IMG/VR virus record: IMGVR_UViG_3300005436_000012
DNA length: 64,000 nt
Source of the DNA: a virus
Strand: one strand, 5' to 3'
Within the stretch, counting starts at the first letter, position 1, and the number at the start of each line of letters is the position of its first letter. Under the pieces are notes generated by a model, which was given only the letters and a program-made list of their open reading frames with translations, did not search any database and was not told the DNA's origin. This document shows positions 1 to 64,000 of the stretch, one piece after another. The translations under genes were made by a program, and so were the position numbers.

Positions 1-511
1 GAATGCGCACGGCTCGATCGAATCGCATACTGCGGGCCTCGCGATCGCCGGGTAGCATCCAGTCTTGTGGCCGGGATGCTCCGCACCACCGTACACATCA
101 TATCCCACTTCGCGCAACTGGGAATTATGCCTATGTTGCGGCAGTCTTGACTGATCCCGAGATTTCTCCGGCGCAGTCGATTGCCCAGTTCTCTAATGCA
201 CGGAAGGCTATTCGTAGCTGCTCGGGCGTGAAAGTCTCCTGGCTCAAGGCGTTGTTGAATTCCCGGGTCATGGTAGTGAACACCGGTTTGAGGCCTTTGG
301 GAAGATTATCCAAAGGGAACGGCTTTACTTTCTTCATGGAGAGTAGTTTACACCAAACGTGATTTCAAGCTGATGGGTTGACGCTCTTCAGAACTATCGA
401 TCGCAGGGCGGCTTGGGAGCGTTCGCGCTCTGATGCTATTTGCTGCAAGAAGCGTCGACATCTGAGCCCATTTGTATTCTCATGACCCTCCTTCGATATC
501 TTCTATAGCCC

Positions 512-940
512 ATGCCTTCCCTACCTTTACCCATCCCCTCCAAAGCCAGACAAGCCGAAATGATCGACGAATTCGGAGACCTGGCGCGCGAAATCGAGCG
601 CTTCAAGCCCACCAAGGACCGGCACGAGCAGCTGCGCGGCCAGATCCAGAGCTGGTACGACGCCAAGCCGGCCACGGAGGCCTTCATCCAGGAAGGCGCG
701 CGCTACTCGCTCGAAATCTCGGAGAAGGCCAACAAGCGCTCCATCACCAAGATGCCGGCGCTGTTCAAGCTGCTGGGTCAGAAGTTGTTTTTGAAATTGT
801 GCGGCTTCGCGCTGGCCGACGTCGACGAAAATATCCCGATCGGGCGCCACAAGGAGTTTCTGACCGAGGCCCAGACCGGACCGCGCAAATTGAAGGCGGT
901 CGCCAAGGTTCAGGCCATCGACGAGCGGAAGGCGGCGTAG
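512..940 (+). CDS. hypothetical protein immediately upstream of coat-like paralog 1 (possible head-assembly protein)
   Basis: 142-aa ORF whose stop overlaps the coat-like gene start; no recognisable motif. Confidence 0.35.
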   Translation: MPSLPLPIPSKARQAEMIDEFGDLAREIERFKPTKDRHEQLRGQIQSWYDAKPATEAFIQEGARYSLEISEKANKRSITKMPALFKLLGQKLFLKLCGFALADVDENIPIGRHKEFLTEAQTGPRKLKAVAKVQAIDERKAA

Positions 941-941
941 C

Positions 942-1805
942 ATGGAGAAATTAGAAGACAACACCGCGGTATGGCTGTTGAAAGTTCTGACAGCAATGGC
1001 GGCGCCGACACTTCTTCAAAACCTCACAATTGGCAGCTTGGTGCTTCGGGACTACGACACCTATATGGCCCAGGCCGGCGACACCGTGAATGTCCCGATC
1101 ATGCCTATCTTGTCTTCGCACACGAACGCTCTGCCGATCGGAAACGCCCAAGTCGTGCTCAACCGGCACATGGAGGCCAGTTTCTCTATTCCAGACATGA
1201 CGGAGTGTCTTGCTAATCCGAAGAGATTAGAAATCTACTTAGCGCCCGCGCTGCTCGCCCTCGCACAGAGTATTGACGGCGATCTGGCGCGGCTGTGGTC
1301 AGGCTTTACTTCAAATCTGCCGATCTCAGCCGCGGCGCTGACGGAGGGCGTGATCGATGACGCCGAAACCGCGTTGTACCTGGCGAAAATTCCCCTGGCT
1401 GAACCCAAATTTATCCTGGCCGATACAAGCATGTACCGCCAGGCTCGTCAAAGCCCTCGATTCGACGACGAGACCGGAAATTTCAAAGGATTACGCGTTG
1501 TCCGTTCGTTGGCCGTAGTTAAAGATTTGGCGCCGCCGGTGACTCACGGGATCGCGTTCGCAGGCGCGGCGATGGGATTGATAAGCCGCCGCCCTCCACC
1601 GCGGCCTTCTGATTATCCGGGTAAAGAATTCGTTGAGGGGCACTCCGAACTCGCGGACATCGGACTCAGGGTCAGATTGTATCCGGACCCGGCCGTATTG
1701 CACCAATCTGGATCCGTCGAATGTCTTTATGGCGTCGGGGTGTTGCGGGAAAAGTTTGGCCTGCAGATCAATGTGTCGGCCGCTGAACAACAGAAGGCGG
1801 CGTAG
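942..1805 (+). CDS. major capsid (coat) protein-like, paralog 1
   Basis: 287 aa; shares AQAGDTVNVPI and GNAQ(I/V)VLN.H(I/M)EA.F.IP motifs with the 58024-58923 ORF, which follows a scaffold-like gene. Confidence 0.5.
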   Translation: MEKLEDNTAVWLLKVLTAMAAPTLLQNLTIGSLVLRDYDTYMAQAGDTVNVPIMPILSSHTNALPIGNAQVVLNRHMEASFSIPDMTECLANPKRLEIYLAPALLALAQSIDGDLARLWSGFTSNLPISAAALTEGVIDDAETALYLAKIPLAEPKFILADTSMYRQARQSPRFDDETGNFKGLRVVRSLAVVKDLAPPVTHGIAFAGAAMGLISRRPPPRPSDYPGKEFVEGHSELADIGLRVRLYPDPAVLHQSGSVECLYGVGVLREKFGLQINVSAAEQQKAA

Positions 1806-2119
1806 TGAGCGGCAGCCGCGCCAAAGCATTGCGCCGCGCATTCGTCCAGAAGCACGGGCGTGTTGCGAATCGCACGACGGTCCAAAAAGGCTCAGCGCTC
1901 GGGCCGGCGTTTCCAGGAAACGAAGGCGGCAAACGCGCCTGGCTGGACGTAATCAAAATCGCGCCCACGCGCATCAGAAAGATTTTCTCGCTGGACAAGG
2001 GACGCGTTGAATCGATCCCAGAGATATTCGTCCGCAAAATCTTCGCCGTCACGACCGTCGAGCCATCGGAATGGCGCCGCTGGAAGAAAGACTGGAAGCG
2101 GAGCCGGAGAAATCCCTGA
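1805..2119 (+). CDS. hypothetical basic protein (GTG start)
   Basis: ORF track only; Arg/Lys-rich. Confidence 0.25.
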   Translation: MSGSRAKALRRAFVQKHGRVANRTTVQKGSALGPAFPGNEGGKRAWLDVIKIAPTRIRKIFSLDKGRVESIPEIFVRKIFAVTTVEPSEWRRWKKDWKRSRRNP

Positions 2120-2362
2120 ATGATCACGCTGGCAATTCGCTGTACATTGATGTTGATCCTCTTCGCGGTGGTCTGGAGGCATGCGCATTGGTCGGTGGCC
2201 CTGTGTCTGACGCTGCAGGGCCTGGCGATCGAGACAACCGGGCTGATCCGCGCCATGAAGGCGCGCCATGAGCGCTTGAGAGCGCAGGCTCTGGCAGCGG
2301 CCTTAGCCGGACAGCAGGAAGCCGAACAGAAAAAGTTTTGGACGTCATTCGAACCCAAATGA
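2120..2362 (+). CDS. putative holin (two predicted TM helices)
   Basis: 80 aa; hydrophobic segments ITLAIRCTLMLILFAVVW and WSVALCLTLQGLAI; lies directly upstream of the endolysin. Confidence 0.4.
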   Translation: MITLAIRCTLMLILFAVVWRHAHWSVALCLTLQGLAIETTGLIRAMKARHERLRAQALAAALAGQQEAEQKKFWTSFEPK

Positions 2363-2381
2363 TGGACCCGGCCCACGTCAC

Positions 2382-2780
2382 GTGACCACCCTCGAACAAT
2401 TCGAAAACGTGTTGACTGCGCTGGCGATCTGGCGCGAGGCCCGCGGGGAATCGCTCGCGGCCCGTGACGGGGTCTATCACGTGATCCGCAACCGGACGCT
2501 GGATGCGGCCAATCGCTGGCCCAAGACTTTTTCCGGGGTCATTCTCCAGACTCTGCAATTTTCCAGTTTCAACGCCCATGATCCCAACGCGGCGAAAATT
2601 CCGACGGCAACGGACGGGGCGTTTATTCAATGTTGCGCGATCGTGGATTCTCCAGGCGCGGATCCGACCTCGGGCGCAAACCACTATCTCAGCATACCGG
2701 CCGGGGATCCGCTTCCGAGCTGGGCGGACTCGAACAAAATAACATGCACGATCGGACCGTTCACTTTTTATAGGTTTTGA
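2382..2780 (+). CDS. endolysin, SleB/Hydrolase_2-like cell wall hydrolase
   Basis: Motifs LAIWREARGES, HVIRNR, QFSSFN are typical of SleB-type cell wall hydrolases. Confidence 0.6.
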   Translation: MTTLEQFENVLTALAIWREARGESLAARDGVYHVIRNRTLDAANRWPKTFSGVILQTLQFSSFNAHDPNAAKIPTATDGAFIQCCAIVDSPGADPTSGANHYLSIPAGDPLPSWADSNKITCTIGPFTFYRF

Positions 2781-2883
2781 AAATGCGCGCTTTGAGCAGG
2801 GCGGCACTCTTATCGAAAGGACGCGCAGACGTCCCGGAGAGAGAGGATCGGGGCCGCTCTGCTGAAGGCGTGAAAGGGAAATA

Positions 2884-3237
2884 ATGGCGAACAACAATTA
2901 TGCAGAGAGATTAAAACTCGGCCAATCCTGGGAGAATCGCTCAGGCGCGGAATGCGGCGCCGCCGAGAGGCCAGCGACCAACGCGGCGATCGGCGAGATA
3001 TCGATCGGTCTCCAGCGCCTCGAGAAATCACTCCACATGGGCGGGGAGACTCTCGACGAGCTGGAGCGCCGCCTGACGCCGGTGCTTCGGCCGATCGGGG
3101 TAGAAACCCTCAAGGGCCTCAATAAGCTCGTGGACGGCCCGATCACAGCACACGGGGAAACCCTGCGGGGCCTGGGCGAACGCGCGGAACAGATGTTCAT
3201 CATGCTCTCTGACATTCTGGCCCGGCTGGAGCTGTAG
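2884..3237 (+). CDS. hypothetical protein
   Basis: 117-aa ORF, no motif. Confidence 0.35.
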   Translation: MANNNYAERLKLGQSWENRSGAECGAAERPATNAAIGEISIGLQRLEKSLHMGGETLDELERRLTPVLRPIGVETLKGLNKLVDGPITAHGETLRGLGERAEQMFIMLSDILARLEL

Positions 3238-3378
3238 GACAAATGGACAATCTGGTGATCGGTCTCGGCATCATTGCTGTCGGAGGGACGATCTATTTTC
3301 TGTTTAACAGCGCCTGGGGCCCGGCCGCGGGCTGTGCCGTCATTTGGTTTGTGTGTTTTCTGTTGTCGAGGTGAAGAG

Positions 3379-3549
3379 ATGCGAATTCTGATCTGTTTCC
3401 TATTGACGTTGCTGCTCTTCGCGGCAGATGCGCCGCAGAGCGATCTCACCGACAAGCAAAAGGTCGAGATGTGGGAACTACTCGGTCAGATGAATGCCCT
3501 GCAGCGCAAGGCGCAAATCCTCCAGCAGGAGATGCAGACGCTCGCATAA
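3379..3549 (+). CDS. small N-terminal-anchor + coiled-coil protein (i-spanin-like candidate)
   Basis: MRILICFLLTLLLFAA hydrophobic N-terminus followed by a coiled-coil-like QKVEMWELLGQMNALQRKAQILQQEMQTLA. Confidence 0.3.
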   Translation: MRILICFLLTLLLFAADAPQSDLTDKQKVEMWELLGQMNALQRKAQILQQEMQTLA

Positions 3550-3558
3550 CGCCGCTGG

Positions 3559-3828
3559 TTGTTCGCTGAGTTACGACCGGATGAATTGGGAAAACTGCAA
3601 AACGGTTGCGGGGAAAAAGTGAGAATGACCGACCACGAAAAAGACCGGCGAAACTTTTGGGAGCATGCGGCGCTCGCGATCGCGCGCGGCGGCCAGGCCT
3701 CGCTCATGATCACGGCGGCATCGGAAGCCCTGAACGCGCGGGATGAATTGTGGCCGGCCGACAAACCGAAGAAGCACGGCAAGCACGCCAAGCACGGCGC
3801 ACGCGGAAAGCACAAGGGGAAGAAATGA
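3559..3828 (+). CDS. hypothetical protein with Lys/His-rich tail
   Basis: C-terminus KKHGKHAKHGARGKHKGKK. Confidence 0.3.
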   Translation: MFAELRPDELGKLQNGCGEKVRMTDHEKDRRNFWEHAALAIARGGQASLMITAASEALNARDELWPADKPKKHGKHAKHGARGKHKGKK

Positions 3829-4625
3829 TTTTCAAAATACTGTACGTGTCCGCATTGCTATTGGCGATGGCCGGATGCGGTTATGTTTCGGCCGACGCGG
3901 GCCACGAAAAAGTGTTGATCGAAAAGCCCATGTTCTTCGGGCACGGCGGCGTGGATCCTGAGCCGGTCCGAACCGGCCGTCAGGTCGTCGCAGCCACGAC
4001 GGACGATGTGGACGTGATCATGCAGCCGCAACAGTTTCAAATCCATGTAACGGATTTAATGACGTCCGATGGTGTTCCGCTCACGTTCGACAGCATCATC
4101 CGCGTGCGCGTGACAGATTCCGTTATGCTCGTCAAAAGCTTTGGACCTGAGTGGTACAAGAACAACATCGAAGCGGAGTTTTTGAATCGTGTCCGGCAGG
4201 CTGTTCGGAAGCACGGCATGAACGAGACCGCCATCAGCACCATCGCGATCGATGCCATCGATCAAGAGATAACCCAGGCGATGCAGCAGCATATCGAGCG
4301 CTCCAAAATACCTTTGGAACTTCTCAAAGTCACCGTTGGTAAAGCAAATCCACCGGACGCCATCAAAAATCAACGCGTCGAGACGGCCACCCAGCAGCAG
4401 CGGATCTTAAGCGAGCAGCAAAGGAAACTGGCCGAGGATCAACGCAAGGCCGCCGAAGCATCGCGCGCCGCGGCGGACAACGCTTACCGCGAGGAAATGC
4501 AATTATCGCCCGATCAATTCCTGCGGCTGGAGCAAATCAAAATGCAGGGCCAGGTCTGCGCGCATGCGCAATGCACGTTCCTGTTTGGTGGCGGGGCGTC
4601 GCCGGTGATTCCGGTTGGACGATAA
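3825..4625 (+). CDS. SPFH/band-7 domain lipoprotein
   Basis: Start MIFKILYVSALLLAMAGCG has a lipobox; SPFH-like core; C-terminal coiled coil QRILSEQQRKLAEDQRKAAEASRAAADNAYREE. Confidence 0.55.
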   Translation: MIFKILYVSALLLAMAGCGYVSADAGHEKVLIEKPMFFGHGGVDPEPVRTGRQVVAATTDDVDVIMQPQQFQIHVTDLMTSDGVPLTFDSIIRVRVTDSVMLVKSFGPEWYKNNIEAEFLNRVRQAVRKHGMNETAISTIAIDAIDQEITQAMQQHIERSKIPLELLKVTVGKANPPDAIKNQRVETATQQQRILSEQQRKLAEDQRKAAEASRAAADNAYREEMQLSPDQFLRLEQIKMQGQVCAHAQCTFLFGGGASPVIPVGR

Positions 4626-4638
4626 ACAAGGAGACGCA

Positions 4639-4866
4639 ATGAAACCGACCATCGGCACAATCGTGATCTACAATCATCCGGGCTCGGCGGACGGAAAATA
4701 TCCGCCCACCCAATCCCCGGCGATCATTCAGAACGTGGCAGCGGACGGCTCGGTGCGCTTGTTCGTGTTCGGTCCCAAGGGCCAACACATGGACGACGGA
4801 TTGACCCAGGGCGATGGTCCGTGCCAGTGGAACTGGCCAGAAATACAGCTCCAGGATTTACTGTAA
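4639..4866 (+). CDS. hypothetical protein
   Basis: 75-aa ORF. Confidence 0.3.
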   Translation: MKPTIGTIVIYNHPGSADGKYPPTQSPAIIQNVAADGSVRLFVFGPKGQHMDDGLTQGDGPCQWNWPEIQLQDLL

Positions 4867-5097
4867 GCGAGTCTGTGCAACGTCCGCGCACGGAAAGGAA
4901 AAAGAATCTCGAACGGGTGGATGAGGCTATGCTGCGCGGGGAGATCCCGCGAGGGCCTTTTTGCTGGTCACGAAACACCTCGCCACCCGTTGGGGACTTT
5001 CGGCAAAAAAGAAGTGAAACCGCACACCCACTCGCGTGCCTCTATTCACATAGCAGGATCGAATCTTGCTGCCCCCGCCGTGGAGAGGGGTTAGCCG

Positions 5098-5562
5098 GTG
5101 GCGAAGGCCGGCTCTAAAGATAGTCAAGTCCCGGTCACCGCTGCTACACCCCAACCTTATTCGTTCGAACCGATCCCCACCGTAGAGCTGCCCGGCGCCT
5201 ATCCGGTGCTCGACATCCTGGGATCCTTTCTCATGTGGGCCGACGAGCACCAGGCCCGTAAGCTGCTGGCCGAGCGCAAGGTGCAAATTCTGAGGCGCAA
5301 GAAGGGCAAGGGCAAGATCATCGGCCTGATGGTGATCCCCGATCCCGACATGCCGGCCGATCAGATCGTCAGCCAAAAGAAATTCTTCGGTCTACCGCAT
5401 AGGCGAGAAACCGAAGACAACCCCGCCAACGTCTGGACCCAGGACAAAATGGGATCCACCCGCAAGTCGATCCCCAACGCCCGGGCGCGCTGGTGCCGGA
5501 AGGTTTGTAAACAGGTCGTGCTCGATTGTCTGACGAAGAACGTCCAGAAGCGGGCCGCATAG
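5098..5562 (+). CDS. hypothetical protein
   Basis: 154-aa ORF. Confidence 0.35.
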   Translation: MAKAGSKDSQVPVTAATPQPYSFEPIPTVELPGAYPVLDILGSFLMWADEHQARKLLAERKVQILRRKKGKGKIIGLMVIPDPDMPADQIVSQKKFFGLPHRRETEDNPANVWTQDKMGSTRKSIPNARARWCRKVCKQVVLDCLTKNVQKRAA

Positions 5563-5574
5563 GAGAAAAGCTAA

Positions 5575-5807
5575 TGCACTACAAAAATGGACGGGAAGCA
5601 AAGAACGGCGACAAAGTTGTGCTGATGTCGACTTATGCCGCGCCCTTCGTTGGAATACTATACGACGCGACGGCAGGAAACGACTATTGCAACGGAAAGA
5701 TCGCACCGATCAAACCGAATGATCCATGCCCGAATCTGAAGGAATGCCTGCATCTTGACGACGTGATCAAGGCCCTTCCAGCGGAAGTTCCCGACAGCTC
5801 GGCTTAA
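5575..5807 (+). CDS. hypothetical protein
   Basis: Internal Met start (MHYKNGREAKNG...) of ORF 5526-5807. Confidence 0.3.
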
Positions 5808-5812
5808 GCCCT

Positions 5813-6004
5813 ATGGCCGCGCCGATCTCGATCGATATCCGCGTCCTGTTCGCCGAAGAGCTGGCCGAGTTGCTGACGGCCTGCGCGCAGCTGATCGCAC
5901 GCAACCCGGAACATCCGGGCGTGCTGGATCTGATCGCGGCCTGCGAACGATTCACCGGTCAAGAGCCATTCGAGGTCCCCGAACTCCGGCGCTCGAGAAA
6001 TTAG
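5813..6004 (+). CDS. hypothetical protein
   Basis: 63-aa ORF. Confidence 0.25.
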   Translation: MAAPISIDIRVLFAEELAELLTACAQLIARNPEHPGVLDLIAACERFTGQEPFEVPELRRSRN

Positions 6005-6558
6005 TGACTGAAACTGAGTTTGCCCGCGAACTCGAAGCCGCATTGCCGATGATGGCGAAAACGGCCCACTTCTTTAAGGCGCCAGGCGACAATACAGAGG
6101 ACATCGTCCAGCAGGCGGCCATGAAGGCGTGGGAGCATCGCGCGCGGTTTCGCGGGGGCTGCCAGATGACCACCTGGTTGTATAAGATCGTCCGGAATGT
6201 AGTCTTCGACAAAAGCCGCAAGGCCAGAACGCGGCCGCATGAAATCCAGTTGCTGATTGCGAACAGCCACAAAACCAAATGGACGACCGGACCTGACCAA
6301 TATATCGACCCGCCCGACGAGCGCATGGTCCCAGCCGATCTGCAGGCGTCAAAAAAGGAACAGCTCGGGAAACTGGACGGATTCATTCAGCGTTTGAGTG
6401 CAGGCGACCAAGCGGCCATACGGCTGATGCTCGCCGGCAAGATGAACCTGGAGCCAACAACCGGCGCCAAGACCCGCTATCACCGCGCGCTGCGCAAACT
6501 GAAGCGCATGAATTTCTCGGCGTTCATCGCCTCGGAGCGCGCACGAACAAAAACCTGA
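6004..6558 (+). CDS. ECF-type sigma-70 family sigma factor
   Basis: Region 2-like DIVQQAAMKAWEH...TWLYKIVRNVVFDKSRK and region 4-like TRYHRALRKLK. Confidence 0.6.
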   Translation: MTETEFARELEAALPMMAKTAHFFKAPGDNTEDIVQQAAMKAWEHRARFRGGCQMTTWLYKIVRNVVFDKSRKARTRPHEIQLLIANSHKTKWTTGPDQYIDPPDERMVPADLQASKKEQLGKLDGFIQRLSAGDQAAIRLMLAGKMNLEPTTGAKTRYHRALRKLKRMNFSAFIASERARTKT

Positions 6559-6596
6559 TCCAACGCTGGCAAGCGTCGAAAGAAAAAGAGACTAAT

Positions 6597-6956
6597 TTGG
6601 CCGCTGCAATCATCCCCATCCTCTCCTCCGCCATACCGCTCCTGCGCCCCTACATTATTTCGCTCGTCACGCATGTAGAGCATCTGTTTGGACCCAAGAC
6701 CGGCCCGACCAAGTTCGACGCCGTATTGAAGGCGCTGCTCGACGCGGCCAGCAAACTATCGACTGCCGGCAAGCTTCCCGGCACGCTCGATCCAGGCTCG
6801 GCCGGATCGATGATTGAATCCATCGTGCAGGAATTGAAAGCTCTGGGAATATTGAATCCCGCCGGAGTCGCTCCCATCGTGCAGGCTGGATCCGTATTGC
6901 CGCCGGCGAGCGGGTCGATGCTGAAGATCGTGGGCGGAACGCTTCAGATCGGATGA
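6597..6956 (+). CDS. hypothetical Ala/Leu/Pro-rich protein
   Basis: 119-aa ORF. Confidence 0.3.
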   Translation: MAAAIIPILSSAIPLLRPYIISLVTHVEHLFGPKTGPTKFDAVLKALLDAASKLSTAGKLPGTLDPGSAGSMIESIVQELKALGILNPAGVAPIVQAGSVLPPASGSMLKIVGGTLQIG

Positions 6957-6986
6957 GCTGTTTCGCTTTGAAAAAGGAAATCTAAA

Positions 6987-7142
6987 ATGCTAGTGCTGAT
7001 CATCATTCTCATCCTGGTCTTCGGATTAGGCGGCGGCTATTACGGCCACACCAATTGGGGCACGCAAGGCGGTCTGGGCATCGGCGTCGGGACGGTGTTG
7101 CTGATCCTGCTGATCTGCTGGCTGCTGGGGCTGTTCCGATAA
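6987..7142 (+). CDS. small hydrophobic membrane protein (51 aa)
   Basis: MLVLIIILILVFGLGGGYYGHTNWGTQGGLGIGVGTVLLILLICWLLGLFR read directly from sequence; below the ORF-track size cutoff. Confidence 0.3.
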   Translation: MLVLIIILILVFGLGGGYYGHTNWGTQGGLGIGVGTVLLILLICWLLGLFR

Positions 7143-7772
7143 ATGGCGCGGCGAAATAAAACGGAAACCGCCGTGGCGCCGGCGACATCGGATCCCCGGC
7201 CTGGCGGAGTACTCGCGCAGGACTACGAGCTGGTCGACGTCTCCCAGTTGCAGGTGCACCCCGACAATCCCCGGCAGGGCGATATCGGCGCGATCGCCAA
7301 ATCGATCGCCATCAATGGATTCTTCGGCGCCGTCGTGGTGCAGAAATCCACCAGCCGGATATTGGCCGGCAACCATCGCTTCGAAGCCGCCAAGGGCGAG
7401 GGATTGAAGCAGATCCCGGTGATCTGGATCGATTGCGACGATGCCGCGGCCCTCAAGATCCTGCTGGCCGACAACAAATTATCCGACGATGCCGTGTACG
7501 ATGAAACGGCCCTCGCCACGCTGCTGATGGACGCCCGCAACCAGGGGAATCTGGAGGGAACGGGCTACACGGAAGTCGACCTGGGCGAATTGTTCAAACG
7601 CATGGGCGACGAGATCCTGAAGGCGGCCGAGCCGGAGGAAAAGAAATCAGGCGAAGGCCGGACGGAGCTCGAGTACCGGGTGATCGTCGAATGCGAATCG
7701 GAAGAACAACAGACGGAACTGCTCGAACGCTTCGAGGCCGAGGGTCTCGAATGCAAGCCACTCATTTCCTAG
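7143..7772 (+). CDS. ParB-like nuclease (ParB N-terminal domain) protein
   Basis: VDVSQLQVHPDNPRQ ... ILAGNHRFEAAK (ParB box-like); acidic C-terminus. Confidence 0.6.
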   Translation: MARRNKTETAVAPATSDPRPGGVLAQDYELVDVSQLQVHPDNPRQGDIGAIAKSIAINGFFGAVVVQKSTSRILAGNHRFEAAKGEGLKQIPVIWIDCDDAAALKILLADNKLSDDAVYDETALATLLMDARNQGNLEGTGYTEVDLGELFKRMGDEILKAAEPEEKKSGEGRTELEYRVIVECESEEQQTELLERFEAEGLECKPLIS

Positions 7773-7773
7773 C

Positions 7774-8937
7774 GTGAAAATCGATATAGCCGTCGAGACG
7801 GAAATCTCGCAATCCACGCGGGCGAAACAGCTGTCGGCCATGTTCGATGTGCCGGCATCCAAGAAATGCTCGCTGCGCTGGTCAGGCGATCTGCCGATCG
7901 AGGATTTCAACTGGAATGTTGGCTTGATCGTGGGGCCATCCGGATCCGGCAAATCGACCATCGCACGGAATCTGTTCGGTGAAAACTTCGATGTGCCGTT
8001 TGAATGGACGGGCAAGAGCGTCATCGATGATTTCTCGGCCCTGCATTCCATGCAGGAGATTTCAGAAGTCTGTCAGGCGGTCGGCTTCAACACCATTCCG
8101 GCGTGGCTTAGGCCCTACAAAATCCTATCGAACGGCGAGCGTTTCCGCGTCGACTTGGCGCGGCGGCTGCTGGAGCTTCCCAATCCGATCGTCGTGGATG
8201 AATTCACGAGCGTGGTCGACCGCCAGGTGGCTCAGATCGGCGCGCACGCGGTCCAGAAATTCGCGCGGCGGCTCGATCGCCAGTTCGTCGCGGTCTCCTG
8301 CCACATGGATATCCTCGATTGGCTGCAGCCAGATTGGATCTTTCAGCCGGCGACGATGCACTTTGCCCGGAGGTCGCTTCAGCGACGCCCAACGCTCGAC
8401 GTCACGATCAGCCGGGTTCCTTACGCCGCTTGGAAACTGTTCGCTCCGTTTCACTATCTGACGGGGAATTTGCATCGCGCAGCGACGTGTTTTTGCCTGT
8501 TCATGGGCAATCGCCCGGCGTCTTTCGGGGCCATGCTGCATCGGCCTCATCCCAGGGTCCGGGACATCATGGGGCTTTCGCGATTGGTCACGCTGCCCGA
8601 TTGGCAAGGGCTGGGGCTAGCCATGATCCTTGCAGACAAACTGGGCGCGGCTTATAAGGCCATCGGGAAACGCATGCACACCTACCCGGCGCATCCAGCA
8701 TTGATTCGCAGCTTCGCAAAATCTGAAAACTGGCATCTGGAAAAAGCCGCCGGCACGTTCGCGCCCTCGACCGGCAACCGTCGACGCCTCGCATTGGGGC
8801 AGAAACTAGTGTCCTCGCGTGGCACTCAAAAGGCCATCGCGGGCGCTGCCGACATGGGCGGGCGTCCTTGTGCGGTGTATGAATACTGCGGCGAGCGAAT
8901 GGAACCGAAACAGGCGGGTCTGATGTTGGGCTTATGA
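7774..8937 (+). CDS. ABC-type ATPase fused to a C-terminal GNAT-like domain
   Basis: Walker A GPSGSGKST, signature-like LSNGERFRVDLARRL, Walker B IVVDEFTSVVD; C-terminal DWQGLGLAMIL resembles a GNAT Q/RxxGxG/A motif. Confidence 0.5.
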   Translation: MKIDIAVETEISQSTRAKQLSAMFDVPASKKCSLRWSGDLPIEDFNWNVGLIVGPSGSGKSTIARNLFGENFDVPFEWTGKSVIDDFSALHSMQEISEVCQAVGFNTIPAWLRPYKILSNGERFRVDLARRLLELPNPIVVDEFTSVVDRQVAQIGAHAVQKFARRLDRQFVAVSCHMDILDWLQPDWIFQPATMHFARRSLQRRPTLDVTISRVPYAAWKLFAPFHYLTGNLHRAATCFCLFMGNRPASFGAMLHRPHPRVRDIMGLSRLVTLPDWQGLGLAMILADKLGAAYKAIGKRMHTYPAHPALIRSFAKSENWHLEKAAGTFAPSTGNRRRLALGQKLVSSRGTQKAIAGAADMGGRPCAVYEYCGERMEPKQAGLMLGL

Positions 8938-8981
8938 TGATCGAATGGACCGAGGTGCTCGAATGGCCCTTCGCGGGCGAT

Positions 8982-9374
8982 TCAAAAGAGGGGTTTCTGG
9001 GGATTGAGCTTCCCGAGCAATTCATCGTCGAGCCAAAACAACCCGAGCCGCCCGCGCATCGGGAAAAACTTTAACGGCTTTGGGTCGCTCAGGATCCAAG
9101 CGTAGGGGCCTTCAAACCAGGGGCTGGGATGTTGGAGCACGATTTCCCGCAGATTCACCTGGCCCACGATGCCGCCGCGCTCGAATTCGGCGGGCAGCGT
9201 GATGCCGCGTCCAAGGCACAGCCGCCGGATGCCGGCGACGTCCTTCGCCAGATGCGTACCGGCGTGAATCAGCAGCGGCCCGCGATGGCGCGTGTACCAA
9301 GTGCGGTTCTCCACCGACTTGTGGCCGTTGACGACCAGCCAGGCGTAGGGCTGTTTGATGCTGAGAATTTTCAA
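8982..9374 (-). CDS. ASCH domain protein
   Basis: MKILSIKQPYAWLVVNGHKSVENR N-terminus; paralogous to the N-terminal domain of the 19356-20090 protein. Confidence 0.55.
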   Translation of the reverse strand: MKILSIKQPYAWLVVNGHKSVENRTWYTRHRGPLLIHAGTHLAKDVAGIRRLCLGRGITLPAEFERGGIVGQVNLREIVLQHPSPWFEGPYAWILSDPKPLKFFPMRGRLGLFWLDDELLGKLNPQKPLF

Positions 9375-10258
9375 CGCGCGGCCTCGATCTGTGACCGCGT
9401 CCAGACCCAGCGGCGGCCGTGACGCACGGGCGCGGGCAGCCGTCCCTGTTTGAGTCTCATGTAGACAGTGGCCTGATGGATTCCCAATAGCATTCCCGCC
9501 TGGGCGGCGTCGACCACGTCACCCACTGACACGGATGCGACTGGAACACGCGCGGGCTTCGGCGGCCGCACAGCGCGTGGCTTTTGGTCAATCGCGCCAG
9601 ACATGGCGGAATTGACGGAATCGCACGGTAAAGGTACAAAAGAGCCGCCTGCCAGCAGTTCCATTTCGAGCGTCATGATGGCGGATCGCACGTTGAATTG
9701 ATTGTCTCGCAGCATGGCTTCGAAATCGGGCTCCGCACGTCCGGGCGCTTCATTGGCCCAGATGTGTTTGAGCAGCTGGGCGGCCGGCGCGAGTAGCGTT
9801 GGATCGTTCGAGAATTTGACCGTGCGGCAGCGGCTCAGAAAACGCGCCTCAAGCAGATTCGTTTCGTTGGCCGTGAAGATGAAAATAGTTCGAGGCGGCG
9901 CCGCGGTGGTGTCGAGCTTGGACAGGAACGCGAGCTGAGCCGCGCGGCTCATTTGGTCCGCTTCGTCCACGATCACGACATGGAAGCCGGAATTCATAGG
10001 GACGAACCAGCACGAGTGGCAGACTTTGTCCACCGTTTCTAGATCGCACGTGCGGGAGGCGATGTGATGCACTTCGCCGTTGATGGCTTGTGCGAAGGCC
10101 AGCGCCATGGTGGTCTTGCCCAGGCCGGAAGGCCCGAGCAGCAGCCAGGCCGAGGGATAGGGATCGCGTGCCAGCGCAGTCAGCAGGGCGCGCGGGCCGG
10201 CGAGTCCGGCGAAAGCGTCCAGCGTCATCGGACGGTATTTCTCGACCAGGGGCGTCAT
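9371..10258 (-). CDS. clamp-loader (RFC/DnaX)-like AAA+ ATPase with C-terminal Xis/MerR-type HTH
   Basis: EKYRP start motif, Walker A LLLGPSGLGKTT, Walker B VVIVDEAD, SRC motif; C-terminal LLGIHQATVYMRLKQGRLP HTH. Confidence 0.55.
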   Translation of the reverse strand: MTPLVEKYRPMTLDAFAGLAGPRALLTALARDPYPSAWLLLGPSGLGKTTMALAFAQAINGEVHHIASRTCDLETVDKVCHSCWFVPMNSGFHVVIVDEADQMSRAAQLAFLSKLDTTAAPPRTIFIFTANETNLLEARFLSRCRTVKFSNDPTLLAPAAQLLKHIWANEAPGRAEPDFEAMLRDNQFNVRSAIMTLEMELLAGGSFVPLPCDSVNSAMSGAIDQKPRAVRPPKPARVPVASVSVGDVVDAAQAGMLLGIHQATVYMRLKQGRLPAPVRHGRRWVWTRSQIEAAR

Positions 10259-10530
10259 AGGCCTCCATTCGTGGGTTTGAACATCCCGGCGAACAGCACC
10301 GGTTGAGCCGGGTGCGCGCGATCATGCCGGCGTTTCAGATAGCGCTGCCGCGCGGGGGAATTTTCGTTCAACGTATACACGAGGCGGAATTCGTCGCATG
10401 GATCGTCCTCGGTGGCCTTGCGGACATTCTTCAGCGGGCCGAAGCGCGAGGCATGCTTGAGTCCGTAGTTCACGCATTGCGGATACTCGGCGAAGACCTC
10501 GCCCCAGGCGAAACTGGCCACGTAGTTCAT
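10255..10530 (-). CDS. hypothetical protein
   Basis: 91-aa ORF, stop/start overlap with neighbours. Confidence 0.35.
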   Translation of the reverse strand: MNYVASFAWGEVFAEYPQCVNYGLKHASRFGPLKNVRKATEDDPCDEFRLVYTLNENSPARQRYLKRRHDRAHPAQPVLFAGMFKPTNGGL

Positions 10531-10715
10531 ACGGTCTTCTCGCCAAGCTCGCGTTTCAGCTCTCTGAGTTTCTCGACGGCGTCATCCCAGGGTCCGTCCT
10601 CGCCGGCAATCTCGTTGGCTTTGTCGGCGCAGCTCGGGCAGAGTCCGTCGTAGCCGTCGCCCAGTTCGTAGCGATCGCCACAGACGCGGCAATCTTCGTG
10701 CAGGTTGTCTTTCAT
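10527..10715 (-). CDS. Cys zinc-ribbon microprotein
   Basis: MKDNLHEDCRVCGD...CPSCADK; start taken from the internal Met of ORF 10527-10775. Confidence 0.35.
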   Translation of the reverse strand: MKDNLHEDCRVCGDRYELGDGYDGLCPSCADKANEIAGEDGPWDDAVEKLRELKRELGEKTV

Positions 10716-11065
10716 ACGCCTCCTTTGCCGCCCTGCGCGCGCTGCATCATGAATCGCTCGCCCTGCGCCCGGCACTTGTCGCAGCAGCGCGGATACGAGC
10801 AGCCGAATATTTTACGTTGGCAATGCTGCGGCCTTTCCTGGTGACAGAAATCGCAGCGAAACGTGCCCTCAGTCGGCTGCAAAAACTGGGCATTGAATTC
10901 CGACAGGCGGCCCGAATTCAGACGGACGTTGACCAGAGCCTGATTTTGATCGGCCGGGTCCGGGCGAACCGAGTCGACCTCGCCATAGAGCGGGATCTGG
11001 GTTTGCAGGTGATAGCGGACCTTGAGGCCCTTGATGAAGCGCGCGCGGGCAGTGCCGTAGTTCAT
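10712..11065 (-). CDS. hypothetical Cys-containing protein
   Basis: Internal Met (MNYGTARARF); CDFCHQ...CQRKIFGCSYPRCCDKCRAQ. Confidence 0.35.
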   Translation of the reverse strand: MNYGTARARFIKGLKVRYHLQTQIPLYGEVDSVRPDPADQNQALVNVRLNSGRLSEFNAQFLQPTEGTFRCDFCHQERPQHCQRKIFGCSYPRCCDKCRAQGERFMMQRAQGGKGGV

Positions 11066-11274
11066 AGCGTGACCTCGCAGCAGATGGGATCGGAAATGCC
11101 GGCGACCTCGGCCATCATTTCGACATGCTCGCGGCTTGATCCGCAATGTTCGCAGTGAACGACCGCGCCGTCGCACAGGCAGCAGTTTTCGCAACGATGG
11201 CATTCCGGGCATTCCTCAATCCCGCAATTGCAGTCGATGACGTCGGCGTGACAGCACCAGCACCAGGGGTTCAT
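11062..11274 (-). CDS. Cys-rich microprotein (about 14 Cys in 70 aa)
   Basis: MNPWCWCCHADVIDCNCGIEECPECHRCENCCLCDGAVVHCEHCG; ATGA overlap with the downstream gene. Confidence 0.4.
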   Translation of the reverse strand: MNPWCWCCHADVIDCNCGIEECPECHRCENCCLCDGAVVHCEHCGSSREHVEMMAEVAGISDPICCEVTL

Positions 11275-11591
11275 AGCGCCCGGTCCATTTCCGCGTGCAG
11301 CGCCGCGCACCAGCGGCATTCGCACACGATCGGTTGCGAGGCGATTTCGAGCAACTCCGCGTCGGTGAAAAAGGGCTGGCCGTCTTTCTCGACACAGATG
11401 GCCGCGATCAAGTTGTGGCAGCGTTCGCAGCGGCACTCGGCCGCGTGCGCTAGATGATTCAGATTCCGGCGTGCTTCCCGGTCGGCTAATGCGTTGGCTT
11501 GGTCCTCGCGCATCTGATCGTAAGCGTAATCGGGATCCGGCTCGCTGCGCGGGGGATCGAAGCCGGGGTCTTGAGCGCCGTAGGTGTTCAT
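11271..11591 (-). CDS. Cys-rich protein
   Basis: AECRCERCHNL...CECRWCAAL. Confidence 0.4.
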   Translation of the reverse strand: MNTYGAQDPGFDPPRSEPDPDYAYDQMREDQANALADREARRNLNHLAHAAECRCERCHNLIAAICVEKDGQPFFTDAELLEIASQPIVCECRWCAALHAEMDRAL

Positions 11592-11794
11592 GCTGCATCT
11601 CCTTTTCGGACCAGCCGTCCATGTTGCGAGGCTGCGTTGCGGATCGCGCCGTCCAGGCTGTTTAGAGCCGAGCGCAGTTTCAGGGCGGATCGAGGGGCAA
11701 TGTCGGGCGTAACGTCATCGCAAATATCGCGCAATCTGTCGCGCGCATGGACGAGCGTCTCCAGCTTTCTGAAGTAGCTCATATCTCGTTTCAT
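11588..11794 (-). CDS. hypothetical protein
   Basis: 68-aa ORF. Confidence 0.3.
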   Translation of the reverse strand: MKRDMSYFRKLETLVHARDRLRDICDDVTPDIAPRSALKLRSALNSLDGAIRNAASQHGRLVRKGDAA

Positions 11795-11985
11795 GCTGCA
11801 TCTCCTTTTGGCTTTTCAGCCGGTTGAATCGCGCGGCCTGGCCGGCGCCGCACGTGCTCCAGATCGGGCTCGATCAGCCCCTCGAAGGGATCGCGCTGGT
11901 CTTCCGATTCCGGAATTTCTTCCTCGATGTCTTCCGACTCGGGCGCTTCGTCCACGTAGCCGGTGAGAAAATATTCAGACTGCAT
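11791..11985 (-). CDS. small acidic protein, apparently leaderless
   Basis: MQSEYFLTGYVDEAPESEDIEEEIPESED; ATG lies 6 nt downstream of the promoter C -10 hexamer. Confidence 0.35.
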   Translation of the reverse strand: MQSEYFLTGYVDEAPESEDIEEEIPESEDQRDPFEGLIEPDLEHVRRRPGRAIQPAEKPKGDAA

Positions 11986-11991
11986 GTGTCG

Positions 11992-12020
11992 AGTATAGAT
12001 CACTGCGCAGTGAGTGACAA
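11992..12020 (-). promoter_or_regulatory. promoter/operator copy C: -35 TTGTCA, 17-nt palindromic spacer, -10 TATACT
   Basis: Reverse complement reads TTGTCA-CTCACTGCGCAGTGATC-TATACT; spacer palindrome TCACTGCGCAGTGA. Confidence 0.45.
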
Positions 12021-12260
12021 CGTCACAGCCTAGCGTGTTTTCCGTATGTTCGGCGCGGTCTGTAGGTGGTCTTACATAGTGTTTACCGCGCATTAGGCTT
12101 GATCTGCCGGATCGGTTAGACAGTCGACACGCGAACACGCGGGCATATGCGCGGACCGCATGGCGCATGGTCAAACGTCACGGCGCACAGGCCAAAAAAA
12201 GCCCAGCAGGCAAGGCGCATTTGCGCGATGCCCACCGGGCGAGTGCCGAAGTTGGAAAAT

Positions 12261-13898
12261 CTATGCGGCCGTCTTCGCGGCTTTGATCTCGGCGCGCTTT
12301 TCCTTGGCGAGTTTTTCCTTGGCGCGTTCCGCCGCCCGATGCTGCGCGGCCTTTTGTTTGGTCCGGAGCTGGGCTGCGACCTCGGCGCGGATGACTTCCG
12401 GTTTCACCTTCCAGCGTTTGGCCGCCTGCATCAAATCGTCCGGATGACCGCCCCCGGAATAATAGTGCAGCCCTTCGCCCAGCGCGGCTTCAAAAATGAG
12501 CCGCATCAGATCGTCAGAAGACGCGGCGCGCATCCAGTCCGAAATGGCGTTCTTGTCGCCCAGGTAGCCCTCTTCCTTGCCGGTGCGTTTCTTCGAAATC
12601 GCTTTGCGGGCGTCGCTGTTTCCCCAGCGCCCGAAAGCCAGCGCCGCGATCAATTGCAGATCGAGCGTTGAGGCTTTCTTCGGATCGAAGGCCGACGCCG
12701 TTTTATCGAGCACGATCTGCCGCGTCTCGCCGTCCACCTTGGAATCGAATTCGCGCTTCTGCTCGGCGGCCAGTTCCTTGGGCGATGAAACGCGCTGGCT
12801 GCTATAGCGGCCCGCGTGCATCGGACAACGCGGATTGGTGCACACGTCGAACTGAGCGCCCACGCGCTCGTCGCCGCGCACCACCAGGGCCGCTTTACCG
12901 AACGCGCATTTGCCTTTCTTTTTGACTTCGGTCCAGCGATTCGATCCGAGCACCGGCTTGCCGTCGAGCGTTCCGCCGGCGTTTTCGTAGGCGGTCGAAA
13001 CGAGGATCGGCTCCTCGCCGCGATTGGCCTCGGCCACCTGCCGGATCTGGATCTTGACGTAGGCCGATTTCTTGGCCTCGAAGCATTTGCGGTCCGTGCA
13101 GACGTCCTTCTTTTTGACGTCCGGAAAAAGCTCGGGCGTGAAGCCGGTCCGCTTCGGACAGACCGTGCAGGCTCCGGCGGCGGGAACCAGTTCGGCGTCA
13201 TCTTTGGCGAACGCCGCCTGCGCCAGGTCGAGCATCAATTCCTGGGTGACCCAGTCGCGCAGTTCGCGGGCGGTCTTGATTTTCTGCCAGTTTTCTTTGC
13301 TGGTGATGCGCTTGAGCGCGGTCTTCTGATCCTCGGGCGTCAGACGGGCGATGATATCCGCCATGGCGATGTTGATCACGCCCTCCCAGAAAGCCTTGCG
13401 GGATTCGGCGATCAATCGCAGCAGCGACAGGCGCTTATAGATGTAGGCCAGATCCTTGCCGGTTTTACTCGAAATGACATTGGCGTCATAGCCGGGCCGC
13501 TTCAATAATTCCTGATAGCCCGAGGCTTCATCGAGCGGATGCACATCGACGTGCTGGAGATTTTCAACCAGCAACACTTCGAGGAATGCGTCGTCCGTCA
13601 TGGGCTGGATAACGGCTGGCACGAATTCGAGCTTGGCGAGTTTGGCGGCGCGCAGACGGCGGTGGCCCGCTGCGATTTCGAAACCGTGAGCGCCCAGTAT
13701 TTCTTGTTCCGTAGGATCGAGCCAGGGCTTCGAGTCCCGGATCGGGCGGCAGAGAATCGGCGCCTTCACGCCGATGAGTTTGATATTCTCGGCCAGTTCG
13801 GCCAGTTTGACGGGGTCGAAATGCTTGCGATTGTTAAGCGGCGACTCGTGCAACTTCGCCACGGGGATCTGGGAGTAGACAACGGTGTGTGTGTTCAT
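12261..13898 (-). CDS. large ParB/Srx-domain protein (545 aa)
   Basis: N-terminal VAKLHESPLNNRKHFDP ... EIAAGHRRLRAAKLA; Cys-containing middle; Lys/Ala-rich tail. Confidence 0.65.
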   Translation of the reverse strand: MNTHTVVYSQIPVAKLHESPLNNRKHFDPVKLAELAENIKLIGVKAPILCRPIRDSKPWLDPTEQEILGAHGFEIAAGHRRLRAAKLAKLEFVPAVIQPMTDDAFLEVLLVENLQHVDVHPLDEASGYQELLKRPGYDANVISSKTGKDLAYIYKRLSLLRLIAESRKAFWEGVINIAMADIIARLTPEDQKTALKRITSKENWQKIKTARELRDWVTQELMLDLAQAAFAKDDAELVPAAGACTVCPKRTGFTPELFPDVKKKDVCTDRKCFEAKKSAYVKIQIRQVAEANRGEEPILVSTAYENAGGTLDGKPVLGSNRWTEVKKKGKCAFGKAALVVRGDERVGAQFDVCTNPRCPMHAGRYSSQRVSSPKELAAEQKREFDSKVDGETRQIVLDKTASAFDPKKASTLDLQLIAALAFGRWGNSDARKAISKKRTGKEEGYLGDKNAISDWMRAASSDDLMRLIFEAALGEGLHYYSGGGHPDDLMQAAKRWKVKPEVIRAEVAAQLRTKQKAAQHRAAERAKEKLAKEKRAEIKAAKTAA

Positions 13899-15028
13899 GA
13901 GAATAGATTTCCTTGGGCTACGCCGCCAAACAGCGGGCTATCGGTGATGGGTTGTTTGCCCGCGTCGAGTGGACGCGCGCTTTTCTGTGCGAATTCGGCG
14001 CTGACGCGCTGGGCGTCGATGCGCGATTGATACTCAGGGTCAGGGACGCCGGCATCCATGCCGTAATTCGGATCCGGGTCAATGCGAACGGCAGGTCGAT
14101 AGGCGATCACGCGGCAGGCGGGCTTCACGAGGCGAATCAGTTTTCCTGGGCAGCCGGTCTTCTCGAAAGATCCAGAAGGCAGATCCTCGACGTCGGCTCC
14201 GATGCCTTCGATCCAGGACCGGAATTCCTCGGCCTTGGCCGTTGATCGGAAGAAGCCGCTCGGCCCCATCATGGCCACCAGCAGGCCGCCCGGCTTTAGA
14301 AGTTTGTAAGCGTGGACCACGTGGTCGATGTCCTGGAAGTTTTCAAAAGGCGGATTCATCAGCACGCGATCATAGAGACCGCTCTCGGGGCTCACGTCCA
14401 GGAAATCGTGCTCGGGTAACAGCGTGTGATGTTTGAGCGTCAGGATCTCCCGCAAGGACGGATTGATTTCGACCACGTCGACCAGCGCGCCAAGATCGCG
14501 GGCCCAGTCGGCGATCGCGCCCGCGCCCGCTGAAGGCTCCAGCACTTTCATTTCGACCCCGACGTCGGCCAGCTCCAGCATTCGCCGGACCGCCGCAGGC
14601 CGCGAAGGAAAGAAGCCGGGGATGTCGCGCAGCTTCACGTCGACCTCCAGGCGATGCAGCCGTTCTTTGGCCGGATCGACCGGGGTGAGCAAGCTGCGGA
14701 TGGCCTTCTGCAATTCGCTCAGTTCGCGCTGCGGCGCGTTGGGATATTCTTCCCGTTCCCGGTCGCAGAACAAAAGGCCGCGGACCGGCACGTCGACGTC
14801 CGACACATAGCGGATCGCCTGGAAGATGTCCGGCAGCGCGCGCGAGTCATGCAGGTCCGCCACCTTGCGCAGAACCTCCTGCATCGTTTGGAGCGTGCGG
14901 CCCTCGCGACGCATATGCTGGTCCTCCTGGGCGCGTTTGCGCGTGTTGGTCAGCCGTTCGCGCAGGCAGTTGTCGATTTTGGGTTGCAGTGCGTCCGCCT
15001 TTTTGCGGAGACTGGTAGATGTGTTCAT
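13895..15028 (-). CDS. N6-adenine DNA methyltransferase (gamma-like motif order)
   Basis: Motif I VLEPSAGAGAIA followed about 40 aa later by motif IV NPPF; start placed at the internal Met (MNTSTS) with an AGGAG RBS. Confidence 0.7.
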   Translation of the reverse strand: MNTSTSLRKKADALQPKIDNCLRERLTNTRKRAQEDQHMRREGRTLQTMQEVLRKVADLHDSRALPDIFQAIRYVSDVDVPVRGLLFCDREREEYPNAPQRELSELQKAIRSLLTPVDPAKERLHRLEVDVKLRDIPGFFPSRPAAVRRMLELADVGVEMKVLEPSAGAGAIADWARDLGALVDVVEINPSLREILTLKHHTLLPEHDFLDVSPESGLYDRVLMNPPFENFQDIDHVVHAYKLLKPGGLLVAMMGPSGFFRSTAKAEEFRSWIEGIGADVEDLPSGSFEKTGCPGKLIRLVKPACRVIAYRPAVRIDPDPNYGMDAGVPDPEYQSRIDAQRVSAEFAQKSARPLDAGKQPITDSPLFGGVAQGNLFS

Positions 15029-15366
15029 GAGGATGCTCCTTTCAGTTCCAACTGCTGTGCGGGTGGGACGGGCGTTAAGGTGTTTAGCCACTCGTATCTG
15101 AGGATCATCGAGTCGCATTGGCCGGTGATTGCCGGCCAATGCACTTCGAAACCGTTGTCTAGCGCGTAGACGCGGGCGTTTCTCAGATGGAGGCGGCTGG
15201 TGCCGGATCGGTATTCTGATCCGGACATGAGCACGCTGTAGGTGGTCGCTTGAATCACCGTGCGGCCTTGATTCTTGACGCCGTCGGTCGAACGCCAAAC
15301 CAGTTTCAATTGGACGCCGGGTTGCAAACGCCGGACGAGCTCGGCGCGGGTCATAGCGGTTTTCAT
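15025..15366 (-). CDS. hypothetical protein
   Basis: 113-aa ORF, coupled overlaps. Confidence 0.4.
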   Translation of the reverse strand: MKTAMTRAELVRRLQPGVQLKLVWRSTDGVKNQGRTVIQATTYSVLMSGSEYRSGTSRLHLRNARVYALDNGFEVHWPAITGQCDSMILRYEWLNTLTPVPPAQQLELKGASS

Positions 15367-15857
15367 GAGACCTCCTTGGCATGTTCCGCGATGCAGCAGT
15401 CATCCGAATCGCACATCAGGCACCAATCGTCGGTTTCTTCGCCGAGCTGCTTGCGCAATTCGAGCGCTGTCCGGGGCGGGTTCATGTCGGCGTCCAGTCG
15501 ATCCGCGCACTCGCGTAGTTCGGTGGCGGTCCAAGCTACGATGCCGGTCACGTAGTCGCGCGCGCGGCCCACCAGCGCGGCCGCTTCGTCGGCATCGTCG
15601 GCCTGCACGAAATCGTAAAGCGATTGATTCTCATCGCTGTAGTAGCTGGTGACGAGAAACTTGTCGCGTTCGGGCGTCACGATTCCCGGTTCGTCCTTGA
15701 CGATGAATTCCCATTCGTCACCGGGCAGCGGCGTCATCACGAACCACTTGGACGCCTTGATGAGATTGGAAGCGAATAGGGCCGCAATAGCGGCCCCGAT
15801 CATGCGCAACATTAGATGGTCCTTGTACGGGCCGGTTGTGATTTTGGCCAGGGTCAT
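15363..15857 (-). CDS. hypothetical protein
   Basis: 164-aa ORF. Confidence 0.4.
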   Translation of the reverse strand: MTLAKITTGPYKDHLMLRMIGAAIAALFASNLIKASKWFVMTPLPGDEWEFIVKDEPGIVTPERDKFLVTSYYSDENQSLYDFVQADDADEAAALVGRARDYVTGIVAWTATELRECADRLDADMNPPRTALELRKQLGEETDDWCLMCDSDDCCIAEHAKEVS

Positions 15858-15858
15858 G

Positions 15859-16626
15859 TCACGCCGCCTTTCTGGCAGCGAGTGACGCCTTGAGCGCGGC
15901 CATGATATCGACCGCCGCGGCTTGCGGCTTCTGGGCTTCGGGTTTGGGCGGCGCTGCGCCGGATTCCTTGGATGCGATCAAGGCCAGAATCTTTTCGCGA
16001 TAGCCATCCGAGAATTTCGAGGCATCGAACGTCCCCGAATAGGCCGCAATCAGACTGGAAGCCAATTCCGATTCCGCCTCGCCGATCTGGCCCAGGTCGG
16101 TGCGGTACTCTTCCGTCGCGCGGGCTTCGTGCGCGTAGAAAAGCGTGTGCGCCACGATGCCCGATTTCCCGGCGCGGATCGCCAGGACGTGTTCGCGGCT
16201 GGACATGGTGATTTTGGCGATCGCCACCGCGCCCGAACGCTTCAGCCCGTCATAAAGCAGGGCGTAAGCCTTCGAGCCGCCCTCGTCGGGCGCGATCCAG
16301 TATGCGCTTTCATAGTTGACCGGATCGACCTGAGCGATCGGAACGAATTCCGTAATCTCGGCCACGTGCGCAGACGACGGTGCCAGGGCCTTGATTTCTT
16401 CCGGCGTCACGATCACCCAGCCTTTGCCGGTCTTGTAGCCCTTCACCACGTCGGCGGGAGCGATATCGGAGCCGTCCGATTTGACGTAGGACTTCCGTCC
16501 CACCGGTTCGAGATCCGATTTCCGGAGTTCATTGAAGCTGACCGATTCACTGCGGGCGGCACATGCTAATTTCACGGGCACGCTCACGAGTCCAAATGCG
16601 ATGTGGCCTTTCCAAACGCTTGCCAT
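15859..16626 (-). CDS. ku: Ku (non-homologous end-joining DNA-end-binding protein)
   Basis: MASVWKGHIAFGLVSVPVKL is the canonical Ku N-terminus; Ku-core-like length (256 aa). Confidence 0.8.
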   Translation of the reverse strand: MASVWKGHIAFGLVSVPVKLACAARSESVSFNELRKSDLEPVGRKSYVKSDGSDIAPADVVKGYKTGKGWVIVTPEEIKALAPSSAHVAEITEFVPIAQVDPVNYESAYWIAPDEGGSKAYALLYDGLKRSGAVAIAKITMSSREHVLAIRAGKSGIVAHTLFYAHEARATEEYRTDLGQIGEAESELASSLIAAYSGTFDASKFSDGYREKILALIASKESGAAPPKPEAQKPQAAAVDIMAALKASLAARKAA

Positions 16627-16705
16627 TTTATTTGCTCTTTTCTCCCTCTGCATTGATTCGGGCTGGGGACCGGCTGGTTTGAAAAACCCAGGCTGCATTA
16701 CGAGC

Positions 16706-16735
16706 GAGTATATCTGACTGCGCAGTCAGTGACAA
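16706..16735 (-). promoter_or_regulatory. promoter/operator copy A upstream of ku: -35 TTGTCA, 17-nt spacer, -10 TATACT
   Basis: Reverse complement TTGTCA-CTGACTGCGCAGTCAGA-TATACT; perfect 16-bp palindrome CTGACTGCGCAGTCAG at 16714-16729. Confidence 0.5.
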
Positions 16736-16897
16736 CACCGCATAGAATACGCGCTGTGCAATGATCGAAAAGCTGGTCTGTAGGTGGTCTTACACTCAAC
16801 CGCCGCGTACCAGCCTCGATTTACCGGGTCGGTTTCGAGACTGACACGCGACGTCTAGGGCAGGTCGGAGGATTGCACAGAACGCGCGGCTATGCGT

Positions 16898-17323
16898 CTA
16901 GGCGGGTGGTTTGGTGTTCGTCTCGCTGAGCACTTGCGCAATGCGCACGTAATCTTCGGTTGACACACCGAGGCGCGGCTCGGTTTTGACGGCGTTGAAA
17001 GTTCGCTCAAACGCCAGCCATCGGCAATCGGCCAGCGCCACGATGAGCGGATCTTCCAGCGCCGTCACGCGCGCGTTCCAGGCATCGATCAGACCGCTGC
17101 CGCACGCGCCCGCGATGTAGGCGGGCTCGACGACATTGTTAACGTAGTCGCGCAGGATCGCGCGTCGCGGTTTGCCGGTGATGATACGCTGCATCATTCC
17201 GGCCAGTCCTCCGAGCTGCGCAGCGAGCGCGATCGAGCGGGCTTTGTCTCGGGCGGGCAGTTGTTCCCATTCCCAATCGAGCGAAATGAGCAGACAAGCA
17301 GCCGGACGTTCTTTCAGTTTCAT
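16898..17323 (-). CDS. hypothetical protein
   Basis: Internal Met (MKLKERP) with an AGGAGA RBS; ATGA overlap with the ligase stop. Confidence 0.4.
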   Translation of the reverse strand: MKLKERPAACLLISLDWEWEQLPARDKARSIALAAQLGGLAGMMQRIITGKPRRAILRDYVNNVVEPAYIAGACGSGLIDAWNARVTALEDPLIVALADCRWLAFERTFNAVKTEPRLGVSTEDYVRIAQVLSETNTKPPA

Positions 17324-18369
17324 TTGGCTTCTCCTTTGAATTTCAGTTGATCGATGGTGCACTCTGACGGTTCGATGTCTTCCCGCACGGCGAGAAAAAC
17401 GGACTGGCTGAGCGACCCGGATCGATGCGCGTAAAGATAACGCACTTCGACCACGGCCCCCACGGGCGGCGCGGTCTTGTTGGGCGGGATCGTGCAACGT
17501 CCCAGCTCGGTGCCGTCAAAAAGCTTCATGTTGAAACTGGATTGCACGTTGTGAGCCGCCACGATGACCGAAGCCGTCGCGACGAATTTGTATTTGAGAG
17601 CCGGTCCGCCTGAATTGGGCCGTCCCGGTGTGTAGGGCGCAATGGCGTATTTCAGCACCACGCCTTCCCTGCCCTCGGATTTGCAGCGGGCGAACAGCGC
17701 GAGTTTGGAATCCGGATCGGTCGCCGTTTCCACCACGCGGATGCCGGATTGCGAGGATCCGAAAAGCGAATGCAGCAGCCCCAGGCGATCGCTGTAACGG
17801 GACGCGCGCATGTCGGCGAGTCCGGCCAGCAGATCGAACGCCCAGATGATGTCGCCGATAATTTCGCCGTCAATGATGAAGGCCTCATACGGGCATTCGA
17901 GAGCGGCTTTGACGATAGTGCCGGGCAGCGTGTTGTTTACCCTGCCCGTCCGCGAATAGCTGGTTAGTCGGCCATCGCGCTTTTCTAAGATGATCCGGTT
18001 GCCGTCGAATTTCTCCTGGAAATAAATATCGGGATCGGGCGCGAGTGAAAGCAATTCCGCGTCCGTGATTTCGTTCAACAGCATGGGCTTCGGAACCAGC
18101 CTCGGACCGCATGGCTCGGGCTTGGCATCGAAGCCGACCGTTTCGAGCGGCGTCGCGTCTTCGCCGGGCGTATAGCCCTTGGCGAGTTTCTCGTTCAGCT
18201 TCGACTGATAAAGCGCGTTCGCGGCCGTCTCCGATGCGGCAGCCACGGTTTTGGTTTGCATCGTTCCTCCGCGCGGCCCCCAGGCGAATTGCACGGTGCC
18301 GTTATCGACGGAGGCGGTATAGACTTTGTCCGACCTCGAATCTTTGTAGTACAGGGTTTGGGTTTTCAT
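17320..18369 (-). CDS. ATP-dependent DNA ligase with N-terminal WGR-like module
   Basis: Motif I KFDGNR, III FIIDGEII, IV WAFDLL, V EGVVLK; N-terminal FAWGPRGG (WGR-like). Confidence 0.8.
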   Translation of the reverse strand: MKTQTLYYKDSRSDKVYTASVDNGTVQFAWGPRGGTMQTKTVAAASETAANALYQSKLNEKLAKGYTPGEDATPLETVGFDAKPEPCGPRLVPKPMLLNEITDAELLSLAPDPDIYFQEKFDGNRIILEKRDGRLTSYSRTGRVNNTLPGTIVKAALECPYEAFIIDGEIIGDIIWAFDLLAGLADMRASRYSDRLGLLHSLFGSSQSGIRVVETATDPDSKLALFARCKSEGREGVVLKYAIAPYTPGRPNSGGPALKYKFVATASVIVAAHNVQSSFNMKLFDGTELGRCTIPPNKTAPPVGAVVEVRYLYAHRSGSLSQSVFLAVREDIEPSECTIDQLKFKGEAK

Positions 18370-18557
18370 TTCGTTGCTCCTTCCGAAACTTCCGCCATGA
18401 AGTCGTCACTGCCGCGATTGAAATTGTTGACGGCAATCGCGACGGCGCACGTCAGGCTATTGAACCGCGAAGAAGCCAGCAATGCTTCCACTTGTTGATC
18501 GGTGACCTTAGCGCCGATTTTGGTTTTGACGGTGAATGTTGCCTCGTAGAGTTTCAT
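18366..18557 (-). CDS. hypothetical protein
   Basis: 63-aa ORF. Confidence 0.3.
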   Translation of the reverse strand: MKLYEATFTVKTKIGAKVTDQQVEALLASSRFNSLTCAVAIAVNNFNRGSDDFMAEVSEGATK

Positions 18558-19156
18558 TTCGTTGGTCCTTTCAGTGCGTATTCGGCGGCGTTTTCAAGAC
18601 ACGCGCAGCCGATCATTTGGTTGTGGCAGACTGGGCAGCGCTCAACGTCGCAGCCCGGATGATGATAGTGGCCGATCTTGGCGCCGCAATCGCCGCAGCG
18701 GCCCGTTCCAGGGTCGTATCCGCCCGCGTAGGGCTGGCGGTCGTAGCGCTTGCCATCGATCACGAACCAGGTCTTGATGCAGCCGTCGACTTCGAGCATG
18801 AAACCGTGGCACGTGTCGCACTTCGCGCCGTGATTGGTGGCGTCCGTTTCTGGCGACGGCACGATTCCGGCCCGCGCGTCGAGCACAGCGGCGGTCATAT
18901 CGGACGTGAATTCGTACCAGAGATTGGAATGCACGTGGACGCAGTAGGAAGTCGGTCCGGTCTGCTGCAACTTAGTATGTCGCCCGATGCGCAGTTCGTA
19001 TTTGAGCCATTCGGCGGGCGGCTTGACGGCATTCGGCCCGCCCATCGGCTGGCCGGTGAAATGGTTGTCGAGCGAATAGCATTTGAAGTCCCGCGCGACG
19101 GCCAGGATGGCGTCGATCAGCTTCGTCCGATTCTTGGCGATGGTCTTGAGGTTCAT
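18554..19156 (-). CDS. hypothetical protein with Cys/His-rich C-terminal half
   Basis: CDTCHG...RCGDCGAK..HYHHPGCDVERCPVCHNQMIGCAC. Confidence 0.4.
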   Translation of the reverse strand: MNLKTIAKNRTKLIDAILAVARDFKCYSLDNHFTGQPMGGPNAVKPPAEWLKYELRIGRHTKLQQTGPTSYCVHVHSNLWYEFTSDMTAAVLDARAGIVPSPETDATNHGAKCDTCHGFMLEVDGCIKTWFVIDGKRYDRQPYAGGYDPGTGRCGDCGAKIGHYHHPGCDVERCPVCHNQMIGCACLENAAEYALKGPTK

Positions 19157-19359
19157 ACAAAACTCCTTCGCAGCCCAAGCAGCAGGCTGCGCACTTCATC
19201 GAGCGCCGTGATCTGGCCGAGCGTCCATTGAGCCATCTCCCGCTCCTGCGGGTTGGTAATTCGCTGCAATTCGTGAGCCAGGGACCCGGCGCGGAGCGCC
19301 AGTAGCTTTCCTTCGACTAGAGCGAGCAATTCTTTTCGAGTGACCGGTTTGCTTTTCAT
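19153..19359 (-). CDS. hypothetical protein
   Basis: 68-aa ORF. Confidence 0.3.
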   Translation of the reverse strand: MKSKPVTRKELLALVEGKLLALRAGSLAHELQRITNPQEREMAQWTLGQITALDEVRSLLLGLRRSFV

Positions 19360-20090
19360 AGCGATCCTTTCATGTGGTTGTGTTCGAGAATTTCAAAGGC
19401 GGCTTGGACGCGGCGAAATGCCGCTGCGTCGCCGCCCAAATCGGGATGATGTTGACGGGCCAGAGCGCGATAGGCGCGCTTGATTTCTTCCCACGTGGCG
19501 CTGATTAGCACGCCCAGGATGTCGTGCGGGGAATCGTCTTTCAAGTGGGCGCGCGCGGCGTCGATGCCCATGCGCCAGTTGAATGCGGCCTGCCATTGCG
19601 CGGTGGATCCGCGCGGGCCGTCGTGGGTCTTGTAACCGGACATGAAATCGCGTTTCATGGTCGAGCCTTTCTGTCGGGGTGATTTGGCTGTGGGTTTGGG
19701 CGTGAAGCGCGCTAGAATCAGTCCGGTGATTTCGGAATCGAATTCGTAATCGAAAAACCCGAGCCGCCCGGTGAGTTCAATGAAATCGAGCGGCTGGGCT
19801 TCAGCCAGTACGAATCCGTACTCGCCTTTGAACCAGACGCTCGGATGAGCGCTGACGCAGTCGGTCAGGATCACGCGGCCCACGATGCCGCCGCGCGCAA
19901 AATGATTGGGCAGCAAGATGCCGCGCTGCCCGCAGAGAATCCGGATCGATTCCATTTCCGGATCGAGCCGTTTGCCGGCGTGGATCGCGACCGGTCCCCG
20001 GTGATTGGTCGACCAATCGCGATTCTCGATATCCTTGTGGCCGTTAGCAATGAGCCAGGCCCACGGTTGACGAACAGACAACACTTTCAT
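19356..20090 (-). CDS. ASCH domain + C-terminal J-domain (DnaJ-like) fusion
   Basis: MKVLSVRQPWAWLIANGHKDIENR (ASCH); DILGVLISATWEEIKRAYRALARQHHPDLGGD (J-domain with HPD); start at the internal Met. Confidence 0.55.
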   Translation of the reverse strand: MKVLSVRQPWAWLIANGHKDIENRDWSTNHRGPVAIHAGKRLDPEMESIRILCGQRGILLPNHFARGGIVGRVILTDCVSAHPSVWFKGEYGFVLAEAQPLDFIELTGRLGFFDYEFDSEITGLILARFTPKPTAKSPRQKGSTMKRDFMSGYKTHDGPRGSTAQWQAAFNWRMGIDAARAHLKDDSPHDILGVLISATWEEIKRAYRALARQHHPDLGGDAAAFRRVQAAFEILEHNHMKGSL

Positions 20091-20341
20091 TTGCGCTCCT
20101 CGATCTTGGCTTCGTGCGGACGTTCGTAGCCCGGCAGCCCGAGCGCGTCGAGATGTTTGCAATGGCGGTGAATGCGCCACGCGGGGCACGAGCATCCCCA
20201 GTGCCGTTTGTCTTTGTTCTGCGAGATGACGTAAAGCCGATCGGAAGATTCCGACGCGATATGAAATCGATTGGTCCATTGCGCGTTGTCGGCTAACTTG
20301 ACTTCGCGGCGGACGTACAATACGGGCGTGTTGTTCGGCAT
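20087..20341 (-). CDS. hypothetical Cys/His protein
   Basis: MPNNTPVLYV...HWGCSCPAWRIHRHCKH; GGAG close to the ATG; sits directly under promoter B. Confidence 0.4.
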   Translation of the reverse strand: MPNNTPVLYVRREVKLADNAQWTNRFHIASESSDRLYVISQNKDKRHWGCSCPAWRIHRHCKHLDALGLPGYERPHEAKIEERK

Positions 20342-20355
20342 GCTGATCTCCTTGA

Positions 20356-20384
20356 GAGTATATCTGACTACGTTGTGACTGCCA
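20356..20384 (-). promoter_or_regulatory. promoter/operator copy B: -35 TTGGCA, 17-nt spacer, -10 TATACT
   Basis: Reverse complement TTGGCA-GTCACAACGTAGTCAGA-TATACT; half-sites CTGAC/GTGAC; coordinates may be off by 1. Confidence 0.4.
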
Positions 20385-20439
20385 ACACGGCGCAGAAAAC
20401 GCGCTGTGCAATGATTTGAAAGGCGGGCTTTGCAGCCCG

Positions 20440-21807
20440 CTAGATTAAACGGATCACCTGTCCGAACGGCGGCATGTGATCGATCCAGGCGGGCGTGACC
20501 CATAGCACTGGGTAGTCGGGCTCGACCGGCGTATCAGACGATTCCAGATCCGTCAGATACACGGCGACGCGCGGGTGAATGTCGCGCTCCTCGACCCAAT
20601 CGAACACGGGTTGCAGGCGCGTTCCGCCGCCGCCCATGAATTCGAGCTTCACGTCATCGTCGGGCGTGAATTCGGCGGTGCCCTGGACGCGCGCGTCACA
20701 GTAGACCGCGTGCAGGCGTTCGGGCTTGGCTTCCTGGATGATCGAGGTCAGTTCAGCGGCGAATTCGTCCAGCATCTCTTGCGAGACCGATGCGGACGTG
20801 TCGATGCCGGCGACGATCTCGCCGACCGTGTCGTGGATGGTACCGGGCAGATAGATCCCGCTCGAAATGAAACGGCGGTTGGGTGCGGTCCAGGAATAAT
20901 CGCTGGGCGCCGACTGCACGATGAATTCGCGCAGCACGGATTTCCAATCGACGATCGGTTCCCGTGAGCGTTTCAGTTCGCGCTGCAGGCCTCCGGGCAG
21001 TTCGCCCGAAGCGCGCGCGACGGCCGCTGCCTGTTCGGCGGCGATCGCCCAGTCTTCTTGCGTCATGGCTTCGTCGGCCTCCGGTTCCCCGGCCTCGACC
21101 CCGTCCACGAATTCGCCGGTCGGACATCCGGGCATCGAACCACCTGGGGTTGAACCACCGGGCGTGGATCCGACTGTCTGACTCGCGCCGTCGTTGGCAT
21201 CGGGCGTCGAATCGTCAGTGGGATCATCCCCGCCGTTGCCGTCGGCTGTAGCGTCGCCGTCTTCCTCCTCTGATGTCGATCCATCATCGGAATCCTCGGA
21301 CGCGTCTGAGCCGTCCTCTTGATCGTCTTCGTCTTCGTCGCCGTCTTCGTCCTCTTCGGGCTCCGGCTCAGGTTCGGGTTGCTGCATGGGCGGCTGTTCG
21401 GCCGCTTTGCGTTTGGCATAAATCTGCTCGGCGTACATGCCCTTGAATTCGGGGTCATTCAAAACGCCCGGCGGCAGTTCGAATCCGAATTCAACCAGCA
21501 CCGGATTGATGGCGTGGTCGCAGGCGATGTTCCACTCCATCGGATCGCGCGCGCCACGGCGGTAGGGATGCAGCAGAGCGCAGTGCCAAACCTCGTGGGC
21601 GATGACGCCCAGCAATTGACGTTCGGGCAGGCTGCGGGCGAATTCGGGATTGAATTTCAAAACTGTCCCGTTGGTCTGCATGGTTTCAATCGATGGATCC
21701 GGCATCAGCTTCAGCCGCATGGCCAGCGATCCGAAGAAGGGCTGTTCGAGCAGGAGGCGCGTGCGGGCACGCGCCATCATGAGTTCGTCTTGATTCATGT
21801 TTGTCAT
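20440..21807 (-). CDS. VWA-domain protein with HExxH metallopeptidase-like N-terminal region and acidic linker
   Basis: HEVWH zinc motif; long Asp/Glu-rich low-complexity linker; the DUF2201-type VWA assignment for the C-terminal half rests on overall layout and MoxR partnership, not a spelled-out motif. Confidence 0.55.
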   Translation of the reverse strand: MTNMNQDELMMARARTRLLLEQPFFGSLAMRLKLMPDPSIETMQTNGTVLKFNPEFARSLPERQLLGVIAHEVWHCALLHPYRRGARDPMEWNIACDHAINPVLVEFGFELPPGVLNDPEFKGMYAEQIYAKRKAAEQPPMQQPEPEPEPEEDEDGDEDEDDQEDGSDASEDSDDGSTSEEEDGDATADGNGGDDPTDDSTPDANDGASQTVGSTPGGSTPGGSMPGCPTGEFVDGVEAGEPEADEAMTQEDWAIAAEQAAAVARASGELPGGLQRELKRSREPIVDWKSVLREFIVQSAPSDYSWTAPNRRFISSGIYLPGTIHDTVGEIVAGIDTSASVSQEMLDEFAAELTSIIQEAKPERLHAVYCDARVQGTAEFTPDDDVKLEFMGGGGTRLQPVFDWVEERDIHPRVAVYLTDLESSDTPVEPDYPVLWVTPAWIDHMPPFGQVIRLI

Positions 21808-22682
21808 TGCAGATACCCCGACATTTTGCTGAGGATCTCGTCGGCGCGGCGCGCGGTGTCTTCCCGCACGATGGCTGAGTCTCGGAGCTCCTCGGGTGAA
21901 TGGGCGGTCAGTTCGCGGCGGATCCGCTTACAGAACTGATCGATGGCAGGATCTTCGGTGATGTTGAGCAGTGGCACGATGTCGAGCAGGTCGATGATGT
22001 TAGACACCAGCGAATCGCGAAAGGCGCTTTGGACGGGCGTGTCTTCGGTTGCGTCGGTGTAGGCGTGCAGGCGTTCCGACATTTTGCCGACCACGGATGC
22101 AAGGCGCGTCCAGATATCTTTCACCGCGAATTCGATGGTGGACTGGACGTTCGATTCAATCTGCGATTTGATGCGCGCGGTTTCTGCGTCGCCCAGGTCG
22201 ACGCGAAAATCAACCGCGTCCGGAATCGGATCGACCGACATGCAAAAAGCGAATTTGGATTCGATCTTGGATGGGCTCGGATATTCTTCCGGCTTGAAAA
22301 GCCCGTTCAGCAGACGCCGGGCATCCTCGACGTATTGAGCATAGTTGGGTTGGAACACGTTGCGGAATTCATTCCAGAAGGCGGTCTGGTGAGCCTTCAT
22401 GGTTTGGTTATATTTGAAGTACATGGGCGACGAAAGAATCCGTTTTCCTACGTCGGACCAAGGCAGCGTTAGTGTGTAGTGATCGTCTCGGGCGGCGCCG
22501 GCAATCTTTTGCAGGGAGGCCAGCGCTTCCCGGGCGAGCAAGCTCTTTCGATATTTGCCCATGGTCGGATCGGACGAATGGGTGCGGGCCACTTCGTCTG
22601 AAATCTTCTTGTCGGACTTGTAGCCACGCCATTGGCTGATGTTGAGCGACACCAGCATGGCTGATTCATTGATTCGATGCAT
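21804..22682 (-). CDS. hypothetical protein between the MoxR and VWA genes
   Basis: 292-aa ORF, translationally coupled to both neighbours. Confidence 0.4.
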   Translation of the reverse strand: MHRINESAMLVSLNISQWRGYKSDKKISDEVARTHSSDPTMGKYRKSLLAREALASLQKIAGAARDDHYTLTLPWSDVGKRILSSPMYFKYNQTMKAHQTAFWNEFRNVFQPNYAQYVEDARRLLNGLFKPEEYPSPSKIESKFAFCMSVDPIPDAVDFRVDLGDAETARIKSQIESNVQSTIEFAVKDIWTRLASVVGKMSERLHAYTDATEDTPVQSAFRDSLVSNIIDLLDIVPLLNITEDPAIDQFCKRIRRELTAHSPEELRDSAIVREDTARRADEILSKMSGYLQ

Positions 22683-22722
22683 TGTGATTTCTCCTTGGAT
22701 TGAATTCGTTTCGGATTGGACG

Positions 22723-23802
22723 TCAGAACGTAACGTCGGAATGTTGAACGGCCCACTTGGTGAATTCGGGCGTGGACTGGAGTGAAGCGTCGCGCGTGAC
22801 GGCGTCGCGAATGGCGTAGACGTTGTACTCGACCGGTAGCCGTTCGAGATACGTCACGATGCGCGGGAAGTTTTTGTCGGACGCCCGGCGCGCTAACGCA
22901 GCCGAGATGGCATACAATACGTTGGCCTCCGTTGGCACCATCGCCTTTTTGGGATCGAGCAGGATGGCGTCGATGTTGGGCAGGCTGCGGAACAGTCTCA
23001 GGAACGCCGAATATTCGACCGCCGCGGTTTCGCCGACCGCGCCAGAGAACAGAGCGTGTTCCACTTTCGGCGCGGGGCTTTGAGCGGTGATCTGGCTCAC
23101 GAATTCCCAGGCTCGAGGATTGGGCGATACGCGCTGCTTGCGGTCGTATTGGTGAAGCAGTTCGGGGCGGAAGCGCAGGAAGGCGATCGTGACCGGCTCC
23201 CAATTGCGCTGCACGGCGAACTTACAGACGTCATCCAGATTCGTGCCCGCATCCAGATGAATGAAGCGCGCGAGCAATGCGCTGGACATTTTGGCGGCGC
23301 CGATATCGTTATCGTTGACGGCCGCTGCGGGGATCCACGTGGCGGGCATTTTGTACTCGCCAAGTTCGCCCGATAGCACGAGCGAGAAGCAGCCGTTGCG
23401 GACCATCTCCGTCCCGCGATTGATTTCGTCCAGGAAGAAAATGCCACCGCGCGGGTCGCGCGGCAGGAATTCAGGCTGCGCCCAATGCGCGCGGCCGCCG
23501 CCGTTGACTACCGGCAAGCCTCTGAGATCGACCGCGTCGAGCAGCGCGGCGCGAACGTCGCGAAACCAGGGACGGTCGGTAGTCGGATTGCCGGCGGCAT
23601 CGTGCAAATCGCCCGAGGCGTCGACGGAGCAACCGTAGCTTTCGGCGTACATCTGATCGGCGACGGATCGGGTGATATCCGATTTGCCGATTCCAGGGTC
23701 GCCGTGGATCATCGGCGCGCGGTGCGCGGCGAACAGAGTCTTCAGCGCCATCCCGAGTTCGGACGGCTTCAAGGCGTCATTGAGTTGGATCGTCGGTGTC
23801 AT
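22723..23802 (-). CDS. MoxR-family AAA+ ATPase
   Basis: Walker A IHGDPGIGKS, Walker B FFLDEINR; start at the internal Met (MTPTIQL) with an AGGAGA RBS. Confidence 0.7.
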   Translation of the reverse strand: MTPTIQLNDALKPSELGMALKTLFAAHRAPMIHGDPGIGKSDITRSVADQMYAESYGCSVDASGDLHDAAGNPTTDRPWFRDVRAALLDAVDLRGLPVVNGGGRAHWAQPEFLPRDPRGGIFFLDEINRGTEMVRNGCFSLVLSGELGEYKMPATWIPAAAVNDNDIGAAKMSSALLARFIHLDAGTNLDDVCKFAVQRNWEPVTIAFLRFRPELLHQYDRKQRVSPNPRAWEFVSQITAQSPAPKVEHALFSGAVGETAAVEYSAFLRLFRSLPNIDAILLDPKKAMVPTEANVLYAISAALARRASDKNFPRIVTYLERLPVEYNVYAIRDAVTRDASLQSTPEFTKWAVQHSDVTF

Positions 23803-23915
23803 TGCTTGTTCTCCTTTTTGGAAATCTGAATTGTTTTGGGTTTGCCGATCGTGCAGAAAACGACGGTGCAGGCGATCAGCAGGAAACTGGCGAGCAGGGC
23901 GAAGTAGGGAATCAT
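23799..23915 (-). CDS. small single-TM protein (about 39 aa)
   Basis: MIPYFALLASFLLIACTVVFCTIG; weak RBS. Confidence 0.2.
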   Translation of the reverse strand: MIPYFALLASFLLIACTVVFCTIGKPKTIQISKKENKQ

Positions 23916-24255
23916 GTGAGGTTTCTCGGTTTGATTTCGGTGGATTGGTTTGGACGTCTCGCCCGGTCGGGCTAAACTGCGCGTCCTGGTCAGTTGCATA
24001 CTTGTTGGCTCGTTTCATCTGTCATCCGCTTCGCTGCATCGGGCCTCTACTTTCGCGTTGGGGATTCTAGCGGCGTCATCGCGACGCGGCGCTCCTACAC
24101 TCGGCGATTGTTCGAGGCGGCTTGCTGTCTAACGCCCTGCGGCTCAGAAACTTGCCACTTCGTTATTCGTACCGTCGCGGTTCAAACTGCGAATCGTTTC
24201 GGTTTGATTGTCAAAGAACTGCGTTTCGTATCTCTCAAATACGTAACATCTATAG

Positions 24256-24284
24256 TATGACACTGACAGCGTAGTCAGTGCCAA
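24256..24284 (-). promoter_or_regulatory. promoter/operator copy D (weaker: -35 TTGGCA, 19-nt spacer, -10 CATACT)
   Basis: Reverse complement TTGGCA-CTGACTACGCTGTCAGTGT-CATACT; half-sites CTGAC-N6-GTCAG at 24263-24278. Confidence 0.3.
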
Positions 24285-24406
24285 CACGCAAGGAACTATA
24301 TTGCGCGCGGTTTCAAGGACTTAGCCATGCGCGATTCGCGCTGTAGCGCGTTTTCATGCGTTTACGGCGATACGACCGCGCTGTGGCGCGCGCTGCACAG
24401 CGATAA

Positions 24407-24437
24407 TTGACAGTCACTGCGCACTGGATGTTATACT
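24407..24437 (+). promoter_or_regulatory. rightward (late) promoter: -35 TTGACA, 19-nt spacer, extended -10 TGtTATACT
   Basis: TTGACAGTCACTGCGCACTGGATGTTATACT; spacer holds an operator-like GTCACTGCGCA half-site; ATG at 24450 about 12 nt from the -10. Confidence 0.4.
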
Positions 24438-24449
24438 CGGGGTGCCAAA

Positions 24450-24668
24450 ATGCCGCGAGGAAAAAAGCCCATCTCTCCGGAAGCATCCGATGCCGCGCGA
24501 CAATTGCAGGCGTTGAGAAAGCACCGCCGGGGCGGCGGCTCGGTCGCGCGCGTGCCGCACGTCAAAGGCCTGCCGATCGGATCGCGCAAATCGATCCGGG
24601 GCCAAGGCTACGCCTGCATGTGTCTCCGCTGTAGAATCGCTCGCGGGCATTACAAGCCCAAAAAATAA
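24450..24668 (+). CDS. small basic protein, first gene of the rightward operon
   Basis: 72 aa, Arg/Lys-rich, C-terminal CMCLRC. Confidence 0.3.
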   Translation: MPRGKKPISPEASDAARQLQALRKHRRGGGSVARVPHVKGLPIGSRKSIRGQGYACMCLRCRIARGHYKPKK

Positions 24669-24728
24669 CGGGCCGGACCGTTTCAATCCGGGAACCCAGG
24701 CCGCGCTGTCTCGCGGGTTTAGCTTGAT

Positions 24729-25322
24729 GTGTCTCCATTCCCTTTCCGTTCCGCCGCTGCCGGCGAATCCTCGCGCGCATACGCCGCCTTCACGCTGTAT
24801 CGCGACCTGGGCCCGGCGCGTTCGCAGCAATCCGCCTGGCGGGAACATCTCAAACGAGCGGGACGGGGCGAGGAAACGATTTCCTGCCCGCGCACCTGGC
24901 AGGATTGGTCCTCGAAATTCGAATGGGTAGGCCGGGCGGCCGCCTACGATCAGGAAATCGACGCGCAGAGGCTGAAAGCGCGCATCGAGAAAACCCGGGA
25001 GCTCGAGGAACGCCGCGCGCAATTTGAATTCGAAAACCAGGACAGGTTAGAGAAGCGGGTCCGCAAGGCGGAAGCGGTTCTCGACAAAGCCGATTCGGCG
25101 CCCATCACCGACGTCACCCAATCGAAGGAAGAAATAGTCAAGGGCAAAGCCACCAGCACCAAGACCAAGGTCAAGGGCATCAATTTCTCGGGCTACGCGG
25201 CGCTGATGAATAAAACCAACGAGACGGCCCGGCAGGCGATCACGGGCGTCCGCGCTGACAAAAACTCGGAATCGAAACCCGGCGCCGTCCAGGAAGTCGA
25301 CGGTCTGATCTGGACGGAATGA
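24729..25322 (+). CDS. putative terminase small subunit
   Basis: Position directly upstream of the large terminase with overlapping stop/start; coiled-coil middle region; no diagnostic motif. Confidence 0.35.
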   Translation: MSPFPFRSAAAGESSRAYAAFTLYRDLGPARSQQSAWREHLKRAGRGEETISCPRTWQDWSSKFEWVGRAAAYDQEIDAQRLKARIEKTRELEERRAQFEFENQDRLEKRVRKAEAVLDKADSAPITDVTQSKEEIVKGKATSTKTKVKGINFSGYAALMNKTNETARQAITGVRADKNSESKPGAVQEVDGLIWTE

Positions 25323-26761
25323 ATCGCCGAGAGTTTCTGGCGGCCACTGTCATGGCCGGGCAACTTCCCAAGCGTAAAATCCGGTACGCCATCGACCCTG
25401 ATACGGGCGACGAGCGCAAGCCCTTCGAATGGCAGACGGCCTTTCACCGTTCGCCGGCGCGCTTCAAGGGATTCTCCGGACCGGTCGGATCCGGCAAATC
25501 GCGCGCCTTGTGTTCGGAAGCTCTAAAACTGGCCTATTTGAATCGCGGCCGGACTGGCGTCATCGGCGCGCCGACGTATCCGATGCTGCGCGATTCGACG
25601 CGCGCGTCGTTTCTGGAAATCCTGGAAGAGAACCGGATTCCCTACCGGCTGCATAAGTCGGAAAACTCGATCTATCTGCCGGAAGCCAGATCAACGATCC
25701 TGTTCCGCGCTCTCGATTCCTTCGAACGGATCCGCGGCACGAATCTGAGTTGGTTTGGGGTAGACGAATTAACTTACTGCAAGCCCCAGTCCTGGCTCCG
25801 GCTCGAAGCCCGGCTGCGAGATCCCAAGGCCACGCATCTGTGCGGGTTCGGATCCTGGACGCCCAAAGGCTTCGATTGGGTTTATGACCGCTTCATCGGC
25901 CCCGATCGCAAGCCCGGCTATGAGGCTTTCCGCGCGCGGCAGAATCCGACGCTGGGAGATTATTACCAGCGCCTGCAGGAAAGCTACGATCCCAGGTTTT
26001 TCCAGCAGGAAGCCGAAGGCGAATATCTCAACGTCTTTTCGGGCCAGGTCTATTATCCGTTCAACCGCAAAGATCACTTGAGACAAATCGAATACTCGCC
26101 GGCGCATCCGATCTGGTGGGCGCTCGATTTCAACGTCAACCCCATGTGCTCGGTGATCGGGCAGACCTACGGCGGAATCATCCGGGTGTTGGACGAGCTG
26201 GTGCTCTCGAATTCGAATACGCTGGCCGCCTGCGAGGAATTCCTGGCGCGCACCGCACACATGCTCGCGGCCCGCAAAGTCCCGGAAGTTCCCGAAGACT
26301 GGCTCGAGCAGCAGGGTGTAGGCTATCCGCTCGATCCGCCGGCGCCCTTGAACGTGTACGTCTACGGCGATCCGGCCGGCACGCAGCGCAAAACCTCGAG
26401 TTCGAGAACCGACTGGCAGATCGTGCGCGAGTTTTTCGGCCGCTACACCGATAAGTTCAAGGTGCAACTGCGCGTTCCCGAAGCCCATCCGCTGGTCAAG
26501 GACCGCGTGAACTGCGTCAACGCCATGCTGCTGAACTATGCCGGCGAGAAGCGCATGTATCTGGATTCCAAATGCCGCGAGCTCGCCAAGGATTTCGAGC
26601 AGCTGGCATGGAAGGCGGATCCGAACGGAAACCCGCTGTCGGAACTCAATAAATCCGATCCGATGCGATCGCATCTCTCGGACGCCTTGGGTTACATGAT
26701 CGTCCGCGAATTCCCGATGAAACGCAAAGCCGGCGAGCGATCGGGCCCGCCGCTCGTCTGA
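25319..26761 (+). CDS. terminase large subunit
   Basis: Walker A GPVGSGKS, Walker B-like FGVDELTY, C-terminal nuclease motif VYGDPAGTQ; 480 aa. Confidence 0.85.
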   Translation: MNRREFLAATVMAGQLPKRKIRYAIDPDTGDERKPFEWQTAFHRSPARFKGFSGPVGSGKSRALCSEALKLAYLNRGRTGVIGAPTYPMLRDSTRASFLEILEENRIPYRLHKSENSIYLPEARSTILFRALDSFERIRGTNLSWFGVDELTYCKPQSWLRLEARLRDPKATHLCGFGSWTPKGFDWVYDRFIGPDRKPGYEAFRARQNPTLGDYYQRLQESYDPRFFQQEAEGEYLNVFSGQVYYPFNRKDHLRQIEYSPAHPIWWALDFNVNPMCSVIGQTYGGIIRVLDELVLSNSNTLAACEEFLARTAHMLAARKVPEVPEDWLEQQGVGYPLDPPAPLNVYVYGDPAGTQRKTSSSRTDWQIVREFFGRYTDKFKVQLRVPEAHPLVKDRVNCVNAMLLNYAGEKRMYLDSKCRELAKDFEQLAWKADPNGNPLSELNKSDPMRSHLSDALGYMIVREFPMKRKAGERSGPPLV

Positions 26762-26827
26762 CACTCAACCTCGATTCACTGGCGTGAACAGCGCCAAATC
26801 AAAAACTGAAAAGGAAACAACATCTAA

Positions 26828-27286
26828 ATGGCAGCCAATGGCCGCAAGTACGGTTTCTCCGGTTCCATCACCGGAGCCTCCACCAAGTCAATCGTGGGAA
26901 TCACCGCCACCACGGCGGTCCGTCCCTATGTGATGGATCTCATGATCTCCTCCAACGCGACCCCGGCCGACAATTCGTCGGAGTGGTGGGTGTTGCGTTT
27001 CACCGTCAGCGCCACGACCTGCACCGTGGTCACCCCCGCGTTGTTCGATTCGGGCGATCCGGCCGCGGCCTCGGTTGCGTGGAAGAACGCCACCGGCGAG
27101 CCGACCTACGGCGCCGTCCCGGTGCTCGACATCGCTCACAACCAACGCGCCACCTTCCGCTGGGTAGCAGCGCCGGGCGAGGAAATCATCGCGCCTGCGA
27201 CCGCCGCCAACGGCATCGGAGTCCAGTGCCAGGGCGTCGGCGGCTCGGGCGTCGTGGAACTTTGCAGCGTTGTGTTTGGGGAGTAG
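26828..27286 (+). CDS. hypothetical protein
   Basis: 152-aa ORF. Confidence 0.4.
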   Translation: MAANGRKYGFSGSITGASTKSIVGITATTAVRPYVMDLMISSNATPADNSSEWWVLRFTVSATTCTVVTPALFDSGDPAAASVAWKNATGEPTYGAVPVLDIAHNQRATFRWVAAPGEEIIAPATAANGIGVQCQGVGGSGVVELCSVVFGE

Positions 27287-27438
27287 TATTCCGGCGTTCG
27301 CGCTCTGAAGCATTTGTATTCTTCAGATCTCGCCTCGATATCTAAAGCATGGGCCATCCTATCCAGAATCCTCCTGGGAGCCTAGTCAGCTCGTCTTCGG
27401 GGTGGCCTGTCATTTCCAAACCCTGCCGCTATGGCGAG

Positions 27439-28185
27439 ATGAGTTTCTACGCCACCGATAAGTGGCTGGGGCGATCGCTCGATCTGTATGGCGAGTGGTC
27501 GGAAGGCGAAGCGGACCTGCTGCGCGCGGTGTTGAAGCCCGATGATTGTGTTGTCGAGGCTGGTTCGAATCTTGGAGCGTTGACGCTTCCGATGGCCGAG
27601 ATCGTGCGCGAAGGGGCCGGGAAAGTGTGGGCGTTTGAGCCGCAGCCGGAGATCTTCGACATGCTGCTGCGGAATCTGTCAGCCTATCCGCACAGCGTGC
27701 ATCCGAGCCGCCGCGTGTTAGGCAAAGCGAATGACGTCCGGATGCTTGCCCGCGTCGATTATTCGAAAGGCACCTGTAATCCGGGCGGCTTCGAGGCTCT
27801 CGAAGATTGCGAGACTGGAGTGCCCACGCCGGCAACTACAATCGATTCGCTCAATTTCGACCGACTGGATCTGATCAAGGCCGACGTCGAGGGCATGGAG
27901 CTGGATGTTCTCGCCGGCGCGCAGCGCACGATCCTCCACTATCGGCCCTTGCTCTACGTCGAAGATGACCGCGAAGAAAAACGGGCGGCGTTGCGAGCCT
28001 GGATCCTCGAGCAGGGCTACCGGATCTATTCGCACCAGCCGCTGCTCTACAACCCTGGCAATTTCAACGGCTATAAAGTCAATGTATTTCCGAACATCGT
28101 CTCCGCGATGCTGTTTTGTGTCCCGGTGGAACGGGGTCCGGAATTTCGGAACGTAACGAATCAGTTGGAAAGACTACGCGCGTGA
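27439..28185 (+). CDS. FkbM-family methyltransferase
   Basis: IDSLNFDRLDLIKADVEGMELDVLAGA is the hallmark FkbM motif; start at the internal Met MSFYATDKW. Confidence 0.6.
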   Translation: MSFYATDKWLGRSLDLYGEWSEGEADLLRAVLKPDDCVVEAGSNLGALTLPMAEIVREGAGKVWAFEPQPEIFDMLLRNLSAYPHSVHPSRRVLGKANDVRMLARVDYSKGTCNPGGFEALEDCETGVPTPATTIDSLNFDRLDLIKADVEGMELDVLAGAQRTILHYRPLLYVEDDREEKRAALRAWILEQGYRIYSHQPLLYNPGNFNGYKVNVFPNIVSAMLFCVPVERGPEFRNVTNQLERLRA

Positions 28186-28637
28186 ACGATCCCGCCAATC
28201 CCGTCATGTCGCAAGCGGTACCCGAGACGGCCGCGTCCTGGAATTTGAGTTCGATGCCGCGCTATGTCTGCCACAAGGAAGTGCGGGCGCTCAAGATCCT
28301 CGACATCCAGCACGATCGGAGGCCGCAATTCACGAAGGCGACCTGCAAAGGATGTTTCGCGCTGGGATCGGGCTGCGGGCATTGCGAGCGTTGTGCATGG
28401 GAACGCGACACGGGCGGAAGACTCGGAGCGACGATCGTCGCCGATGATGCCCCAGCCGAATATCCCAACGCCCGCACCCGATTTCGTGTGAGTGCCGAGT
28501 ACCTCGCGAAACACAAACCGACGTCCGGCGGTTACTACGTCGTCTACAAGGACGGCTACGAATCGTTTTCCCCGGCGCAGGCCTTCGAGGAAGGCTACAC
28601 GCTTCAGGTGGAGTACAAGCATTTCAATGATCGGTAA
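28182..28637 (+). CDS. hypothetical Cys-containing protein (GTG start overlapping upstream stop)
   Basis: ATCKGCFALGSGCGHCERCAW. Confidence 0.35.
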   Translation: MNDPANPVMSQAVPETAASWNLSSMPRYVCHKEVRALKILDIQHDRRPQFTKATCKGCFALGSGCGHCERCAWERDTGGRLGATIVADDAPAEYPNARTRFRVSAEYLAKHKPTSGGYYVVYKDGYESFSPAQAFEEGYTLQVEYKHFNDR

Positions 28638-28671
28638 AGCGTCGACGTATTGAATTAAATACATAAAGAAA

Positions 28672-29004
28672 ATGCCATACGCAGAAGATCTAAAACCGGA
28701 AGACGTGCAATGGTGCGACACCTGCAGAGACCAGCAGGCGGGTCACTGCGGGGGCTGCAATCGCGAATTCGACGCCAGCGACCGCATGATCTACAAGTCG
28801 CAATCCTGCCACTTCCATCCGGGAACGGTGCTGGGAATTCCGGGCTCGATGGGCATCTACAAGAAATTGTGCGTGGAATGCTATCGAATCGATTTCGCCA
28901 AGGTATATCCGAAGACGCCGGTCCCGAGTCTTCCCGATCGGGTGCCTATTCCACGCCCCACGGGCGCGACGGTGATAGCGCCGCTAGCCCTGCCCAAACT
29001 ATGA
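28672..29004 (+). CDS. Cys-rich hypothetical protein
   Basis: CDTCRD..HCGGCN...CHFH...CVECY. Confidence 0.35.
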   Translation: MPYAEDLKPEDVQWCDTCRDQQAGHCGGCNREFDASDRMIYKSQSCHFHPGTVLGIPGSMGIYKKLCVECYRIDFAKVYPKTPVPSLPDRVPIPRPTGATVIAPLALPKL

Positions 29005-30311
29005 CGCCTGCCGCTGAAAACCCGAACCGGCGGATCCTCGATCTTGTGATGGAACTGGCCTCCGGGGTCCGGCACCGCCAAGAAACGCTCGCGGCCGCGG
29101 TTCTCGAAACGGATCCCGGCAACATCAAAGCCCTCCAAATCCTGGGCCGAATCCGGGCCACTCAGGAGAAAGCGGATGTAGCGCGGCGATATTTCGAACG
29201 GGCCCGGGAATTCGTCGATTTGAGCGTATTGCTGACCCGCGAGCGGAAATACGAAGAGGCCTTCGTGGCCGCCGAGCGCGCGATCGAATCGGATCCCGTC
29301 CGCGCCCACGCGCAGCTGGCCGGCCTCTATTCCGAGATCGGGGGCGCGCAGAGATCCATGCAGCGGCATACCGATCTGGGCCTGGCTCTAGCCCCGGATC
29401 ATGCGCAGCTCCGGATGTACCGCGCGATTCTGGCGCTGGGGCGTGGAGACTTCCCGGCCGGCTGGGCGGACCTGAAGTATCGCGCCTGGCATCAGCAGCT
29501 CGCGCAGAGCTGCCCCTGCCCGGAATGGAAGGGCGAGCCGCTCGAAGACAAAACCTTGCTCGTCATCGGCGAGGAAGGCATGGGCGACCAGGTCATGTAC
29601 GCCCGCTTTCTTCCGGTGCTCTGGAAATTCCATCCGCAGCGGATTCTACTGCGGCCCGGCGACGCGCTGGCACGTTTGTTCCATGAATCTTTTCAAGGCA
29701 TCGAAATCGTGAACAGCCAGGGCGAGATGGAGGGGGCGGACGTCGATTACTGGATCGACACGGCCTCGCTCGGTGCGCTCGGGCTCGAGGATCGCGGAAC
29801 GGTCGGGATGGTCAGCCCGTATCTCCGGATAAACCCGGAATCCGGGCGACGCGCGGCGCGGCTGCTTGCCCTCCTGTCTCCTACAAGCGGCCGCCTGCGA
29901 GTTGGCCTGGTCTGGGCGGGACGGCCGGAACATCCGCAGGATCGCAACCGGTCACTCACGTTCCAAGATTTCGCGCCGCTGCTCGAGTTGGAAGGCGTGG
30001 ACTTCTACTCGATGCAATTTGGCACGGCGGCAGCCGAGAACGATCGCATCCCGGATCTCGCTGGGCATTGTCTCGACGCCTATGATTCAGCGGCCATGAT
30101 GGAGAATCTGGACCTGCTGATTTCGGTCGACACGCTGCCGGTCCATATTGCCGGCGCGCTTGGGAAACCAGTCTGGGTTCTGGTCCGGAATCCGATCGAC
30201 TGGCGCTGGGGCAATCCCGAAGAACGCAACGACTGGTATCCGACGGTGCGGCAGTTCCGGTATCAACCGATGGAGCAAGTGGCCGAAGCCCTGCGGGAGC
30301 TGACCAAATGA
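29001..30311 (+). CDS. TPR-repeat + glycosyltransferase family 9-like protein
   Basis: N-terminal TPR-like helices; LLVIGEEGMGDQVMYARFLP (GxGD) and LISVDTLPVHIAGALGKPVWVLV resemble GT9 heptosyltransferase motifs; start at the internal Met overlapping the upstream stop. Confidence 0.5.
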   Translation: MTPAAENPNRRILDLVMELASGVRHRQETLAAAVLETDPGNIKALQILGRIRATQEKADVARRYFERAREFVDLSVLLTRERKYEEAFVAAERAIESDPVRAHAQLAGLYSEIGGAQRSMQRHTDLGLALAPDHAQLRMYRAILALGRGDFPAGWADLKYRAWHQQLAQSCPCPEWKGEPLEDKTLLVIGEEGMGDQVMYARFLPVLWKFHPQRILLRPGDALARLFHESFQGIEIVNSQGEMEGADVDYWIDTASLGALGLEDRGTVGMVSPYLRINPESGRRAARLLALLSPTSGRLRVGLVWAGRPEHPQDRNRSLTFQDFAPLLELEGVDFYSMQFGTAAAENDRIPDLAGHCLDAYDSAAMMENLDLLISVDTLPVHIAGALGKPVWVLVRNPIDWRWGNPEERNDWYPTVRQFRYQPMEQVAEALRELTK

Positions 30312-30622
30312 GAGAACACGGCGCGATTATCGTCAACGGCATACAGACCGGGACGACTCAGAATTGTCCGCATTGTAATTCGCACTTTGTGGTTGCCTCC
30401 AATGGGACGCTAGCCGAAGCACGGCGCAGCGGACTGGGCGATCTGGCCAGGCCCCGCGTCTGGTGCCGAAAATGCGACCGGCTGACCTGCGGCCGACCAG
30501 GCTGTGATCCGGCGGTCGCCTGTATACCGTCCGAAGCGCGCCTAGAACACGTCGAAGGAAAAAAAACGCGCTACGACGATGACATTGACCGCCTGAAAGC
30601 GCGCGGCGCGCCGCTGCTCTAA
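30308..30622 (+). CDS. zinc-ribbon-like hypothetical protein
   Basis: CPHCNSH...CRKCDRLTCGRPGCD. Confidence 0.35.
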   Translation: MREHGAIIVNGIQTGTTQNCPHCNSHFVVASNGTLAEARRSGLGDLARPRVWCRKCDRLTCGRPGCDPAVACIPSEARLEHVEGKKTRYDDDIDRLKARGAPLL

Positions 30623-30665
30623 TTCGTTAATTCGTTTCCACCAAAGACCAAAAGGAGTTCGTGTT

Positions 30666-30923
30666 TTGAGAAGAGCTATCGTTCTGTTGCTGGCCATCTG
30701 CCTCTCGATCCGCGCGCAGGGCAACTCTCATTCCGTCACGCTGTCGTGGACCTGGTCGCAGGGGACCGGTGATCTCCAGGTCGTCGCCGGAGCCACGTAT
30801 TATTACGTGATCACGGCCTTCAATTCCGGGGGTGATTCACCGTACAGTAACCAAGTTACTGCGGTGATACCCTTTCAAGTCCCATCCTCCGCACCCGTAG
30901 GCTTGACAGCCACGGTCAAATAA
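30666..30923 (+). CDS. secreted fibronectin type III-like small protein
   Basis: Signal peptide MRRAIVLLLAICLSIRAQG; SVTLSWTWS...YYYVITAFNSGGDSPYS FN3-like. Confidence 0.45.
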   Translation: MRRAIVLLLAICLSIRAQGNSHSVTLSWTWSQGTGDLQVVAGATYYYVITAFNSGGDSPYSNQVTAVIPFQVPSSAPVGLTATVK

Positions 30924-30931
30924 AACGCTCC

Positions 30932-32173
30932 ATGCATCTCCGTGTCGTCATCGGCATTTGCGCCTGCGCGTTGGCCGTGTCTGCGCAGAATCCCAATACC
31001 GCGCGCTGGCCAGCCTTTAACGCGGGCGATCCCGATCTGTTCGTGGTCACCAACCGGGCGCAGACCAGTCTGACCGCGCCCATCGACAACGTCACTACCA
31101 CGTTTCCGGTGGCGAACATCTCTCTTTTTACTCCGCCCGTGATCGTGACCATCGAAACGGAAGTGATGCATTGTGCGGTCGCTGGCGGCGTGCTCCTGCA
31201 AGGCTGCGTGCGCGCCCAGGAAGGAACGGTGGCCGCGGCCCATCCCTCCGGCGCGTTAGTGTTCGGCTACTTCTCGGCCTGGCACTACAACCAGGTGGCG
31301 GCGGAGATCAAGGCCATCGAAGCCAACGCGACCAAACTGCCAGCCTTCAACAATCTGGGTACGCTATCGGGCACGCCCACGTTCCCGGTGACCGCACAAA
31401 TTCAGACGTTCAAAATCACGCTCAACGGCGCCGTCACTTCCTCGACGCTGGGTACCCCGATCTCGAACGGTCTGGTTTATTTCGACGTCTGTCAGAACGG
31501 CACGGGCGGATTCACGTTCGCCTGGCCGGCGGGATTTTCACTGGCGCAGATCGTCTCGCCGTCTCCCAATACCTGCAGCGTGCAGGGTTTTCAGTGGGAC
31601 GGCGCCGCGGCGATTCCTCTTTCCCCGGGAACCGCTACTGGCTCGACTTTCCCCGACGTGAAATACATGCCGGCGGCCGATTGCGTCAACGGGATGGCCG
31701 GTTCGGGTTGGTCGACGGGTCTCACCCCCGCCGCTCTTTGCCGAGCGGGCACGAACAATAAAGAGGCCTTGTTGAGCCCCTGGGGCGCGAGCGACACCGC
31801 GCAGCTTTCGATGCATTTGTCCAAAGATTGGAATTCCACGATCAACCCCTCGGTGAGCCTGGATGTGACCTCCACCGATGCGACGAACGGCCACACCATC
31901 ATCATGCAGCTGGCGACGGCTTGCGATAAGGGCGATGGATCGACCACCGACGACGTCGCGTTCAATTCGCCGCAATCGTTTTCGACCATCACGCTGAACG
32001 GAAACGCCAACCGCACCTGGACTGCGACCTTAAACAACATCACCATGACGGGTTGCGCCGCGCCGGGGGTCTTGCGCCTTCAGCTCAGCCGTACAGCCGA
32101 TACGGCCACGAATGTCGGAGTGATCGGACTCGCGATTACAGTCCCCAGAACGCTCATGCTACAGGCCAATTAA
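30932..32173 (+). CDS. secreted protein, AQNPNTARWP N-module family member 1
   Basis: Signal peptide; about 130-aa N-module shared with the 44259 ORF and the 43232 fragment; motif CAVAGGVLLQGCVRAQEGTVAAAHPSGALV. Confidence 0.5.
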   Translation: MHLRVVIGICACALAVSAQNPNTARWPAFNAGDPDLFVVTNRAQTSLTAPIDNVTTTFPVANISLFTPPVIVTIETEVMHCAVAGGVLLQGCVRAQEGTVAAAHPSGALVFGYFSAWHYNQVAAEIKAIEANATKLPAFNNLGTLSGTPTFPVTAQIQTFKITLNGAVTSSTLGTPISNGLVYFDVCQNGTGGFTFAWPAGFSLAQIVSPSPNTCSVQGFQWDGAAAIPLSPGTATGSTFPDVKYMPAADCVNGMAGSGWSTGLTPAALCRAGTNNKEALLSPWGASDTAQLSMHLSKDWNSTINPSVSLDVTSTDATNGHTIIMQLATACDKGDGSTTDDVAFNSPQSFSTITLNGNANRTWTATLNNITMTGCAAPGVLRLQLSRTADTATNVGVIGLAITVPRTLMLQAN

Positions 32174-32382
32174 ATGCCCGAAAATCAATCGGCTCAATTG
32201 GACACGAGTGAACTCGGAACCTTCCTGCTGGGCGCCACCGGAGTATCGGCCTCGAGCGCACCTGCAGGCGTTCCATTCGTCGCCGAATGTCAGCCCGTGA
32301 TTATTCAGAAACTCTACAGCTTCGTCGCTTGACGCTTGACGCTTCTTCACCGCTAAACACTTCCAACGCCGCGAATACTTTG

Positions 32383-34458
32383 ATGAAACTTCTTTTCGCA
32401 CTATCGACGATCATCGGTTGCGCTTTTGCCCAACAGCAGGAAGTCCCGGCCGCCCCGCCCTACTGCCCGGATACCGGATCGGCCAATGCCATTGTCTGCA
32501 GCACAACCCTGGGCCTGGCGAATTACACCAAAGGCCAAACGATCCTCGTAAACGTTGCGGCCGCAAATACGACGGCCACCACGATCAATCTGAATAATCT
32601 CGGAAGCAAGAATGTCACCAAAAACGGGAACGCCGCGCTGACTGGCGGCGAGTTGTCCGCAGGCGGGATTTATTTGATGAGCTACGATGGCCTTGAATTC
32701 GTGCTGAACGGCGGCACGCCCAACGGGACGGTATTCCTCAACGGCGGCACCAACGTGATCGCTGCGGCGCTCGCGGCCAACACCACGATACGCATCACCG
32801 CCGCTACTACGCAGAGCGTAGCGTTAGCCATAACGCAAGCCCACGTCAAACTGGTCTGCGATCCAGATGTTGTGCTGACCTTAAGCACTACGTCTTCGAT
32901 CATCACCGATACGGGGGATTATCTTGATTTCTCCGGCTGCATCATCGACGGGAACTCTCAGAACACTGCCAGCGCTCCTATCGTCATCAACGCCAATCAT
33001 TCCAGGGTGCATGGTTTGGTGAGCCAGAACATGGGGACGAATGCCTCTGATGGAGAGATTAAGGTCACTGGAGGACTGGACAATCACGTATACGACAACA
33101 AGTTGATTGGCGTAGACCGGCTCATCTATCTCAATCCTTCCGCCGCTGTGATCGATTCTCCCTATGTCGAAGAAAACTATTTACAACAAACAACAGTCGG
33201 TGGCGCTATTGTCATGCAGTCTGGTACGAACGGCCTGCTTCATCCCTTCATTATTCACAACACCATCAGAACGGCCACAAGATGCGTTTATCTGTTTACT
33301 GGTGCCGCAGGACTAGTTCACGACATTCATTGGTCCTCGAACGATTGCCTGTTAAACGGCACATCCGGTGACGAAGGCTATTCGACTTACGGCGCGATAG
33401 CCGGCGAGATCGACGGCAACATCATGGACGACACCGGCTTCAGTCTGATCGGTAGCAATTTCTTTGGTCTCCATGATCTTGCTGAGGTTTCAATCACGCG
33501 CAACAATTGCCATGCCACCGGGAACCAAGGAAGCTGCTTCACTCTTCTGGATACACAGAGAGTGACGATGACCGGCAATGTGATTGGTGGCGGAATCTTA
33601 AGCTCCGGTGTGGTGTCGAACGGATTCGCGGCGGCTGGGATTGGGATTGACATGGTGCAATCGGCTGGCACGGTCAACTCGGGCGGCAATATCATCGCGA
33701 ATAACACAATCGTTACGCCACTGAGTTTTACAGGAAAAGCGATCCGCGCCGGTTGTTTCGGGGCCAATACCGGATCGACTTGCTCGGGCGATATCATCGC
33801 CGACAATTACATCTTCGCATCGGGCGGAACTTGTATCGAGATTACGACCTCGGCGAGCAACACCAACGCTAGCTCGCAAACCGAACACAACCATTTGGAA
33901 GGATGCACGACCGGTATCACTGTGGACTCGGGGGTGACCAATGCGCGCATTGGTAATAACGAGATGATCGGGGTGACAACGGAAATCTCCGACGCCGGGA
34001 CCGCGACCCACTTCGAGCCTCAGTGTCACGTCTACAACATCAGCAACTCGACTACGAATCTTGCGGTGACGCAGGATGGCGGCCCAGCTACGCTGACGAC
34101 GAAATTGGGCGCTCTTACACAGAGCCTTCCACTCTTCACAATGTCTCCGTTGATGGTCATTACCGGTTACACGATCAAGACCGTCACGGCTTTTACGGGA
34201 ACGGCGACGCTCGTGAGCACATTCGGAGACTCGTCAGGGCCTTCGCCTACTGCATACAGCAGTAACACTTTCAACCTGCAAACCGCTGCTGGTCCTACCA
34301 TCTTTCAAGACCCCTCTGGCGGTGGCGTGACACTGCCAAAGCACGTAACGGAAGCGGGCTCAAACACCTTCAACCTCGTGCTAACGTCAACGACGCAAAA
34401 CATCTCTTCGATTTCGGCGGGCAGTGTGGATGCAAGAGTCTGCTGGGAAGCGCCATGA
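32383..34458 (+). CDS. secreted right-handed beta-helix (pectate-lyase-fold-like) protein
   Basis: Signal/lipobox-like MKLLFALSTIIGCAFA; many NxI/GNxI PbH1-like repeats. Confidence 0.45.
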   Translation: MKLLFALSTIIGCAFAQQQEVPAAPPYCPDTGSANAIVCSTTLGLANYTKGQTILVNVAAANTTATTINLNNLGSKNVTKNGNAALTGGELSAGGIYLMSYDGLEFVLNGGTPNGTVFLNGGTNVIAAALAANTTIRITAATTQSVALAITQAHVKLVCDPDVVLTLSTTSSIITDTGDYLDFSGCIIDGNSQNTASAPIVINANHSRVHGLVSQNMGTNASDGEIKVTGGLDNHVYDNKLIGVDRLIYLNPSAAVIDSPYVEENYLQQTTVGGAIVMQSGTNGLLHPFIIHNTIRTATRCVYLFTGAAGLVHDIHWSSNDCLLNGTSGDEGYSTYGAIAGEIDGNIMDDTGFSLIGSNFFGLHDLAEVSITRNNCHATGNQGSCFTLLDTQRVTMTGNVIGGGILSSGVVSNGFAAAGIGIDMVQSAGTVNSGGNIIANNTIVTPLSFTGKAIRAGCFGANTGSTCSGDIIADNYIFASGGTCIEITTSASNTNASSQTEHNHLEGCTTGITVDSGVTNARIGNNEMIGVTTEISDAGTATHFEPQCHVYNISNSTTNLAVTQDGGPATLTTKLGALTQSLPLFTMSPLMVITGYTIKTVTAFTGTATLVSTFGDSSGPSPTAYSSNTFNLQTAAGPTIFQDPSGGGVTLPKHVTEAGSNTFNLVLTSTTQNISSISAGSVDARVCWEAP

Positions 34459-36902
34459 TCAGAAAAGTAGTTTTATTCCTTCTCGTCGCTGGGTTGCCAG
34501 GTTTCGCGCAGAGCAAAGATGCTCTTGGCGGATTAAGCAGCGTTACCCTCTCGGGCCATCCGGCCAAGCAAGCCGCGACCTGTAGCCAGTCAAGTACCAC
34601 TCAGACCTGTACGGTTACAACCGGCTCGGCATTTCTTCTCAATGAACCGATAGTGATCTCAGGAAGCGGCACGGCGATGGACTGGGTATTCGATGGTACG
34701 GATGCCCTGGTCGGCGCCAGCAAAATCACCAACATCGTTGGGAACACTTTGACGCTGACGGCCCATGCCTCGGCCACCGCAGGCTCGACCGCTGGCACAA
34801 TCGCTCCCGCTTTTTACTACCCCGAACTCAAGAGCGGAAGATGGTGGCTCGCCAATCCCTTTAACCACGGAATGTTCGTTGAAGGCGTCGGCCCAATTAC
34901 TCTGATCGGAACTTCAAAGTACGGCTGTGCGGGCGGTCAGTGCACTGCGGCGGCCAATGCCATTTTCAGCGAAATGAAGTCCTGGAACTTCAACGCCATC
35001 GGTAATGACGTTAGTGGTTTCTTCTCCCCGGTTGGCGGCTCCTGTAGCGGAGCCTGCGGGCCGCTTCCCCAATTGATGAACGACTCGGGCGATCTCTACT
35101 CGATTATCGCCACCATCCCAGGCGGGACGTTCGCGGCTTACGGCACTCACCCGGTAAAAGACTTGTCTCTGTGCATTAACCCCACGCAGATGACGGCCTC
35201 ATTTGCCTCGTTCCTGGACTACTTCGATTCCGGGTTCTCCGCCTTCCTCACCCAGTTCTTCGCCGGGTTCGGAGGGGCGGTCGCGCTTAGCAACAACCCC
35301 ATGATCATCGGCGTGTCGGTCGGAAGCGCGGATCAATTCTACGGGCTGGGGGCAGGGCCGGATTTCGATACCGTCCCGGCTGGCCGGAATCAAAGCGACA
35401 TGGGGCTTCTGGTGTCTGTCACTTCGCCGCTGCTGACCTTCACGTCCAACACTGCATATGCCGGTCTTTCGACTCCCTACGCTGACCCTAAGAATTACTC
35501 ACGCACAGGCGCGGCCTACAATCCTTACGGCAATTCAACGACTGGCTCTCCACCGGCTACCTGCCAGATCTCTACGCCCTGCACATATCGCGACTACATG
35601 GCCAAGAAATACGGGACCATCGGGGCACTCAATACGGCCTGGGGAACGAGCTACACAACCTTCGACAGTTCGGCTACCGTAGTCACTGCCGAAACGTTCG
35701 GAACAGGGACCGGCGTTCAGCTTACCTTCAATCACACCTTTGCCTCAACGCCAGATCCCAATTCCATTCAGATCAAGTTAGCGGGAACTGTCATCGGCGG
35801 CGACTGCCCCGCCTTTCGAGCATTCAATCCTTGCGCGGCAGGAACCGGCAAAGGCTTCCTGGGTGGCACCAACATCACCCTCACGTCCAGTTCGGTAACT
35901 TATGCGACCGGAGTCGCGACGATTGTGTTCTCAGCCGCGCCTGTCAATGGTGCGGCGATCACGGTCAACTACACCCATAACGGATGGGGGCCGAACGGTA
36001 CTGGCTTAATGGATGAAGATGGCCGGAGCGCCACCCTCACAGGCCACAACGGTATTTGCCTGCTTCCGGTGGCCGACCCCACGACTCCTGGAACCGATGG
36101 CTATGCCTGCCGTCCCGGCAATCCAGGGAGCCAGTTAGCGCCGGATGCCAACGCCACATTCGCCGCTGATGTAGAAGGCTGGATCTCTCAGTACGTCAGC
36201 CAATACGAAAGCTCCATTAAGACGAGTTTCAAGGCGGTCAATCCGCATCTGCTATTGTTTAGCCCCGAAACCACCGGCACCTGGGGTGCTCCTCCGAACC
36301 GGCGCATTATCGACGGAATGGCTCCGTATGTAGACGTCTCGTTCCACAACGTTTTGATGACACAGCCTTCGACAGCGCAGGGGCAGGCTATGTACGCCTA
36401 TATGTCGAAAGAGTTCACGGGTCCGATGTTCAATCTCGACTTTCCCAACGCCTGTAACGATTCGGCGACGGCGGGTGTGGAACTGGGGCTTAACTGTTCG
36501 AATGACTTCAATCAGGCCACGCAGCCTCTACGAGCAGCGCAATACTACTCGACTGTCAACGCCATGCTGAACAATCTCAGCTTCAATTCTACGCACCAAT
36601 GGATTGGCTTGGATTGGTGGCAGTTACACGACAACGACGGCCCCGACAACCCGATGAACAATTGGGGCCTGTGTGACGCGAGCGACAATTGTTACAACGC
36701 TCACGATGCCGTAGCTGGCACAGTCGCTTGCGCCGCACCTCTCGCGGCCTTTACCTGCGGCTCCGAACCTGCTCCTGGTGGATCGGCAGTGCGGCCGTTC
36801 GGAGATTTATTCGGTGGATTAACCGGGGTTACGGCGGCCAATGCTTTGTGGTTTGGGTCGGTCCTGGCCGCGCCGCTCAATCAATTTCCCAGAGTCCAGT
36901 AA
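34455..36902 (+). CDS. secreted large protein with glycoside-hydrolase-like (GH42/GH35-type) segment
   Basis: Signal peptide MIRKVVLFLLVAGLPGFAQS; RDYMAKKYGTIGALNTAWGTSYTTF resembles a GH42-type motif; weak. Confidence 0.35.
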   Translation: MIRKVVLFLLVAGLPGFAQSKDALGGLSSVTLSGHPAKQAATCSQSSTTQTCTVTTGSAFLLNEPIVISGSGTAMDWVFDGTDALVGASKITNIVGNTLTLTAHASATAGSTAGTIAPAFYYPELKSGRWWLANPFNHGMFVEGVGPITLIGTSKYGCAGGQCTAAANAIFSEMKSWNFNAIGNDVSGFFSPVGGSCSGACGPLPQLMNDSGDLYSIIATIPGGTFAAYGTHPVKDLSLCINPTQMTASFASFLDYFDSGFSAFLTQFFAGFGGAVALSNNPMIIGVSVGSADQFYGLGAGPDFDTVPAGRNQSDMGLLVSVTSPLLTFTSNTAYAGLSTPYADPKNYSRTGAAYNPYGNSTTGSPPATCQISTPCTYRDYMAKKYGTIGALNTAWGTSYTTFDSSATVVTAETFGTGTGVQLTFNHTFASTPDPNSIQIKLAGTVIGGDCPAFRAFNPCAAGTGKGFLGGTNITLTSSSVTYATGVATIVFSAAPVNGAAITVNYTHNGWGPNGTGLMDEDGRSATLTGHNGICLLPVADPTTPGTDGYACRPGNPGSQLAPDANATFAADVEGWISQYVSQYESSIKTSFKAVNPHLLLFSPETTGTWGAPPNRRIIDGMAPYVDVSFHNVLMTQPSTAQGQAMYAYMSKEFTGPMFNLDFPNACNDSATAGVELGLNCSNDFNQATQPLRAAQYYSTVNAMLNNLSFNSTHQWIGLDWWQLHDNDGPDNPMNNWGLCDASDNCYNAHDAVAGTVACAAPLAAFTCGSEPAPGGSAVRPFGDLFGGLTGVTAANALWFGSVLAAPLNQFPRVQ

Positions 36903-36908
36903 ACAACC

Positions 36909-37400
36909 ATGTCAACCGCTTCCGAACTCCTCGGCTCCAAAGTAAATCTGACCTTCGCGGCCGGCGCCCAGACGCTGGCGACGAGCGCTACTGTAGGCAC
37001 ACAGGCGGCGGCGGTGGATGCAACGGCGGCCGGACCGTCCCTGCCACTCGACACGCAGATTCAGGGAACGATCACGGTGGGGGTGGTCTCGGGCAATAAA
37101 AGAATTCTGTTTTATGTCGCCGGCTCGTTCGACGGCGGAACAACGTATTCGCTTGGAAACGGCGCGAACGTGGTCACCCCGGGAGCGCAAGCGTTCACGC
37201 GCGCCGATCCAGCCGGCAAAGCGGCCTTCATTCTGCCCGTGCCCAACGCCAGCGTACAGTACACGTTCGATTTTCCGGTGGCCTTGAATTTTTCGGGATC
37301 TCATCCCGATCATTGGGCCCTCGCGGTCTTCAACGACTCCGGGGTAGCCATTACACAGATCGCCGCCTGGTACAAGGAAGTCCGCGTCAGCGTGGTTTGA
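36909..37400 (+). CDS. hypothetical protein
   Basis: 163-aa ORF. Confidence 0.4.
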   Translation: MSTASELLGSKVNLTFAAGAQTLATSATVGTQAAAVDATAAGPSLPLDTQIQGTITVGVVSGNKRILFYVAGSFDGGTTYSLGNGANVVTPGAQAFTRADPAGKAAFILPVPNASVQYTFDFPVALNFSGSHPDHWALAVFNDSGVAITQIAAWYKEVRVSVV

Positions 37401-37422
37401 AAAACAAGGAATTCATTCACAA

Positions 37423-38451
37423 ATGTTGTCCTGCGTAACCTATCGGGATTTCGCCCAACTCGCCCAACGCGTGCCGGCTGGCCTTCGATTGCCAGTGGCG
37501 CACCCGGTTTACAGGGATCTGATCGTCGGTCATACGTTCCGCCGAAAATTTATCCCGAAATTCTCGGAGAGTTGGTACGCAGCGAGCCTCATGCGCAACG
37601 CGATCACCAATTATGACGGGATCATTTCGGCCCGGGCTGCCGGTCAGCAGAACGATGTATGGGTTTTCAAAACGACATCCATCACCTCCGCTGCCGCGGC
37701 CACCTGGTATTCGCTCTTCAAATCAGCCGGCCAGCCCGCCGCCATAGCCCCGGCTGGAGTGACGGGAGGATCGGTGATGAACAGCGCGTCGACCGGAGCT
37801 ATTCCGATTGCCGATCCGCCCAGCGGGAACCGTTATTTGTTGACAACCGGGGTTTCAGTCCCCTCGGCCACGGGCTTTGCGGTCATGATGCTGGTCGATT
37901 TGCTGTGGGCCGCCGGAGCTGTTTCGGTCGCGTCGTCCCCGGTGACGGTTACCGGTTCAACGGTAGTCCGGTTTACCAACACCAGCACTCCGAACGCCGT
38001 GGGAAACATGCTGGCCGTCTGCATCAACGCCACCATTGGTGCCGTGGCTATCAATCCGGTATTCACCTACACCAATCAAGGAGCTACCGGCTCACGAACT
38101 TCGGCGACCTGCACGGTCGCGGCCTCGGGCGCGGCACAGCGTATCTTCCCTGCCGATGTAGCAGCGACAACCTTGCAATCCGGTGATACCGGCTTGATCT
38201 CGGTCCAGTCGTTCACCTGCTCGACCACCACGGGGACGATCGATCTCTATATCTATCGTCCGCTCATGTTGATTCCGACGATCGCCGCCAACACTTTTGT
38301 AGAACGGGATTCCACGGTGCAAATTGACGGCATCCAGCAATTGGTAGCCGGGTCGGACGCTCATATCGGATGTCTAGGATTCCTGGCGCTGCCGGGCGGC
38401 ACCAGCGCATGCGCGACACAAGAGGCTTACCTCCGCACCTGTTACGGATAG
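37423..38451 (+). CDS. hypothetical protein
   Basis: 342-aa ORF, Ser/Thr/Ala-rich. Confidence 0.4.
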   Translation: MLSCVTYRDFAQLAQRVPAGLRLPVAHPVYRDLIVGHTFRRKFIPKFSESWYAASLMRNAITNYDGIISARAAGQQNDVWVFKTTSITSAAAATWYSLFKSAGQPAAIAPAGVTGGSVMNSASTGAIPIADPPSGNRYLLTTGVSVPSATGFAVMMLVDLLWAAGAVSVASSPVTVTGSTVVRFTNTSTPNAVGNMLAVCINATIGAVAINPVFTYTNQGATGSRTSATCTVAASGAAQRIFPADVAATTLQSGDTGLISVQSFTCSTTTGTIDLYIYRPLMLIPTIAANTFVERDSTVQIDGIQQLVAGSDAHIGCLGFLALPGGTSACATQEAYLRTCYG

Positions 38452-38465
38452 GAGCATTCGTTTAG

Positions 38466-41400
38466 ATGCTCCACTACGGAAATGATGCAGGGTTCAACGT
38501 ACCCGACGGTCCAGGAGCTAGCGTTGACCCTTTCGAACAAGAGTTTCAGCGCTACCCATCCAGCAACACCGGGCGATTTAAGCGATGGATGGGCTCGCCG
38601 GCGGGATTCCGGCCGCCGCCATTTTCGCTAGAAGGCAATGCCCTAAGTGAGCCTGATCAATGGTTGCCGAACGAGGCGCCGCAGACTAATTTTGCTTTCC
38701 CAAAACTCGCAGCCGCGGCTGTTCTGCTTGCGACGCTCACGGCCTGCGCGTTCACGGCGCCGTTACCTGGACCGGCGCCCGAATCGGAAGTCAACGCCTG
38801 GTCCCAACAACCAGCCAGTAACTTAAAAAAGTTTGTTCTCCGGACGCTTAGCAGCGGTTCGGAGATCGTCACCGTCGACAAGTGGCATCCGGAACTCGCC
38901 CGGCCACGCTATGACGTCGCGCGCGGCCAATATCTCTATCCGGCGTTTCTCTACACCCAACCGGTTCCGGCACTAGAGCGGACGACGCCCGACAAGTGGG
39001 CGCCCGAGATTCAGCGCCCGCGTTTTGACGTCTCTCGCGCGCAGTATCTCTCTCAGACCGGCGCGATCCCCGATCAGCAGCAGAAGCCGGATCTGGATTC
39101 CTGGGTTCCCGAAGTCCGCCAGCCGCAGTTCGATGTCGGGCGAAGGCAGTATCTCTATCCGGCGGGCGTCCTGCCCGACCAACAGCAGAAGCCGGATCTG
39201 GATTCCTGGGTCCCCGAAGTACGGCAGCCGCAGTTCGATACCGCTCGGCGTCAGTACGTTTATCCGCCCGCTCCCATCGGTCCGGTTGTGGCCGTTTTCC
39301 TAGAGCGGACGACGGTCGATAAGTACGATCCCGGCACGGAACGGCCACGCTTTGATCTGGCGCGGCTCCAGTATCTCGCTCCGAACTTCTTCCCGGATCC
39401 GTTCCCGAGAACCCCATCGATCGAAACGATCACGATCGATAAATGGCATCTGGAAATTCAGAGGCCGCGCTTTGATCTGGGGCGGAGCCAGTATCTTTAC
39501 CCGGCCGCTGTCCTACCCGATCAGCAGCAGAAGCCGGATCTCGATTCCTGGGTCCCCGAACTCCGGCAGCCGCAGTTCGATACCGCGCGCAAACAGTATC
39601 TTTATCCATCGCACGCGGCACCGGTTTCGAGCGTATTCAGCGAGCGGACGACGCCCGACAAGTGGGCGCCCGAGATTCAGCGCCCGCAGTTCGACGTCGG
39701 GCGAAGGCAGTATCTCTATCCCGCCGGGATAGTTCCCGATCAGCAGCAGAAGCCGGATCTCGATTCCTGGGTCCCCGAAGTTCGCCAGCCGCAGTTCGAT
39801 GTCGGGCGAAGGCAGTATCTCTATCCGGCGCACATCGGGCCGATCTCGCCAGTCGTAAAAGAACGATCGACCCCGGATAAATACGACCCGGGAATCGCTC
39901 AACCGCGCTTCGACCTGGCTCGCCGGCAGGATCTGTATCCGCCACACACCGGGCCAGTTGCCCCGCCGTTAGCGGTAGTAGTCATCCCGGTCGAGCCGGA
40001 AATAAACCGCTGGTCGCAGCTGCCCTATCGCAGCCTCAAACAATGGGTTATCCGGACCTTCCAGAATCCAGCGATCTATTCACGCTGGCAGCCGGAGGGA
40101 AATCAGCCGCGCTTCGATGTCTCCCGGCGGCAGTATCTCTATCCGGTACAGGCTGGCCCGATCGCGACCGTCTTCGTAGAAACGAACAAGGTCGATAAGT
40201 GGCATCCGGAGATTCAAAGGCCGCGCTTCGATCTGGTGCGCCGGCAGGATCTCTATCAGGTTCATGGCGCGCCGATTGCGACGCGTTTCACCGAGCGTAG
40301 CGAGCAGTCCGATAAATGGGCGAGCGCGATCGAGCAGCCGCAATTTGATCTTTCCCGGCGCCAGTTCATCGTTCCGGCAGTTTCCTTCGCTTGGCCGGTT
40401 CCGACCGTCATTGAAATCAGTACGGTCGACAAATGGGTCCCGGCCGTTGAACAGCCGCAATTCGATCAAAAGCGCCAGCAAGTTCTTTCCGAGCCGCTTA
40501 CTTTATCCAGCTATCCGACGCTGGCATCGCTGCCGCTCCAGACCCCGGATAAATGGTGGCAGCCAACTCCGGATCCCGTCCGGCCAATCGATTCGCGCGC
40601 CCATCTGGACGCTGCGTCGCTGTTCATCTTCCCGCAGCCTGCCATGCAGGCCGCCGGCGGCGCGAACGCCATCACGCTGGCCTGGAAATTCGTCCACGTC
40701 GGCACGAAATCGTTTGAGCCGGTTTTAGTTCCCAATAACTGGCGCGAACGCAGCACTCCGGATAAATGGCATCCGGAAATTCAGCGGCCCAGATTCGACC
40801 AGGTCCGCCGGCAGGATCTCTATCCGGCGCTCACGAATCCCGTGGCGCCGTTGTTCGTGTCGGTTCCCTACGCCGACAAGTTCCATCCGGAAATTCAGCG
40901 GCCGCGCTTCGAGCCCAAGCGCCATCAGTATCTTTATCCGGGTTATAGCGGTCCGGTCTCAAAGGTTTTTCCAGAGACTGCGAGTGCCGACCGCTGGCAT
41001 CCGGGGATCGAGCGTCCGCGGTTTGATTTAGGACGCAGGCAGCAGCTTTACCCCGCGCATGCCGGGCCAGCAACAATACTGTTCCAAGAGACAGTATCGG
41101 CCGACCGTTGGTATCTGGAAATCCAGCGCCCGCGCTTCGACGTCAGCCGGGTACAATATCTCGGCGAGGCCTCGCCGTTCCTGTTCCAGCCGTTCCCTTC
41201 GTCGGCCAAAGGGCCCTCCGGCAAAGCGGGCGTCCAGGTCCTGGTCTGGAAACGCGGCAGCGCGGGCTCGAAATCGTTTGAGCCGGTTTTAGTCCCGAAC
41301 AATTGGATCGAGCGCAGTAGCGCTGACAAATGGCACCCGGCCATCGAGCAGCCACAGTTCGATGCCAAGCGCCTGCAGGCCCTGTATGAACCGGCTTCGT

Positions 41401-42836
41401 TCAACCCGAAGCCCTTCATATCGCCGATTTTTGCGGATCGCTGGTTCCGTCTGGCCGAGGAGCCGCGCTTTGACGTCTCCCGGCGGCAGTACATCACCGG
41501 GCCGGTTCTCGAGCTCGCCCAGGCCCAGCGCCAGGAGAATCCGTGGCCCGACCGTTGGGCTCCGCGCACCGAAGCGCCGCTCTACGATTCCAAGCGCATC
41601 CAGGGGCTCTACGAGCCTTCGGCTTTCTTCCCGCGGCCGTTCCCGAATGCGGTCACGCTCGATCAATGGTTCCCGGGCGTCGATCAGCCGCGTTTCGATC
41701 TGCGCAGGCTGCAAGCGGTTTATGAGCTGTTCTCGACGGACGCCTTCCCGCGCCCGGCGATCATTCTGGTCGACCGCTGGTTCCGTTTAACGGAAGAGCC
41801 GCGCTTCGATCTTTCCCGGCGGCAGTACATTACCGGGCCGGTCCTTGAATTGGCCCCGGCGCAGCGCGCCGAGACCGCCAAGGTCGATGAGTGGTATCCG
41901 GGCATCCAACAGCCCCTGTTCGACCTGAAACGTCTGCAGGCGGGCTACGAGCCTACTTCGTTCAATCCGCGGCCCCTCGCTTCGCCGATCTTCCTCGAGC
42001 GATGGTATCCGGGCGTTGTCCAGGCCCTGTTCGATTCGCCGCGCCGGCAGTGGATCTATCCCTGCTTCTTCCCGGATCCGCTGCCGCGAATTTTCGTATT
42101 CGCCGATCGCTGGCACCCCGCGATCGAACAGAAAGCTGCGGATCTCAAACGGCTTCAGCATCTTTATCCGCCGTTTGTCCTGGATGGCATTCCGCGCATC
42201 GAGCCGGTTTCGCTCGATAAATTCCATCCGCTGATCGAGCTGCCGCGCTTCGACATCAAGCGCGTCCAGTTCCTCTCTCCGGCGTTCATCTTACAGCTCT
42301 CCCAGCCGGCGCATGTCGAGATCACGACCGCCGACCGCTGGCATCCGGAGATTCAACGTCCGCGCTTCGATCTGAAGCGGCTCCAGTATCTCTATCCGGA
42401 GCTCGCCCGCCAGCCCTTGCCGGTCCGGCACCGCCACCGGCCGCCGCGCCTGGTGGCAGCCAATAACCGGATGTTCATCGTTCCGGCGCAAAACCGGATT
42501 TTTGAAGTGTCCGCCCGGTCCCGAATTTTCCTGGTTCAACTCATGCCGCAACCGCCCGCGCCTCCGCGTGAAAACAAAACGCCCAAGGAGCAGCTCGATT
42601 GCGGATTTGACTGGACGCTTTGGCTCAATGGCGACACGATCGTCACTTCTACCTGGGCCTTCGATCCGGGGCTGGCGAACGTCGCGACGGCTATCAACAA
42701 TAACGTGACCACCATCTGGCTCTCGGGCGGAGCGGCCGGCGTTTCTTACGCGGTCACCAATACGATCACGACCGCCTCGACGCCGGCGCGAACCGGGATC
42801 CGGACGTTGTACGTCGATTGCGCGGCAACTCTTTAA
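38466..42836 (+). CDS. giant repeat protein (1456 aa) of about 29 tandem Trp/Pro-rich 35-45-aa units
   Basis: Unit consensus DKW(H/A/V)PEIQRPRFD(V/L)xRRQYLYP; internal lipobox-like LLATLTAC near residue 90; globular Thr/Asn-rich C-terminal about 100 aa. Confidence 0.6.
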   Translation: MLHYGNDAGFNVPDGPGASVDPFEQEFQRYPSSNTGRFKRWMGSPAGFRPPPFSLEGNALSEPDQWLPNEAPQTNFAFPKLAAAAVLLATLTACAFTAPLPGPAPESEVNAWSQQPASNLKKFVLRTLSSGSEIVTVDKWHPELARPRYDVARGQYLYPAFLYTQPVPALERTTPDKWAPEIQRPRFDVSRAQYLSQTGAIPDQQQKPDLDSWVPEVRQPQFDVGRRQYLYPAGVLPDQQQKPDLDSWVPEVRQPQFDTARRQYVYPPAPIGPVVAVFLERTTVDKYDPGTERPRFDLARLQYLAPNFFPDPFPRTPSIETITIDKWHLEIQRPRFDLGRSQYLYPAAVLPDQQQKPDLDSWVPELRQPQFDTARKQYLYPSHAAPVSSVFSERTTPDKWAPEIQRPQFDVGRRQYLYPAGIVPDQQQKPDLDSWVPEVRQPQFDVGRRQYLYPAHIGPISPVVKERSTPDKYDPGIAQPRFDLARRQDLYPPHTGPVAPPLAVVVIPVEPEINRWSQLPYRSLKQWVIRTFQNPAIYSRWQPEGNQPRFDVSRRQYLYPVQAGPIATVFVETNKVDKWHPEIQRPRFDLVRRQDLYQVHGAPIATRFTERSEQSDKWASAIEQPQFDLSRRQFIVPAVSFAWPVPTVIEISTVDKWVPAVEQPQFDQKRQQVLSEPLTLSSYPTLASLPLQTPDKWWQPTPDPVRPIDSRAHLDAASLFIFPQPAMQAAGGANAITLAWKFVHVGTKSFEPVLVPNNWRERSTPDKWHPEIQRPRFDQVRRQDLYPALTNPVAPLFVSVPYADKFHPEIQRPRFEPKRHQYLYPGYSGPVSKVFPETASADRWHPGIERPRFDLGRRQQLYPAHAGPATILFQETVSADRWYLEIQRPRFDVSRVQYLGEASPFLFQPFPSSAKGPSGKAGVQVLVWKRGSAGSKSFEPVLVPNNWIERSSADKWHPAIEQPQFDAKRLQALYEPASFNPKPFISPIFADRWFRLAEEPRFDVSRRQYITGPVLELAQAQRQENPWPDRWAPRTEAPLYDSKRIQGLYEPSAFFPRPFPNAVTLDQWFPGVDQPRFDLRRLQAVYELFSTDAFPRPAIILVDRWFRLTEEPRFDLSRRQYITGPVLELAPAQRAETAKVDEWYPGIQQPLFDLKRLQAGYEPTSFNPRPLASPIFLERWYPGVVQALFDSPRRQWIYPCFFPDPLPRIFVFADRWHPAIEQKAADLKRLQHLYPPFVLDGIPRIEPVSLDKFHPLIELPRFDIKRVQFLSPAFILQLSQPAHVEITTADRWHPEIQRPRFDLKRLQYLYPELARQPLPVRHRHRPPRLVAANNRMFIVPAQNRIFEVSARSRIFLVQLMPQPPAPPRENKTPKEQLDCGFDWTLWLNGDTIVTSTWAFDPGLANVATAINNNVTTIWLSGGAAGVSYAVTNTITTASTPARTGIRTLYVDCAATL
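38877..42420 (+). repeat. in-frame tandem coding repeat array (about 29 units, many near-identical at DNA level)
   Basis: Recurring cagcagcagaagccggatctggattcctgggtccccgaagtccgccagccgcagttcgat-type units. Confidence 0.7.
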
Positions 42837-43231
42837 TCGATCTCGATGCGTTAAAACTTTTCGCGATTCTTTTTCATGCCAAACCCACCCATCCAAGGAT
42901 CCGAATTCGGGCAGGGGGAATTCGGGGACTCGCTGTTCAACGCCCCCGCGCCCGCTACTACGCCCGCGCTGATCTATGTCGCCGAGTGCCCGGTGGTCGT
43001 CATCCGCTTCCAGGATTCGGTCCTGCTCTAGGCGTGTCCCGGTAATCAGCGAGAAGGATGCAACCGACCATGGGATCGAAGGTGCACATATCTATTTTCC
43101 CTGGCGGCCGCAAACGAAGCCTGCCTCGTTCTTGTTTTGCAATTCTCACAGCGTCCTCGACATTTCCAAACGGGACCAAGACCGTACCGTCGGCTAGATC
43201 AATGAAGAACATAGCCCGAATTTAACAACAA

Positions 43232-43430
43232 ATGAAGAAGTTCCTGCTCTTCGTATTATTCGCGACCCTGGCGATAGCCCAAAACCCGAACACCGCCCGC
43301 TGGCCCGGCAGCGTCGCCACCGACACCGATCTGCTCGTGGCGGGCCAATCTCTATCCGGAGCTCGCCCGCCAGCCCTTGCCGGTCCGGCTTGGCTGCCAC
43401 CAGGCGCGGCGGCCGGTGGCGGTTTAGCGC
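43232..43430 (+). pseudogene. truncated N-terminal fragment of the AQNPNTARWP family fused to a fold-back copy of the giant repeat gene 3' end
   Basis: MKKFLLFVLFATLAIAQNPNTARWPGSVATDTDLLVAGQ, then 43345-43393 identical to about 42395-42441, then reverse complement of about 42443-42477. Confidence 0.45.
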
Positions 43431-44134
43431 CACGCGGACGATCGGATGAGCAGAACAACGGCCAAGGCGACCGGAAAGAAGTAAGCCGGTTCTGGAGTAG
43501 GCAAAGGATCGGCGGGTGGCTCAATCAGCAAGGTAGATTTAGCATATCCTACGCCGTTTCCGCCACCAGTCACTTCGACATCGGCTTGATAGGAGAATGG
43601 GACGCCCAATTGAATCGGCTCTGTGAGCACGATCTGGCGGGTCGTGAACGGTGGCGCTTCCCAGTTGTAACCGTACTTCGAATCCGACCAGATCTCGACT
43701 CCATTCCACCAGAAGTCGGCTGTGGCGTTCTCCCAAGCGGTCAGATCGTTTCCTGCCCCGACGGTCCAGTCCAGCGTGAAGGTCACTTGAGCGGGACCAG
43801 TGCCGTCAAACAATCCCGTATCGGTTGCCGTGGATTTGAAATCGAAACTGGATCGCATGAGAATTCCGTTGTAGCGTCCGCCTTGGCCGACGCTCGCCGA
43901 AAGCGAACCAGCGCCACCGGAGACGCTAGGGCCGACGTAGAGCGGGTCGCTAGCGGGGCAATCCAGATCGATGCCGGTTCCCGTGGCTGTATAGCTTTTG
44001 GTCATGCCCTCAGTGGGCGCCGTCTGACCAATATATTGGCATTGGATCGAAGCCGATCCGCTGTCGGTGAAGGTGGGTGTGGCGACAAGTATTGGCGCGA
44101 GGGCCAGCCATGTGAAAAACTTGAGATTGGGCAT
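43424..44134 (-). CDS. PEP-CTERM sorting-signal protein (exosortase substrate), antisense to the late operon
   Basis: Signal peptide MPNLKFFTWLALAPILVA; C-terminus PLPTPEPAYFFPVALAVVLLIRSSAWR = PEP motif + TM + basic tail; AAGGAAG RBS. Confidence 0.6.
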   Translation of the reverse strand: MPNLKFFTWLALAPILVATPTFTDSGSASIQCQYIGQTAPTEGMTKSYTATGTGIDLDCPASDPLYVGPSVSGGAGSLSASVGQGGRYNGILMRSSFDFKSTATDTGLFDGTGPAQVTFTLDWTVGAGNDLTAWENATADFWWNGVEIWSDSKYGYNWEAPPFTTRQIVLTEPIQLGVPFSYQADVEVTGGGNGVGYAKSTLLIEPPADPLPTPEPAYFFPVALAVVLLIRSSAWR

Positions 44135-44258
44135 CGAAGAATCTTCCTTTCTCGGTGCTCTTAAGGGCAAGGTCGACGAAACCGATCTTGCCCGCGTCCA
44201 CATTCTACTACATTCCGCTTTGTAAACCTTTTTTTTCAAGTTATTTTTCAACAAATAA

Positions 44259-45620
44259 ATGAAGCGTTTTCTCGCTACGCTCGCGGTGTTCGCATGGAGT
44301 GGGGTTTTGTGCGCCCAAAACCCGAATAGTGCTCGCTGGCCCGGTGCGATCGCGAGCGACACCGACCTGCTCGTAGCGGCCAATAATTCGCAGACTGTTT
44401 TAGCGGCGTCGATCGACAACGCGGTGACTACGTTCCTGGTCGCATCGGGCACCGCCTTTACCGCGCCAGTTGCCATCACCATCGATAACGAGATCATACT
44501 GTGCACCACCTTGACGGCCAATACCTTTTCCGGCTGTACGCGCGGCTGGCGGGGGACCACGGCCGCGCCGCACAACAACGTGGCCACCGTATACGGCTTC
44601 AACGTGGACTGGTATCACAATCAGCTCGCGGCTGAAATCAAGGCGCTCGAAGCCTTTATGACGGCCTTTACGGATTTCGGTTCGGCCGCGGGCACGCCTG
44701 TTTTCCAAGTCACGAGCCGTCTGCAGACTTTCAAAATCACTCTTTCGGGCAACGTCGCGAGTTCGACCCTGCAAAATCCCGTGCAGGGAGGCATGCTCAC
44801 GTTCATCGTCTGCCAGGGGCCGGGCGGGCCTTTCACGTTCGCGTTTCCGGCCGGGTTTGGGACCGCGGCGGCGATCTCACCAGAAACGAACGTCTGCACG
44901 ACCGAAGAATTCACGTGGGACGGATCGCAAGCTGTGGAGCGCTCCGCAGGTTCGAACGGTTTGCTCTCGATCGTTCCTTTGGTGCCCGCGCCGGCAGGCT
45001 GCCCGGTCGGAACTTTGCTGTGGAGCTGGCCGGACAATGTCTGGTCGGTGCCGTACTGGAAAGATTCGGCCTGCAATTTGACCCATCCGGTCCGCACGGT
45101 GGACTGCTCGGCGGGCGGAACGTCGTCGAACGTCGTGCAAAAGATCAACGCCGACGGCTCGGAGACCTGCGCGGCGGGCGGCGGAGGCGGAGGCGGATCG
45201 CCAGCCAACCCGTTTTCTCTCTCCGGATCGGGAACAGTCGCGACCTTAAACCACAACCTGAACACGACCAATGTCTTCAGCGCCTGCTATGACACTAACG
45301 GTTTGGAACTCGACGTCCAGAAACAAGTCTCCAGCGCCAACCAGGTGATCGTTCAGTTTCTTGCCCCGGTCAATAACTGGCATTGCATCGTGGCCACTGG
45401 AGCGAGCGGAAAATATCCGGTGGCGCTCACGGCCTCGAATTCCTACACGGTCACGGGAGCCACGCATTTGCTCGGCACTTCCAATTTGACGGTGACCTGC
45501 CGCGACGCCGCCGTGCCGGCCAACTGGTTCGAGCCCGGCCAGGTGACCGTCGCCGCCAATAACGACATCGTCATCACCATGCTGGCCGCCAAATCAGGAG
45601 GCGCTTGTTTCATCCAATGA
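44259..45620 (+). CDS. secreted protein, AQNPNSARWP N-module family member 2
   Basis: Signal peptide; N-module and CTTLTANTFSGCTRGWRGTTAAPHNNVATV motif shared with the 30932 ORF; Gly-rich AAGGGGGGGS stretch. Confidence 0.5.
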   Translation: MKRFLATLAVFAWSGVLCAQNPNSARWPGAIASDTDLLVAANNSQTVLAASIDNAVTTFLVASGTAFTAPVAITIDNEIILCTTLTANTFSGCTRGWRGTTAAPHNNVATVYGFNVDWYHNQLAAEIKALEAFMTAFTDFGSAAGTPVFQVTSRLQTFKITLSGNVASSTLQNPVQGGMLTFIVCQGPGGPFTFAFPAGFGTAAAISPETNVCTTEEFTWDGSQAVERSAGSNGLLSIVPLVPAPAGCPVGTLLWSWPDNVWSVPYWKDSACNLTHPVRTVDCSAGGTSSNVVQKINADGSETCAAGGGGGGGSPANPFSLSGSGTVATLNHNLNTTNVFSACYDTNGLELDVQKQVSSANQVIVQFLAPVNNWHCIVATGASGKYPVALTASNSYTVTGATHLLGTSNLTVTCRDAAVPANWFEPGQVTVAANNDIVITMLAAKSGGACFIQ

Positions 45621-46564
45621 TCAAAAACTTGTGTGCGTTTTTGCTGTTCGCTTCGCTCGCTTTTTCGCAGACCAAATACGTCGACGGAAATCTGACGGTC
45701 GAAGGCACCATCAATCATTGCGGCGCCGATACCGGAGCCGGGAGCGCCTACGTCTGCGCGAATCAAGCCAGCGGCATAATCGCGGCCTACCGCGACGGCG
45801 TGGTCTACAGCTTCCGTGCCACGCACTCGAATGCCGCCGCGTCAACGCTGGCCATCGATGGTCTGGCGGCGGTTTTGATCAAAAAACAAGGCGGCACCAC
45901 GGATCTCGCCTCGGGCGACATCGCGGCCAACATGGAAATCGCCGTCAAATATAACGGGACGAGCGGATTCTTCGAATTGCAAACGCCGAGCGCCAACGCA
46001 CCCGGCGGCGTCATCACCATCATCGAGGATATTAATCTCCCAACGGCCGTGGAAATTAACGGGCTTGGCCCTGTTGCGAGCGGTTGGGATTTGGTCGCGG
46101 GCGCTAGTCCGCCATTGGCCGCTGGGGGAGGTGCTGGAGCAAACAATCCACTTGCATTCATAGGATTTCCCAATACAAATTCCCCCACGATCCTGCACCG
46201 GCGTCTACTGCCCTCCACCTGGACCGGAAATATTGACGTGGCCATCCACTGGATCGATCAATGCTGCGGATCGGGCAACGCGAAATGGAACGTGGACCTG
46301 GCTTGCGCGACGAACAATAGCACCACCGGCGTTTACTACGATGCTGGCTTTTCGAATATGACCTTCAACGCAGCGAGTTCGGTGACGACCGCCAGCAACT
46401 CCCGGTTGAACGCCAGCAAAGTCACCGTCCTGGCCGTCAACAACTGCGTACCGTCGGGGCAGTTGTGGGTGCGCATTGCCCGCGATAACACCGTAGGCTC
46501 GAATCTGGCCGGGAACGCCCTGGTTGAATATGTGGTGCTGACGTTGAGGCGGACCAATCAATAA
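45605..46564 (+). CDS. secreted protein (N-domain homologous to minus-strand ORF 53897-54277)
   Basis: Signal peptide MIKNLCAFLLFASLAFSQ; AAYRDGVVYSFRATHSNAAASTLAIDGLAAVLIKK. Confidence 0.45.
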   Translation: MFHPMIKNLCAFLLFASLAFSQTKYVDGNLTVEGTINHCGADTGAGSAYVCANQASGIIAAYRDGVVYSFRATHSNAAASTLAIDGLAAVLIKKQGGTTDLASGDIAANMEIAVKYNGTSGFFELQTPSANAPGGVITIIEDINLPTAVEINGLGPVASGWDLVAGASPPLAAGGGAGANNPLAFIGFPNTNSPTILHRRLLPSTWTGNIDVAIHWIDQCCGSGNAKWNVDLACATNNSTTGVYYDAGFSNMTFNAASSVTTASNSRLNASKVTVLAVNNCVPSGQLWVRIARDNTVGSNLAGNALVEYVVLTLRRTNQ

Positions 46565-46566
46565 AA

Positions 46567-49500
46567 ATGAGGTGGCTTATATTTGTTGTTCTCGCCTGTT
46601 CGTGCGGGCTCTTTGGGCAGATCACCGTCACCAGTGATCCGGGCGCGGGGTGGGGTTGCTCCAGCTTGACCTGCTCTACATCCGAGATTCAGCACGCATC
46701 GCAGACCTATCCAATTCATTACGCCATCGCCGGAACGGGGACCATCTCGGTCGGTACGATCACTGGGACAGGATCGAGCGGGTTTACCTTTCGGGTACTG
46801 AGTGTGGGCTGTGACCCATGCGAGTCCCCGATCTCTTCTGTTACAGCGGCGAGCCCGCCCACTTACACCTATACGGACAGCAACATCAATTCGCACATAG
46901 CGAATGGTCAGGCTGTGACGATTGAAAACGTTGCGACCTGCACCGGAGCGAACGGGCAAGGTGTCGTGGCTAACCTGAATACCGGAGCCAAGACATTTCA
47001 GATCACCGGATTCTCGGTGAGTGGAGCTTGTTCGGGGGGGAACGTCTGGGTCACCACAAACACAGCCCCAGCCGATGGGTTCGGATACTACAACGGCTAC
47101 GCCGATTATGACTATTCCTTCGGCGCGCATTCAGCGGATATCCCAATCACCGGAGGCAGTGGAGGAAGCTTTCACGCTATCGTAAATCTCACAATCCTGG
47201 CTTTGGCTGCGCCGACCATTACTACACCATCAGGAAGTACGGCGGGATGCTCCAGTTCCGATGCAGTATTTTTTATCGATCTCGATGCTTGCGCGCCTTC
47301 CAACATGCGACCGTCTGGAACCTATTCCTTTGCGGCGGTTGGCAGCGCAGCATTACCCGACTCCAATTTTGGCGGCGTCGTATACACCGTAGCCCAGAAC
47401 GTTCCGCCCAACGTGATCGCCGTTTCTCCAAGCGATACCGTGGTCACAAACGTCAACTCAGACGGCTCGTTAATGGTAGTCGGTACAAACACAGGAAATC
47501 TGGACTATACTTCCACCACACCGCCTTTCACTGTTGGCTGGCACAATCCCACCGGGATAGTATCAGGTTCATCTCAAAAGTGGAGCGGTCTGAATCCTAA
47601 GGTTGTGTTTTACTACTCTGGTGTAACTCTGCACAGAGCCACTTTTGGAACAGCACCAGCGATCACTTCCGATGTCATAATCTGGACCGATGGCGATGCA
47701 GGAGCGGTTTTAGGTGACGGTGGTGACAGCGAGGCCACAAAAGATGACTGGTTTGCTCAAGTGGATGGCGTCAACAAGAAGCTCTGGTTTATAAACGGCA
47801 ACTGCAACACTACGAACTGCGCAACAGTGGCAAGCATCAGCTTTGCCGGGTTGTCTCCATTCATTTTCCGCACCGTCATTACAACACCAGGCGTAGATGT
47901 GGTAAGCGGATTACGTTATATCACGCTTTACAACAACAGTGGCGCGCATGAACTCTACACGTTCAACGGGACAACGCTGACTGACGTGGGACCTTATCCT
48001 ACCCTTCCGGGGCTTGGCAGTCTTTTCGGTTACCTCACAGGTAAGGGTTCCTGCACCGCCGTGCAGAATGCAGCCGGTTTATGTATCGGCGCTGCTACCG
48101 ATCACACGGCTGGCGGGGAAATAGCCGGTCAGCAGGCGTGGTGCGGAGCGACCCTGGGGAGATATCAACCAGGCCGTTCTTGGTTCACCTGTTCTCTATT
48201 CAACAAAGGTTTGAACCAGATGTTCATCGACCAAGCCAACGGTGGTGGCATGATTCAGGTGTTTCCGGTCAATACAGAAACATCGGATACTCACACAGGA
48301 GCAGCACGTCAGGGACAGGTGTTTTCTCTATCGTCAGACGGAGCGCCGCTCACTACATCGTGGGCCGTCACCAACGCAGTCACGAACGGCAGCAATATCG
48401 ACCTAACCGTCCGCACCACCGACCACGGACACACAGGCGGGGATCTGTCGGTCACGCTGAGCGGAACGATTACTAACGTTGCTACCACATTCACGCTGTC
48501 GGCCACCTGCGACGTGGACGGACACTGCTTTTCAGCGCCGGCATCATTGCAGCTCGATGCGGAAATACTCACTTGCACTACTTTGGTTAGCACCGTATAT
48601 TCTGGATGCACTCGTGCGCAGCAAGGTACCTCTGCCGCCGCTCATACAACAGGAGCCGTCGTCTATCAGCAGAACAATCCCCTAACGCTGGTCAGCACAA
48701 ACAGTGTCACCATTTCCAACGTAGGTGGCTGCACGAATGCCAACGGGAACCGGACGGTAACCGTCGTTGGCGTGACTGTCACGTTGCCGGGCGTCACCTG
48801 CAATGCCGGTTACACAGCCAACACAGGAGTCGCTTATCTCAACCTGGCCCCGACGACCGTCCAGCATGAATCGGAACTTGATGTGATCTACATGCCTTCC
48901 ACGGTTACATCAGCCGCGATTGTAAAACGATTTGCGATGAGCCGGAGTTTTGCTTTCCAGGACACTTACTTACAAAACGCTCCCAATCCGTATTACGATC
49001 AGCCCCATGCAGCGATATCGCAGGACGGCTCGAAGCTTATGTGGGAGGGAAACAACGGTCTGGCGGACACGGTTTCGGTCTACTACGCCAACACTGGCTT
49101 CGGCACTCCGACCTTTTCCATTTCCAAAACACATGCCGGCAATTTTACCCAAGGCCAGCAGAATGCCCCGTATACGATCACAATCACCAATTCGGGCGGC
49201 GTGGCAACCAACGGCAGCCTGGTAACGGCCACCGACACCGTTCCCGCCGGCGAATCTCTGGTTTCGATGAGCGGAGCGGGTTGGACCTGCGTATCGAATT
49301 CCTGCACTCGCTCCGATGTTTTGAATCCAGCCTCGGCTTATCCCGCGATCACCGTATTGGTCAATGTAGCCTCAAACGCCTCTTCGCCGCAGCTCGAACT
49401 CGCTTCGGTTTCAGGCGGGGGGTCGGCATCGGCGAACGCGTCCGATTCCACGACTATCATTCCGACGTCCGGCCCGATTCTCGGGATCGCCAAGAGTCAT

Positions 49501-49884
49501 TTGGGCAATTTTGCGCAGGGGCAGCAAAATGCCGTGTCCAGCATCGTGGTATCGAACACCGGCGGCTCGGCGACCGACGGAACGGTGGTGACGGTGACGG
49601 AGACGATCCCGACCGGCGAAACTTTAGCGTCCCTGAGCGGAACAGGCTGGACGTGCGCTTCGAATTCCTGCACGCGCTCGGATGCCCTGGTCGCTTCTGC
49701 GAGCTATCCGGTTATTACGGTGCGCGTCAATGTCGCAATCAACGCGACGTCGCCGCAGACCAATCAATGTTCGGTATCGGGCGGCGGTTCGGCTTCCGCC
49801 AACGCCTCCGATTCTCAGATCATCATTCCCCTGCTCACTTATCCCAGCTCGATTTTACGCGTGAGCCGGGAAATCCTGCGTTAG
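46567..49884 (+). CDS. secreted 1105-aa protein with C-terminal DUF11-like tandem repeats
   Basis: Signal peptide MRWLIFVVLACSCGLFGQ; two about 120-aa repeats (...ITNSGGVATNGSLVTATDTVPAGESLVSMSGAGWTC...); internal CTTLVSTVYSGCTRAQQGTSAAAHTTGAVVY motif. Confidence 0.5.
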   Translation: MRWLIFVVLACSCGLFGQITVTSDPGAGWGCSSLTCSTSEIQHASQTYPIHYAIAGTGTISVGTITGTGSSGFTFRVLSVGCDPCESPISSVTAASPPTYTYTDSNINSHIANGQAVTIENVATCTGANGQGVVANLNTGAKTFQITGFSVSGACSGGNVWVTTNTAPADGFGYYNGYADYDYSFGAHSADIPITGGSGGSFHAIVNLTILALAAPTITTPSGSTAGCSSSDAVFFIDLDACAPSNMRPSGTYSFAAVGSAALPDSNFGGVVYTVAQNVPPNVIAVSPSDTVVTNVNSDGSLMVVGTNTGNLDYTSTTPPFTVGWHNPTGIVSGSSQKWSGLNPKVVFYYSGVTLHRATFGTAPAITSDVIIWTDGDAGAVLGDGGDSEATKDDWFAQVDGVNKKLWFINGNCNTTNCATVASISFAGLSPFIFRTVITTPGVDVVSGLRYITLYNNSGAHELYTFNGTTLTDVGPYPTLPGLGSLFGYLTGKGSCTAVQNAAGLCIGAATDHTAGGEIAGQQAWCGATLGRYQPGRSWFTCSLFNKGLNQMFIDQANGGGMIQVFPVNTETSDTHTGAARQGQVFSLSSDGAPLTTSWAVTNAVTNGSNIDLTVRTTDHGHTGGDLSVTLSGTITNVATTFTLSATCDVDGHCFSAPASLQLDAEILTCTTLVSTVYSGCTRAQQGTSAAAHTTGAVVYQQNNPLTLVSTNSVTISNVGGCTNANGNRTVTVVGVTVTLPGVTCNAGYTANTGVAYLNLAPTTVQHESELDVIYMPSTVTSAAIVKRFAMSRSFAFQDTYLQNAPNPYYDQPHAAISQDGSKLMWEGNNGLADTVSVYYANTGFGTPTFSISKTHAGNFTQGQQNAPYTITITNSGGVATNGSLVTATDTVPAGESLVSMSGAGWTCVSNSCTRSDVLNPASAYPAITVLVNVASNASSPQLELASVSGGGSASANASDSTTIIPTSGPILGIAKSHLGNFAQGQQNAVSSIVVSNTGGSATDGTVVTVTETIPTGETLASLSGTGWTCASNSCTRSDALVASASYPVITVRVNVAINATSPQTNQCSVSGGGSASANASDSQIIIPLLTYPSSILRVSREILR

Positions 49885-49916
49885 TAAACCGCGATTTTCA
49901 TTTCGATCATTGAGTT

Positions 49917-51131
49917 ATGGCGGCATCAGCTATGGCAACCCCTTCAATTCATCGCCCCACACGGCTTCCGCCAGCGAGTGGGGGCGCGCCCATGATGCGT
50001 CTCTCGATTTCCTTAGATCCCACCAAAACCGGACGTGAAGCCGAAGCGCTGGAGACAACCTTAAACCGGATGATCGTGGGGCAGGCCGAAGCCGTTCAGG
50101 CCATTCTCTCGATCTATCAAACCCATGTGGCCGGACTCGCCCCGCCCTTGCGTCCCATCGGGAACTTCCTGTTTCTCGGGCCCACCGGATCCGGCAAGAC
50201 CCGCATCGTGGAGGCGACCGCCGAGGCGCTGCTGTTCAACCCGCGGGCGCTGATCAAAATCGATTGCGCCGAATTCCAGCACAGCCACGAGATCGCGAAA
50301 CTGATCGGCTCACCGCCCGGATACCTGGGACACCGGGAAACTCATGCGCTGCTGAGCCAGGAAGTCTTGAACCAGCACCACACGGCAACGGTAAAGATCA
50401 GTATCGTGCTGTTCGACGAAATTGAAAAAGCCTCGGACGCGCTGTGGAATTTATTGCTCGGGATTCTCGATAAAGGCACGCTGACGCTCGGAGACAACCG
50501 CCGGGTCGATTTCTCGCAGGCCTTGATCTTCATGACCTCCAACCTCGGCGCGAGCGAGATGAACGCTCTCCTGCATCCGAGCTTCGGGTTCCACGGCGCG
50601 CCGGCGGAGGTGGAAGCCAAGAAGATCTCCAAGATCGGCCTGGCGGCGTCCCGGCGGAAATTCACGCCCGAGTTCGTCAACCGCCTGGACCGGATCGTGA
50701 CCTTCAAGCCGCTCGGCGCCGAGCAGCTCGACAAAATCCTGGACATCGAATTGAACCTGGTCCAGCAGCGCATTTTTAACGGAGGCGGGCGCGCCTTCGT
50801 CTTTAAAATGAGCCTGGAGGCCAGAGTCCTGCTGCTCGAGCAAGGCACGGATCTCAAATACGGCGCCCGGCATTTGAAACGCGCCATCGAACGCCTGCTG
50901 GTCCAGCCGCTCTCGAACCTGCTGGCCTCCAATCAATTGCGCGGAGGCGACAGCGTGCAGGTCGACCGCCAGGCCGGGGTTTTGAGCTTTATCAAAGACG
51001 GCGAAGGCCTCGCGGCCGGCGCCATGGCCGACCTGGTCGATCGCTCGATTTCAGCGCCGTCCCCGGTCTTCACGGGCGCGATCGAAAGCCGGACCACCGA
51101 ACTACGCGCCCGCTCCTCGAGGCGCGGATAG
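49917..51131 (+). CDS. stand-alone Clp/Hsp100 D2-type (AAA_2) ATPase
   Basis: VGQAEAVQAI...GNFLFLGPTGSGKTRIVEA...IKIDCAEFQHSHEIAKLIGSPPGYLGH is the ClpA/B D2 signature; Walker B VLFDEIEKA; sensor GARHLKRAIE. Confidence 0.7.
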   Translation: MAASAMATPSIHRPTRLPPASGGAPMMRLSISLDPTKTGREAEALETTLNRMIVGQAEAVQAILSIYQTHVAGLAPPLRPIGNFLFLGPTGSGKTRIVEATAEALLFNPRALIKIDCAEFQHSHEIAKLIGSPPGYLGHRETHALLSQEVLNQHHTATVKISIVLFDEIEKASDALWNLLLGILDKGTLTLGDNRRVDFSQALIFMTSNLGASEMNALLHPSFGFHGAPAEVEAKKISKIGLAASRRKFTPEFVNRLDRIVTFKPLGAEQLDKILDIELNLVQQRIFNGGGRAFVFKMSLEARVLLLEQGTDLKYGARHLKRAIERLLVQPLSNLLASNQLRGGDSVQVDRQAGVLSFIKDGEGLAAGAMADLVDRSISAPSPVFTGAIESRTTELRARSSRRG

Positions 51132-51159
51132 ATTTTCAATCCAAAGGAACCAAAAACAA

Positions 51160-51354
51160 ATGGTGATCTACTTATCGCTAGCCGTCGCTTTAATCGGCTT
51201 GCTGCTGTTTCTGCTGGCGGATCGGCCGGCGGTTCCAGGCGGGCCCACGCCCGGGTATCCGAATGCCAAGCGGATCGGCGAAATCATGATGCTCGCCGGC
51301 GGCCTGGCGTTTCTGCTGGTATACGTCCCGCATGCTCTGATCGGCCGCACATAA
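51160..51354 (+). CDS. small two-TM membrane protein (holin-like)
   Basis: MVIYLSLAVALIGLLLFLLA...IMMLAGGLAFLLVYVP. Confidence 0.35.
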   Translation: MVIYLSLAVALIGLLLFLLADRPAVPGGPTPGYPNAKRIGEIMMLAGGLAFLLVYVPHALIGRT

Positions 51355-51355
51355 A

Positions 51356-51844
51356 ATGAACGGCTTAGCCCAAGGCCTCATCATCGCGGCCTTCACCATC
51401 GTCGTAGGCGCCATCATCGCTTTTCTGAAATCCATGAGTGATCGGCTTCAGAAGCTGGAGATAGAATTCGCCAAGCTGGACACGCAGGTCAGTCCTCTCT
51501 GGGCCAAGGTGCAGGCGCAGATAGCGGCCGATCTGCATCACCCCGAAGACCGCTACCGGGAAATGGATCGCCTGCTGGAGAAGCTCGAGGCCATGAGCAT
51601 CAGCAACCCGGAACGCGATCGCCTGAAGGATCTCCTCTTAGAACGATCGCTCGATATGCATGCTGACATCAGCGACGATCAGCGGGCGAAAGCCAAACTC
51701 ATGATTGGCGTGATGGACATGGTATTGACGGAGGCCAGTAATAACAGCAACAGCCCGCCGCCGTTGATATTGGCGAAAACTCCCGTGGCGGAGGGCGGCA
51801 CCATCACCATCATCCTGGAGCCCACCGCACCCGCACCCAAATAG
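51356..51844 (+). CDS. N-terminal TM + coiled-coil protein
   Basis: LIIAAFTIVVGAIIAF TM, then charged helical region. Confidence 0.35.
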   Translation: MNGLAQGLIIAAFTIVVGAIIAFLKSMSDRLQKLEIEFAKLDTQVSPLWAKVQAQIAADLHHPEDRYREMDRLLEKLEAMSISNPERDRLKDLLLERSLDMHADISDDQRAKAKLMIGVMDMVLTEASNNSNSPPPLILAKTPVAEGGTITIILEPTAPAPK

Positions 51845-51847
51845 CCT

Positions 51848-52108
51848 ATGTTCAAAATAGTCAAAGATTTCGTTACCCAGCCGTTGTTTCTGATGTGGTG
51901 CGACGCCAGCTGCGCCAACTACATCCAGGGCCCCAAACCCACCGACGCCATCGCCGACGATCAATCGCTCGAGGCCGCCTTCGCCCAGGAAGCGCTGCGC
52001 CAGGGATGGAACCTGAGTCTCGAACGGCATCTGTGCCCCATGCACGCCAAAGCTGCCGCCGAGACGCGGCTCATCCACGTGCCGAGCTTCGCCGGATTCA
52101 AGAACTAA
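51848..52108 (+). CDS. hypothetical protein
   Basis: 86-aa ORF. Confidence 0.3.
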   Translation: MFKIVKDFVTQPLFLMWCDASCANYIQGPKPTDAIADDQSLEAAFAQEALRQGWNLSLERHLCPMHAKAAAETRLIHVPSFAGFKN

Positions 52109-52114
52109 AACCCA

Positions 52115-52714
52115 GTGAAACTTTACCCTTTGGGCGCGGTCACGCCGCGCTTCACAACCATCTCGAGCTCTACCAACGCGACGCCCATCGTCATTACCAC
52201 CAGTGCGCCGCATGGACTCCTCGTGACGGACGTGATCACCATCGTGAACCACTCGACCAATACGGCCGCCAACGGCACGTATCAAAACGGGGTGACTTTT
52301 CAGACCGGCTTTTCGCTCACGCCGACCACCATCACGCTGACCGGCAGAGCCGGCAACGGCGTGGGTGGAGCCACGGGATCCGCCTCGGCGCCGCAGCAGC
52401 TCATCAGCGCTTCCTCCTTCCCCGTCATACCGGGGGTGACCGACAACAGCAAATTATTGGTGGCGCGCATTCTGGTCACGGCCGTCCCCAAAGTGATTCT
52501 GCCCACCGGCACGGTGTATGTCGGAACGGCGGGACTCAATCAGGGCAGTTTCACAAACCTGTTTCGCGGGATCAATCCTCCGCCGGCCGCCGGAATCTAC
52601 GATTACTACGATGTCGAGATCGACGGCACCAACGTCATCCCCATCGCCGATTATTGGGTCGATAATTCCGCGCCCGCCACCGACGGCGCGCTAGTGGCTT
52701 TCTGGATCCGCTGA
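52115..52714 (+). CDS. paralog family A member 1 (about 200 aa, likely virion protein)
   Basis: PIVITTSAPHGLLVTDVITIVNHSTNTAANGTY N-motif and ALVAFWIR C-terminus shared with 52714, 53292 and 59586 ORFs. Confidence 0.45.
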   Translation: MKLYPLGAVTPRFTTISSSTNATPIVITTSAPHGLLVTDVITIVNHSTNTAANGTYQNGVTFQTGFSLTPTTITLTGRAGNGVGGATGSASAPQQLISASSFPVIPGVTDNSKLLVARILVTAVPKVILPTGTVYVGTAGLNQGSFTNLFRGINPPPAAGIYDYYDVEIDGTNVIPIADYWVDNSAPATDGALVAFWIR

Positions 52715-53304
52715 TGAAATGCTATCCGCTAGGCCCCTGCTCGCCGCGCTTCTTCGGCATCGGGAGCTCCACCGTCGGGCCGCCGGCGGTCATCACCACC
52801 GGCGTGGCGCACGGATTCAGCCTCGCGGACGTGATCACCATCAGCGGCCACGCGACCAACACGGCCGTCAACGGCAGCTATTCGAATCTGGTCACCAATC
52901 AGTTCACGCTGACGCCCACCACGATTACATTGCTGGGTCTGACCGGAACAGCGCCAGGCTCGAATACAGGCTTCGCGAGCGCGCCGGCGCAGCTAATTAC
53001 CGTCATTAATTTTCCGGTCATCCCGGGGGTCTCCGATAACAGCAAGCTCATGGTCGCCAAGATCAACTTCACGGCGGTGCCGTTCGGAACCGCGGTATTG
53101 TTCCTGGGAGGCAAGGGACTCAACCAGGGGAATTTCACGAACGTGTTTCGCGGCCTGAATCCGCCCGCCGCGGCCGGCGTGGGCGTGTATGACTTTTACG
53201 ATATCGACGGCGATGGGGGAAACGTAATTCCGATCGCCGAATACTGGGTTGATGCGAGACTGCCGGGGACCGAGGCGGTGCTCGCCAGTTTTTGGATGAG
53301 GTAA
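52714..53304 (+). CDS. paralog family A member 2
   Basis: PAVITTGVAHGFSLADVITISGHATNTAVNGSY ... VLASFWMR. Confidence 0.45.
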   Translation: MKCYPLGPCSPRFFGIGSSTVGPPAVITTGVAHGFSLADVITISGHATNTAVNGSYSNLVTNQFTLTPTTITLLGLTGTAPGSNTGFASAPAQLITVINFPVIPGVSDNSKLMVAKINFTAVPFGTAVLFLGGKGLNQGNFTNVFRGLNPPAAAGVGVYDFYDIDGDGGNVIPIAEYWVDARLPGTEAVLASFWMR

Positions 53305-53900
53305 ATTTTCAAATGCCCTACGCGCCTTTTCCGATTCAAGCTTACAATCCTTTCGGCCTGGGACACATCGTGGGGACGACTCAGAACTTGGGCGCGATCG
53401 TCAACACCAATAACGTAACGCCCATCGTGATCACCATCACCGCCCACGGCTATTCCACCGGGAACCGGGTGCGGATCGCCAGCGTCACCGGACAAACCGC
53501 CCTCAACGCCGATTGGACCATCGGGGTCATCGACGCGAACACGATCACGATCCCCCTGGCCGGCAACGGAAGCGTTTCCGGGTCCGGAACGATTTCGAGG
53601 ATCTGCCTGCCGATCACCTTCAATCTTCCGGCGTTGTCGGGCCAGAATTACGCGGTGAACAGCATTACGTTTGAAGCCTTCGCGTCGAACGTGGGGAATA
53701 TCTACGTGGGCAACGCCGCGACGATGTTGAACGTAACGCCCTTCACCGATTGCGTTTACATCATGAAGCCGGGAACGACGCAGAACATGCCGTTTTTCTC
53801 GCCCGGCAATTCCAACATCATCTCCATCGATCCCTGGGGAATCGACTGGGACGCAGCTCACCTGGGCGACGGCGTGCTGGTCTCGGTGTTCGTCCGCTAA
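53292..53900 (+). CDS. paralog family A member 3 (divergent)
   Basis: PIVITITAHGYSTGNRVRIASVTGQTALNADW ... VLVSVFVR. Confidence 0.4.
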   Translation: MDEVNFQMPYAPFPIQAYNPFGLGHIVGTTQNLGAIVNTNNVTPIVITITAHGYSTGNRVRIASVTGQTALNADWTIGVIDANTITIPLAGNGSVSGSGTISRICLPITFNLPALSGQNYAVNSITFEAFASNVGNIYVGNAATMLNVTPFTDCVYIMKPGTTQNMPFFSPGNSNIISIDPWGIDWDAAHLGDGVLVSVFVR

Positions 53901-54277
53901 TCGACCATCTCGAAGCAGCGCGTAGTGCCGTTGAAGCGCACCAGTACGTGATTTTTGTCCAAAATGTCGCCCAGGACAAGATCGCGGGCATTTCTCTTTA
54001 TGTTCACCGGGCCCAATGCGTCGATTGAGAGCGAAGAGGAGCCGGAGTTGGGATGCGTGGCCTTGAAGGCAAACAGCGCGCCGTCTTTGTAGGCCGTGAG
54101 CGCCGGAGCGAAAGCGCTCAAACAGATGAAGGAATTTCCACTGCCGGAATCGGGGGCCAACTCGATCGGCTTGTCGTCCGCGACGCCGGTCGTCGCTTTT
54201 GTCGCAGCCGGAGCCGGTGGCAGGGGAAGCGTGGCCTGTTTGGCCGCCACGAGAGCTTCTTTGTGCACCAGGGCCAT
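53897..54277 (-). CDS. minus-strand ORF homologous to the N-domain of the 45605 protein
   Basis: YKDGALFAFKATHPNSGSSSLSIDALGPVNIKR aligns with AYRDGVVYSFRATHSNAAASTLAIDGLAAVLIKK; start uncertain. Confidence 0.3.
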   Translation of the reverse strand: MALVHKEALVAAKQATLPLPPAPAATKATTGVADDKPIELAPDSGSGNSFICLSAFAPALTAYKDGALFAFKATHPNSGSSSLSIDALGPVNIKRNARDLVLGDILDKNHVLVRFNGTTRCFEMVD

Positions 54278-54335
54278 ATCAGCCACGCTGCCCGAGGCCG
54301 CCTGAGAAATATGGTCCAGGCAGAAGACAACCGAG

Positions 54336-56051
54336 TTGTGTACCGCGTCGATGAGCTTCTCGGATGCGGTTTTCTCCAGGACACCAGCTGTTTTTTCCAT
54401 GACACCAGCATACCCCAACACCGCCGCTTCCACGAAGGCAGCCGCAAAACCGGCTTCGAAGGCGAAGGTGACCCTGCTCGATGCCAAGCACAGCCATTGG
54501 TCAAAATATCACGATTTCTGGGAAATCTACGATCTGCTCTATCGCGGCGGGGAAGAGATCCAGCGCGAAGCCGCGCGCTTCCTGATCAAGCGGCCCAAGG
54601 AAGTTCCCGAAGTCTTCGCCACGCGCCTGTCGATGTTCGATTACCAGAACATTCTGGGCGTCGCGCTCGGCTGGTATCAGTCCAAGCTTTTCAGTAAAGA
54701 CCCGACCATCGAAGTGCGACTCAAAGGGAATTCGGATCCGGCCGCAGTGCCCGAAAACCGCAGAAAGCCGTACACCGATTTTCTGCAGAACGCGGACCGC
54801 AACGGCACCACGTACGTCGATCTGTGGCGGCAGATTTATCAGAATTTGCTGGTCTTCAAAGGCTGCTATGCCTGCATCGATCTACCGTCGGGAACGAGGA
54901 GCGCGCCGAACCGCGCAGCCCAGCGCGCCCAGGGCGGACTCGATCCCTACGTGATGTTGTACGATCCGCGCGCGGTCATCAACTGGGCGGTCGACGGCCT
55001 CGGAAAACTCGAATGGATCGTCATCAAGATCCAGACCTTCCACCAGGATTTTCTAGGCGACGGAGTCAGGACCGATCGCTGGACCTATTACGACCGCCGG
55101 CGATATCGCGTCTACGAGCGCTCGACAACGACCTATAAAGAAGCCTCCTCGACCGGGCCGATCGCCTTGTACAGCCCCGCCGGACAGCCGATCGACGCTG
55201 GCTCCGAGCAAACCGCCGAGCTGGTCGACGAAGGGGCGCACGCCCTCGCGGACAGCGAGCAGGTGCCGGTGCGTTACTTCACGATTCCCGACGGGCTGTG
55301 GCTGGCCTCGCGCGCCTATCTGCCGGCCAAGGCCCACCTGAACATCGAAAACAGCTACCAGTGGGCGCTCTTCATGGCGAATCTGCCGGTGCCGGTCATC
55401 ACCTCCGACACCGAAATACAGCACACGATTTCAGAGACCGCCTTTATCCAGCTCGACAAGGGCGGGAAATTCGAATGGTCCGAGCCCAAGGGAACCAGCT
55501 TCGAACATTCGCACAATTGCCTGGAAGCCAAGCGCGAGGAGATTTTCCGCAGCGTGTATCTCATGGCCCAGGGGCGAAGCTCGTCGGCCTCGGCCTCGTC
55601 CTCTTCCGGCTACGCCAAGGAAATGGACATGCTGCCGTCCAAAGACGTGCTGTCGGCCTACGGGGATATTGTGCGGGCCGGCTCGCAGAATCTGCTGTCG
55701 GATGTCGCGATGGCGCGCGGATTGAACGAGAAGGACCTCGAATTCGACGTGCGCGGCTTCAATTTCGAAATCAACCCCGCGCTGCAGGAAGCCGAGACGG
55801 CCGAAATCATGATCTCGCTCGACATCCCGTCGGACACGTTGACCAAAGAGATGCAAAAGCGCGTTGCGCATTCCTATCTGACCGATGCCAACCGCCAGAT
55901 CATCCAGCAGGTCGATGACGAAATCGATGCGGCGCCGACGCGCGACGAACTCGCCGCGCAGCAGCAGCAGCAAGTGAAACTCAGCATGGATCGCCAGTTG
56001 GGACGGTCGGTCCAGGCGGTCGGGCAATCGGCCGCACAGGCTGAGCCATAA
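54336..56051 (+). CDS. portal-like protein (by position and size)
   Basis: 571-aa ORF directly upstream of the scaffold-like and coat-like genes; acidic, Gln-rich C-terminus; no diagnostic motif; true start may be downstream of 54336. Confidence 0.35.
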   Translation: MCTASMSFSDAVFSRTPAVFSMTPAYPNTAASTKAAAKPASKAKVTLLDAKHSHWSKYHDFWEIYDLLYRGGEEIQREAARFLIKRPKEVPEVFATRLSMFDYQNILGVALGWYQSKLFSKDPTIEVRLKGNSDPAAVPENRRKPYTDFLQNADRNGTTYVDLWRQIYQNLLVFKGCYACIDLPSGTRSAPNRAAQRAQGGLDPYVMLYDPRAVINWAVDGLGKLEWIVIKIQTFHQDFLGDGVRTDRWTYYDRRRYRVYERSTTTYKEASSTGPIALYSPAGQPIDAGSEQTAELVDEGAHALADSEQVPVRYFTIPDGLWLASRAYLPAKAHLNIENSYQWALFMANLPVPVITSDTEIQHTISETAFIQLDKGGKFEWSEPKGTSFEHSHNCLEAKREEIFRSVYLMAQGRSSSASASSSSGYAKEMDMLPSKDVLSAYGDIVRAGSQNLLSDVAMARGLNEKDLEFDVRGFNFEINPALQEAETAEIMISLDIPSDTLTKEMQKRVAHSYLTDANRQIIQQVDDEIDAAPTRDELAAQQQQQVKLSMDRQLGRSVQAVGQSAAQAEP

Positions 56052-56154
56052 AAGCATTCGAAATGAAATTTCCCTGGACGAAGAAAGTATTTCCGCCTAT
56101 CGCGCCTGCCCCCGAGGCGCGCGCCAATTTTCAGCACAAAGGACTATAACAATC

Positions 56155-56631
56155 ATGAGCGATCAGAGTGTTTTCGACGCCGCCTATTGGGCGCATCAGC
56201 CGCCGGCCGTGCAGGCGCTGCAGGCCATTTCGGATCCCACCGAGCGCAATAAGCAGGGCGCGCAGCTCGCAGCAGAGGGTTTTGTGATCGACGACCGCAT
56301 CATGATCACCGGCTGGGACGCCTATTCAATCATGGGACTACGCGCGGACTTCGGATTGAGCTACGTGCCCTCGGCGTTCGAACTCGGAACCGGCTCGATC
56401 AAGGTCTCGACCAGCCTGGCCGATTATCCCCCGTTCGTGCCGCCGGCGCCGCCGGTAGTGCCGCCCGCACCGACTTCCAAGGTAGGGCGAAATCTGGGCG
56501 GCAATTATTACATTGTGCTCGATCACACGGGCTTGCTGGATGGACAGCCATACAGCGATCCGAGAGGGATATTCACCTTCCACCAAGTGGCCACGCCGTT
56601 CGGATACAACGTCTGGTTCACGCTGAACTAG
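56155..56631 (+). CDS. hypothetical protein with PPxPP tract
   Basis: 158-aa ORF; PPFVPPAPPVVPPAP. Confidence 0.35.
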   Translation: MSDQSVFDAAYWAHQPPAVQALQAISDPTERNKQGAQLAAEGFVIDDRIMITGWDAYSIMGLRADFGLSYVPSAFELGTGSIKVSTSLADYPPFVPPAPPVVPPAPTSKVGRNLGGNYYIVLDHTGLLDGQPYSDPRGIFTFHQVATPFGYNVWFTLN

Positions 56632-56634
56632 TTT

Positions 56635-56937
56635 TTAGCACACGTCCGGAAAGTGGGCGATCTTTTCAAAGCAGTACTGATGAAACTGCGCCTGCTCCAT
56701 TTGCTTGCCCTCGCCCCGGAAAAGAATCAGCGGAACGCGGTCCCGGCACAGATCGCAATCGTCGCAATACTCGCTGTGTACATCCCAGCGTGGATCGTCC
56801 TCTGAGACGCCGATGGGCAGTCCGCAGAAAGCGCAACAGCATTCCGGATCCGAACAGCCTGCGTTTCCGCACGATCCGCGCTTTGACCATTTGATCGCGG
56901 CGATATAGGCGGGATGAATGCTGAAACCGGAAGCCAC
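56635..56937 (-). CDS. Cys-rich hypothetical protein on the opposite strand
   Basis: CGNAGCSDPECCCAFCG...CDDCDLCRDR. Confidence 0.3.
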   Translation of the reverse strand: MASGFSIHPAYIAAIKWSKRGSCGNAGCSDPECCCAFCGLPIGVSEDDPRWDVHSEYCDDCDLCRDRVPLILFRGEGKQMEQAQFHQYCFEKIAHFPDVC

Positions 56938-57105
56938 CGCATAAGCATTATCTCATTCGTAAAAACACAACTGGCTGAGCAGTACATCTCAGGAACGACC
57001 ACGGGCATACAGAACGCCTCTACTTGTCACCGGATAAGTACAGGCTTTCCAGGGTGCCACGGGCCGACTGGCCGAGCAGATCAACTCGGGGAAAGAACAT
57101 TCACA

Positions 57106-57873
57106 ATGGCAGACGAAAAGAAACCAGAACTTACCCTGGAGTCCTTAACCGAGCTGATAAAAGGACTGGAAACCAAGGTAACCGAACAGATCAACGGCTA
57201 CGACAAGAAACTGGAAAAAACCATCCAGAAGCATCTGACGCCGGTCATCGAGGATTTGCAATCCAAGATCAAGTCCGGCATCAAGCCTAAGAAGCTGGCA
57301 AAGATGATGCGCAAGATCGAAGCCGCCAAGCTCGCCGAAGCCGCCGATGGCAAAGCGAAAGACGGCAAGCAGAAAACGGCGGACGAAATCGCCGCCGAAG
57401 CCGCGGCCGCCGCCGGCAAAGGCAAGAACAAGGACGACGATCGCCCGGACCTCTTCAAGAAACAGCAATTCCGGGAAATGGAAGGGCGCGTCGCCACGCT
57501 CGAGGCGGCCACCAAGGCCGCGGAAGCGAAAGCTGCGTCGCTCGAACTCACCTCCGCGCTCGATCGCGCGCTTTCCGATTTCCCGTGGGCCAATACCGAT
57601 TCGCTCGATCTGGCGCGCGGCCTCTATCTGCCCAGGCTGAAACGGGACGCCGAATCCGGAGAAATCATGATCGGCGAGCAGCCTTTCGTGAAAGTGATCA
57701 AGGCCGAGATAGAGACCAGGTACGAGAACCTCCTGGCGCCGGTCGGAAAAGGCGGCTCGGGCGCCGCACGCTCGACCACTAAAGCCAATGTCATCGATCT
57801 CGACTCGCTGAATGCCAGTTCGACCCCCGAGCAATTGAGAGAAGCGGCCAAAGCTGCGGCCGCCCTGCTCTAG
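57106..57873 (+). CDS. scaffolding-like protein
   Basis: Lys/Ala/Glu-rich coiled-coil protein (255 aa) directly upstream of the coat-like gene; start at the internal Met MADEKKPEL. Confidence 0.5.
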   Translation: MADEKKPELTLESLTELIKGLETKVTEQINGYDKKLEKTIQKHLTPVIEDLQSKIKSGIKPKKLAKMMRKIEAAKLAEAADGKAKDGKQKTADEIAAEAAAAAGKGKNKDDDRPDLFKKQQFREMEGRVATLEAATKAAEAKAASLELTSALDRALSDFPWANTDSLDLARGLYLPRLKRDAESGEIMIGEQPFVKVIKAEIETRYENLLAPVGKGGSGAARSTTKANVIDLDSLNASSTPEQLREAAKAAAALL

Positions 57874-57895
57874 ATTGATCGCTAATGTTTTTGTC

Positions 57896-57990
57896 GCTGA
57901 GCGGCCGAGCCGCTCACGGCCCGAGGCAGTCCAGACCCGTTTTGCCTTGCGTCCGATCGCAACGGGTCTCCCGAGGGAAGCCTCGGGCCA
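57896..57990 (+). promoter_or_regulatory. three stem-loops in the scaffold-to-coat intergenic region, followed by a strong RBS
   Basis: GAGCGGC-cga-GCCGCTC; AGACCCGTT-19nt-AACGGGTCT; CCCGAGG-gaag-CCTCGGG; then AAAAAAAAGGAG-N9-ATG. Confidence 0.35.
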
Positions 57991-58023
57991 AACTCAACTC
58001 ACAAAAAAAAGGAGCCACCCTAA

Positions 58024-58923
58024 ATGGCAAATGAATTAACGTCCGCCAATGCCGCGCAGGCGATTCCCAAAATCGTTGCGCCGATCGCCCTGGCGGCGCT
58101 GTTCCCCAACTTCGTGATGGCGGCGTTCGTCAACCGGAATTATGACGGAGCGCTGGCCCAGGCCGGCGACACGGTCAACGTGCCGATCGCGCCCAATCTG
58201 ACCGCCAACAACATCGCTGAGGCGGGCACGGTTACCAACCAGAATCCCAATCTCGGCAACGCCCAGATCGTGCTGAACGCTCACATCGAAGCGACGTTCC
58301 AGATCCCCAACGTCACCCAGGCGCTGGCGGCCCCCGATCTCATTTCGACCTATCTGCAGCCGGCCGTCGTGGCGATCGCCGAGAAGATCGAGAACGATCT
58401 GCTGTCGGTCTATCCGCTGCTGACCTTCAACTCCTCGGTCGGCACCGCGAATACGACCCTGACGGAAGCCACGCTGGACTCGGCCGAGACGGCCCTGTTC
58501 AAAGCCAAGATGCCGGATTCGGTTCCCAAGTACCTAGTGGTCACCGGCGACGCATATTCCGCCATCCGCCAGATTTCCCGCTTCACCGAACAGCGCATGG
58601 TCGGCAACGGCACCGCGATTTATACCGGAGTCGTCGGCCAGCTCAAAAACATGACCATCGTGCGATCGCAGAAGGTCGTCACGGTCTCCACCACCACCAA
58701 CAACATGGCTTTCGGATCGGACGCCATCTGCCTGGTTACGCGCGCGCTGCCCAACATCATTCCCGGCACCGGCGCCATCGCGTCCAACACCAATTTCGGC
58801 GGCTTCGGGTTGCGCATCGTCATGAGCTACAACCCCAACACGCTGGGACAGCAATTCACGGTCGACGTGCTCTACGGCGTCGGCATCCTCCGCAATCAGT
58901 TCGGCGTACTGGTGCTCAGCTAA
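58024..58923 (+). CDS. major capsid (coat) protein-like, paralog 2
   Basis: 299 aa; follows scaffold-like gene and structured leader; shares motifs with the 942-1805 ORF. Confidence 0.55.
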   Translation: MANELTSANAAQAIPKIVAPIALAALFPNFVMAAFVNRNYDGALAQAGDTVNVPIAPNLTANNIAEAGTVTNQNPNLGNAQIVLNAHIEATFQIPNVTQALAAPDLISTYLQPAVVAIAEKIENDLLSVYPLLTFNSSVGTANTTLTEATLDSAETALFKAKMPDSVPKYLVVTGDAYSAIRQISRFTEQRMVGNGTAIYTGVVGQLKNMTIVRSQKVVTVSTTTNNMAFGSDAICLVTRALPNIIPGTGAIASNTNFGGFGLRIVMSYNPNTLGQQFTVDVLYGVGILRNQFGVLVLS

Positions 58924-58963
58924 TTAGCCCAAGCCAAAACGCCAGAAGGAAGCATATCCTCGA

Positions 58964-59488
58964 ATGTCTAGCGAAACCTCCGGCATGGAAGTGCTGGATA
59001 AGTTAACCACCGAACAACTGCTGAACGAAACCGAGTCGGAGCTGAGCCCGCTGCAACGGCATTGGGCGAAAGTGGCCGGCGTGGCCGCCGATCTCGATCC
59101 CCAGGCGGCGGCCTATGACGATCAGGTCCGCAAAGCCAATCCGGCGCACCGGAACAGCTTTATGCTTACCAGCACGAAAGCTGTCTGGCTCACATCGATT
59201 CGCAATCCCACCAAAGGGACTATCTCCGGACGTGTGACGCAGGCGCCGCCCTGGCTTGCGGCGCAGTACATCGTGGCGGAAACGCATCGCCCCTCCAAGC
59301 CCGAGGAAATCGAGGCCTGGAAAAAAGAGCAGGAAAAACGGAAAGAAGCGGCCACCAAGCTCGCCACCGAACGCAACCCGCAGCCGGTGCCGCATATCGT
59401 TGTCAATCTTCCTGCCGAGTCCGTGCAAAGCATCCGGGACGCGGCGCGTCAGTCCGGCCAAAAGCAGCAGTCCGAAACCAAGCAGTAA
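58964..59488 (+). CDS. hypothetical protein
   Basis: 174-aa ORF after the coat-like gene. Confidence 0.4.
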   Translation: MSSETSGMEVLDKLTTEQLLNETESELSPLQRHWAKVAGVAADLDPQAAAYDDQVRKANPAHRNSFMLTSTKAVWLTSIRNPTKGTISGRVTQAPPWLAAQYIVAETHRPSKPEEIEAWKKEQEKRKEAATKLATERNPQPVPHIVVNLPAESVQSIRDAARQSGQKQQSETKQ

Positions 59489-59585
59489 AGCCCGGCCCGG
59501 GGCGGCCAGCTGGCCGAAGGGCAAATTTCAGAATTCAACCGGTAGCGCGCCACAGGTGCGCCCGAAGAACAAAGGAAAAATCAAA

Positions 59586-60203
59586 ATGGCAGCTCCTGTA
59601 ATGATTGAATCTAGCCGCACCCACACGGCGGTCGGGGCTTTTGGCGCCTCGGGAACCACCGGCGGCACGGCCGTCGGAGGCGCGATCACCACTCTCACCA
59701 ACGCCACTCCCTCGGTATTCACCACCACCACCGCCCATGGCCTGATCGTTGGAGATTTTATCCAGGTCCAAGGCGTCACGACCGACACCGCGGTGAACGG
59801 CAACGTGGCCGTGAGCGCGGTAGGATCGACGACCACCTTCTCGATCGCGACGGCCGGCAACGGCACCGCCGGCAACTTGGCGGGTTCCTCTGCCAGTCAG
59901 GCATTCCCGGTCTCTACCTACACCAATGACTGGACGCTGCGAGTCAGGCTCGAATCGCTGACCGCGGCCAAAAACATCGAGATCGCGATCGAGGATTCCG
60001 TCGACGGCGCGACGTGGATTACGCGCTACGCCCGGAACATCAAGGGCGAGCAGAAGACCGGCGCCATGCTGGATCTGATCACGCTGAGGAAATACGACTA
60101 CCCCATGTTGAGACTGGGGACCGGCTCGGCCGTGCTTCGGCTCAACGTGCTGGCCATCGACGGATCGGCAACCGCGGTGGTCTCATTTTGGCTAGAGGTG
60201 TAG
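59586..60203 (+). CDS. paralog family A member 4
   Basis: PSVFTTTTAHGLIVGDFIQVQGVTTDTAVNGNVAV ... VVSFWLEV; start at the internal Met with an AAAGGA RBS. Confidence 0.45.
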   Translation: MAAPVMIESSRTHTAVGAFGASGTTGGTAVGGAITTLTNATPSVFTTTTAHGLIVGDFIQVQGVTTDTAVNGNVAVSAVGSTTTFSIATAGNGTAGNLAGSSASQAFPVSTYTNDWTLRVRLESLTAAKNIEIAIEDSVDGATWITRYARNIKGEQKTGAMLDLITLRKYDYPMLRLGTGSAVLRLNVLAIDGSATAVVSFWLEV

Positions 60204-60533
60204 CTGACTTTTCGATTTCACCGGTTCGTTCAAACGACAGGACGGCGTGCGCGCGCACGTTACGCCAAAGGGACAGGATCGCTTCCAGTCCGACACCTGG
60301 CACCGGAAATTTGTCTTGCTATCGGCGCGCCCGTTTGTTCCTCTTCAGTCTTTCTATGTTCGATGGGGCAAATGGTTGATCGCGAAAATCTATGTGACGC
60401 GTACCCTTTGAACAATTACAGGGTAGGCACAATGGTTGGATGTTAGCGATCGTGTTCACTCCGCCGCGCGTGATGGCTCTGACGTGATCAACCGTCAATT
60501 TTCTAAACCAAACAGTAAAGGATTAAACAAAAC

Positions 60534-60737
60534 ATGAGTCAGCACATTACGCAATCGGCAATACAGACGTTGCTTTCCGCGACCGTAAGCAACCTCCACC
60601 CCTTCGAGTTGTATCAACTGGTCGACGCGCTCACCCGCATCAAACACACCGAAGGCGGCGACGGAGTGGTCGGCGCGGGCGGCGCGGGCGAATCTACGCT
60701 CGGCACCATCTTCGCTTCGAGCAATCCCAATCCGTAG
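60534..60737 (+). CDS. hypothetical Gly-rich small protein
   Basis: 67-aa ORF after a 330-bp gap. Confidence 0.3.
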   Translation: MSQHITQSAIQTLLSATVSNLHPFELYQLVDALTRIKHTEGGDGVVGAGGAGESTLGTIFASSNPNP

Positions 60738-60783
60738 AAGTTCCCGCTCGCATTCTTTGAAAACAACCCGGAGCAAACAACAA

Positions 60784-61539
60784 ATGAAAAGAATATTCGC
60801 ATTTCCGCTGTTTGGCATGGCGCTGCTCGTAAGTGCGGCCCTCATCAGCTTCTTTCCGCCGGCGATTCTCCTCAACGCCCAGCTGCCAGCCGATCAGGCC
60901 ATCACGCGGCCCGATCACATGACGGTGAACGATCTGGGGACCTGCAACGAAGGCGAGACCGAATACAACCTGACCCAACATGTCGGCAAACGCTGCGGAA
61001 CAGGGGGGAACGTCTGGTGGCCGATTCCTGCCGCTGCAGTCACGTCCTCGAATTCCGGCCAGGTCTATCAGGTCAATGCTTCCGGATTGCCCACCGTTAC
61101 CACGGTCGGCTCGGGCGGCCTGACGGCCAACACTCCGGATGGCCTATCGGCGCAGCTGGTCTGCCATGTCACCTACAGTTTCGCGGTGGATGGGGGAACG
61201 ACACCGGTTGTTCCGGCCGGCAATTGTGTGATTCCGATCAATGCGGTGATCACCAATGTCGGAGTACAGGCGACTACCAGCGTGACGGCCTCGGGCTCGG
61301 CGACGGTGGCGCTCGGATGCGTGGCCGGCACGGCCTGCGGAGCGTCCTCGTTAATGGCTGCCACCGCCAAGGCCTCTCTGACTGCTGGGACCTTCGGTCA
61401 AAGTATCCCCGTACCGCAGACGGCTTCGACGTGGGTCAAGACCACCGCGGCCACCGGCATCACGCTCACGATCGCCACCGGGCCCCTGACGGCCGGGGTG
61501 ATCGAAATCTACGTGATGTACTACCAGTCTTCCACTTAG
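60784..61539 (+). CDS. secreted protein, family B member 1
   Basis: Signal peptide MKRIFAFPLFGMALLVSAALISF; LNAQLPADQAITRPD ... TGPLTAGVIEIY shared with the 61567 ORF. Confidence 0.45.
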   Translation: MKRIFAFPLFGMALLVSAALISFFPPAILLNAQLPADQAITRPDHMTVNDLGTCNEGETEYNLTQHVGKRCGTGGNVWWPIPAAAVTSSNSGQVYQVNASGLPTVTTVGSGGLTANTPDGLSAQLVCHVTYSFAVDGGTTPVVPAGNCVIPINAVITNVGVQATTSVTASGSATVALGCVAGTACGASSLMAATAKASLTAGTFGQSIPVPQTASTWVKTTAATGITLTIATGPLTAGVIEIYVMYYQSST

Positions 61540-61566
61540 TCGCCCATTTTCGAAGCGGAGCCCACC

Positions 61567-62322
61567 ATGAAAAACTATATCGCCCCTTCCCTTTTTCTGG
61601 CCGTAATTCTGATTGCCGGCGCCGTCCTGCTCGCGCCTGCCCCGAGCTTGCTCAACGCCCAGCAACCAGCTGATCAGGCCCCCACGCGGCCCGACCGTCT
61701 CACCGTCTATGGAGATCCCGGAAATTGCGGTGAAGGCGAGACGTCCTACAGCTTTCTGCAGCATTTCGGTAAGCGCTGCATCGCCGCTCTCACGCAGGCG
61801 CCCATTCCCGCGCTCGCAGCTACCAGTGCCAACAATCTGTCGGTCTATTCTATCGGCGCGAATGGGCTGCCGGCGTTGCTCGCAGGCGTCGGCGACTCCA
61901 ATCTGACATCCAACACCGTCACCGGGCTATCAGCGCTGCGTGTGTGCCATGTCACCTATAGTTTCGCGGTCGATGGCGGAGCTACTCCGATCGTCCCGGC
62001 CGGCAATTGCGTGATTCCGGCCAACGCCGTCATCTACAACGTCGGCATCCAGTCCACCACGGCTGTAACGGCCGTGGGCCTGGCTACCGTGGCGTTGGGC
62101 TGCACGGGAGGCACGGCTTGCGGCACTGCCGCTCTGATGACGGCCTTGGCCAAGGCGTCGCTTGGAACAGCGGCCTTCGGCCAGAGTGTTCCGGTCCCAC
62201 AAACCGCGTCCACTTGGGTCAAGACTACCGCCGCCGGCGGCCTCGCGCTCACGATCGCCACCGGGCCGTTGACGGCCGGCATAATCGAAATATATTGCGA
62301 ATACTATCTCAGCAGCTCGTAA
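61567..62322 (+). CDS. secreted protein, family B member 2
   Basis: Signal peptide; LNAQQPADQAPTRPD ... TGPLTAGIIEIY; tandem paralog. Confidence 0.45.
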   Translation: MKNYIAPSLFLAVILIAGAVLLAPAPSLLNAQQPADQAPTRPDRLTVYGDPGNCGEGETSYSFLQHFGKRCIAALTQAPIPALAATSANNLSVYSIGANGLPALLAGVGDSNLTSNTVTGLSALRVCHVTYSFAVDGGATPIVPAGNCVIPANAVIYNVGIQSTTAVTAVGLATVALGCTGGTACGTAALMTALAKASLGTAAFGQSVPVPQTASTWVKTTAAGGLALTIATGPLTAGIIEIYCEYYLSSS

Positions 62323-62332
62323 AAGGCACAAC

Positions 62333-63322
62333 GTGTCCTTGTTCAACGACTCCGATTTCGTTTCGAGCGCCGATATGCTTTCGCTCGATCCGGAGATCAC
62401 TGTAGTCTCGCGCGCCGAAGGCATCCCGATCGACGCGAACGGAATCGCTGCGCAGGCCTGCGGCGAAACCGCCGACAAGATTATGAACGACACCCAGGCT
62501 TTCACCGGTTTCATGCCGCCCTTCGCGCTGCCCTACAATCAGACGGCCGCGGTCTTGAACCTGGTGGGGCCGTCGGTCAACCGCTCGCGCCTGTCGATGA
62601 CGCAGGTGGTCGTCTCGAACGCCAATCCGTCCGAGACCTCCATCGCCAAGGCCTCGCCGCTGAAGCGCTACACGGTCTATCGCGCCCTCGAATTGTTCTT
62701 TCGGGCGGCTTACAACCGCAAATTGACCGACCGGTACGAAAAAAAGATGACGTACTATTCGGAAGAAATCCGCAAGAAGTACTGGCCGCGCTTCTACAAC
62801 CTGGGAGCTCCGATCGTGTTCCGGCCGCTGGTCTGCCCGGGCGCATTGCACGAATGGAATGCCGGCGTCTGGGATGCCACGAGGGTTTCGGGCGTGACGG
62901 GAACCAACGCCAACGTGGACACCGACTATCACGTCGCGATCACGTGGGTCGACAATACGAAATACGTTTCACCGACTTTGAAAGGCAACGCCGAATCGGC
63001 GCCCTCGGCGCGGCAGGATATTCGGATTCTGCAAAATAACGTGCTGGCGATCGATATCACGCCCTTGAATGCGCCAGACGGAACGAATCCGCTAAACGTG
63101 GCGCTGGGGCAAGGTCTGATCACGCCCGGCAAGGCCTCTGGATGGAATGTATACGTAGGACCGCAGGGCGGAACGCTGTATCTACAGAACGCCACGCCGA
63201 TTGCGATCGCGACCAAGACCTACACGCTCACTGGCGCTCCGGTGTTGTCCGGATACCAGGCGGACACGGGCCAGTTTCCGGATGCGAATCTGACCCTACA
63301 ACATACGGTCATGCGAGGCTAG
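62333..63322 (+). CDS. hypothetical protein
   Basis: 329-aa ORF. Confidence 0.4.
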   Translation: MSLFNDSDFVSSADMLSLDPEITVVSRAEGIPIDANGIAAQACGETADKIMNDTQAFTGFMPPFALPYNQTAAVLNLVGPSVNRSRLSMTQVVVSNANPSETSIAKASPLKRYTVYRALELFFRAAYNRKLTDRYEKKMTYYSEEIRKKYWPRFYNLGAPIVFRPLVCPGALHEWNAGVWDATRVSGVTGTNANVDTDYHVAITWVDNTKYVSPTLKGNAESAPSARQDIRILQNNVLAIDITPLNAPDGTNPLNVALGQGLITPGKASGWNVYVGPQGGTLYLQNATPIAIATKTYTLTGAPVLSGYQADTGQFPDANLTLQHTVMRG

Positions 63323-63338
63323 GCACTAAACTGAAAGC

Positions 63339-63659
63339 GTGACGCGCCGCGAATTGTTCGCCACCCTGGGCTTAGGCATTGCTCAATCACGGCCGCCTCA
63401 GGCCGGAGCCAGGGTCCCCGAAATCAGCGCAATCACGAAGCGCCAAATCACGGCCGGCACAATCACCGTCGAGAGACTCGCGCCGATACCGCACTTCTCG
63501 ATGACCGATTGTTTAACGGCGGCCAGATTGAACGAGTTGGTCGATGGAATCAACACACTGCACCGAGCTATGAGGCGTACGGCGGCCAGATTGAACGAGT
63601 TGGTCGATGGAATCAACACACTGCACCGAGCTATGAGGCGTCACGGAATAATCGAATGA
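63339..63659 (+). CDS. small protein with TAT-leader-like N-terminus and internal 21-aa tandem duplication
   Basis: MTRRELFATLGLGIAQS; TAARLNELVDGINTLHRAMRR appears twice. Confidence 0.35.
   Translation: MTRRELFATLGLGIAQSRPPQAGARVPEISAITKRQITAGTITVERLAPIPHFSMTDCLTAARLNELVDGINTLHRAMRRTAARLNELVDGINTLHRAMRRHGIIE
63516..63641 (+). repeat. perfect 63-bp tandem direct duplication (2 copies)
   Basis: acggcggccagattgaacgagttggtcgatggaatcaacacactgcaccgagctatgaggcgt occurs twice consecutively. Confidence 0.8.
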
Positions 63660-63684
63660 GGATGACCGCCATCAGGATCTTCGA

Positions 63685-63918
63685 ATGACCCGCCGTGGAC
63701 TGCTTGCCGGTTTTTTCGCGGCATTGGTGCCGAAGCCGGCGCTCAGCATCGATCACTGGAACTGGCATTTTCCGCCTCCGGACACGATCATCGAATCCAC
63801 GTTTTGCATCCCGGACGTGAGTCAAGCCCTCAGCGACCTGAGCGCTAAGTACCTGGAACCGGCCATGCTGGCCATCGCCGAAAAGATCGACGCTGACTCC
63901 GTTGGCTATTTCTCATGA
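63685..63918 (+). CDS. TAT-leader-like N-terminus fused to a coat-protein-like fragment (remnant)
   Basis: MTRRGLLAGFFAALVP...; ESTFCIPDVSQALSDLSAKYLEPAMLAIAEKIDADSVGY aligns with EATFQIPNVTQALAAPDLISTYLQPAVVAIAEKIENDLLSVY of the 58024 coat-like protein. Confidence 0.35.
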   Translation: MTRRGLLAGFFAALVPKPALSIDHWNWHFPPPDTIIESTFCIPDVSQALSDLSAKYLEPAMLAIAEKIDADSVGYFS

Positions 63919-64000
63919 CCCGCCGCGCGTTGTTCTCGCTGTTCGCTTCCCTGCCCTTCGTGCGGAAATGTCTTGCCCGTGATCGACAACCAACGGGCGC

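Follow-up and report, generated by a model that had tools for sequence, protein, structure and literature searches.

A ParB-partnered ABC-GNAT fusion protein in a phage genome, a candidate nucleobase acyltransferase module

Phage proteins that join an ABC ATPase to a GNAT acyltransferase form a family for which the acylation of a nucleobase in DNA has been predicted (Iyer, Zhang, Burroughs & Aravind, 2013, NAR 41:7635, from the Aravind group, as the relevant passage of the restatement by Iyer et al., 2021, PMC7824862, has it). Literature searches gave no experimental work, biochemical or genetic, on any ABC-GNAT member, nor did searches on N4-acetyldeoxycytidine in phages or on 'ABC-GNAT' names give any of relevance. 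Proteins of the ParB fold have been described as partners of enzymes that modify DNA. The phage T-dioxygenase 5mYOX176 requires ParB176 on dsDNA; in ParB176 a linker separates the nucleotide-binding domain from a small C-terminal domain, and there is no DNA-binding domain (O'Toole et al., 2026; PMC13229309). DpdB, a ParB-like ATPase, is needed for the insertion of preQ0 into DNA, according to a statement quoted in PMC12839542.

The removal of acyl groups from cytosine has been assigned to ASCH-domain proteins. YqfB of Escherichia coli is an N4-acylcytosine amidohydrolase (PMC6972931), and TthASCH, TRIP4 and EOLA1 deacetylate ac4C, with the Lys and Glu of their shared motif being crucial and the Arg protein-specific. 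Those ASCH relatives whose activity has been demonstrated work on tRNA or free nucleosides and not on DNA.

The locus and its proteins

The DNA analysed here, called the window in the following, is a stretch of 64,000 nucleotides from the virus record IMGVR_UViG_3300005436_000012. An earlier note on it had described a ParB-like gene followed by an ABC ATPase fused to a GNAT-like domain, and both open reading frames were confirmed. The features of the window that are referred to below are as follows.

6004-6558, sigma-70-like factor gene, in the same tightly packed same-strand block as the ParB/ABC-GNAT pair
7143-7772, plus strand, ParB-like gene (ATG at 7143, stop 7770-7772; 209 aa)
7774-8937, plus strand, ABC-GNAT fusion gene (GTG start at 7774; 387 aa)
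7774-8373, plus strand, ABC nucleotide-binding domain (aa 1-200 of the 387-aa fusion protein)
7933-7956, plus strand, Walker A of the ABC domain
8125-8139, plus strand, signature LSNGE of the ABC domain
8185-8202, plus strand, Walker B of the ABC domain
8302-8304, plus strand, H-loop of the ABC domain (H177)
8386-8937, plus strand, GNAT acyltransferase domain (aa ∼205-387 of the fusion)
8605-8622, plus strand, acyl-CoA motif A of the GNAT domain (Q278-G-L-G281-L-A283)
8982-9374, minus strand, ASCH-domain protein gene (130 aa), convergent to ABC-GNAT (Pfam ASCH, PHROG 3193)
12261-13898, second ParB gene, with an HTH_ParB match, unlike the ParB of the module
24729-25322, small-terminase gene (TerS)
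25319-26761, large-terminase gene (TerL)

The genes abut, the stop codon of a small upstream ORF (TAA, 7140-7142) being followed directly by the ATG of the ParB gene, which has a 51-aa membrane protein as its upstream neighbour and ABC-GNAT as its downstream one. Minus-strand genes from 8982 to 24018 converge on the pair, which bears out the convergence on leftward genes noted earlier; the two terminase genes do not lie beside the module. A promoter and terminator scan of 5500-9600 gave nothing above the shuffled expectation.

The first protein has the ParB N-terminal fold that had been assigned to it, with a match to Pfam ParB_N (PF02195; E = 3.5e-8, 33.8 bits against a cutoff of 26.3) and to the 'ParB-like' PHROG 723/620 (E = 1e-36). 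The N-domain is of the NTP-binding type, spans aa ∼29-115 and contains the boxes N42-P-R44 and G76-N-H-R79; it is followed by a helical segment, an acidic linker and a conserved C-terminal mini-domain (aa ∼176-209) with residues C184, E187, Q190 and G201, conservation having been computed over 76 partner ParBs. The protein is of the short ParB/Srx type and is strongly acidic (pI 4.6), and a Pfam scan gave no HTH_ParB match or recognisable DNA-binding domain, so that DNA targeting by the ParB is not evident. Further matches are to PHROG 498 'DNA methyltransferase', in its N-terminal part (E = 9e-27), and to PADLOC MTase_II (E = 3e-14); the clade of this ParB likewise forms the N-terminus of phage DNA methyltransferases, and some homologues (P0323, P0336) carry a Dam domain. 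A canonical partition ParB (ParABS) was rejected on the score for TIGR00180 (33.7 bits against a cutoff of 58.45) and the missing HTH_ParB; no ParA adjoins the window ParB, and no ParA family is found among the conserved neighbours of the related loci.

The second protein belongs to PHROG 11143 (E = 2.6e-97 over aa 5-331) and shares 58-73% identity with its homologues. Its ABC domain is the compact ATPase that had been recognized, with the Walker A, signature, Walker B, D-loop and H-loop all intact. The fold check on the C-terminal region returned a GNAT fold with acyl-CoA motif A, in agreement with the GNAT-like call; the domain contains a disordered insert (aa 331-363), and this half of the protein is very basic (pI 10.4, net charge +16; family median pI 9.4). 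The catalytic motifs of the ABC NBD and of the GNAT fold are all kept across the family, motif A being among its most conserved features. Pfam and NCBIfam scans of the fusion (E ≤ 0.1) gave only ABC/AAA P-loop families and Acetyltransf_1, and the matches of the ABC domain include the ribosome-associated ABC proteins EttA, ABCE1 and ExpZ. The nearest GNAT structures are small-molecule and protein N-acetyltransferases, RimI and Naa10/Naa50 among them, and include no nucleic-acid enzymes, so that the fold gives no pointer to the substrate.

The most informative neighbour of the module, which the earlier note had passed over, is the ASCH protein (Pfam PF04266, 31.4 bits against a cutoff of 21.2; PHROG 3193, E = 7e-44; pI 10.1). 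Its best PDB sequence matches are the ASCH domain of TRIP4/ASC-1 (E = 3e-11) and TTHA0113 (E = 3e-5), and its GxKxxExR motif reads G-H-K16-S-V-E19-N-R21; the Lys, Glu and Arg are kept in 33 of the 33 ASCH neighbours of ABC-GNAT genes. Its role is probably an accessory one, that of reading or erasing the acyl mark, although it may act only as a reader.

Distribution and recurrent neighbours

The fusion had been taken to be of a rare kind, which is wrong: the family comprises 7,518 clusters at 90% identity (E ≤ 1e-5, public data) and 616 representatives at 50% identity (E ≤ 1e-30). Its carriers are phages and prophages of Actinomycetota, Bacillota, Proteobacteria, Planctomycetota, Myxococcota and Bacteroidota, and the culturable carriers include the Gordonia phages Jace and Sisko, Burkholderia phiE255, Streptococcus 315.4 and Lactococcus P335. 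Loci were collected by scanning contigs with an alignment-based query, a single-protein query having given no match. The partnership with ParB is obligate: in 116 of 137 loci the gene directly upstream of ABC-GNAT encodes a ParB, only two loci have none, and single-chain ParB-ABC-GNAT fusions exist (P0205 and others), the N-terminus of P0205 matching the window ParB with E = 7e-34. An AF2 model of the P0205 fusion (10-sequence alignment) had a pLDDT of 70.8 and a pTM of 0.40, a pTM at which no reliable domain arrangement, and hence no docking of the ParB, can be read.

The loci lie in phages or in prophages and adjoin packaging genes. TerL follows within 3 kb on the same strand in 95 of 148 loci and belongs to three unrelated families; a separate TerS gene usually sits between the module and TerL (clusters 6, 7 and 9), for which reason we rejected the module as a small-terminase substitute. 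The window and its closest relatives have the module far from the terminase, facing ASCH instead, and most phages with the same terminase types do not carry it. An ASCH gene recurs within 4 kb of ABC-GNAT (32 of 148 loci; the ASCH subfamily as a whole is found in only 149 of 50,697 phage records), and in 23 of the 148 it is the next gene downstream, 21 of these being convergent. Three loci have aspartate decarboxylase (PanD) and CoA-transferase III immediately downstream of the module, and two phage groups with the module have a formyltransferase neighbour, which implies chemistry with acyl-CoA and an acyl group that is elaborated. The suggestion of a defence function gained no support and was rejected, since PADLOC gave only weak generic P-loop matches (mad3, E = 6e-10, on the signature region) and no system match, and the context is that of phages and prophages beside packaging genes.

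What the module may act on

Among the functions that the earlier note had offered, DNA acylation is the best supported, and it matches the computational prediction as it is summarized in PMC7824862. We put the chances at about even that the module acylates (here probably acetylates) an exocyclic base amine of phage DNA after replication and before packaging. The TerL-proximal position in most loci fits action on DNA just before packaging, and the hydrolysis of N4-acetylcytosine by ASCH relatives points to the N4 of cytosine as the target. The analysis establishes which domains are present and that their catalytic motifs are intact, the obligate link to ParB with its single-chain fusions, the setting in phages, often close to the terminase, and the recurrence of ASCH and of neighbours related to acyl-CoA. 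That the substrate is DNA, as opposed to RNA or protein, we infer, and likewise which base is the target, which acyl group is used and what ATP and ParB contribute. The ABC domains would form dimers on ATP, like all ABC NBDs, and the strongly basic GNAT halves would bind nucleic acid; ATP binding and hydrolysis would do the work of opening the duplex or of flipping the target base into the active site of the GNAT domain, where acyl-CoA would donate its acyl group. The small acidic ParB, without an HTH, would be an NTP-regulated clamp or activator that holds the enzyme on dsDNA or switches it on, a role modelled on the phage ParB that serves the thymine dioxygenase. The convergent ASCH, from its separate transcription unit, would read or remove the acyl mark.

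Some observations sit against DNA acylation. ASCH accompanies only ∼20% of loci, and its active relatives are not directed at DNA; the nearest GNAT structures are not nucleic-acid enzymes; the module of the window is not beside the terminase; and the ParB is acidic and has no DNA-binding domain.

A more specific version, which we regard as distinctly unlikely, has the module and ASCH maintaining a reversible N4-acyl-deoxycytidine mark, written before packaging by ParB/ABC-GNAT from the rightward gene block and read or erased by ASCH after injection. The acyl group would be acetyl here and β-alanyl or formylated aminoacyl in the relatives with PanD/CoA-transferase or formyltransferase, and the ASCH amidohydrolase would be expressed from the opposite strand among replication and repair genes.

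It is unlikely, in our estimate, that the module is an ATP-dependent acetyltransferase whose mark, ac4C or a different acyl group, goes on tRNA or rRNA of the host or the phage. It would then be a functional counterpart of TmcA/NAT10 that tunes translation or shields tRNAs (from host anticodon nucleases, for example), with ASCH as the matching eraser of tRNA ac4C. To our knowledge, the only ac4C writers have just this architecture of ATPase plus GNAT (TmcA/NAT10). ASCH proteins with GxKxxExR deacetylate tRNA ac4C and the window ASCH keeps the motif, a basic GNAT domain would bind to RNA no less than to DNA, and EttA, ABCE1 and ExpZ, which stand among the ABC matches, are ribosome-associated. 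Against an RNA target speaks the obligate partner of the ParB fold, from a clade that is otherwise fused to DNA methyltransferases, and the characterised partnerships of ParB with modification enzymes all act on DNA. The domains specific to TmcA are not detected, and the terminase-proximal position is typical of DNA-directed functions.

We think it quite improbable that the target of the GNAT domain is a protein of the host or the phage, such as RNA polymerase, a defence or nucleoid protein or a component of packaging, with the ABC domain as regulatory switch and the ParB as sensor or adaptor. RimI and the protein N-terminal acetyltransferases Naa10/Naa50 among the nearest structures speak for this, as do phage GNATs such as Rac that acetylate host RNA polymerase (PMC7824862), the logic of sensor (here ParB), ABC ATPase and effector proposed for Menshen (PMC12065111) and the sigma-70-like factor gene in the same gene block. 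A protein target does not account for the recurring neighbours (ASCH, PanD with CoA-transferase, formyltransferase) or for the kinship of the ParB with the N-domains of DNA methyltransferases. A net charge of +16, as in the GNAT half here, is moreover unusual among protein acetyltransferases.

That the module is a packaging accessory, in which ParB and ABC would recognise or process the concatemer for the terminase (pac/cos recognition or nicking) with a secondary or regulatory GNAT, is very unlikely: its frequent place immediately upstream of TerS/TerL, beside three unrelated terminase families, and the ability of ParB-fold domains to nick DNA (in the summary given in PMC5512222) are outweighed by the separate TerS gene that usually intervenes, which weakens this proposal of the earlier note, by the distance from the terminase in the window and its closest relatives, by its absence from most phages with the same terminase types and by the conservation of motif A, which makes the acyltransferase central and not secondary.

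If DNA acylation is true, this very widespread module would define a class of modification that is new for phage DNA, base acylation that depends on ATP, with consequences for the evasion of restriction and CRISPR, for sequencing artefacts and for biotechnology. The ParB would be a second example of a ParB-fold protein as the cofactor of a DNA-modifying enzyme, and a DNA-level role would be suggested for the ASCH 'ac4C eraser' domains; a reversible mark would bring with it the first writer of acylated cytosine in any DNA to be defined enzymatically together with its eraser. Culturable phages carry the module, and the hypothesis is therefore directly testable.

Comparison with known systems

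TmcA and NAT10 resemble the fusion in joining an NTPase to a GNAT domain and, if the prediction for the fusion is right, in coupling ATP hydrolysis to the acetyl-CoA-dependent acetylation of a nucleobase amine. The parallel with TmcA that had been drawn earlier holds only at the level of 'ATPase plus GNAT'. TmcA/NAT10 have a RecD/helicase-type P-loop ATPase, DUF1726 (TmcA_N) and a C-terminal tRNA-binding domain, and no ParB partner; the window ATPase has the fold of an ABC NBD, neither TmcA domains nor sequence similarity to TmcA were detected, and identity with TmcA was rejected. Mom of phage Mu is a GNAT-superfamily enzyme that acylates adenine N6 in DNA and so evades restriction. By description it is, like the fusion, a phage enzyme of the GNAT fold, and it places an acyl-type group on a base of DNA, as the fusion is predicted to do, but it is a small stand-alone protein without an ATPase or ParB; an ABC-GNAT homologue is present in the Mu-like phage phiE255.

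Two systems with a similar composition were rejected. Menshen (NsnA, NsnB and NsnC) also has a ParB-fold protein, an ABC ATPase and an effector domain, but it is a host defence system, not phage-borne, with a ParB-DUF262 plus ParBDB sensor (NsnA), an OLD-type/AAA_15 ABC protein with DUF3696 (NsnB) and a nuclease effector as a third protein (NsnC); the module had no PADLOC match to it at E ≤ 0.1, its ParB is PF02195 and not DUF262, and the next gene is the opposite-strand ASCH. Toxin-antitoxin pairs of the AtaT/TacT type combine a small stand-alone GNAT toxin with an RHH/DUF1778 antitoxin and are like the module solely in the pairing of an acidic upstream protein with a basic downstream one; here, an ABC NBD and the GNAT domain form one chain, and the protein encoded upstream is of the ParB fold.

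The ASCH amidohydrolases YqfB, TthASCH, TRIP4 and EOLA1 have the ASCH fold signature and GxKxxExR in common with the window ASCH; their known substrates are free N4-acylcytidines and tRNA. The likeness to ParB176/5mYOX176 is that of a short phage ParB beside an enzyme that modifies DNA bases after replication, as is predicted for the enzyme of the window, the two ParBs being likened by architecture; the enzyme in that system is an Fe/2OG dioxygenase with no ATPase, whereas that of the window is ABC-GNAT. The window module is a further member of a known, computationally predicted phage family and adds little beyond that. It shares with the PHROG 11143 family of Iyer et al. the protein family itself, the ABC plus GNAT architecture and the phage context, and nothing essential differs; the module of the window lies off the terminase and faces a convergent ASCH gene.

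The ParB and ABC-GNAT gene pair

The window represents all or much of a tailed-phage genome, and its ABC-GNAT protein is identical to a protein (P0001) encoded on a 72-kb metagenomic contig. The two ORFs described in the earlier note are present exactly as claimed and are tightly packed: a 51-aa membrane-protein ORF sits directly 5' of them, its junction with ParB reads TAAATG at 7140-7145, and the ParB stop codon (7770-7772) is followed by the GTG start codon of ABC-GNAT at 7774. The pair does converge on a minus-strand block, where the first gene met encodes an ASCH-domain protein.

Features of the window
3750 to 8937, plus: short block with the SPFH protein, the sigma-70-like factor and the ParB and ABC-GNAT pair
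3750-4625, plus: phage-encoded SPFH/Band-7 membrane protein (Pfam E = 4e-16)
6004-6558, plus: sigma-70 region-2 protein (Pfam E = 2e-10; PHROG 1740), three genes 5' of ParB
7143-7772, plus: ParB, 209 aa
7774-8937, plus: ABC-GNAT, 387 aa (ABC part 7774-8373, GNAT half 8386-8937)
8982 to 24018, minus: long block with the minus-strand genes below, an HNH protein and an ATPase
8982-9374, minus: ASCH-domain protein
9371-10258, minus: clamp-loader-like AAA+ protein (DNA_pol3_delta2/AAA) with a C-terminal excisionase-type HTH_17
12261-13898, minus: second, larger ParB (545 aa; ParB_N and HTH_ParB)
13895-15403, minus: 502-aa protein whose Methyltransf_23-like domain gives matches to DNA methyltransferase PHROGs and to parts of giant phage proteins
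15859-16698 and 17320-18369, minus: two closely spaced genes, the first for a Ku-like protein (PHROG 4873, E = 2e-42), the second for a protein resembling ATP-dependent DNA ligases
19356-20411, minus: second ASCH protein, 351 aa (ASCH at about aa 99-230, PHROG 3193, E = 4e-48; C-terminal DnaJ, Pfam E = 3e-11)
24729-25322: TerS
25319-26761: TerL
49917-51131, plus: protein similar to the C-terminal portion of an ATP-dependent protease family in PHROGs (phrog_4871, E = 2e-80)

The joining of a clamp-loader-like AAA+ protein to HTH_17 is an unusual combination. The second ParB gene overlaps the start of the methyltransferase-like gene, a further case in this genome of a ParB gene beside one for a modification enzyme. 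The Ku-like and ligase-like genes form a phage NHEJ pair; such pairs are known from some actinophages.

The ParB product scores above the Pfam ParB_N threshold (33.8 versus 26.3 bits), which bears out the fold proposed for it, and matches the 'ParB-like' PHROG families 723 and 620 (E of about 1e-36). Members of this ParB family conserve the nucleotide-binding face of the ParB/Srx fold, namely an N-P-R box, a G-(H/N)-x-R box (G76-N-H-R79 in the window), N111 and D120, together with a C-terminal mini-domain of ∼35 residues (C184, E187 in 97%, Q190 in 96%, and G201). Neither a domain scan nor family conservation gave an HTH in the window ParB. The protein is strongly acidic (pI 4.56, -16; family median 4.67) and the GNAT half strongly basic (pI 10.4, +16; family median 9.4), a pattern conserved family-wide; an acidic ParB lacking an HTH may bind the ABC-GNAT enzyme rather than DNA. 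Phage DNA methyltransferases, too, match the window ParB over their N-terminal region (PHROG 498, E = 9e-27; PADLOC MTase_II, E = 3e-14), and a few homologues of this ParB have a Dam domain.

In alignments of close and distant ABC-GNAT homologues the GPSGSGKS Walker A, LSNGE signature and VVDE Walker B motifs, the D-loop and H177 are invariant or nearly so, in keeping with the compact ABC ATPase that had been claimed. ABC transporters carry a Q-loop between Walker A and the signature motif; no invariant glutamine was found in this interval (aa 61-117) of the homologue alignments, and D85 is nearly invariant in diverse homologues (D85/D86 invariant in close ones). DWQGLGLA is the canonical Q/R-x-x-G-x-G/A acyl-CoA pyrophosphate-binding motif, with Q278 and G279 invariant in 46 sequences at only 34-62% identity to the window protein. 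Pfam GNAT models match the window protein below threshold (E = 0.04) and other family members above the gathering cutoffs. Conservation of this motif and the family matches thus uphold the GNAT claim against the possibility that the region lacks a GNAT fold.

Spread of the family and the ParB partnership

The observation itself is confirmed and the interpretation given with it is partly supported. The statement that ATPase-GNAT fusions are rare is wrong. A word-index search found 7,518 clusters with E ≤ 1e-5, and an exhaustive search of 50%-identity representatives gave 3,155 matches, 616 of them below 1e-30; the family is already in PHROGs as phrog_11143, 'unknown function' (E = 2.6e-97). Annotated carriers infect very different hosts and include phages of Gordonia and Rhodococcus, Arthrobacter, Streptococcus, Lactococcus, Oenococcus, Burkholderia (the Mu-like phiE255), Pseudomonas, Porphyromonas and Leptospira, as well as T4-like Aeromonas and Vibrio jumbo phages, and prophages with a copy are present in Polyangiales, Planctomycetota, Nonomuraea, Proteobacteria, Acidobacteriota and others. 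In Streptococcus phage 315.4 (4989-6058) and related Streptococcus, Lactococcus and Oenococcus phages the homologue is annotated as two genes, 'ABC transporter' and 'hypothetical', and tblastn aligns it as two pieces; in these Firmicute phages it is a split or a frameshifted gene. Their ASCH gene is next on the same strand, ahead of TerL.

Neighbours were surveyed with profile HMMs built from them at 80 IMG/VR loci, 80 GTDB genome loci and four reference phages. Where metagenomic-virus and bacterial-genome loci had upstream room, a ParB homologue lay directly upstream on the same strand in 116 of 137, within 4 kb in a further 19 and was absent from two; among the four reference phages, three have it directly upstream. 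Single-chain ParB-ABC-GNAT fusions number at least ten among the representative proteins and include P0205, P0211, P0184, P0228, P0174, P0197, P0180 and P0151 (558-623 aa), which keep the C..E..Q...G motif of the mini-domain ahead of the ABC domain; P0205 resembles the window ParB at its N-terminus (E = 7e-34). This adjacency and the fusions argue strongly for a joint action of the two proteins, and ParB is an obligate partner of ABC-GNAT.

Neighbouring genes and the proposed activity

In the best-supported reading, to which we give roughly even credence, the enzyme uses ATP and the help of ParB to acylate a nucleobase amine of phage DNA ahead of packaging. On a functional parallel with TmcA, ATP-driven NBD dimerization would supply the work to expose a Watson-Crick-paired amine, and by analogy with the phage ParB176 the ParB would clamp or activate the enzyme on dsDNA. 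A protein target, as the earlier note had entertained, is quite improbable beside this.

In 23 of 148 loci an ASCH gene immediately follows ABC-GNAT (convergent in 21, as in the window and its closest relatives), and in nine more one lies within 4 kb. Since this ASCH subfamily occurs in 149 and ABC-GNAT in 84 of 50,697 phage records, their co-occurrence is far above chance, though the loci are phylogenetically non-independent. The window ASCH is closest in sequence to the human TRIP4/ASC-1 ASCH domain (E = 3e-11) and Thermus TTHA0113 (E = 3e-5), and G-x-K-x-x-E-N-R-x-W is kept in 33 of 33 ASCH neighbours. The lysine and glutamate of the GxKxxExR octapeptide in this motif are essential in TthASCH, TRIP4 and EOLA1, which deacetylate tRNA N4-acetylcytidine (2026 preprint, bioRxiv 10.64898/2026.02.27.708502), and the Escherichia coli ASCH protein YqfB is an N4-acylcytosine amidohydrolase (PMC6972931). 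This chemistry suggests cytosine N4 as the candidate target of the proposed DNA acylation; a tRNA or rRNA target seems unlikely. The window phage has two ASCH proteins, one joined to a J domain, and the latter retains GxKxxENR.

PanD (Pfam E = 2e-33) and CoA-transferase family III genes directly follow ABC-GNAT in Gordonia phage Jace (L001, 6110-7221) and two metagenomic loci (L043, 3478-4516; L048, 1916-2970). Aspartate decarboxylase (PanD) makes β-alanine, and a β-alanyl-CoA-type donor is suggested for these phages. A formyltransferase gene (Formyl_trans_N) is next in the group of Gordonia phage Sisko (L004, 1814-2464) and in phiE255 (L002, 6119-6733); the 'tRNA-methyltransferase' label in the Sisko group looks like a mis-annotation. 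Such enzymes would plausibly supply or edit the acyl-CoA donor or the acyl group transferred. The window has no donor-synthesis genes adjacent, so its donor would be acetyl-CoA.

Neighbouring ORFs were clustered without bias and then scanned with PHROG and Pfam, which placed TerL within 3 kb downstream on the same strand in 95 of 148 loci; it belongs to three unrelated families (phrog_2, phrog_9 and phrog_38). A packaging role is nonetheless very doubtful; distinct TerS families usually lie between the module and TerL, and the module was thus rejected as a TerS substitute.

Comparison with known systems

The pair was rejected as a TmcA homologue (different ATPase class, no TmcA domains) and as a GNAT toxin-antitoxin pair, and its ParB as a partition ParB (no HTH, TIGR00180 score below cutoff, no ParA). 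Menshen, likewise rejected, uses another ParB clade, another ABC clade and nuclease effectors (PMC12065111). By sequence, the pair belongs to the PHROG 11143/Iyer 2013 family of predicted function and is a typical instance of a widespread module. Iyer et al. (2021; PMC7824862), citing Iyer 2013, predict that this phage family acylates a DNA nucleobase; our literature searches found no experimental study of it. The quantified ParB adjacency and fusions, the ASCH neighbours that retain the residues of ac4C deacetylases and mostly lie in a convergent transcription unit, and the PanD/CoA-transferase and formyltransferase variants go beyond what the accessible literature could confirm. Together they sharpen the testable prediction to N4-acyl-dC, a mark that ASCH might erase. 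One precedent for the ParB role is DpdB, the ParB-like ATPase on which insertion of preQ0 into DNA depends (as quoted in PMC12839542). The closest experimentally studied analogue of the role proposed for the window ParB is ParB176, a short phage ParB that a thymine dioxygenase requires specifically on dsDNA; a linker joins its nucleotide-binding domain to its C-terminal domain, and it lacks a DNA-binding domain and is proposed to stabilize the dioxygenase on DNA (O'Toole et al., 2026; PMC13229309).

Follow-up and report, generated by a model that had tools for sequence, protein, structure and literature searches.

Repeated promoters at the heads of gene blocks

The window, a stretch of 64,000 nt of viral DNA (IMG/VR record IMGVR_UViG_3300005436_000012), contains five copies of one promoter, four leftward (C, A, B and D) and one rightward (R), each consisting of TTGNCA, a spacer of 17 or 19 nt and TATACT or CATACT. 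Terminase relatives of the element fall in Bryobacterales/Solibacteraceae genomes, and judged from its sequence the source is an uncultured phage of soil Acidobacteriota belonging to a little-known phage group. Promoter C (12020-11992, minus strand) reads TTGTCA-ctcactgcgcagtgatc-TATACT, promoter A (16735-16707, minus strand) TTGTCA-ctgactgcgcagtcaga-TATACT and promoter B (20385-20357, minus strand) TTGGCA-gtcacaacgtagtcaga-TATACT. All three have 17-nt spacers (GTCACAACGTAGTCAGA in B) and match sigma-70-type hexamers (TTGACA/TATAAT-like) at 10 of 12 positions. Promoter D (24284-24254, minus strand; TTGGCA-ctgactacgctgtcagtgt-CATACT, spacer CTGACTACGCTGTCAGTGT) and promoter R (24407-24437, plus strand; TTGACA-gtcactgcgcactggatgt-TATACT, ATG at 24450) have 19-nt spacers, each with TGt as an extended -10 ahead of the hexamer. 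Assignment of all five copies to near-consensus sigma-70-type promoters is supported by these features. The motif TTGKCA-N17-TATACT occurred three times against 0.08 expected, a number reached in 0 of 100 shuffles, and the source contig extends the window by 8.3 kb, in which no additional promoter copy was present.

An earlier note on this DNA had described the four leftward promoters on the minus strand with TTG(T/G)CA as -35 and TATACT as -10 (CATACT and a 19-nt spacer in D) and had mentioned a rightward one, and all of them were recovered. The four spacer strings given there were right, those of B and D having been written as plus strand. The coordinates were correct for C and off by one for A and B; the -10 of D ends at 24254 rather than 24256, because the spacer has 19 nt and precedes a TGt extended -10.

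A gene block begins behind each promoter, with terminator-like sequences preceding B and C. D is followed by a leader of about 445 nt and a block encoding a MoxR-like ATPase, a 292-aa protein and a DUF2201 protein. This leader, which reaches to the first codon of the ATPase gene at 23802 (23803-24253, minus strand), is conserved at 74% identity in the phage L162 and includes a 38-aa hydrophobic ORF (23915-23799). A terminator-like hairpin, GCGGGCTGCAAAGCCCGC followed by CTTTC (20423-20440, minus strand), separates the DUF2201 gene from promoter B; L162 has an equivalent of this hairpin and none of promoter B. A heads a block of Ku, 164-aa protein, methyltransferase and ParB genes. By gene order, R drives the gene of a 72-aa basic protein and then the terminase genes.

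Upstream regions and mosaic junctions

The upstream regions of A (16736-16885, minus strand), which includes GTAAGACCACCTACAGACC, and of C agree at about 69% identity, and the sequence TGCACAGCG upstream of A is also common to B and R. Upstream of C, the conserved region (12021-12215, minus strand) starts after a T-run terminator-like sequence and is homologous both to the region upstream of A and to positions 14375-14650 of L162. A and B have 91 nt in common at 74% identity (repeat D16), and A and C about 125 nt upstream. Aligned in this way, the copies present themselves as paralogous cassettes of terminator, conserved upstream region and promoter at mosaic junctions. Part of their likeness is ancestry, as the copies clearly arose by duplication.

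It is conceivable, if rather unlikely, that these are mobile promoter cassettes without a separate operator, namely recent duplicates or gene conversions of a terminator-upstream-promoter unit that marks junctions of module shuffling. Besides the 91-nt repeat of A and B and the upstream region and promoter common to A and C, the terminator, upstream region and promoter shared by C and the L162 promoter P2' speak for such mobility. Moreover, gene order in the window departs from that of L162 at the cassettes: B and the Ku-to-ParB block behind A are absent from L162, where the SWIM gene is found elsewhere.

Leaders and a candidate ribozyme behind promoter A

Two of the promoters had been read earlier as sources of leaderless or near-leaderless mRNAs. 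For C, the ATG (11985) indeed lies 6 nt past the -10. For B, to which a leader of about 10 nt had been assigned, the ATG (20341) is 15 nt from the -10 and has a Shine-Dalgarno sequence (AAGGAGA); it opens the gene of an 84-aa SWIM-like protein and not the DnaJ/ASCH gene. An ATG (16698) also occurs 8 nt past the -10 of A, yet Ku starts at 16626 (MASVWKGH, as in the Ku of the related phage L168), and with this start codon copy A is not leaderless. The leaderless reading becomes doubtful, since the ATG behind A falls within a candidate twister ribozyme and the ATG behind C aligns to the same block.

This candidate type-P1 twister ribozyme (RF03160) occupies the Ku leader (16704-16640, minus strand) and starts 3 nt past the -10 of A. 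Type-P1 twister self-cleaving ribozymes are often located near phage genes (PMC6765202). The match covers model positions 1-68 of 68 and contains all conserved blocks (UAA, GC.GCC, CGGUCCC.AGCCCG and AA.GC.GAGGG), but at 51.4 bits it stays below the Rfam gathering score of 67.2 (E 1.4e-8 for the whole window). Stem P2 is formed by 4 of 4 pairs and P4 by 5 of 6, whereas P1 is weak (2 of 4). The predicted scissile position U16700/A16699 coincides with the expected transcription start. The Ku leader thus resembles RF03160 in its full-length match and complete core blocks, and it differs in its score below the gathering threshold and its weak P1. Unlike known type-P1 twisters, it directly adjoins a promoter -10 box with its 5' end.

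A conserved dyad in the promoter spacers

The spacer of A (16707-16735, minus strand) contains the perfect 16-bp palindrome CTGACTGCGCAGTCAG announced in the earlier note. Within the 16-mer, 8 of 8 pairs are complementary in A, 7 in C, 6 in D and 5 each in B and R, where chance would give 26% per pair. The C spacer CTCACTGCGCAGTGATC (11992-12020, minus strand) is a 14-bp palindrome, in which G and C are exchanged symmetrically relative to A (G-to-C and C-to-G) with the palindrome kept. The R spacer GTCACTGCGCACTGGATGT (24407-24437, plus strand) combines an intact left half with a degenerate right half. All positions constant in the five copies are symmetric (T2/A15, A4/T13, C5/G12 and C8/G9). 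The dyad occupies the middle of the spacer, roughly from -26 to -17, and its core AC-N2-CG-N2-GT is widened in this phage to TSAC-N2-CG-N2-GTSA and in A to the 16-bp palindrome. A dyad-symmetric and conserved site is thus located between -35 and -10, as in a spacer operator.

TSAC-N2-CG-N2-GTSA matched five times against 0.36 expected, and four of the five matches were promoter spacers. The fifth, TCACGCCGACGTCA in minus-strand reading (11238-11251), lies between genes that are 58 nt apart, 30 nt ahead of the ATG at 11212; promoter hexamers were not found around this site, which may be a chance occurrence. CTGAC-N6-GTCAG, the operator motif put forward before, was enriched in its exact form (2 matches against 0.05 expected) and at chance level when two mismatches were allowed (26 against 22.9). 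The conserved unit is the 10-bp core, and the CTGAC and GTCAG arms are specific to this phage.

With dyads in the 19-nt spacers of D and R, these divergent promoters might be activated in the MerR manner, by a regulator that sits in the over-long spacer and untwists the DNA. An HTH_17 (MerR-superfamily) domain does end the AAA+ protein encoded at 9371-10258, but this match is barely above threshold (27.5 against 27 bits). Such activation is most improbable: MerR-type control goes with spacers of 19-20 bp throughout and a MerR regulator, whereas in three of the five copies, namely A, B and C, the spacer has the optimal length of 17 nt, the TGn extended -10 boxes of D and R offset the poor spacing, and R as well as the L162 equivalents of D and R have a degenerate right half-site.

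Selective conservation of the spacer in related phages

Promoters of this family were found in two further phages, L166 with three copies and L168 with four, each phage having its own set. AC-N2-CG-N2-GT occupies the same spacer positions in the three phages, and this register is maintained although the shared proteins are 54-74% identical to those of the window. Among the own copies of L166 and of L168, the spacer is invariant at 13 of 17 positions and hence as invariant as the hexamers, whereas only 2-4 of 40 upstream and 3-4 of 31 downstream positions are. Conservation of the spacer between variable flanks indicates that it is under selection, which favors a bound dimeric factor. A change that keeps the symmetry is seen between ACTGCGCAGT in this window and ACAACGTTGT in L168, where both inner pairs differ and the perfect 10-bp palindrome is kept. 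The dyad comprises 10 bp only in L166 and L168. Spacer versions differ phage by phage, as expected if specificity co-evolves with the regulator, and the promoters of a further phage, L167, have an unrelated conserved spacer.

If the copies were mobile cassettes and nothing else, the palindrome would have been carried along by descent or would have a recombinational or structural role, which appears rather unlikely as well. In L166 and L168 similarity ends exactly at the 29-bp promoter, and a duplication tract is an unlikely cause because it would not end at the hexamers. Both the register of the core across diverged phages and the symmetric changes that preserve the dyad point in the same direction. 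These comparisons support the view that the spacer dyad is more than a by-product of duplication alone.

Other sites fit the operator reading less well. L162 is the closest relative (ATPase 87% identical) and sits on a 104-kb contig. In its equivalents of D and R, the -35 and -10 boxes and the left half are retained and the right half is lost (0 of 5 and 2 of 5 core pairs), the bases flanking the lost half being identical. The P2' promoter of L162, on the other hand, has kept 5 of 6 core bases. The right half is degenerate in the R-type promoters of all three phages. The loss in L162 and the degenerate R-type halves both argue against an operator, as does the arrangement of one site per promoter in place of cooperative arrays.

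A matching host promoter

In 2.25 Mb of Bryobacterales/Solibacteraceae loci, the only other match to TTG-N6-AC-N2-CG-N2-GT-N4-TA-N3-T was the promoter of the ribosomal protein S1 gene (rpsA), whose core is in register with that of the phages in both of the related metagenome-assembled genomes where it was found (L091:135 and L101:403); shifted registers yielded 0 matches. This, too, counts against the operator reading, and instead of a phage repressor the reader of the core could also be a host factor or RNA polymerase itself. The acidobacterial holoenzyme would then read the core as an intrinsic part of the promoter, or a global host protein would recognize it, and the phage copies would imitate strong host promoters. 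The failure to find a phage regulator agrees with this. However, the host example is single as an independent case and was noted after the fact, and five tRNA upstream regions of the same set show nothing alike. Dyad symmetry is unexpected where polymerase makes contact, each phage has its own spacer version and the conserved spacer of L167 is unrelated. Overall, we regard a host element as unlikely.

Somewhat further-reaching, and improbable in our estimation, is the combined proposal that the spacer dyad is a lineage-wide promoter element, present in early promoters of several phages of Acidobacteriota and in one or more strong host promoters (rpsA) and read by a host factor or polymerase in place of a phage repressor, and that the overlap of promoter A with the twister candidate is deliberate. 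Transcripts started at A and self-cleaved read-through transcripts would then share the 5' end of Ku and differ in carrying a triphosphate or a hydroxyl, and promoter A together with the twister would act, at the border of a module, as a naturally occurring 'ribozyme insulator'.

Candidate regulators

No Cro/CI, Xre, RHH or MerR-like repressor gene was detected by Pfam or PHROGs among the window ORFs screened and the 8.3-kb extension (72-kb contig), a negative limited by the incomplete genome and by libraries that could miss small RHH-type proteins. This agrees with the former statement that a cognate repressor is not obvious in the window, and a repressor encoded by the element was not found in the sequence searched of this incomplete genome. 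For the same reason, the claim that every early promoter is under one regulator cannot be made, as the genome is incomplete and the closest relative resides on a 104-kb contig. The first gene after R (24450-24668, plus strand), named before as one candidate for the repressor gene, encodes a 72-aa basic Cys/His protein (..HVKGLPIGSRK..GYxCMCxxCRIARGHY..). It is kept in L162 and occurs as a tandem duplicate in L168, but belongs to no Pfam or PHROG family and is a weak candidate regulator. The LexA box of Acidobacterium capsulatum, GTTC-N7-GTTC, does not match the dyad. No LexA motif for Acidobacteria is given in PMC4951493.

The 16-bp palindrome might instead be bound by the 545-aa protein that the last gene before cassette C encodes (12261-13898, minus strand). 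It is of the ParB/Spo0J/Noc type, with ParB_N and HTH_ParB domains and Spo0J, ParB, Noc and KorB as best solved relatives. KorB of RK2 silences promoters from its OB sites, and a protein of this kind might load on the palindrome and silence the promoters. The palindrome of A has the size of parS (16 bp), L168 has both a ParB and the promoter family, and L162, without right half-sites, also lacks a homologue: none was found within ±10 kb at L162, nor a close one in IMG/VR viral contigs including its 104-kb contig. Even so, we consider this very unlikely. Two loci with ParB homologues (L169 and L172; 53% and 47% identical) have no such promoters within 10 kb, L166 has the promoters and no ParB in the 15 kb seen, the dyad of L166 and L168 has just 10 bp and a partner ParA is not beside the gene. 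The dyad also bears no likeness to parS, the Noc-binding site or OB.

Conservation of the whole promoter including its spacer would equally be expected if the 29 bp were the recognition sequence of a phage ECF-like sigma factor. One is encoded in the window (6004-6558; Sigma70_r2, E 1.7e-10; phrog_1740) and another in L166, but the two are without detectable kinship. TTGACA and TATACT are hexamers of the housekeeping sigma and not ECF-type boxes, which leaves this explanation hardly probable at all. Such a factor is more plausibly paired with a different repeat, at 421-501 and 27296-27343, that precedes genes on the plus strand.

Proposed mode of action and known systems

The sites, their statistics, their location where modules begin and the selective spacer conservation are observed; from them we infer binding of a protein to the dyad, repression by this binder and its possible identity. 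Each block-heading promoter has a small palindrome between its boxes, on which a regulator probably lands. The best explanation, to which we give an even chance, is a repeated promoter cassette, strong and of the host's sigma-70/sigma-A type, whose spacer dyad is bound by a dimeric protein that shuts the modules together. The phage would place one promoter copy ahead of every module of the accessory arm (D, B, A and C) and have the rightward arm begin with another (R). A dimeric DNA-binding protein on the dyad, between -35 and -10, would keep RNA polymerase out, and a single regulator would shut all modules at once through scattered operators, one per promoter. An activator would not be needed, as the promoters are already near consensus. 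The binder may come from phage sequence outside the sampled part, from the host or from among the weak candidates of the window. The operator reading of the spacer dyad is therefore partly supported: the classic geometry of a dimeric regulator in the spacer, suggested before, agrees with the conserved spacer and symmetric dyad and is at odds with the lost right half in L162, the repressor search and the core of the host rpsA promoter.

The design of an operator in the spacer is already familiar and is met here in a little-known phage group. The operator of P22 Arc lies between -35 and -10 of Pant, and OR and OL of lambda and 434 overlie promoters. The present sites are alike in that a dyad lies between or over the hexamers, where a bound dimer would exclude RNA polymerase; they differ in the missing cognate repressor, in the single site per promoter and in the recurrence of the same site at five dispersed promoters. 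MerR-family promoters also have a dyad in the spacer, as do D and R with 19 nt, but three copies are optimally spaced here and no MerR-family regulator was found.

Regulons with dispersed operators are those of P1 C1 with numerous operators, the stoperators of mycobacteriophage L5 gp71 and RK2 KorA/KorB. Common to these and to our promoters is a short site repeated at operon heads in element-specific versions, through which a single protein can govern the entire element. Sites of P1 C1 and L5 are asymmetric, whereas those described here are symmetric and always in the spacer. Stoperators lie inside transcription units and are orientation-dependent, and KorB sites are upstream of or away from promoters. 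A classification as stoperator-type sites was rejected, the present sites being symmetric and located in promoter spacers with the lone intergenic site at 11238-11251 as sole exception. At the borders of variable modules, T4-type phages have promoter-stem-loop regulatory cassettes (PeSL). The cassettes of this phage are likewise repeated early promoters at module borders that coincide with mosaic junctions, and a role in recombination is a candidate function only; in contrast to PeSL, they consist of a terminator, 190-270 nt of conserved upstream sequence and a promoter whose spacer contains a conserved dyad.

Promoter copies and the spacer dyad

Direct reading of the sequence revealed four leftward promoters on the minus strand, C (TTGTCA-ctcactgcgcagtgatc-TATACT, 12020-11992), A (TTGTCA-ctgactgcgcagtcaga-TATACT, 16735-16707), B (TTGGCA-gtcacaacgtagtcaga-TATACT, 20385-20357) and D (TTGGCA-ctgactacgctgtcagtgt-CATACT, 24284-24254), together with a rightward copy, R, on the plus strand (TTGACA-gtcactgcgcactggatgt-TATACT, 24407-24437). 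An earlier note had described these promoters. Its spacer strings for A to D were all correct on re-reading, its rightward promoter is present at 24407-24437 and its position for C stands, while A and B were off by one and the -10 region of D ends at 24254. In both D and R the spacer measures 19 nt and TGt directly precedes the -10 region, indicating an extended -10.

The pattern TTGKCA-N17-TATACT occurs three times in the window compared with 0.08 occurrences expected. The spacer contains an inverted repeat (dyad), which pairs over a 16-mer at 8/8 positions in A, 7/8 in C, 6/8 in D and 5/8 in both B and R. CTGAC-N6-GTCAG, which the earlier note had proposed as a phage repressor operator, is enriched in the window in its exact form (two occurrences, 0.05 expected) but not above chance when two mismatches are allowed. 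TSAC-N2-CG-N2-GTSA gave five matches versus 0.36 expected, four of them being the leftward spacers and the fifth an isolated intergenic site at 11238-11251. The promoters and their dyad are real and non-random. Upstream of the -35 regions of A, B and R lies TGCACAGCG (16752-16760 and 20402-20410, minus; 24394-24402, plus). Its three matches compare with 0.76 expected, its distance to the -35 region varies among the three promoters, and it may represent a second protein site.

Gene arms and host of the phage

The leftward arm spans 24018 down to approx. 8600 and codes for a MoxR-like ATPase, a 292-aa protein, a DUF2201 metallopeptidase/VWA protein, an 84-aa SWIM-like protein, an ASCH/DnaJ protein, an ATP-dependent ligase, Ku, a methyltransferase, a 545-aa ParB/Spo0J-type protein, small proteins and a clamp-loader-like AAA+ protein with an HTH_17 tail. 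In the rightward arm, a gene for a 72-aa protein comes first, then those of the two terminase subunits, small before large, before structural genes follow. Further plus-strand genes are located within 1-8937. An ECF-like sigma factor is encoded at 6004-6558 (plus; Sigma70_r2, phrog_1740); that the promoter copies are themselves phage-sigma promoters is nevertheless highly improbable in our judgement. The related phage L166 encodes a sigma factor of 243 aa, which is unrelated to this one. An 80-nt repeat (GTTCGCGCTCTGA .. CATTTGTATTCT .. CGATATCT; 421-501 and 27296-27343, plus) just before two plus-strand genes is possibly a late promoter for the sigma factor encoded at 6004-6558.

Megablast retrieved no close relative among annotated phages. 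At the protein level, the terminase reaches no more than 31% identity to annotated phages, its matches being terminases of cyanophages and Klebsiella phages, and mycobacteriophages are the only annotated phages that Ku matched. Genomic relatives of the terminase (46-58% identical) stem nearly all from Acidobacteriota metagenome-assembled genomes, including Bryobacterales and Solibacteraceae, so that the host is most likely an acidobacterium. Ku and an ATP-dependent DNA ligase with WGR and ligase domains (15859-18369, minus) are carried here by a phage of a Gram-negative phylum, and the pair is also found in L168, a further relative. As the source contig is 72 kb long and not circular, and the closest relative, L162, resides on a 104-kb contig, the genome is incomplete.

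Two repetitive regions were observed in addition. The gene of a 1456-aa protein (38466-42836, plus) is made up of approx. 16-30 diverged repeats that recur at intervals near 110 nt, with the motifs WHPEIQRPRFD..RQYLYP. A perfect 63-nt tandem duplication occupies 63516-63641, where the ENA version of the contig is approx. 170 nt shorter; variable copy number or an assembly effect may account for this difference.

Paralogous cassettes at module borders

Promoters A and B have 91 nt in common at 74% identity, and A and C share approx. 125 nt upstream besides the promoter. A T-run terminator-like sequence, a 190-270-nt conserved upstream region and the promoter are common to C and its L162 equivalent P2' (ATPase and DUF2201 protein of L162 are 87% and 72% identical to those of the window). 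GGCTAAGTCCTTGAAACCGC, a part of this upstream region, is found again upstream of D. Differences in gene order between the window and L162 fall exactly at these cassettes of terminator, conserved upstream region and promoter: L162 has no promoter at the position of B, is devoid of the Ku-to-ParB block that stands behind A, and carries the SWIM gene elsewhere. Two-sequence folds of the regions upstream of A and C, calculated for both strands, displayed no convincing structure. Duplication of a mobile promoter cassette explains the origin of the copies; that it also explains the whole pattern, including the dyad, is unlikely.

Spacer conservation in related phages

The relatives L166 and L168 were found through their proteins, with 74% identity for the ATPase of L166 and 55-58% for ParB, Ku and the ligase of L168. 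L166 harbors three copies of TTGACA-nnn(A/T/G)CACCGCTGTACG(A/T)-TATACT and L168 four copies of TTGACA-C(A/T)AACAACG(T/C)TGT(A/G)C(G/A)G-TATACT, with a fifth, degenerate copy ahead of a homologue of the 72-aa protein. Within each of these sets, the hexamers and 13 of the 17 spacer positions are invariant, compared with only 2-4 of 40 nt upstream and 3-4 of 31 nt downstream. Similarity ending at the promoter edges argues for selection on the spacer, and comparison with these phages shows that it is functionally constrained. In the window, L166 and L168 alike, AC, CG and GT stand in register at spacer positions 4-5, 8-9 and 12-13, while the bases between them differ; ACTGCGCAGT of the window and ACAACGTTGT of L168 are each a perfect palindrome. 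A symmetric spacer that is uniform within a genome and different between genomes is what would be expected of a dimeric regulator with element-specific recognition. In L167 (ATPase 68% identical), two plus-strand promoters at 5378 and 7728 (TTGACA-CACT(C/G)T(C/G)TA(C/G)ACCGTGT-TA(G/A)(A/C)CT), both with CTTTTCTA upstream, have a conserved spacer unrelated to that of the window.

Exact-pattern scans gave no match for the window-type promoter in viral and metagenome contigs and none for the L166/L168-type promoter in viral contigs. A relaxed core pattern returned 30 matches, each the only copy in its phage, and the G+C content of these phages was 36-56% throughout; the matches were judged to be generic strong promoters and rejected as relatives. 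Neither the motif nor a repeated promoter was present in 160 loci fetched via the terminase (46-58% identical), which are too distant to be informative.

A putative operator and its candidate binders

The best reading, to which we give about an even chance, is a single-site operator at the head of each module. A putative dimeric regulator would sit on the spacer dyad, one site per promoter, and when bound would occlude a strong host-type promoter. Several observations speak against a simple operator model. The D-type promoter of L162 equals D of the window up to the end of TTG-CACTGACTAC and from TGTCAT on; the right half-site, eight bases long, differs at six of them. The dyad is also lost in the R-type promoter of L162. 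P2' of L162 keeps five of the six core bases. In all three phages, R-type promoters have degenerate right halves.

Alternatively, the spacer element might be read by the host, through a host factor or the polymerase itself. Across 2.25 Mb of loci from Acidobacteriota, the hexamers combine with an in-register core (AC-N2-CG-N2-GT) at only one other promoter, that of rpsA, coding for ribosomal protein S1, in two related Solibacteraceae metagenome-assembled genomes (L091, 135-163; L101, 403-431). Its sequence, TTGACA-AGC-ACC(G/C)CGCCGT-CCGC-TATATT, has the core in register with the phage promoters, and shifted registers gave 0 matches in the same 2.25 Mb. The rpsA promoter keeps this explanation alive, but it is a single example found post hoc, and five tRNA upstream regions contain nothing similar, so that we regard a host-read element as rather improbable.

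Pfam and PHROG searches detected no repressor of the Cro/CI, Xre, RHH or MerR type in the window ORFs, and the recorded Pfam families of genes called in an 8.3-kb contig extension include no repressor family. MerR-type activation has a very slim chance of being correct. A usable LexA-box motif for Bryobacterales was sought in the literature and none was found. All candidate binders of the putative operator, i.e. the 72-aa protein, ParB, the SWIM-like protein and the AAA+ protein with its HTH_17 domain, are weak. The ParB-type protein could account for a palindrome of 16 bp, but across relatives the picture of whether it accompanies the promoters is mixed. A ParB/KorB-like system is a very doubtful explanation. 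The SWIM-like protein (20087-20341, minus) is encoded by the first gene after B and has the CxC..CxH motif WGCSCPAWRIHRHCKH; its L162 homologue, 80% identical, sits in an operon without a promoter of its own. The basic Cys/His protein of 72 aa (24450-24668), one of the candidates named in the earlier note, is the first gene product after R and is kept in L162, and in L168 its homologue is tandemly duplicated and adjoins an integrase. It belongs to no family, yielded only a single distant homologue when the protein collection was searched, and is otherwise nearly absent from databases.

Leaders and a candidate twister ribozyme

A leaderless start of the ku gene behind A was considered and rejected. 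Its start is at 16626 (MASVWKGH, matching the L168 Ku), preceded by AGGGAGA, and the leader thus comprises approx. 75 nt. This leader contains a candidate type-P1 twister ribozyme (16704-16640, minus), which begins 3 nt past the -10 region of A. The match covers the full model and scored 51.4 bits, which falls short of the Rfam gathering score (67.2), with an E-value of 1.4e-8 for the whole window. Every conserved core block was found, and 4/4 pairs of P2 and 5/6 pairs of P4 can form. Minimum-free-energy folding was uninformative (z = 0.17), as expected of a ribozyme fold with pseudoknots. Twister ribozymes cleave at a U-A step, which we take to be U16700/A16699 here, 7-8 nt after the -10 region at the expected transcription start. 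We infer that transcripts initiated at A may have their 5' end at or close to the predicted cleavage site, and that read-through transcripts from upstream may be cut there. According to a review (PMC6765202), self-cleaving ribozymes of bacteria are often located in the vicinity of phage genes and may serve to process polycistronic transcripts. No further twister copy was detected in the rest of the window, L162, L166 or L168.

An ATG lies 6 nt past the -10 region of C, as described earlier. It aligns with the UAAUGCAGCC block of the candidate ribozyme, the remaining core being absent, which renders the 64-aa acidic ORF and its supposed leaderless start uncertain. Behind copy B, the ATG is preceded at a distance of 6 nt by a normal Shine-Dalgarno sequence. 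The leader between D and the ATPase gene (23803-24253, minus; approx. 445 nt) is 74% identical to L162 7634-7997. Both leaders share a common fold in which 16 of 64 pairs are changed on both sides, a count biased by derivation of the structure from the same two sequences. The D leader may be a structured regulatory RNA. In the window it contains a 38-aa hydrophobic ORF.

Discussion

To our knowledge, hardly anything is known of how phages of Acidobacteriota regulate their genes, or of acidobacterial promoters. As an operator, the dyad would define the regulon of an entire phage arm comprising the Ku/ligase end-joining genes, ParB, methyltransferases and MoxR/VWA proteins. Its 16-bp palindrome would then provide a simple bait for finding the regulator, and the phage-specific versions could serve as immunity markers in metagenomes. 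A host-read element would instead be a new promoter feature in a major soil phylum. The candidate ribozyme adjoining promoter A offers a natural and testable example of transcripts being processed at the borders of operons. Promoters occluded by a regulator bound to the spacer are a known regulatory design, which would occur here in a new phage group and with a new motif.

Follow-up and report, generated by a model that had tools for sequence, protein, structure and literature searches.

The question raised by this locus is whether a Ku gene and a nearby gene for an ATP-dependent DNA ligase give a phage an end-joining apparatus of its own. By definition, bacterial NHEJ consists of Ku and LigD, and the phage cases that have been studied carry Ku alone and rely on the LigD of the host. 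The DNA analysed here (the window, 64,000 nucleotides) belongs to a 72-kb contig of an uncultivated tailed-phage genome from soil metagenomes. It had been described as a mobile element, and judged from its genes for a large terminase, a capsid protein and a cell-wall hydrolase, this element is a phage. In the ENA record of the contig the two ends do not overlap and a gene is truncated at the right end; Ku and the ligase lie in the early or replication-side gene block of a phage genome larger than 72 kb. Among the called genes of the contig, which is incomplete at one end, no LigD-type Prim-Pol, LigD_N, AEP or phosphoesterase was recorded, which answers the earlier suggestion to look for a LigD-like polymerase elsewhere in the element. 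No DNA polymerase or replisome genes were recorded among the called genes either, and no integrase was found among them. Of the large terminases from cultured phages, the nearest ones (cyanosiphoviruses, Klebsiella phage-plasmids) share only about 30% identity with the one encoded here and are thus too distant for the packaging mode to be inferred. Megablast of 12 kb of the region against deposited phages returned no match, hence the phage has no cultured relative; its host is probably not an actinobacterium. PADLOC matches to WGR_XIII, HEAT-ARM_XIII, mad2 and mad3 were considered as a possible defence system and look like generic domain similarity.

The Ku protein and the WGR-fused ligase

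The open reading frame proposed as Ku in the preliminary description was found on the minus strand with the expected start (Table 1). It matches Pfam PF02735 (Ku) with an E value of 2.6e-36, phrog_4873 ('Ku-like DNA end binding') in PHROGs with an E value of 1.3e-42, and the NCBIfam equivalog TIGR02772 (Ku_bact) with 237.4 bits, the cutoff being 150. The TIGR02772 match spans residues 3-249 of Ku and positions 2-259 of the 259 profile positions. The preliminary description had named a Mu Gam-like protein as the alternative. The Pfam scan at E<=0.01 gave PF02735 only and no Gam family, and PHROGs gave phrog_4873 only; by these profile matches, the window Ku is a true NHEJ-type Ku and not Mu Gam. 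Its nearest cellular homologues (47-49% identity) come from Acidobacteriota, e.g. Bryobacteraceae and Terriglobales, lineages that commonly possess both Ku and LigD.

An alignment with 20 homologues showed that the window Ku keeps the minimal C-terminal arm, DIMAALKASL, which is reportedly the ligase-recruiting element. The pattern of this arm in bacterial Ku is D-I/L-M-x-A-L-x-x-S-L, and in many species a basic extended tail lies beyond it. The window Ku ends with AARKAA after the arm, most homologues have 10-35 further residues containing 5-10 Lys/Arg, and a comparison of the tails of 30 phage Ku proteins indicated that the Lys/Arg-rich extended tail of the cellular homologues is absent from the window protein. 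The arm failed as a marker separating ligase-linked from ligase-free phage Ku, nearly all of which retain it.

The ligase reading frame is likewise on the minus strand, and every nucleotidyltransferase motif quoted for it was found (EKFDGNR, FIIDGEII, WAFDLL and EGVVLK), together with FAWGPRGG near the N-terminus. PF01068 matches with 56.2 bits (E 4.9e-15, cutoff 26.2) and PF05406 (WGR) matches residues 9-70 with 25.9 bits (gathering cutoff 22). The motif test took in motifs I (KxDG), III, IIIa, IV, V and VI, which correspond to K120-F-D-G, D167-G-E, F178-D179, E235-G-V-V-L-K240, K259-x-K261 and R329-x-D331. In a 29-sequence family alignment, K120, D122, G123, D167, G168, E169, D179, E235, G236, K240, K261 and R329 are invariant, and at least 90% of the sequences share F178, K259 and D331; as read from these residues, the active site of the ligase is intact. 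The protein is short, with WGR, nucleotidyltransferase and OB domains in this order and no fused POL/PE. The OB fold is visible in the model only, and PF14743 (OB_2) gave no match at E<=0.01 in the Pfam scan. The predicted structure is confident, and among solved structures Foldseek places the LigD ligase domain nearest to it. Identity as LigD itself was rejected, the scores being 65 bits for TIGR02779 (LigD ligase domain, cutoff 227.75) and 46 bits for TIGR02776 (cutoff 373).

The WGR-like character assigned earlier to the N-terminus was borne out by the PF05406 score and by the model, in which this domain has the WGR fold (an antiparallel sheet plus a helix) and superposes on the WGR domains of PARP1 and PARP3 at 1.4-1.5 Å. 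In addition, the ligase family profile matches the WGR protein 2ra8 (E 1.9e-4), and PADLOC WGR_XIII matches the ligase (E 4.9e-8). The signature in the window is W-G-P-R-G-G and the family consensus is (W/Y)GRRG, so that a Pro stands where the first Arg is nearly invariant, and the next Arg is kept. The window ligase and its homologues combine the N-terminal WGR domain with a minimal NT-OB core, and lack a DNA-binding domain of the Lig B, C or D type.

The family comprises more than 1,768 such ligases, most of them about 350-365 aa long with WGR and PF01068, from Planctomycetota, Verrucomicrobiota and deltaproteobacteria. The bacterial members sit on integrated mobile islands. A WGR-NT-OB_2 cluster of bacterial ATP-dependent ligases has been catalogued (Williamson & Leiros 2020, PMC7470946), in which the WGR-ligases are treated as uncharacterised cellular enzymes and the absence of Ku is remarked for Prochlorococcus. 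In the literature, no WGR-ligase with a biochemical or genetic test was found. Since the architecture is already catalogued, abundant and mostly without a link to Ku, the novelty is the pairing of Ku and ligase on a phage, not the fusion of WGR and ligase.

Table 1. Positions in the window of the genes, ligase domains and promoter repeats discussed in the text.
Feature	Position (nt)	Strand	Remarks
ParB_N/HTH_ParB protein	12261-13898	(-)	downstream of Ku, predicted Ku unit
Methyltransferase	13895-15028	(-)	downstream of Ku, predicted Ku unit
113-aa ORF	15025-15366	(-)	downstream of Ku, predicted Ku unit
164-aa ORF	15363-15857	(-)	downstream of Ku, predicted Ku unit
Ku gene	15859-16626	(-)	255 aa, bacterial-type; N-terminus MASVWKGHIAFGLVSVPVKL; core beta-barrel/ring domain
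Promoter repeat copy A	16689-16779	(-)	immediately upstream of Ku; TTGTCA-17-TATACT at 16735-16707
Orphan 141-aa ORF (o141)	16898-17323	(-)	between ligase and Ku
WGR-fused ATP-dependent DNA ligase	17320-18369	(-)	349 aa
OB domain of ligase	17323-17583	(-)	about residues 263-349
Nucleotidyltransferase domain of ligase	17584-18087	(-)	about residues 95-262
Catalytic Lys120 of ligase	18010-18012	(-)	
Flexible linker of ligase		(-)	about residues 78-94
WGR domain of ligase	18160-18345	(-)	residues 9-70
o63	18366-18557	(-)	63-aa ORF
o200	18554-19156	(-)	200-aa ORF
o68	19153-19359	(-)	68-aa ORF
ASCH-DnaJ protein	19356-20090	(-)	DnaJ PF00226 at E 4.3e-12
o84	20087-20341	(-)	84-aa protein with SWIM-like CxC...CxH motif
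Promoter repeat copy B	20339-20429	(-)	TTGGCA-17-TATACT at 20385-20357

Gene order and predicted transcription units

The ligase gene lies two genes upstream of Ku on the same strand, with a single 141-aa ORF in between. The start of this ORF and the stop codon of the ligase meet in a 4-nt overlap, ATGA, suggesting translational coupling. It has no match in Pfam, PHROG, NCBIfam or PADLOC, only 8 weak matches in 1.84 billion representative proteins, and no counterpart at any of the related loci. A role as an adaptor or processing factor was considered for it, and without a family match it was treated as an orphan. This gene and a 271-bp spacer part the ligase from Ku.

A 91-nt repeat is present in two copies with 74% identity, and the best sigma-70-like sites of the 5.3-kb region in a promoter scan were one in each copy. 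In copy A, which scored 10/12, the -35 element TTGTCA is at 16735-16730 and the -10 element TATACT at 16712-16707, and the spacer is filled by a perfect 16-bp palindrome, CTGACTGCGCAGTCAG (16729-16714), a candidate operator. An exact 17-mer and an exact 13-mer are common to both copies and were found nowhere else. Copy B heads a predicted unit of tightly packed or overlapping genes, namely o84, ASCH-DnaJ, o68, o200, o63, the ligase and o141. Homologues of o84 and of the DnaJ protein flank WGR-ligases in other phage contigs.

From the positions of the predicted promoters, Ku and the ligase belong to two consecutive transcription units and not to one operon. The single operon of the preliminary description is therefore replaced by two adjacent, co-regulated predicted units, and its placing of Ku directly behind an operator-bearing promoter copy holds at the sequence level. 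As copies of one promoter precede both units, Ku and the ligase should be co-expressed.

Linkage of Ku and ligase among phages and its possible explanations

A scan of viral contigs with the window ligase as a single protein gave no match, and an alignment was needed as the query. Ku was found within 10 kb of the WGR-ligase at 5 of 78 viral (IMG/VR) loci seeded on the ligase and at none of 80 bacterial loci, a retained set obtained with the narrower alignment A2 and biased towards Verrucomicrobiota. When the search was seeded on Ku, 6 of the 22 viral loci had a ligase within 10 kb and 16 did not; a regular expression for other ATP-ligases near the Ku-only viral loci, with a sensitivity of about 75% on known ligases, found none. 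Of the three closest relatives, two have a Ku gene shortly downstream of the ligase, adjacent to it in L167 and 1.5 kb away in L168; L167 and L168 also carry integrases. The closest large relative (L003/L169) has kept the ligase and has no Ku at the syntenic position. Among 50,697 deposited phage genomes, Ku is present in 87 (86 of them of the mycobacteriophage kind) and the window type of ligase in 2, with no overlap, so the pair is absent from deposited phage genomes. Against this base rate, the co-occurrence of Ku and ligase has a binomial p<=3e-7.

The linked loci are the window, L167, L168, L037, L039, L046, L068, L072, L183, L185, L188 and L189, with spacings between the two genes that range from adjacent to 8 kb. 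The Ku-linked ligases come from at least five phage lineages and have three architectures: WGR-NT-OB, NT-OB alone, and a BRCT-like domain followed by NT and a PF04679 OB domain. Pairwise identities of Ku and of ligase are correlated (Spearman 0.56) and give the same three clades; on this sequence comparison, the two genes appear to have been co-inherited in several phage lineages. The several lineages, the three ligase architectures and the co-inheritance make an accidental pairing unlikely.

We favour, with some reserve, the reading that Ku and the WGR-ligase form a minimal end-joining pair carried by the phage, which would serve to circularise its genome or to repair breaks. A Ku homodimer would thread onto double-strand DNA ends, shield them and keep them together. 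The ligase would be a bare nucleotidyltransferase-OB core in which a linker-tethered, PARP-type WGR domain takes the place of the usual DNA-binding domain; this domain may read the 5'-phosphorylated break, by analogy with PARP1-3, and the ligase would then seal the ends held by Ku. In PARP2, the WGR domain mediates the bridging of 5'-phosphorylated double-strand breaks (PMC10235982). One possible job is to circularise the linear genome after injection, for which mycobacteriophages Corndog and Omega use their Ku together with host LigD, and another is to reseal DNA cut by restriction enzymes or CRISPR; for either, the phage would be independent of the presence of LigD in the host. Hence, the phage could probably rejoin broken or linear DNA without host LigD. 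In the absence of a polymerase or phosphoesterase module, only ligatable ends (cohesive, blunt or cleanly cut) would be joined, which fits both jobs. That Ku and ligase are physical and functional partners is inferred, and so are the task given here to the WGR domain and the DNA on which the pair would act in nature.

Some features of the locus count against such a pair. The ligase scores far under the LigD ligase-domain equivalog cutoff (65 versus 228 bits), a Pro replaces the first Arg of the WGR motif, and Ku has no basic extended tail. Mycobacterial Ku contacts LigD partly via the polymerase domain, and that domain is absent here.

The main alternative, which we regard as rather unlikely, is that the two genes are independent neighbours, the ligase being a general nick sealer and Ku a lone end protector like Mu Gam. 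The nicks could be those between Okazaki fragments, those that recombination or base-modification repair leaves behind, or cos nicks, and Ku would guard the linear phage DNA against exonucleases of the RecBCD/AddAB type. The scarcity of linkage speaks for this alternative, as 73 of 78 viral and all 80 bacterial ligase loci have no nearby Ku, which also counts against the pair, and most of the Ku-bearing viral loci have no nearby ligase. The ligase loci without Ku and the close relative L003/L169, with ligase and no syntenic Ku, suggest that the ligase has a default job independent of Ku. The separation of the two genes into different predicted units by the orphan gene and spacer is also in keeping with independence, as are the replication ligases of many phages (T4, T7 and the Rhizobium phage ligase 9fzx). 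However, independence does not account for a co-occurrence far over the base rate, its recurrence with three unrelated ligase architectures, or the co-inheritance. Moreover, the window protein is a Ku-family equivalog with a ligase-recruiting C-terminal arm and not of the Gam type, and the contig has no recorded DNA polymerase or replisome genes that would need a replicative ligase.

It is improbable that Ku partners host LigD, as in Corndog and Omega, with the phage ligase irrelevant to end joining. The Acidobacteriota that supply the closest cellular Ku sequences would offer such a partner, and according to PMC12848934 (citing Pitcher 2006) this is the sole experimentally established mode for phage Ku, but it leaves the repeated co-inheritance of Ku and ligase in phages unexplained. 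Least probable, by a little, is lysogenic-conversion cargo that gives the host of a prophage end joining, e.g. in stationary phase or desiccation, and does nothing for the DNA of the phage itself. In its favour, Ku is preceded by a separate promoter copy that bears a candidate operator, L167 and L168 have integrases, Ku comes and goes among close relatives like a moron and bacterial WGR-ligases occupy integrated mobile islands. Against it, the same promoter heads the upstream early-type phage block, which points to regulation by the phage cycle rather than prophage expression, no integrase was found on the window contig, and the genes lie within the early block, in the same orientation, and not at a genome end.

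Going beyond the end-joining pair, it is conceivable, though we consider it doubtful, that phages have repeatedly paired Ku with any minimal ligase and that the WGR domain serves both to dock the ligase on 5'-phosphorylated ends bound by Ku and to bridge these ends. The WGR domain would then do what the polymerase domain does in LigD. If this docking took place, it would be the first function assigned to the large uncharacterised WGR-ligase family and a prokaryotic or viral precedent for WGR as a break sensor coupled directly to ligation, and phages could circularise and survive restriction or CRISPR cuts in hosts without LigD.

End joining as a fully portable viral function would matter for the way phages circularise their genomes, for their host range and for how they evade nucleolytic defences, and the WGR-ligases gain a testable function and partner. 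A two-protein kit of about 600 aa without mutagenic end-processing domains is also a possible genome-engineering tool in NHEJ-deficient bacteria.

Comparison with known systems

The window pair resembles the Ku and LigD system of Mycobacterium, Bacillus and Pseudomonas in its presumably homodimeric, TIGR02772-passing Ku with the minimal arm, in an ATP-dependent ligase whose modelled catalytic core comes nearest in structure to the ligase domain of LigD, and in the closeness of the two genes on the same strand. It differs in that the ligase has an N-terminal WGR domain instead of primase-polymerase and phosphoesterase domains, the Ku lacks the basic extended tail, and the genes are phage-encoded and not chromosomal. 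The modular NHEJ of the archaeon Methanocella paludicola is said to consist of separate Ku, Lig, Pol and PE proteins. The ligase there is also a stand-alone polypeptide rather than a fused LigD, but polymerase and phosphoesterase are present as separate genes and neither was found here.

Mu Gam and the window Ku are both phage-encoded DNA-end binders of the Ku fold. Mu Gam has no C-terminal arm, whereas the window protein keeps it and fits the cellular Ku models. Compared with PARP1, PARP2 and PARP3, the WGR domain of the window is fused to a ligase and not to an ADP-ribosyltransferase, and it has the motif WGPRGG where the ligase family has (W/Y)GRRG. The WGR-NT-OB_2 cluster (PMC7470946) has the same architecture and size, but the window ligase is on a phage near Ku, and a PF14743 match was not obtained for it at E<=0.01.

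Corndog and Omega (clusters O and J), the functionally studied Ku phages, circularise with host LigD (PMC12848934). Their Ku and the window Ku are both phage-encoded and bacterial-type, with an identity of only about 30% over residues 1-220, and the proposed purpose in both is circularisation by end joining. Whereas those phages borrow LigD from the host, the window phage brings its own ligase.

Identity of the Ku and ligase proteins

The Ku ORF matched the Pfam family PF02735 (E 2.6e-36), PHROG 4873 "Ku-like DNA end binding" (E 1.3e-42) and, end to end, the NCBIfam equivalog for bacterial NHEJ Ku, TIGR02772, with 237.4 bits (curated cutoff, 150 bits). No Gam-type family was found among its family matches, and a Mu Gam-like identity, named in the preliminary description as the case against Ku, was ruled out. 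Gene callers on two assemblies used upstream ATGs, giving 264 aa; since all aligned Ku homologues open with M-A-S/T-x-V-W-K-G, it is position 16626 that corresponds to their start. Sequence comparison showed that the phage Ku C-terminus keeps the DIMAALKASL arm and lacks the basic extended tail. The nearest cellular Ku proteins are from Acidobacteriota (47-49% identity), a weak hint of the phage's host.

The other ORF had been described as an ATP-dependent ligase fused to a WGR domain, and profile searches bore this out: the E value for PF01068 was 4.9e-15, and residues 9-70 scored 25.9 bits against WGR PF05406 (gathering score, 22). Its catalytic motifs are all conserved in an alignment with 28 homologues: I (K120-F-D-G), III (D167-G-E), IIIa (F178-D179), IV (E235-G-V-V-L-K240), V (K259-Y-K261) and VI (R329-E-D331). 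Twelve motif residues are invariant, and F178, K259 and D331 occur in at least 90% of the aligned sequences. The same alignment has WGPRGG in the window ligase versus (W/Y)GRRG in the family, which is not a sequencing error because independent assemblies hold the identical protein. None of the NCBIfam ligase models reached its cutoff, the best being the LigD ligase domain (65 versus 228 bits), and therefore the protein is not LigD, LigC or LigB. Its OB part (residues 225-344) weakly matched the PADLOC candidate-defense family HEAT-ARM_XIII (E 1e-4) and its WGR part matched WGR_XIII (E 4.9e-8), which hints that WGR proteins, possibly ligase-like domains too, also occur in a candidate defense system.

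Gene organization in the phage genome

The element carrying Ku and the ligase is a tailed phage, with terminase, capsid, cell-wall hydrolase and sigma factor genes. A 72-kb contig with records in ENA (ERZ27264997) and JGI carries the same sequence, which also recurs on shorter contigs of other samples. On the ENA contig the window starts at nucleotide 3; the ENA copy (72,172 nt) is about 105 nt shorter than the window between coordinates 18,371 and 57,921, an interval in which one assembly splits a ClpB-like AAA gene that another has intact. Because the 72-kb contig is incomplete, its right end cutting a gene, and no terminal overlap was found, the type of genome end cannot be read from the assembly.

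The genes of the Ku-ligase region are all on the minus strand, in a block spanning roughly 9-24 kb that runs divergent from the terminase and contains MoxR-like ATPase, DUF2201, ASCH-DnaJ, ligase and Ku genes together with methyltransferase, ParB and clamp-loader-like AAA genes. A 91-nt repeat occurs in exactly two copies (74% identity), each holding one of the best sigma-70-like sites of the 5.3-kb region, and the spacer in copy A contains a perfect 16-bp palindrome. Behind copy B is a tightly packed unit of o84, ASCH-DnaJ, o68, o200, o63, the ligase and o141 (ORFs named by length in aa), and behind copy A are Ku, o164, o113, the methyltransferase and ParB. The preliminary description had Ku and the ligase in one operon, with Ku driven by copy A. 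Copy A with its palindrome is indeed the predicted head of the Ku unit, but since each unit is headed by its own repeat copy, the two genes belong to consecutive units rather than one operon. Because both units have the same promoter type, co-regulation of Ku and the ligase is predicted.

The first gene of the ligase unit, o84, has a SWIM-like CxC...CxH motif (CSCPAWRIHRHCKH) and no Pfam match. Six further phage contigs have an o84 homologue, in many cases accompanied by a DnaJ-domain gene, next to a WGR-ligase, and in two of them (L065 and L076) o84, ligase and DnaJ are directly adjacent in this order; o84 is a candidate for a third conserved ligase partner. A 1,456-aa ORF in the structural module, with no Pfam family, is made up largely of a repeat unit of about 105-114 nt (35-38 aa), present in at least 17 diverged copies, and may be a tail-fiber or tape-measure-like repeat protein. 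Close to the window's right end, a 63-nt sequence is perfectly duplicated in tandem. The phage also encodes two proteins with a ParB_N domain (209 aa and 545 aa), one beside a 387-aa ABC-like ATPase weakly matching mad3 and the other beside a 377-aa methyltransferase weakly matching mad2. These are components of the MADS methylation-associated defense system in PADLOC, and the phage proteins may have anti-restriction or epigenetic functions.

Coordinates of features in the window and at compared loci
Feature	Position	Strand	Details
Ku ORF	15859-16626	minus	255 aa, N-terminus MASVWKGHIAFGLVSVPVKL
Ligase ORF	17320-18369	minus	349 aa, PF01068 + WGR PF05406
Repeat copy A	16689-16779		91 nt
Copy A sigma-70-like site	16735-16707		TTGTCA-17-TATACT
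Copy A palindrome	16729-16714		CTGACTGCGCAGTCAG
Repeat copy B	20339-20429		91 nt
Copy B sigma-70-like site	20385-20357		TTGGCA-17-TATACT
o84	20087-20341	minus	84 aa
292-aa ORF	21804-22682		
Large terminase	25319-26761		phrog_2, E 8e-45
Capsid protein			PF25209
Repeat ORF	38466-42836	plus	1,456 aa
Tandem duplication	63516-63641	plus	two identical copies
ParB_N region	7143-8937	plus	
ParB_N region	12261-15028	minus	
o84 homologue, L065	6348-6614		
o84 homologue, L076	9721-9987		
o84 homologue, L003	8249-8833		
o84 homologue, L037	17791-18168		
o84 homologue, L068	13978-14430		
o84 homologue, L072	14703-15071		
Ligase island, L161	10001-16912		bacterial MAG
Ligase island, L162	7879-14332		bacterial MAG
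Ku-ligase pair, L188	9767-12498		

Distribution of WGR-ligases and their pairing with Ku

A search of 5.8 billion proteins yielded more than 1,768 WGR-ligase homologues, nearly all of 345-385 aa and most with WGR plus PF01068. Ligases with WGR, nucleotidyltransferase (NT) and OB domains (WGR-NT-OB_2) form the largest bacterial NT-OB_2 cluster, found in delta-proteobacteria and Planctomycetia and functionally uncharacterized (2020 review, PMC7470946). GTDB genomes gave 325 matches, of which the best 80 were mostly from Verrucomicrobiota and Planctomycetota MAGs; none of these 80 loci had Ku within 10 kb, and the ligase neighbors were DUF3150, ThiF, PDDEXK nuclease and HTH regulators. The bacterial loci look like integrated mobile islands, and the family is known, abundant and mostly Ku-independent. 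One strongly syntenic island in these phyla (L081-L163) has a 500-540-aa protein directly downstream of the ligase, with DUF3150, ThiF and PDDEXK nuclease also present, and several MAGs carry it two to four times, on separate contigs. It suggests an uncharacterized mobile element using a WGR-ligase without Ku. Nineteen of these loci contain a homologue of a 292-aa ORF of the window.

Among 78 IMG/VR loci with the ligase, Ku was at most 10 kb away in only five. In the reverse direction, an IMG/VR scan started from Ku identified 22 loci, and in six of them a ligase of the same superfamily lay within 10 kb. Deposited phage genomes (50,697) contained Ku in 87 cases, 86 of them mycobacteriophages, and a WGR-ligase in two; the one full-length homologue (28% identity) is from the acidobacterial jumbo phage Tunturi_5, in which Ku was not detected by tblastn. 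Against these base rates the overlaps gave binomial p values of 3e-7 and ~1e-18, with the caveat that cultured and metagenomic collections differ in composition. Of the three ligases closest to that of the window, two have Ku just downstream: in L167 (60% identity), 80 bp separate the ligase from the Ku gene that follows it, and an integrase gene is close by, and L168 (58%) has ligase, five small ORFs, Ku and, further downstream, ParB. Ku is absent from the syntenic position of the third, L003/L169 (67%).

Ku-linked ligases represent at least five lineages and three architectures, namely WGR-NT-OB, NT-OB without WGR (L046, L185), and a BRCT-like domain with NT and a PF04679 OB domain (L188). 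Pairwise identities of Ku and of ligase correlate (Spearman 0.56), and both proteins give the same three clades, {window, L167, L168}, {L037, L039} and {L068, L072, L183, L189}, within which Ku-ligase spacing ranges from adjacent to 8 kb. The pairing in phages is non-random, and these comparisons bear the signature of a functionally retained pair, not a frozen accident. Separate roles, in which the ligase would seal nicks in general and Ku would protect DNA ends as Gam does, appear unlikely. In L188, an independent phage Ku-ligase pairing, Ku is directly followed by a 468-aa stop-to-stop ligase ORF with a borderline BRCT match, PF01068 and the LigD/LigC-type OB domain PF04679.

Proposed end joining and known systems

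As homodimers, bacterial Ku proteins thread onto double-strand ends, and their conserved C-terminal arm recruits or stimulates an ATP-dependent ligase. The phage Ku would capture the genome ends exposed when the phage DNA is injected or cleaved, and the WGR domain, on a flexible linker, would position the minimal NT-OB core at the 5'-phosphate in place of the DNA-binding domain of larger ligases; the phage ligase would then seal the Ku-held ends. In PARPs, the WGR domain recognizes breaks with a 5'-phosphate, and PARP2 can bridge ends of this kind (PMC10235982). Among all called genes of the incomplete 72-kb contig, no LigD primase-polymerase or phosphoesterase family was recorded, nor any family of other DNA polymerases or of integrases. 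Since neither polymerase nor phosphoesterase activity is present, only directly ligatable ends are expected to be joined, which would suit phage termini that are cohesive or blunt and DNA cut cleanly by nucleases.

Phages Corndog and Omega circularize their genomes, which have 4-nt cos ends, with their own Ku and host LigD (Pitcher 2006, cited in PMC12848934). For the phage described here, action of Ku with host LigD is improbable, and a role of the two genes as lysogenic-conversion cargo is slightly more so. Coupling of the phage Ku and WGR-ligase in end joining is the reading that we consider probable. A phage with both Ku and its own ligase was found neither in the searchable literature nor in deposited phage genomes, and no hint of what WGR-ligases do was found; the fusion of WGR to a ligase, Ku encoded by phages, and Ku working with a stand-alone ligase are each already known.
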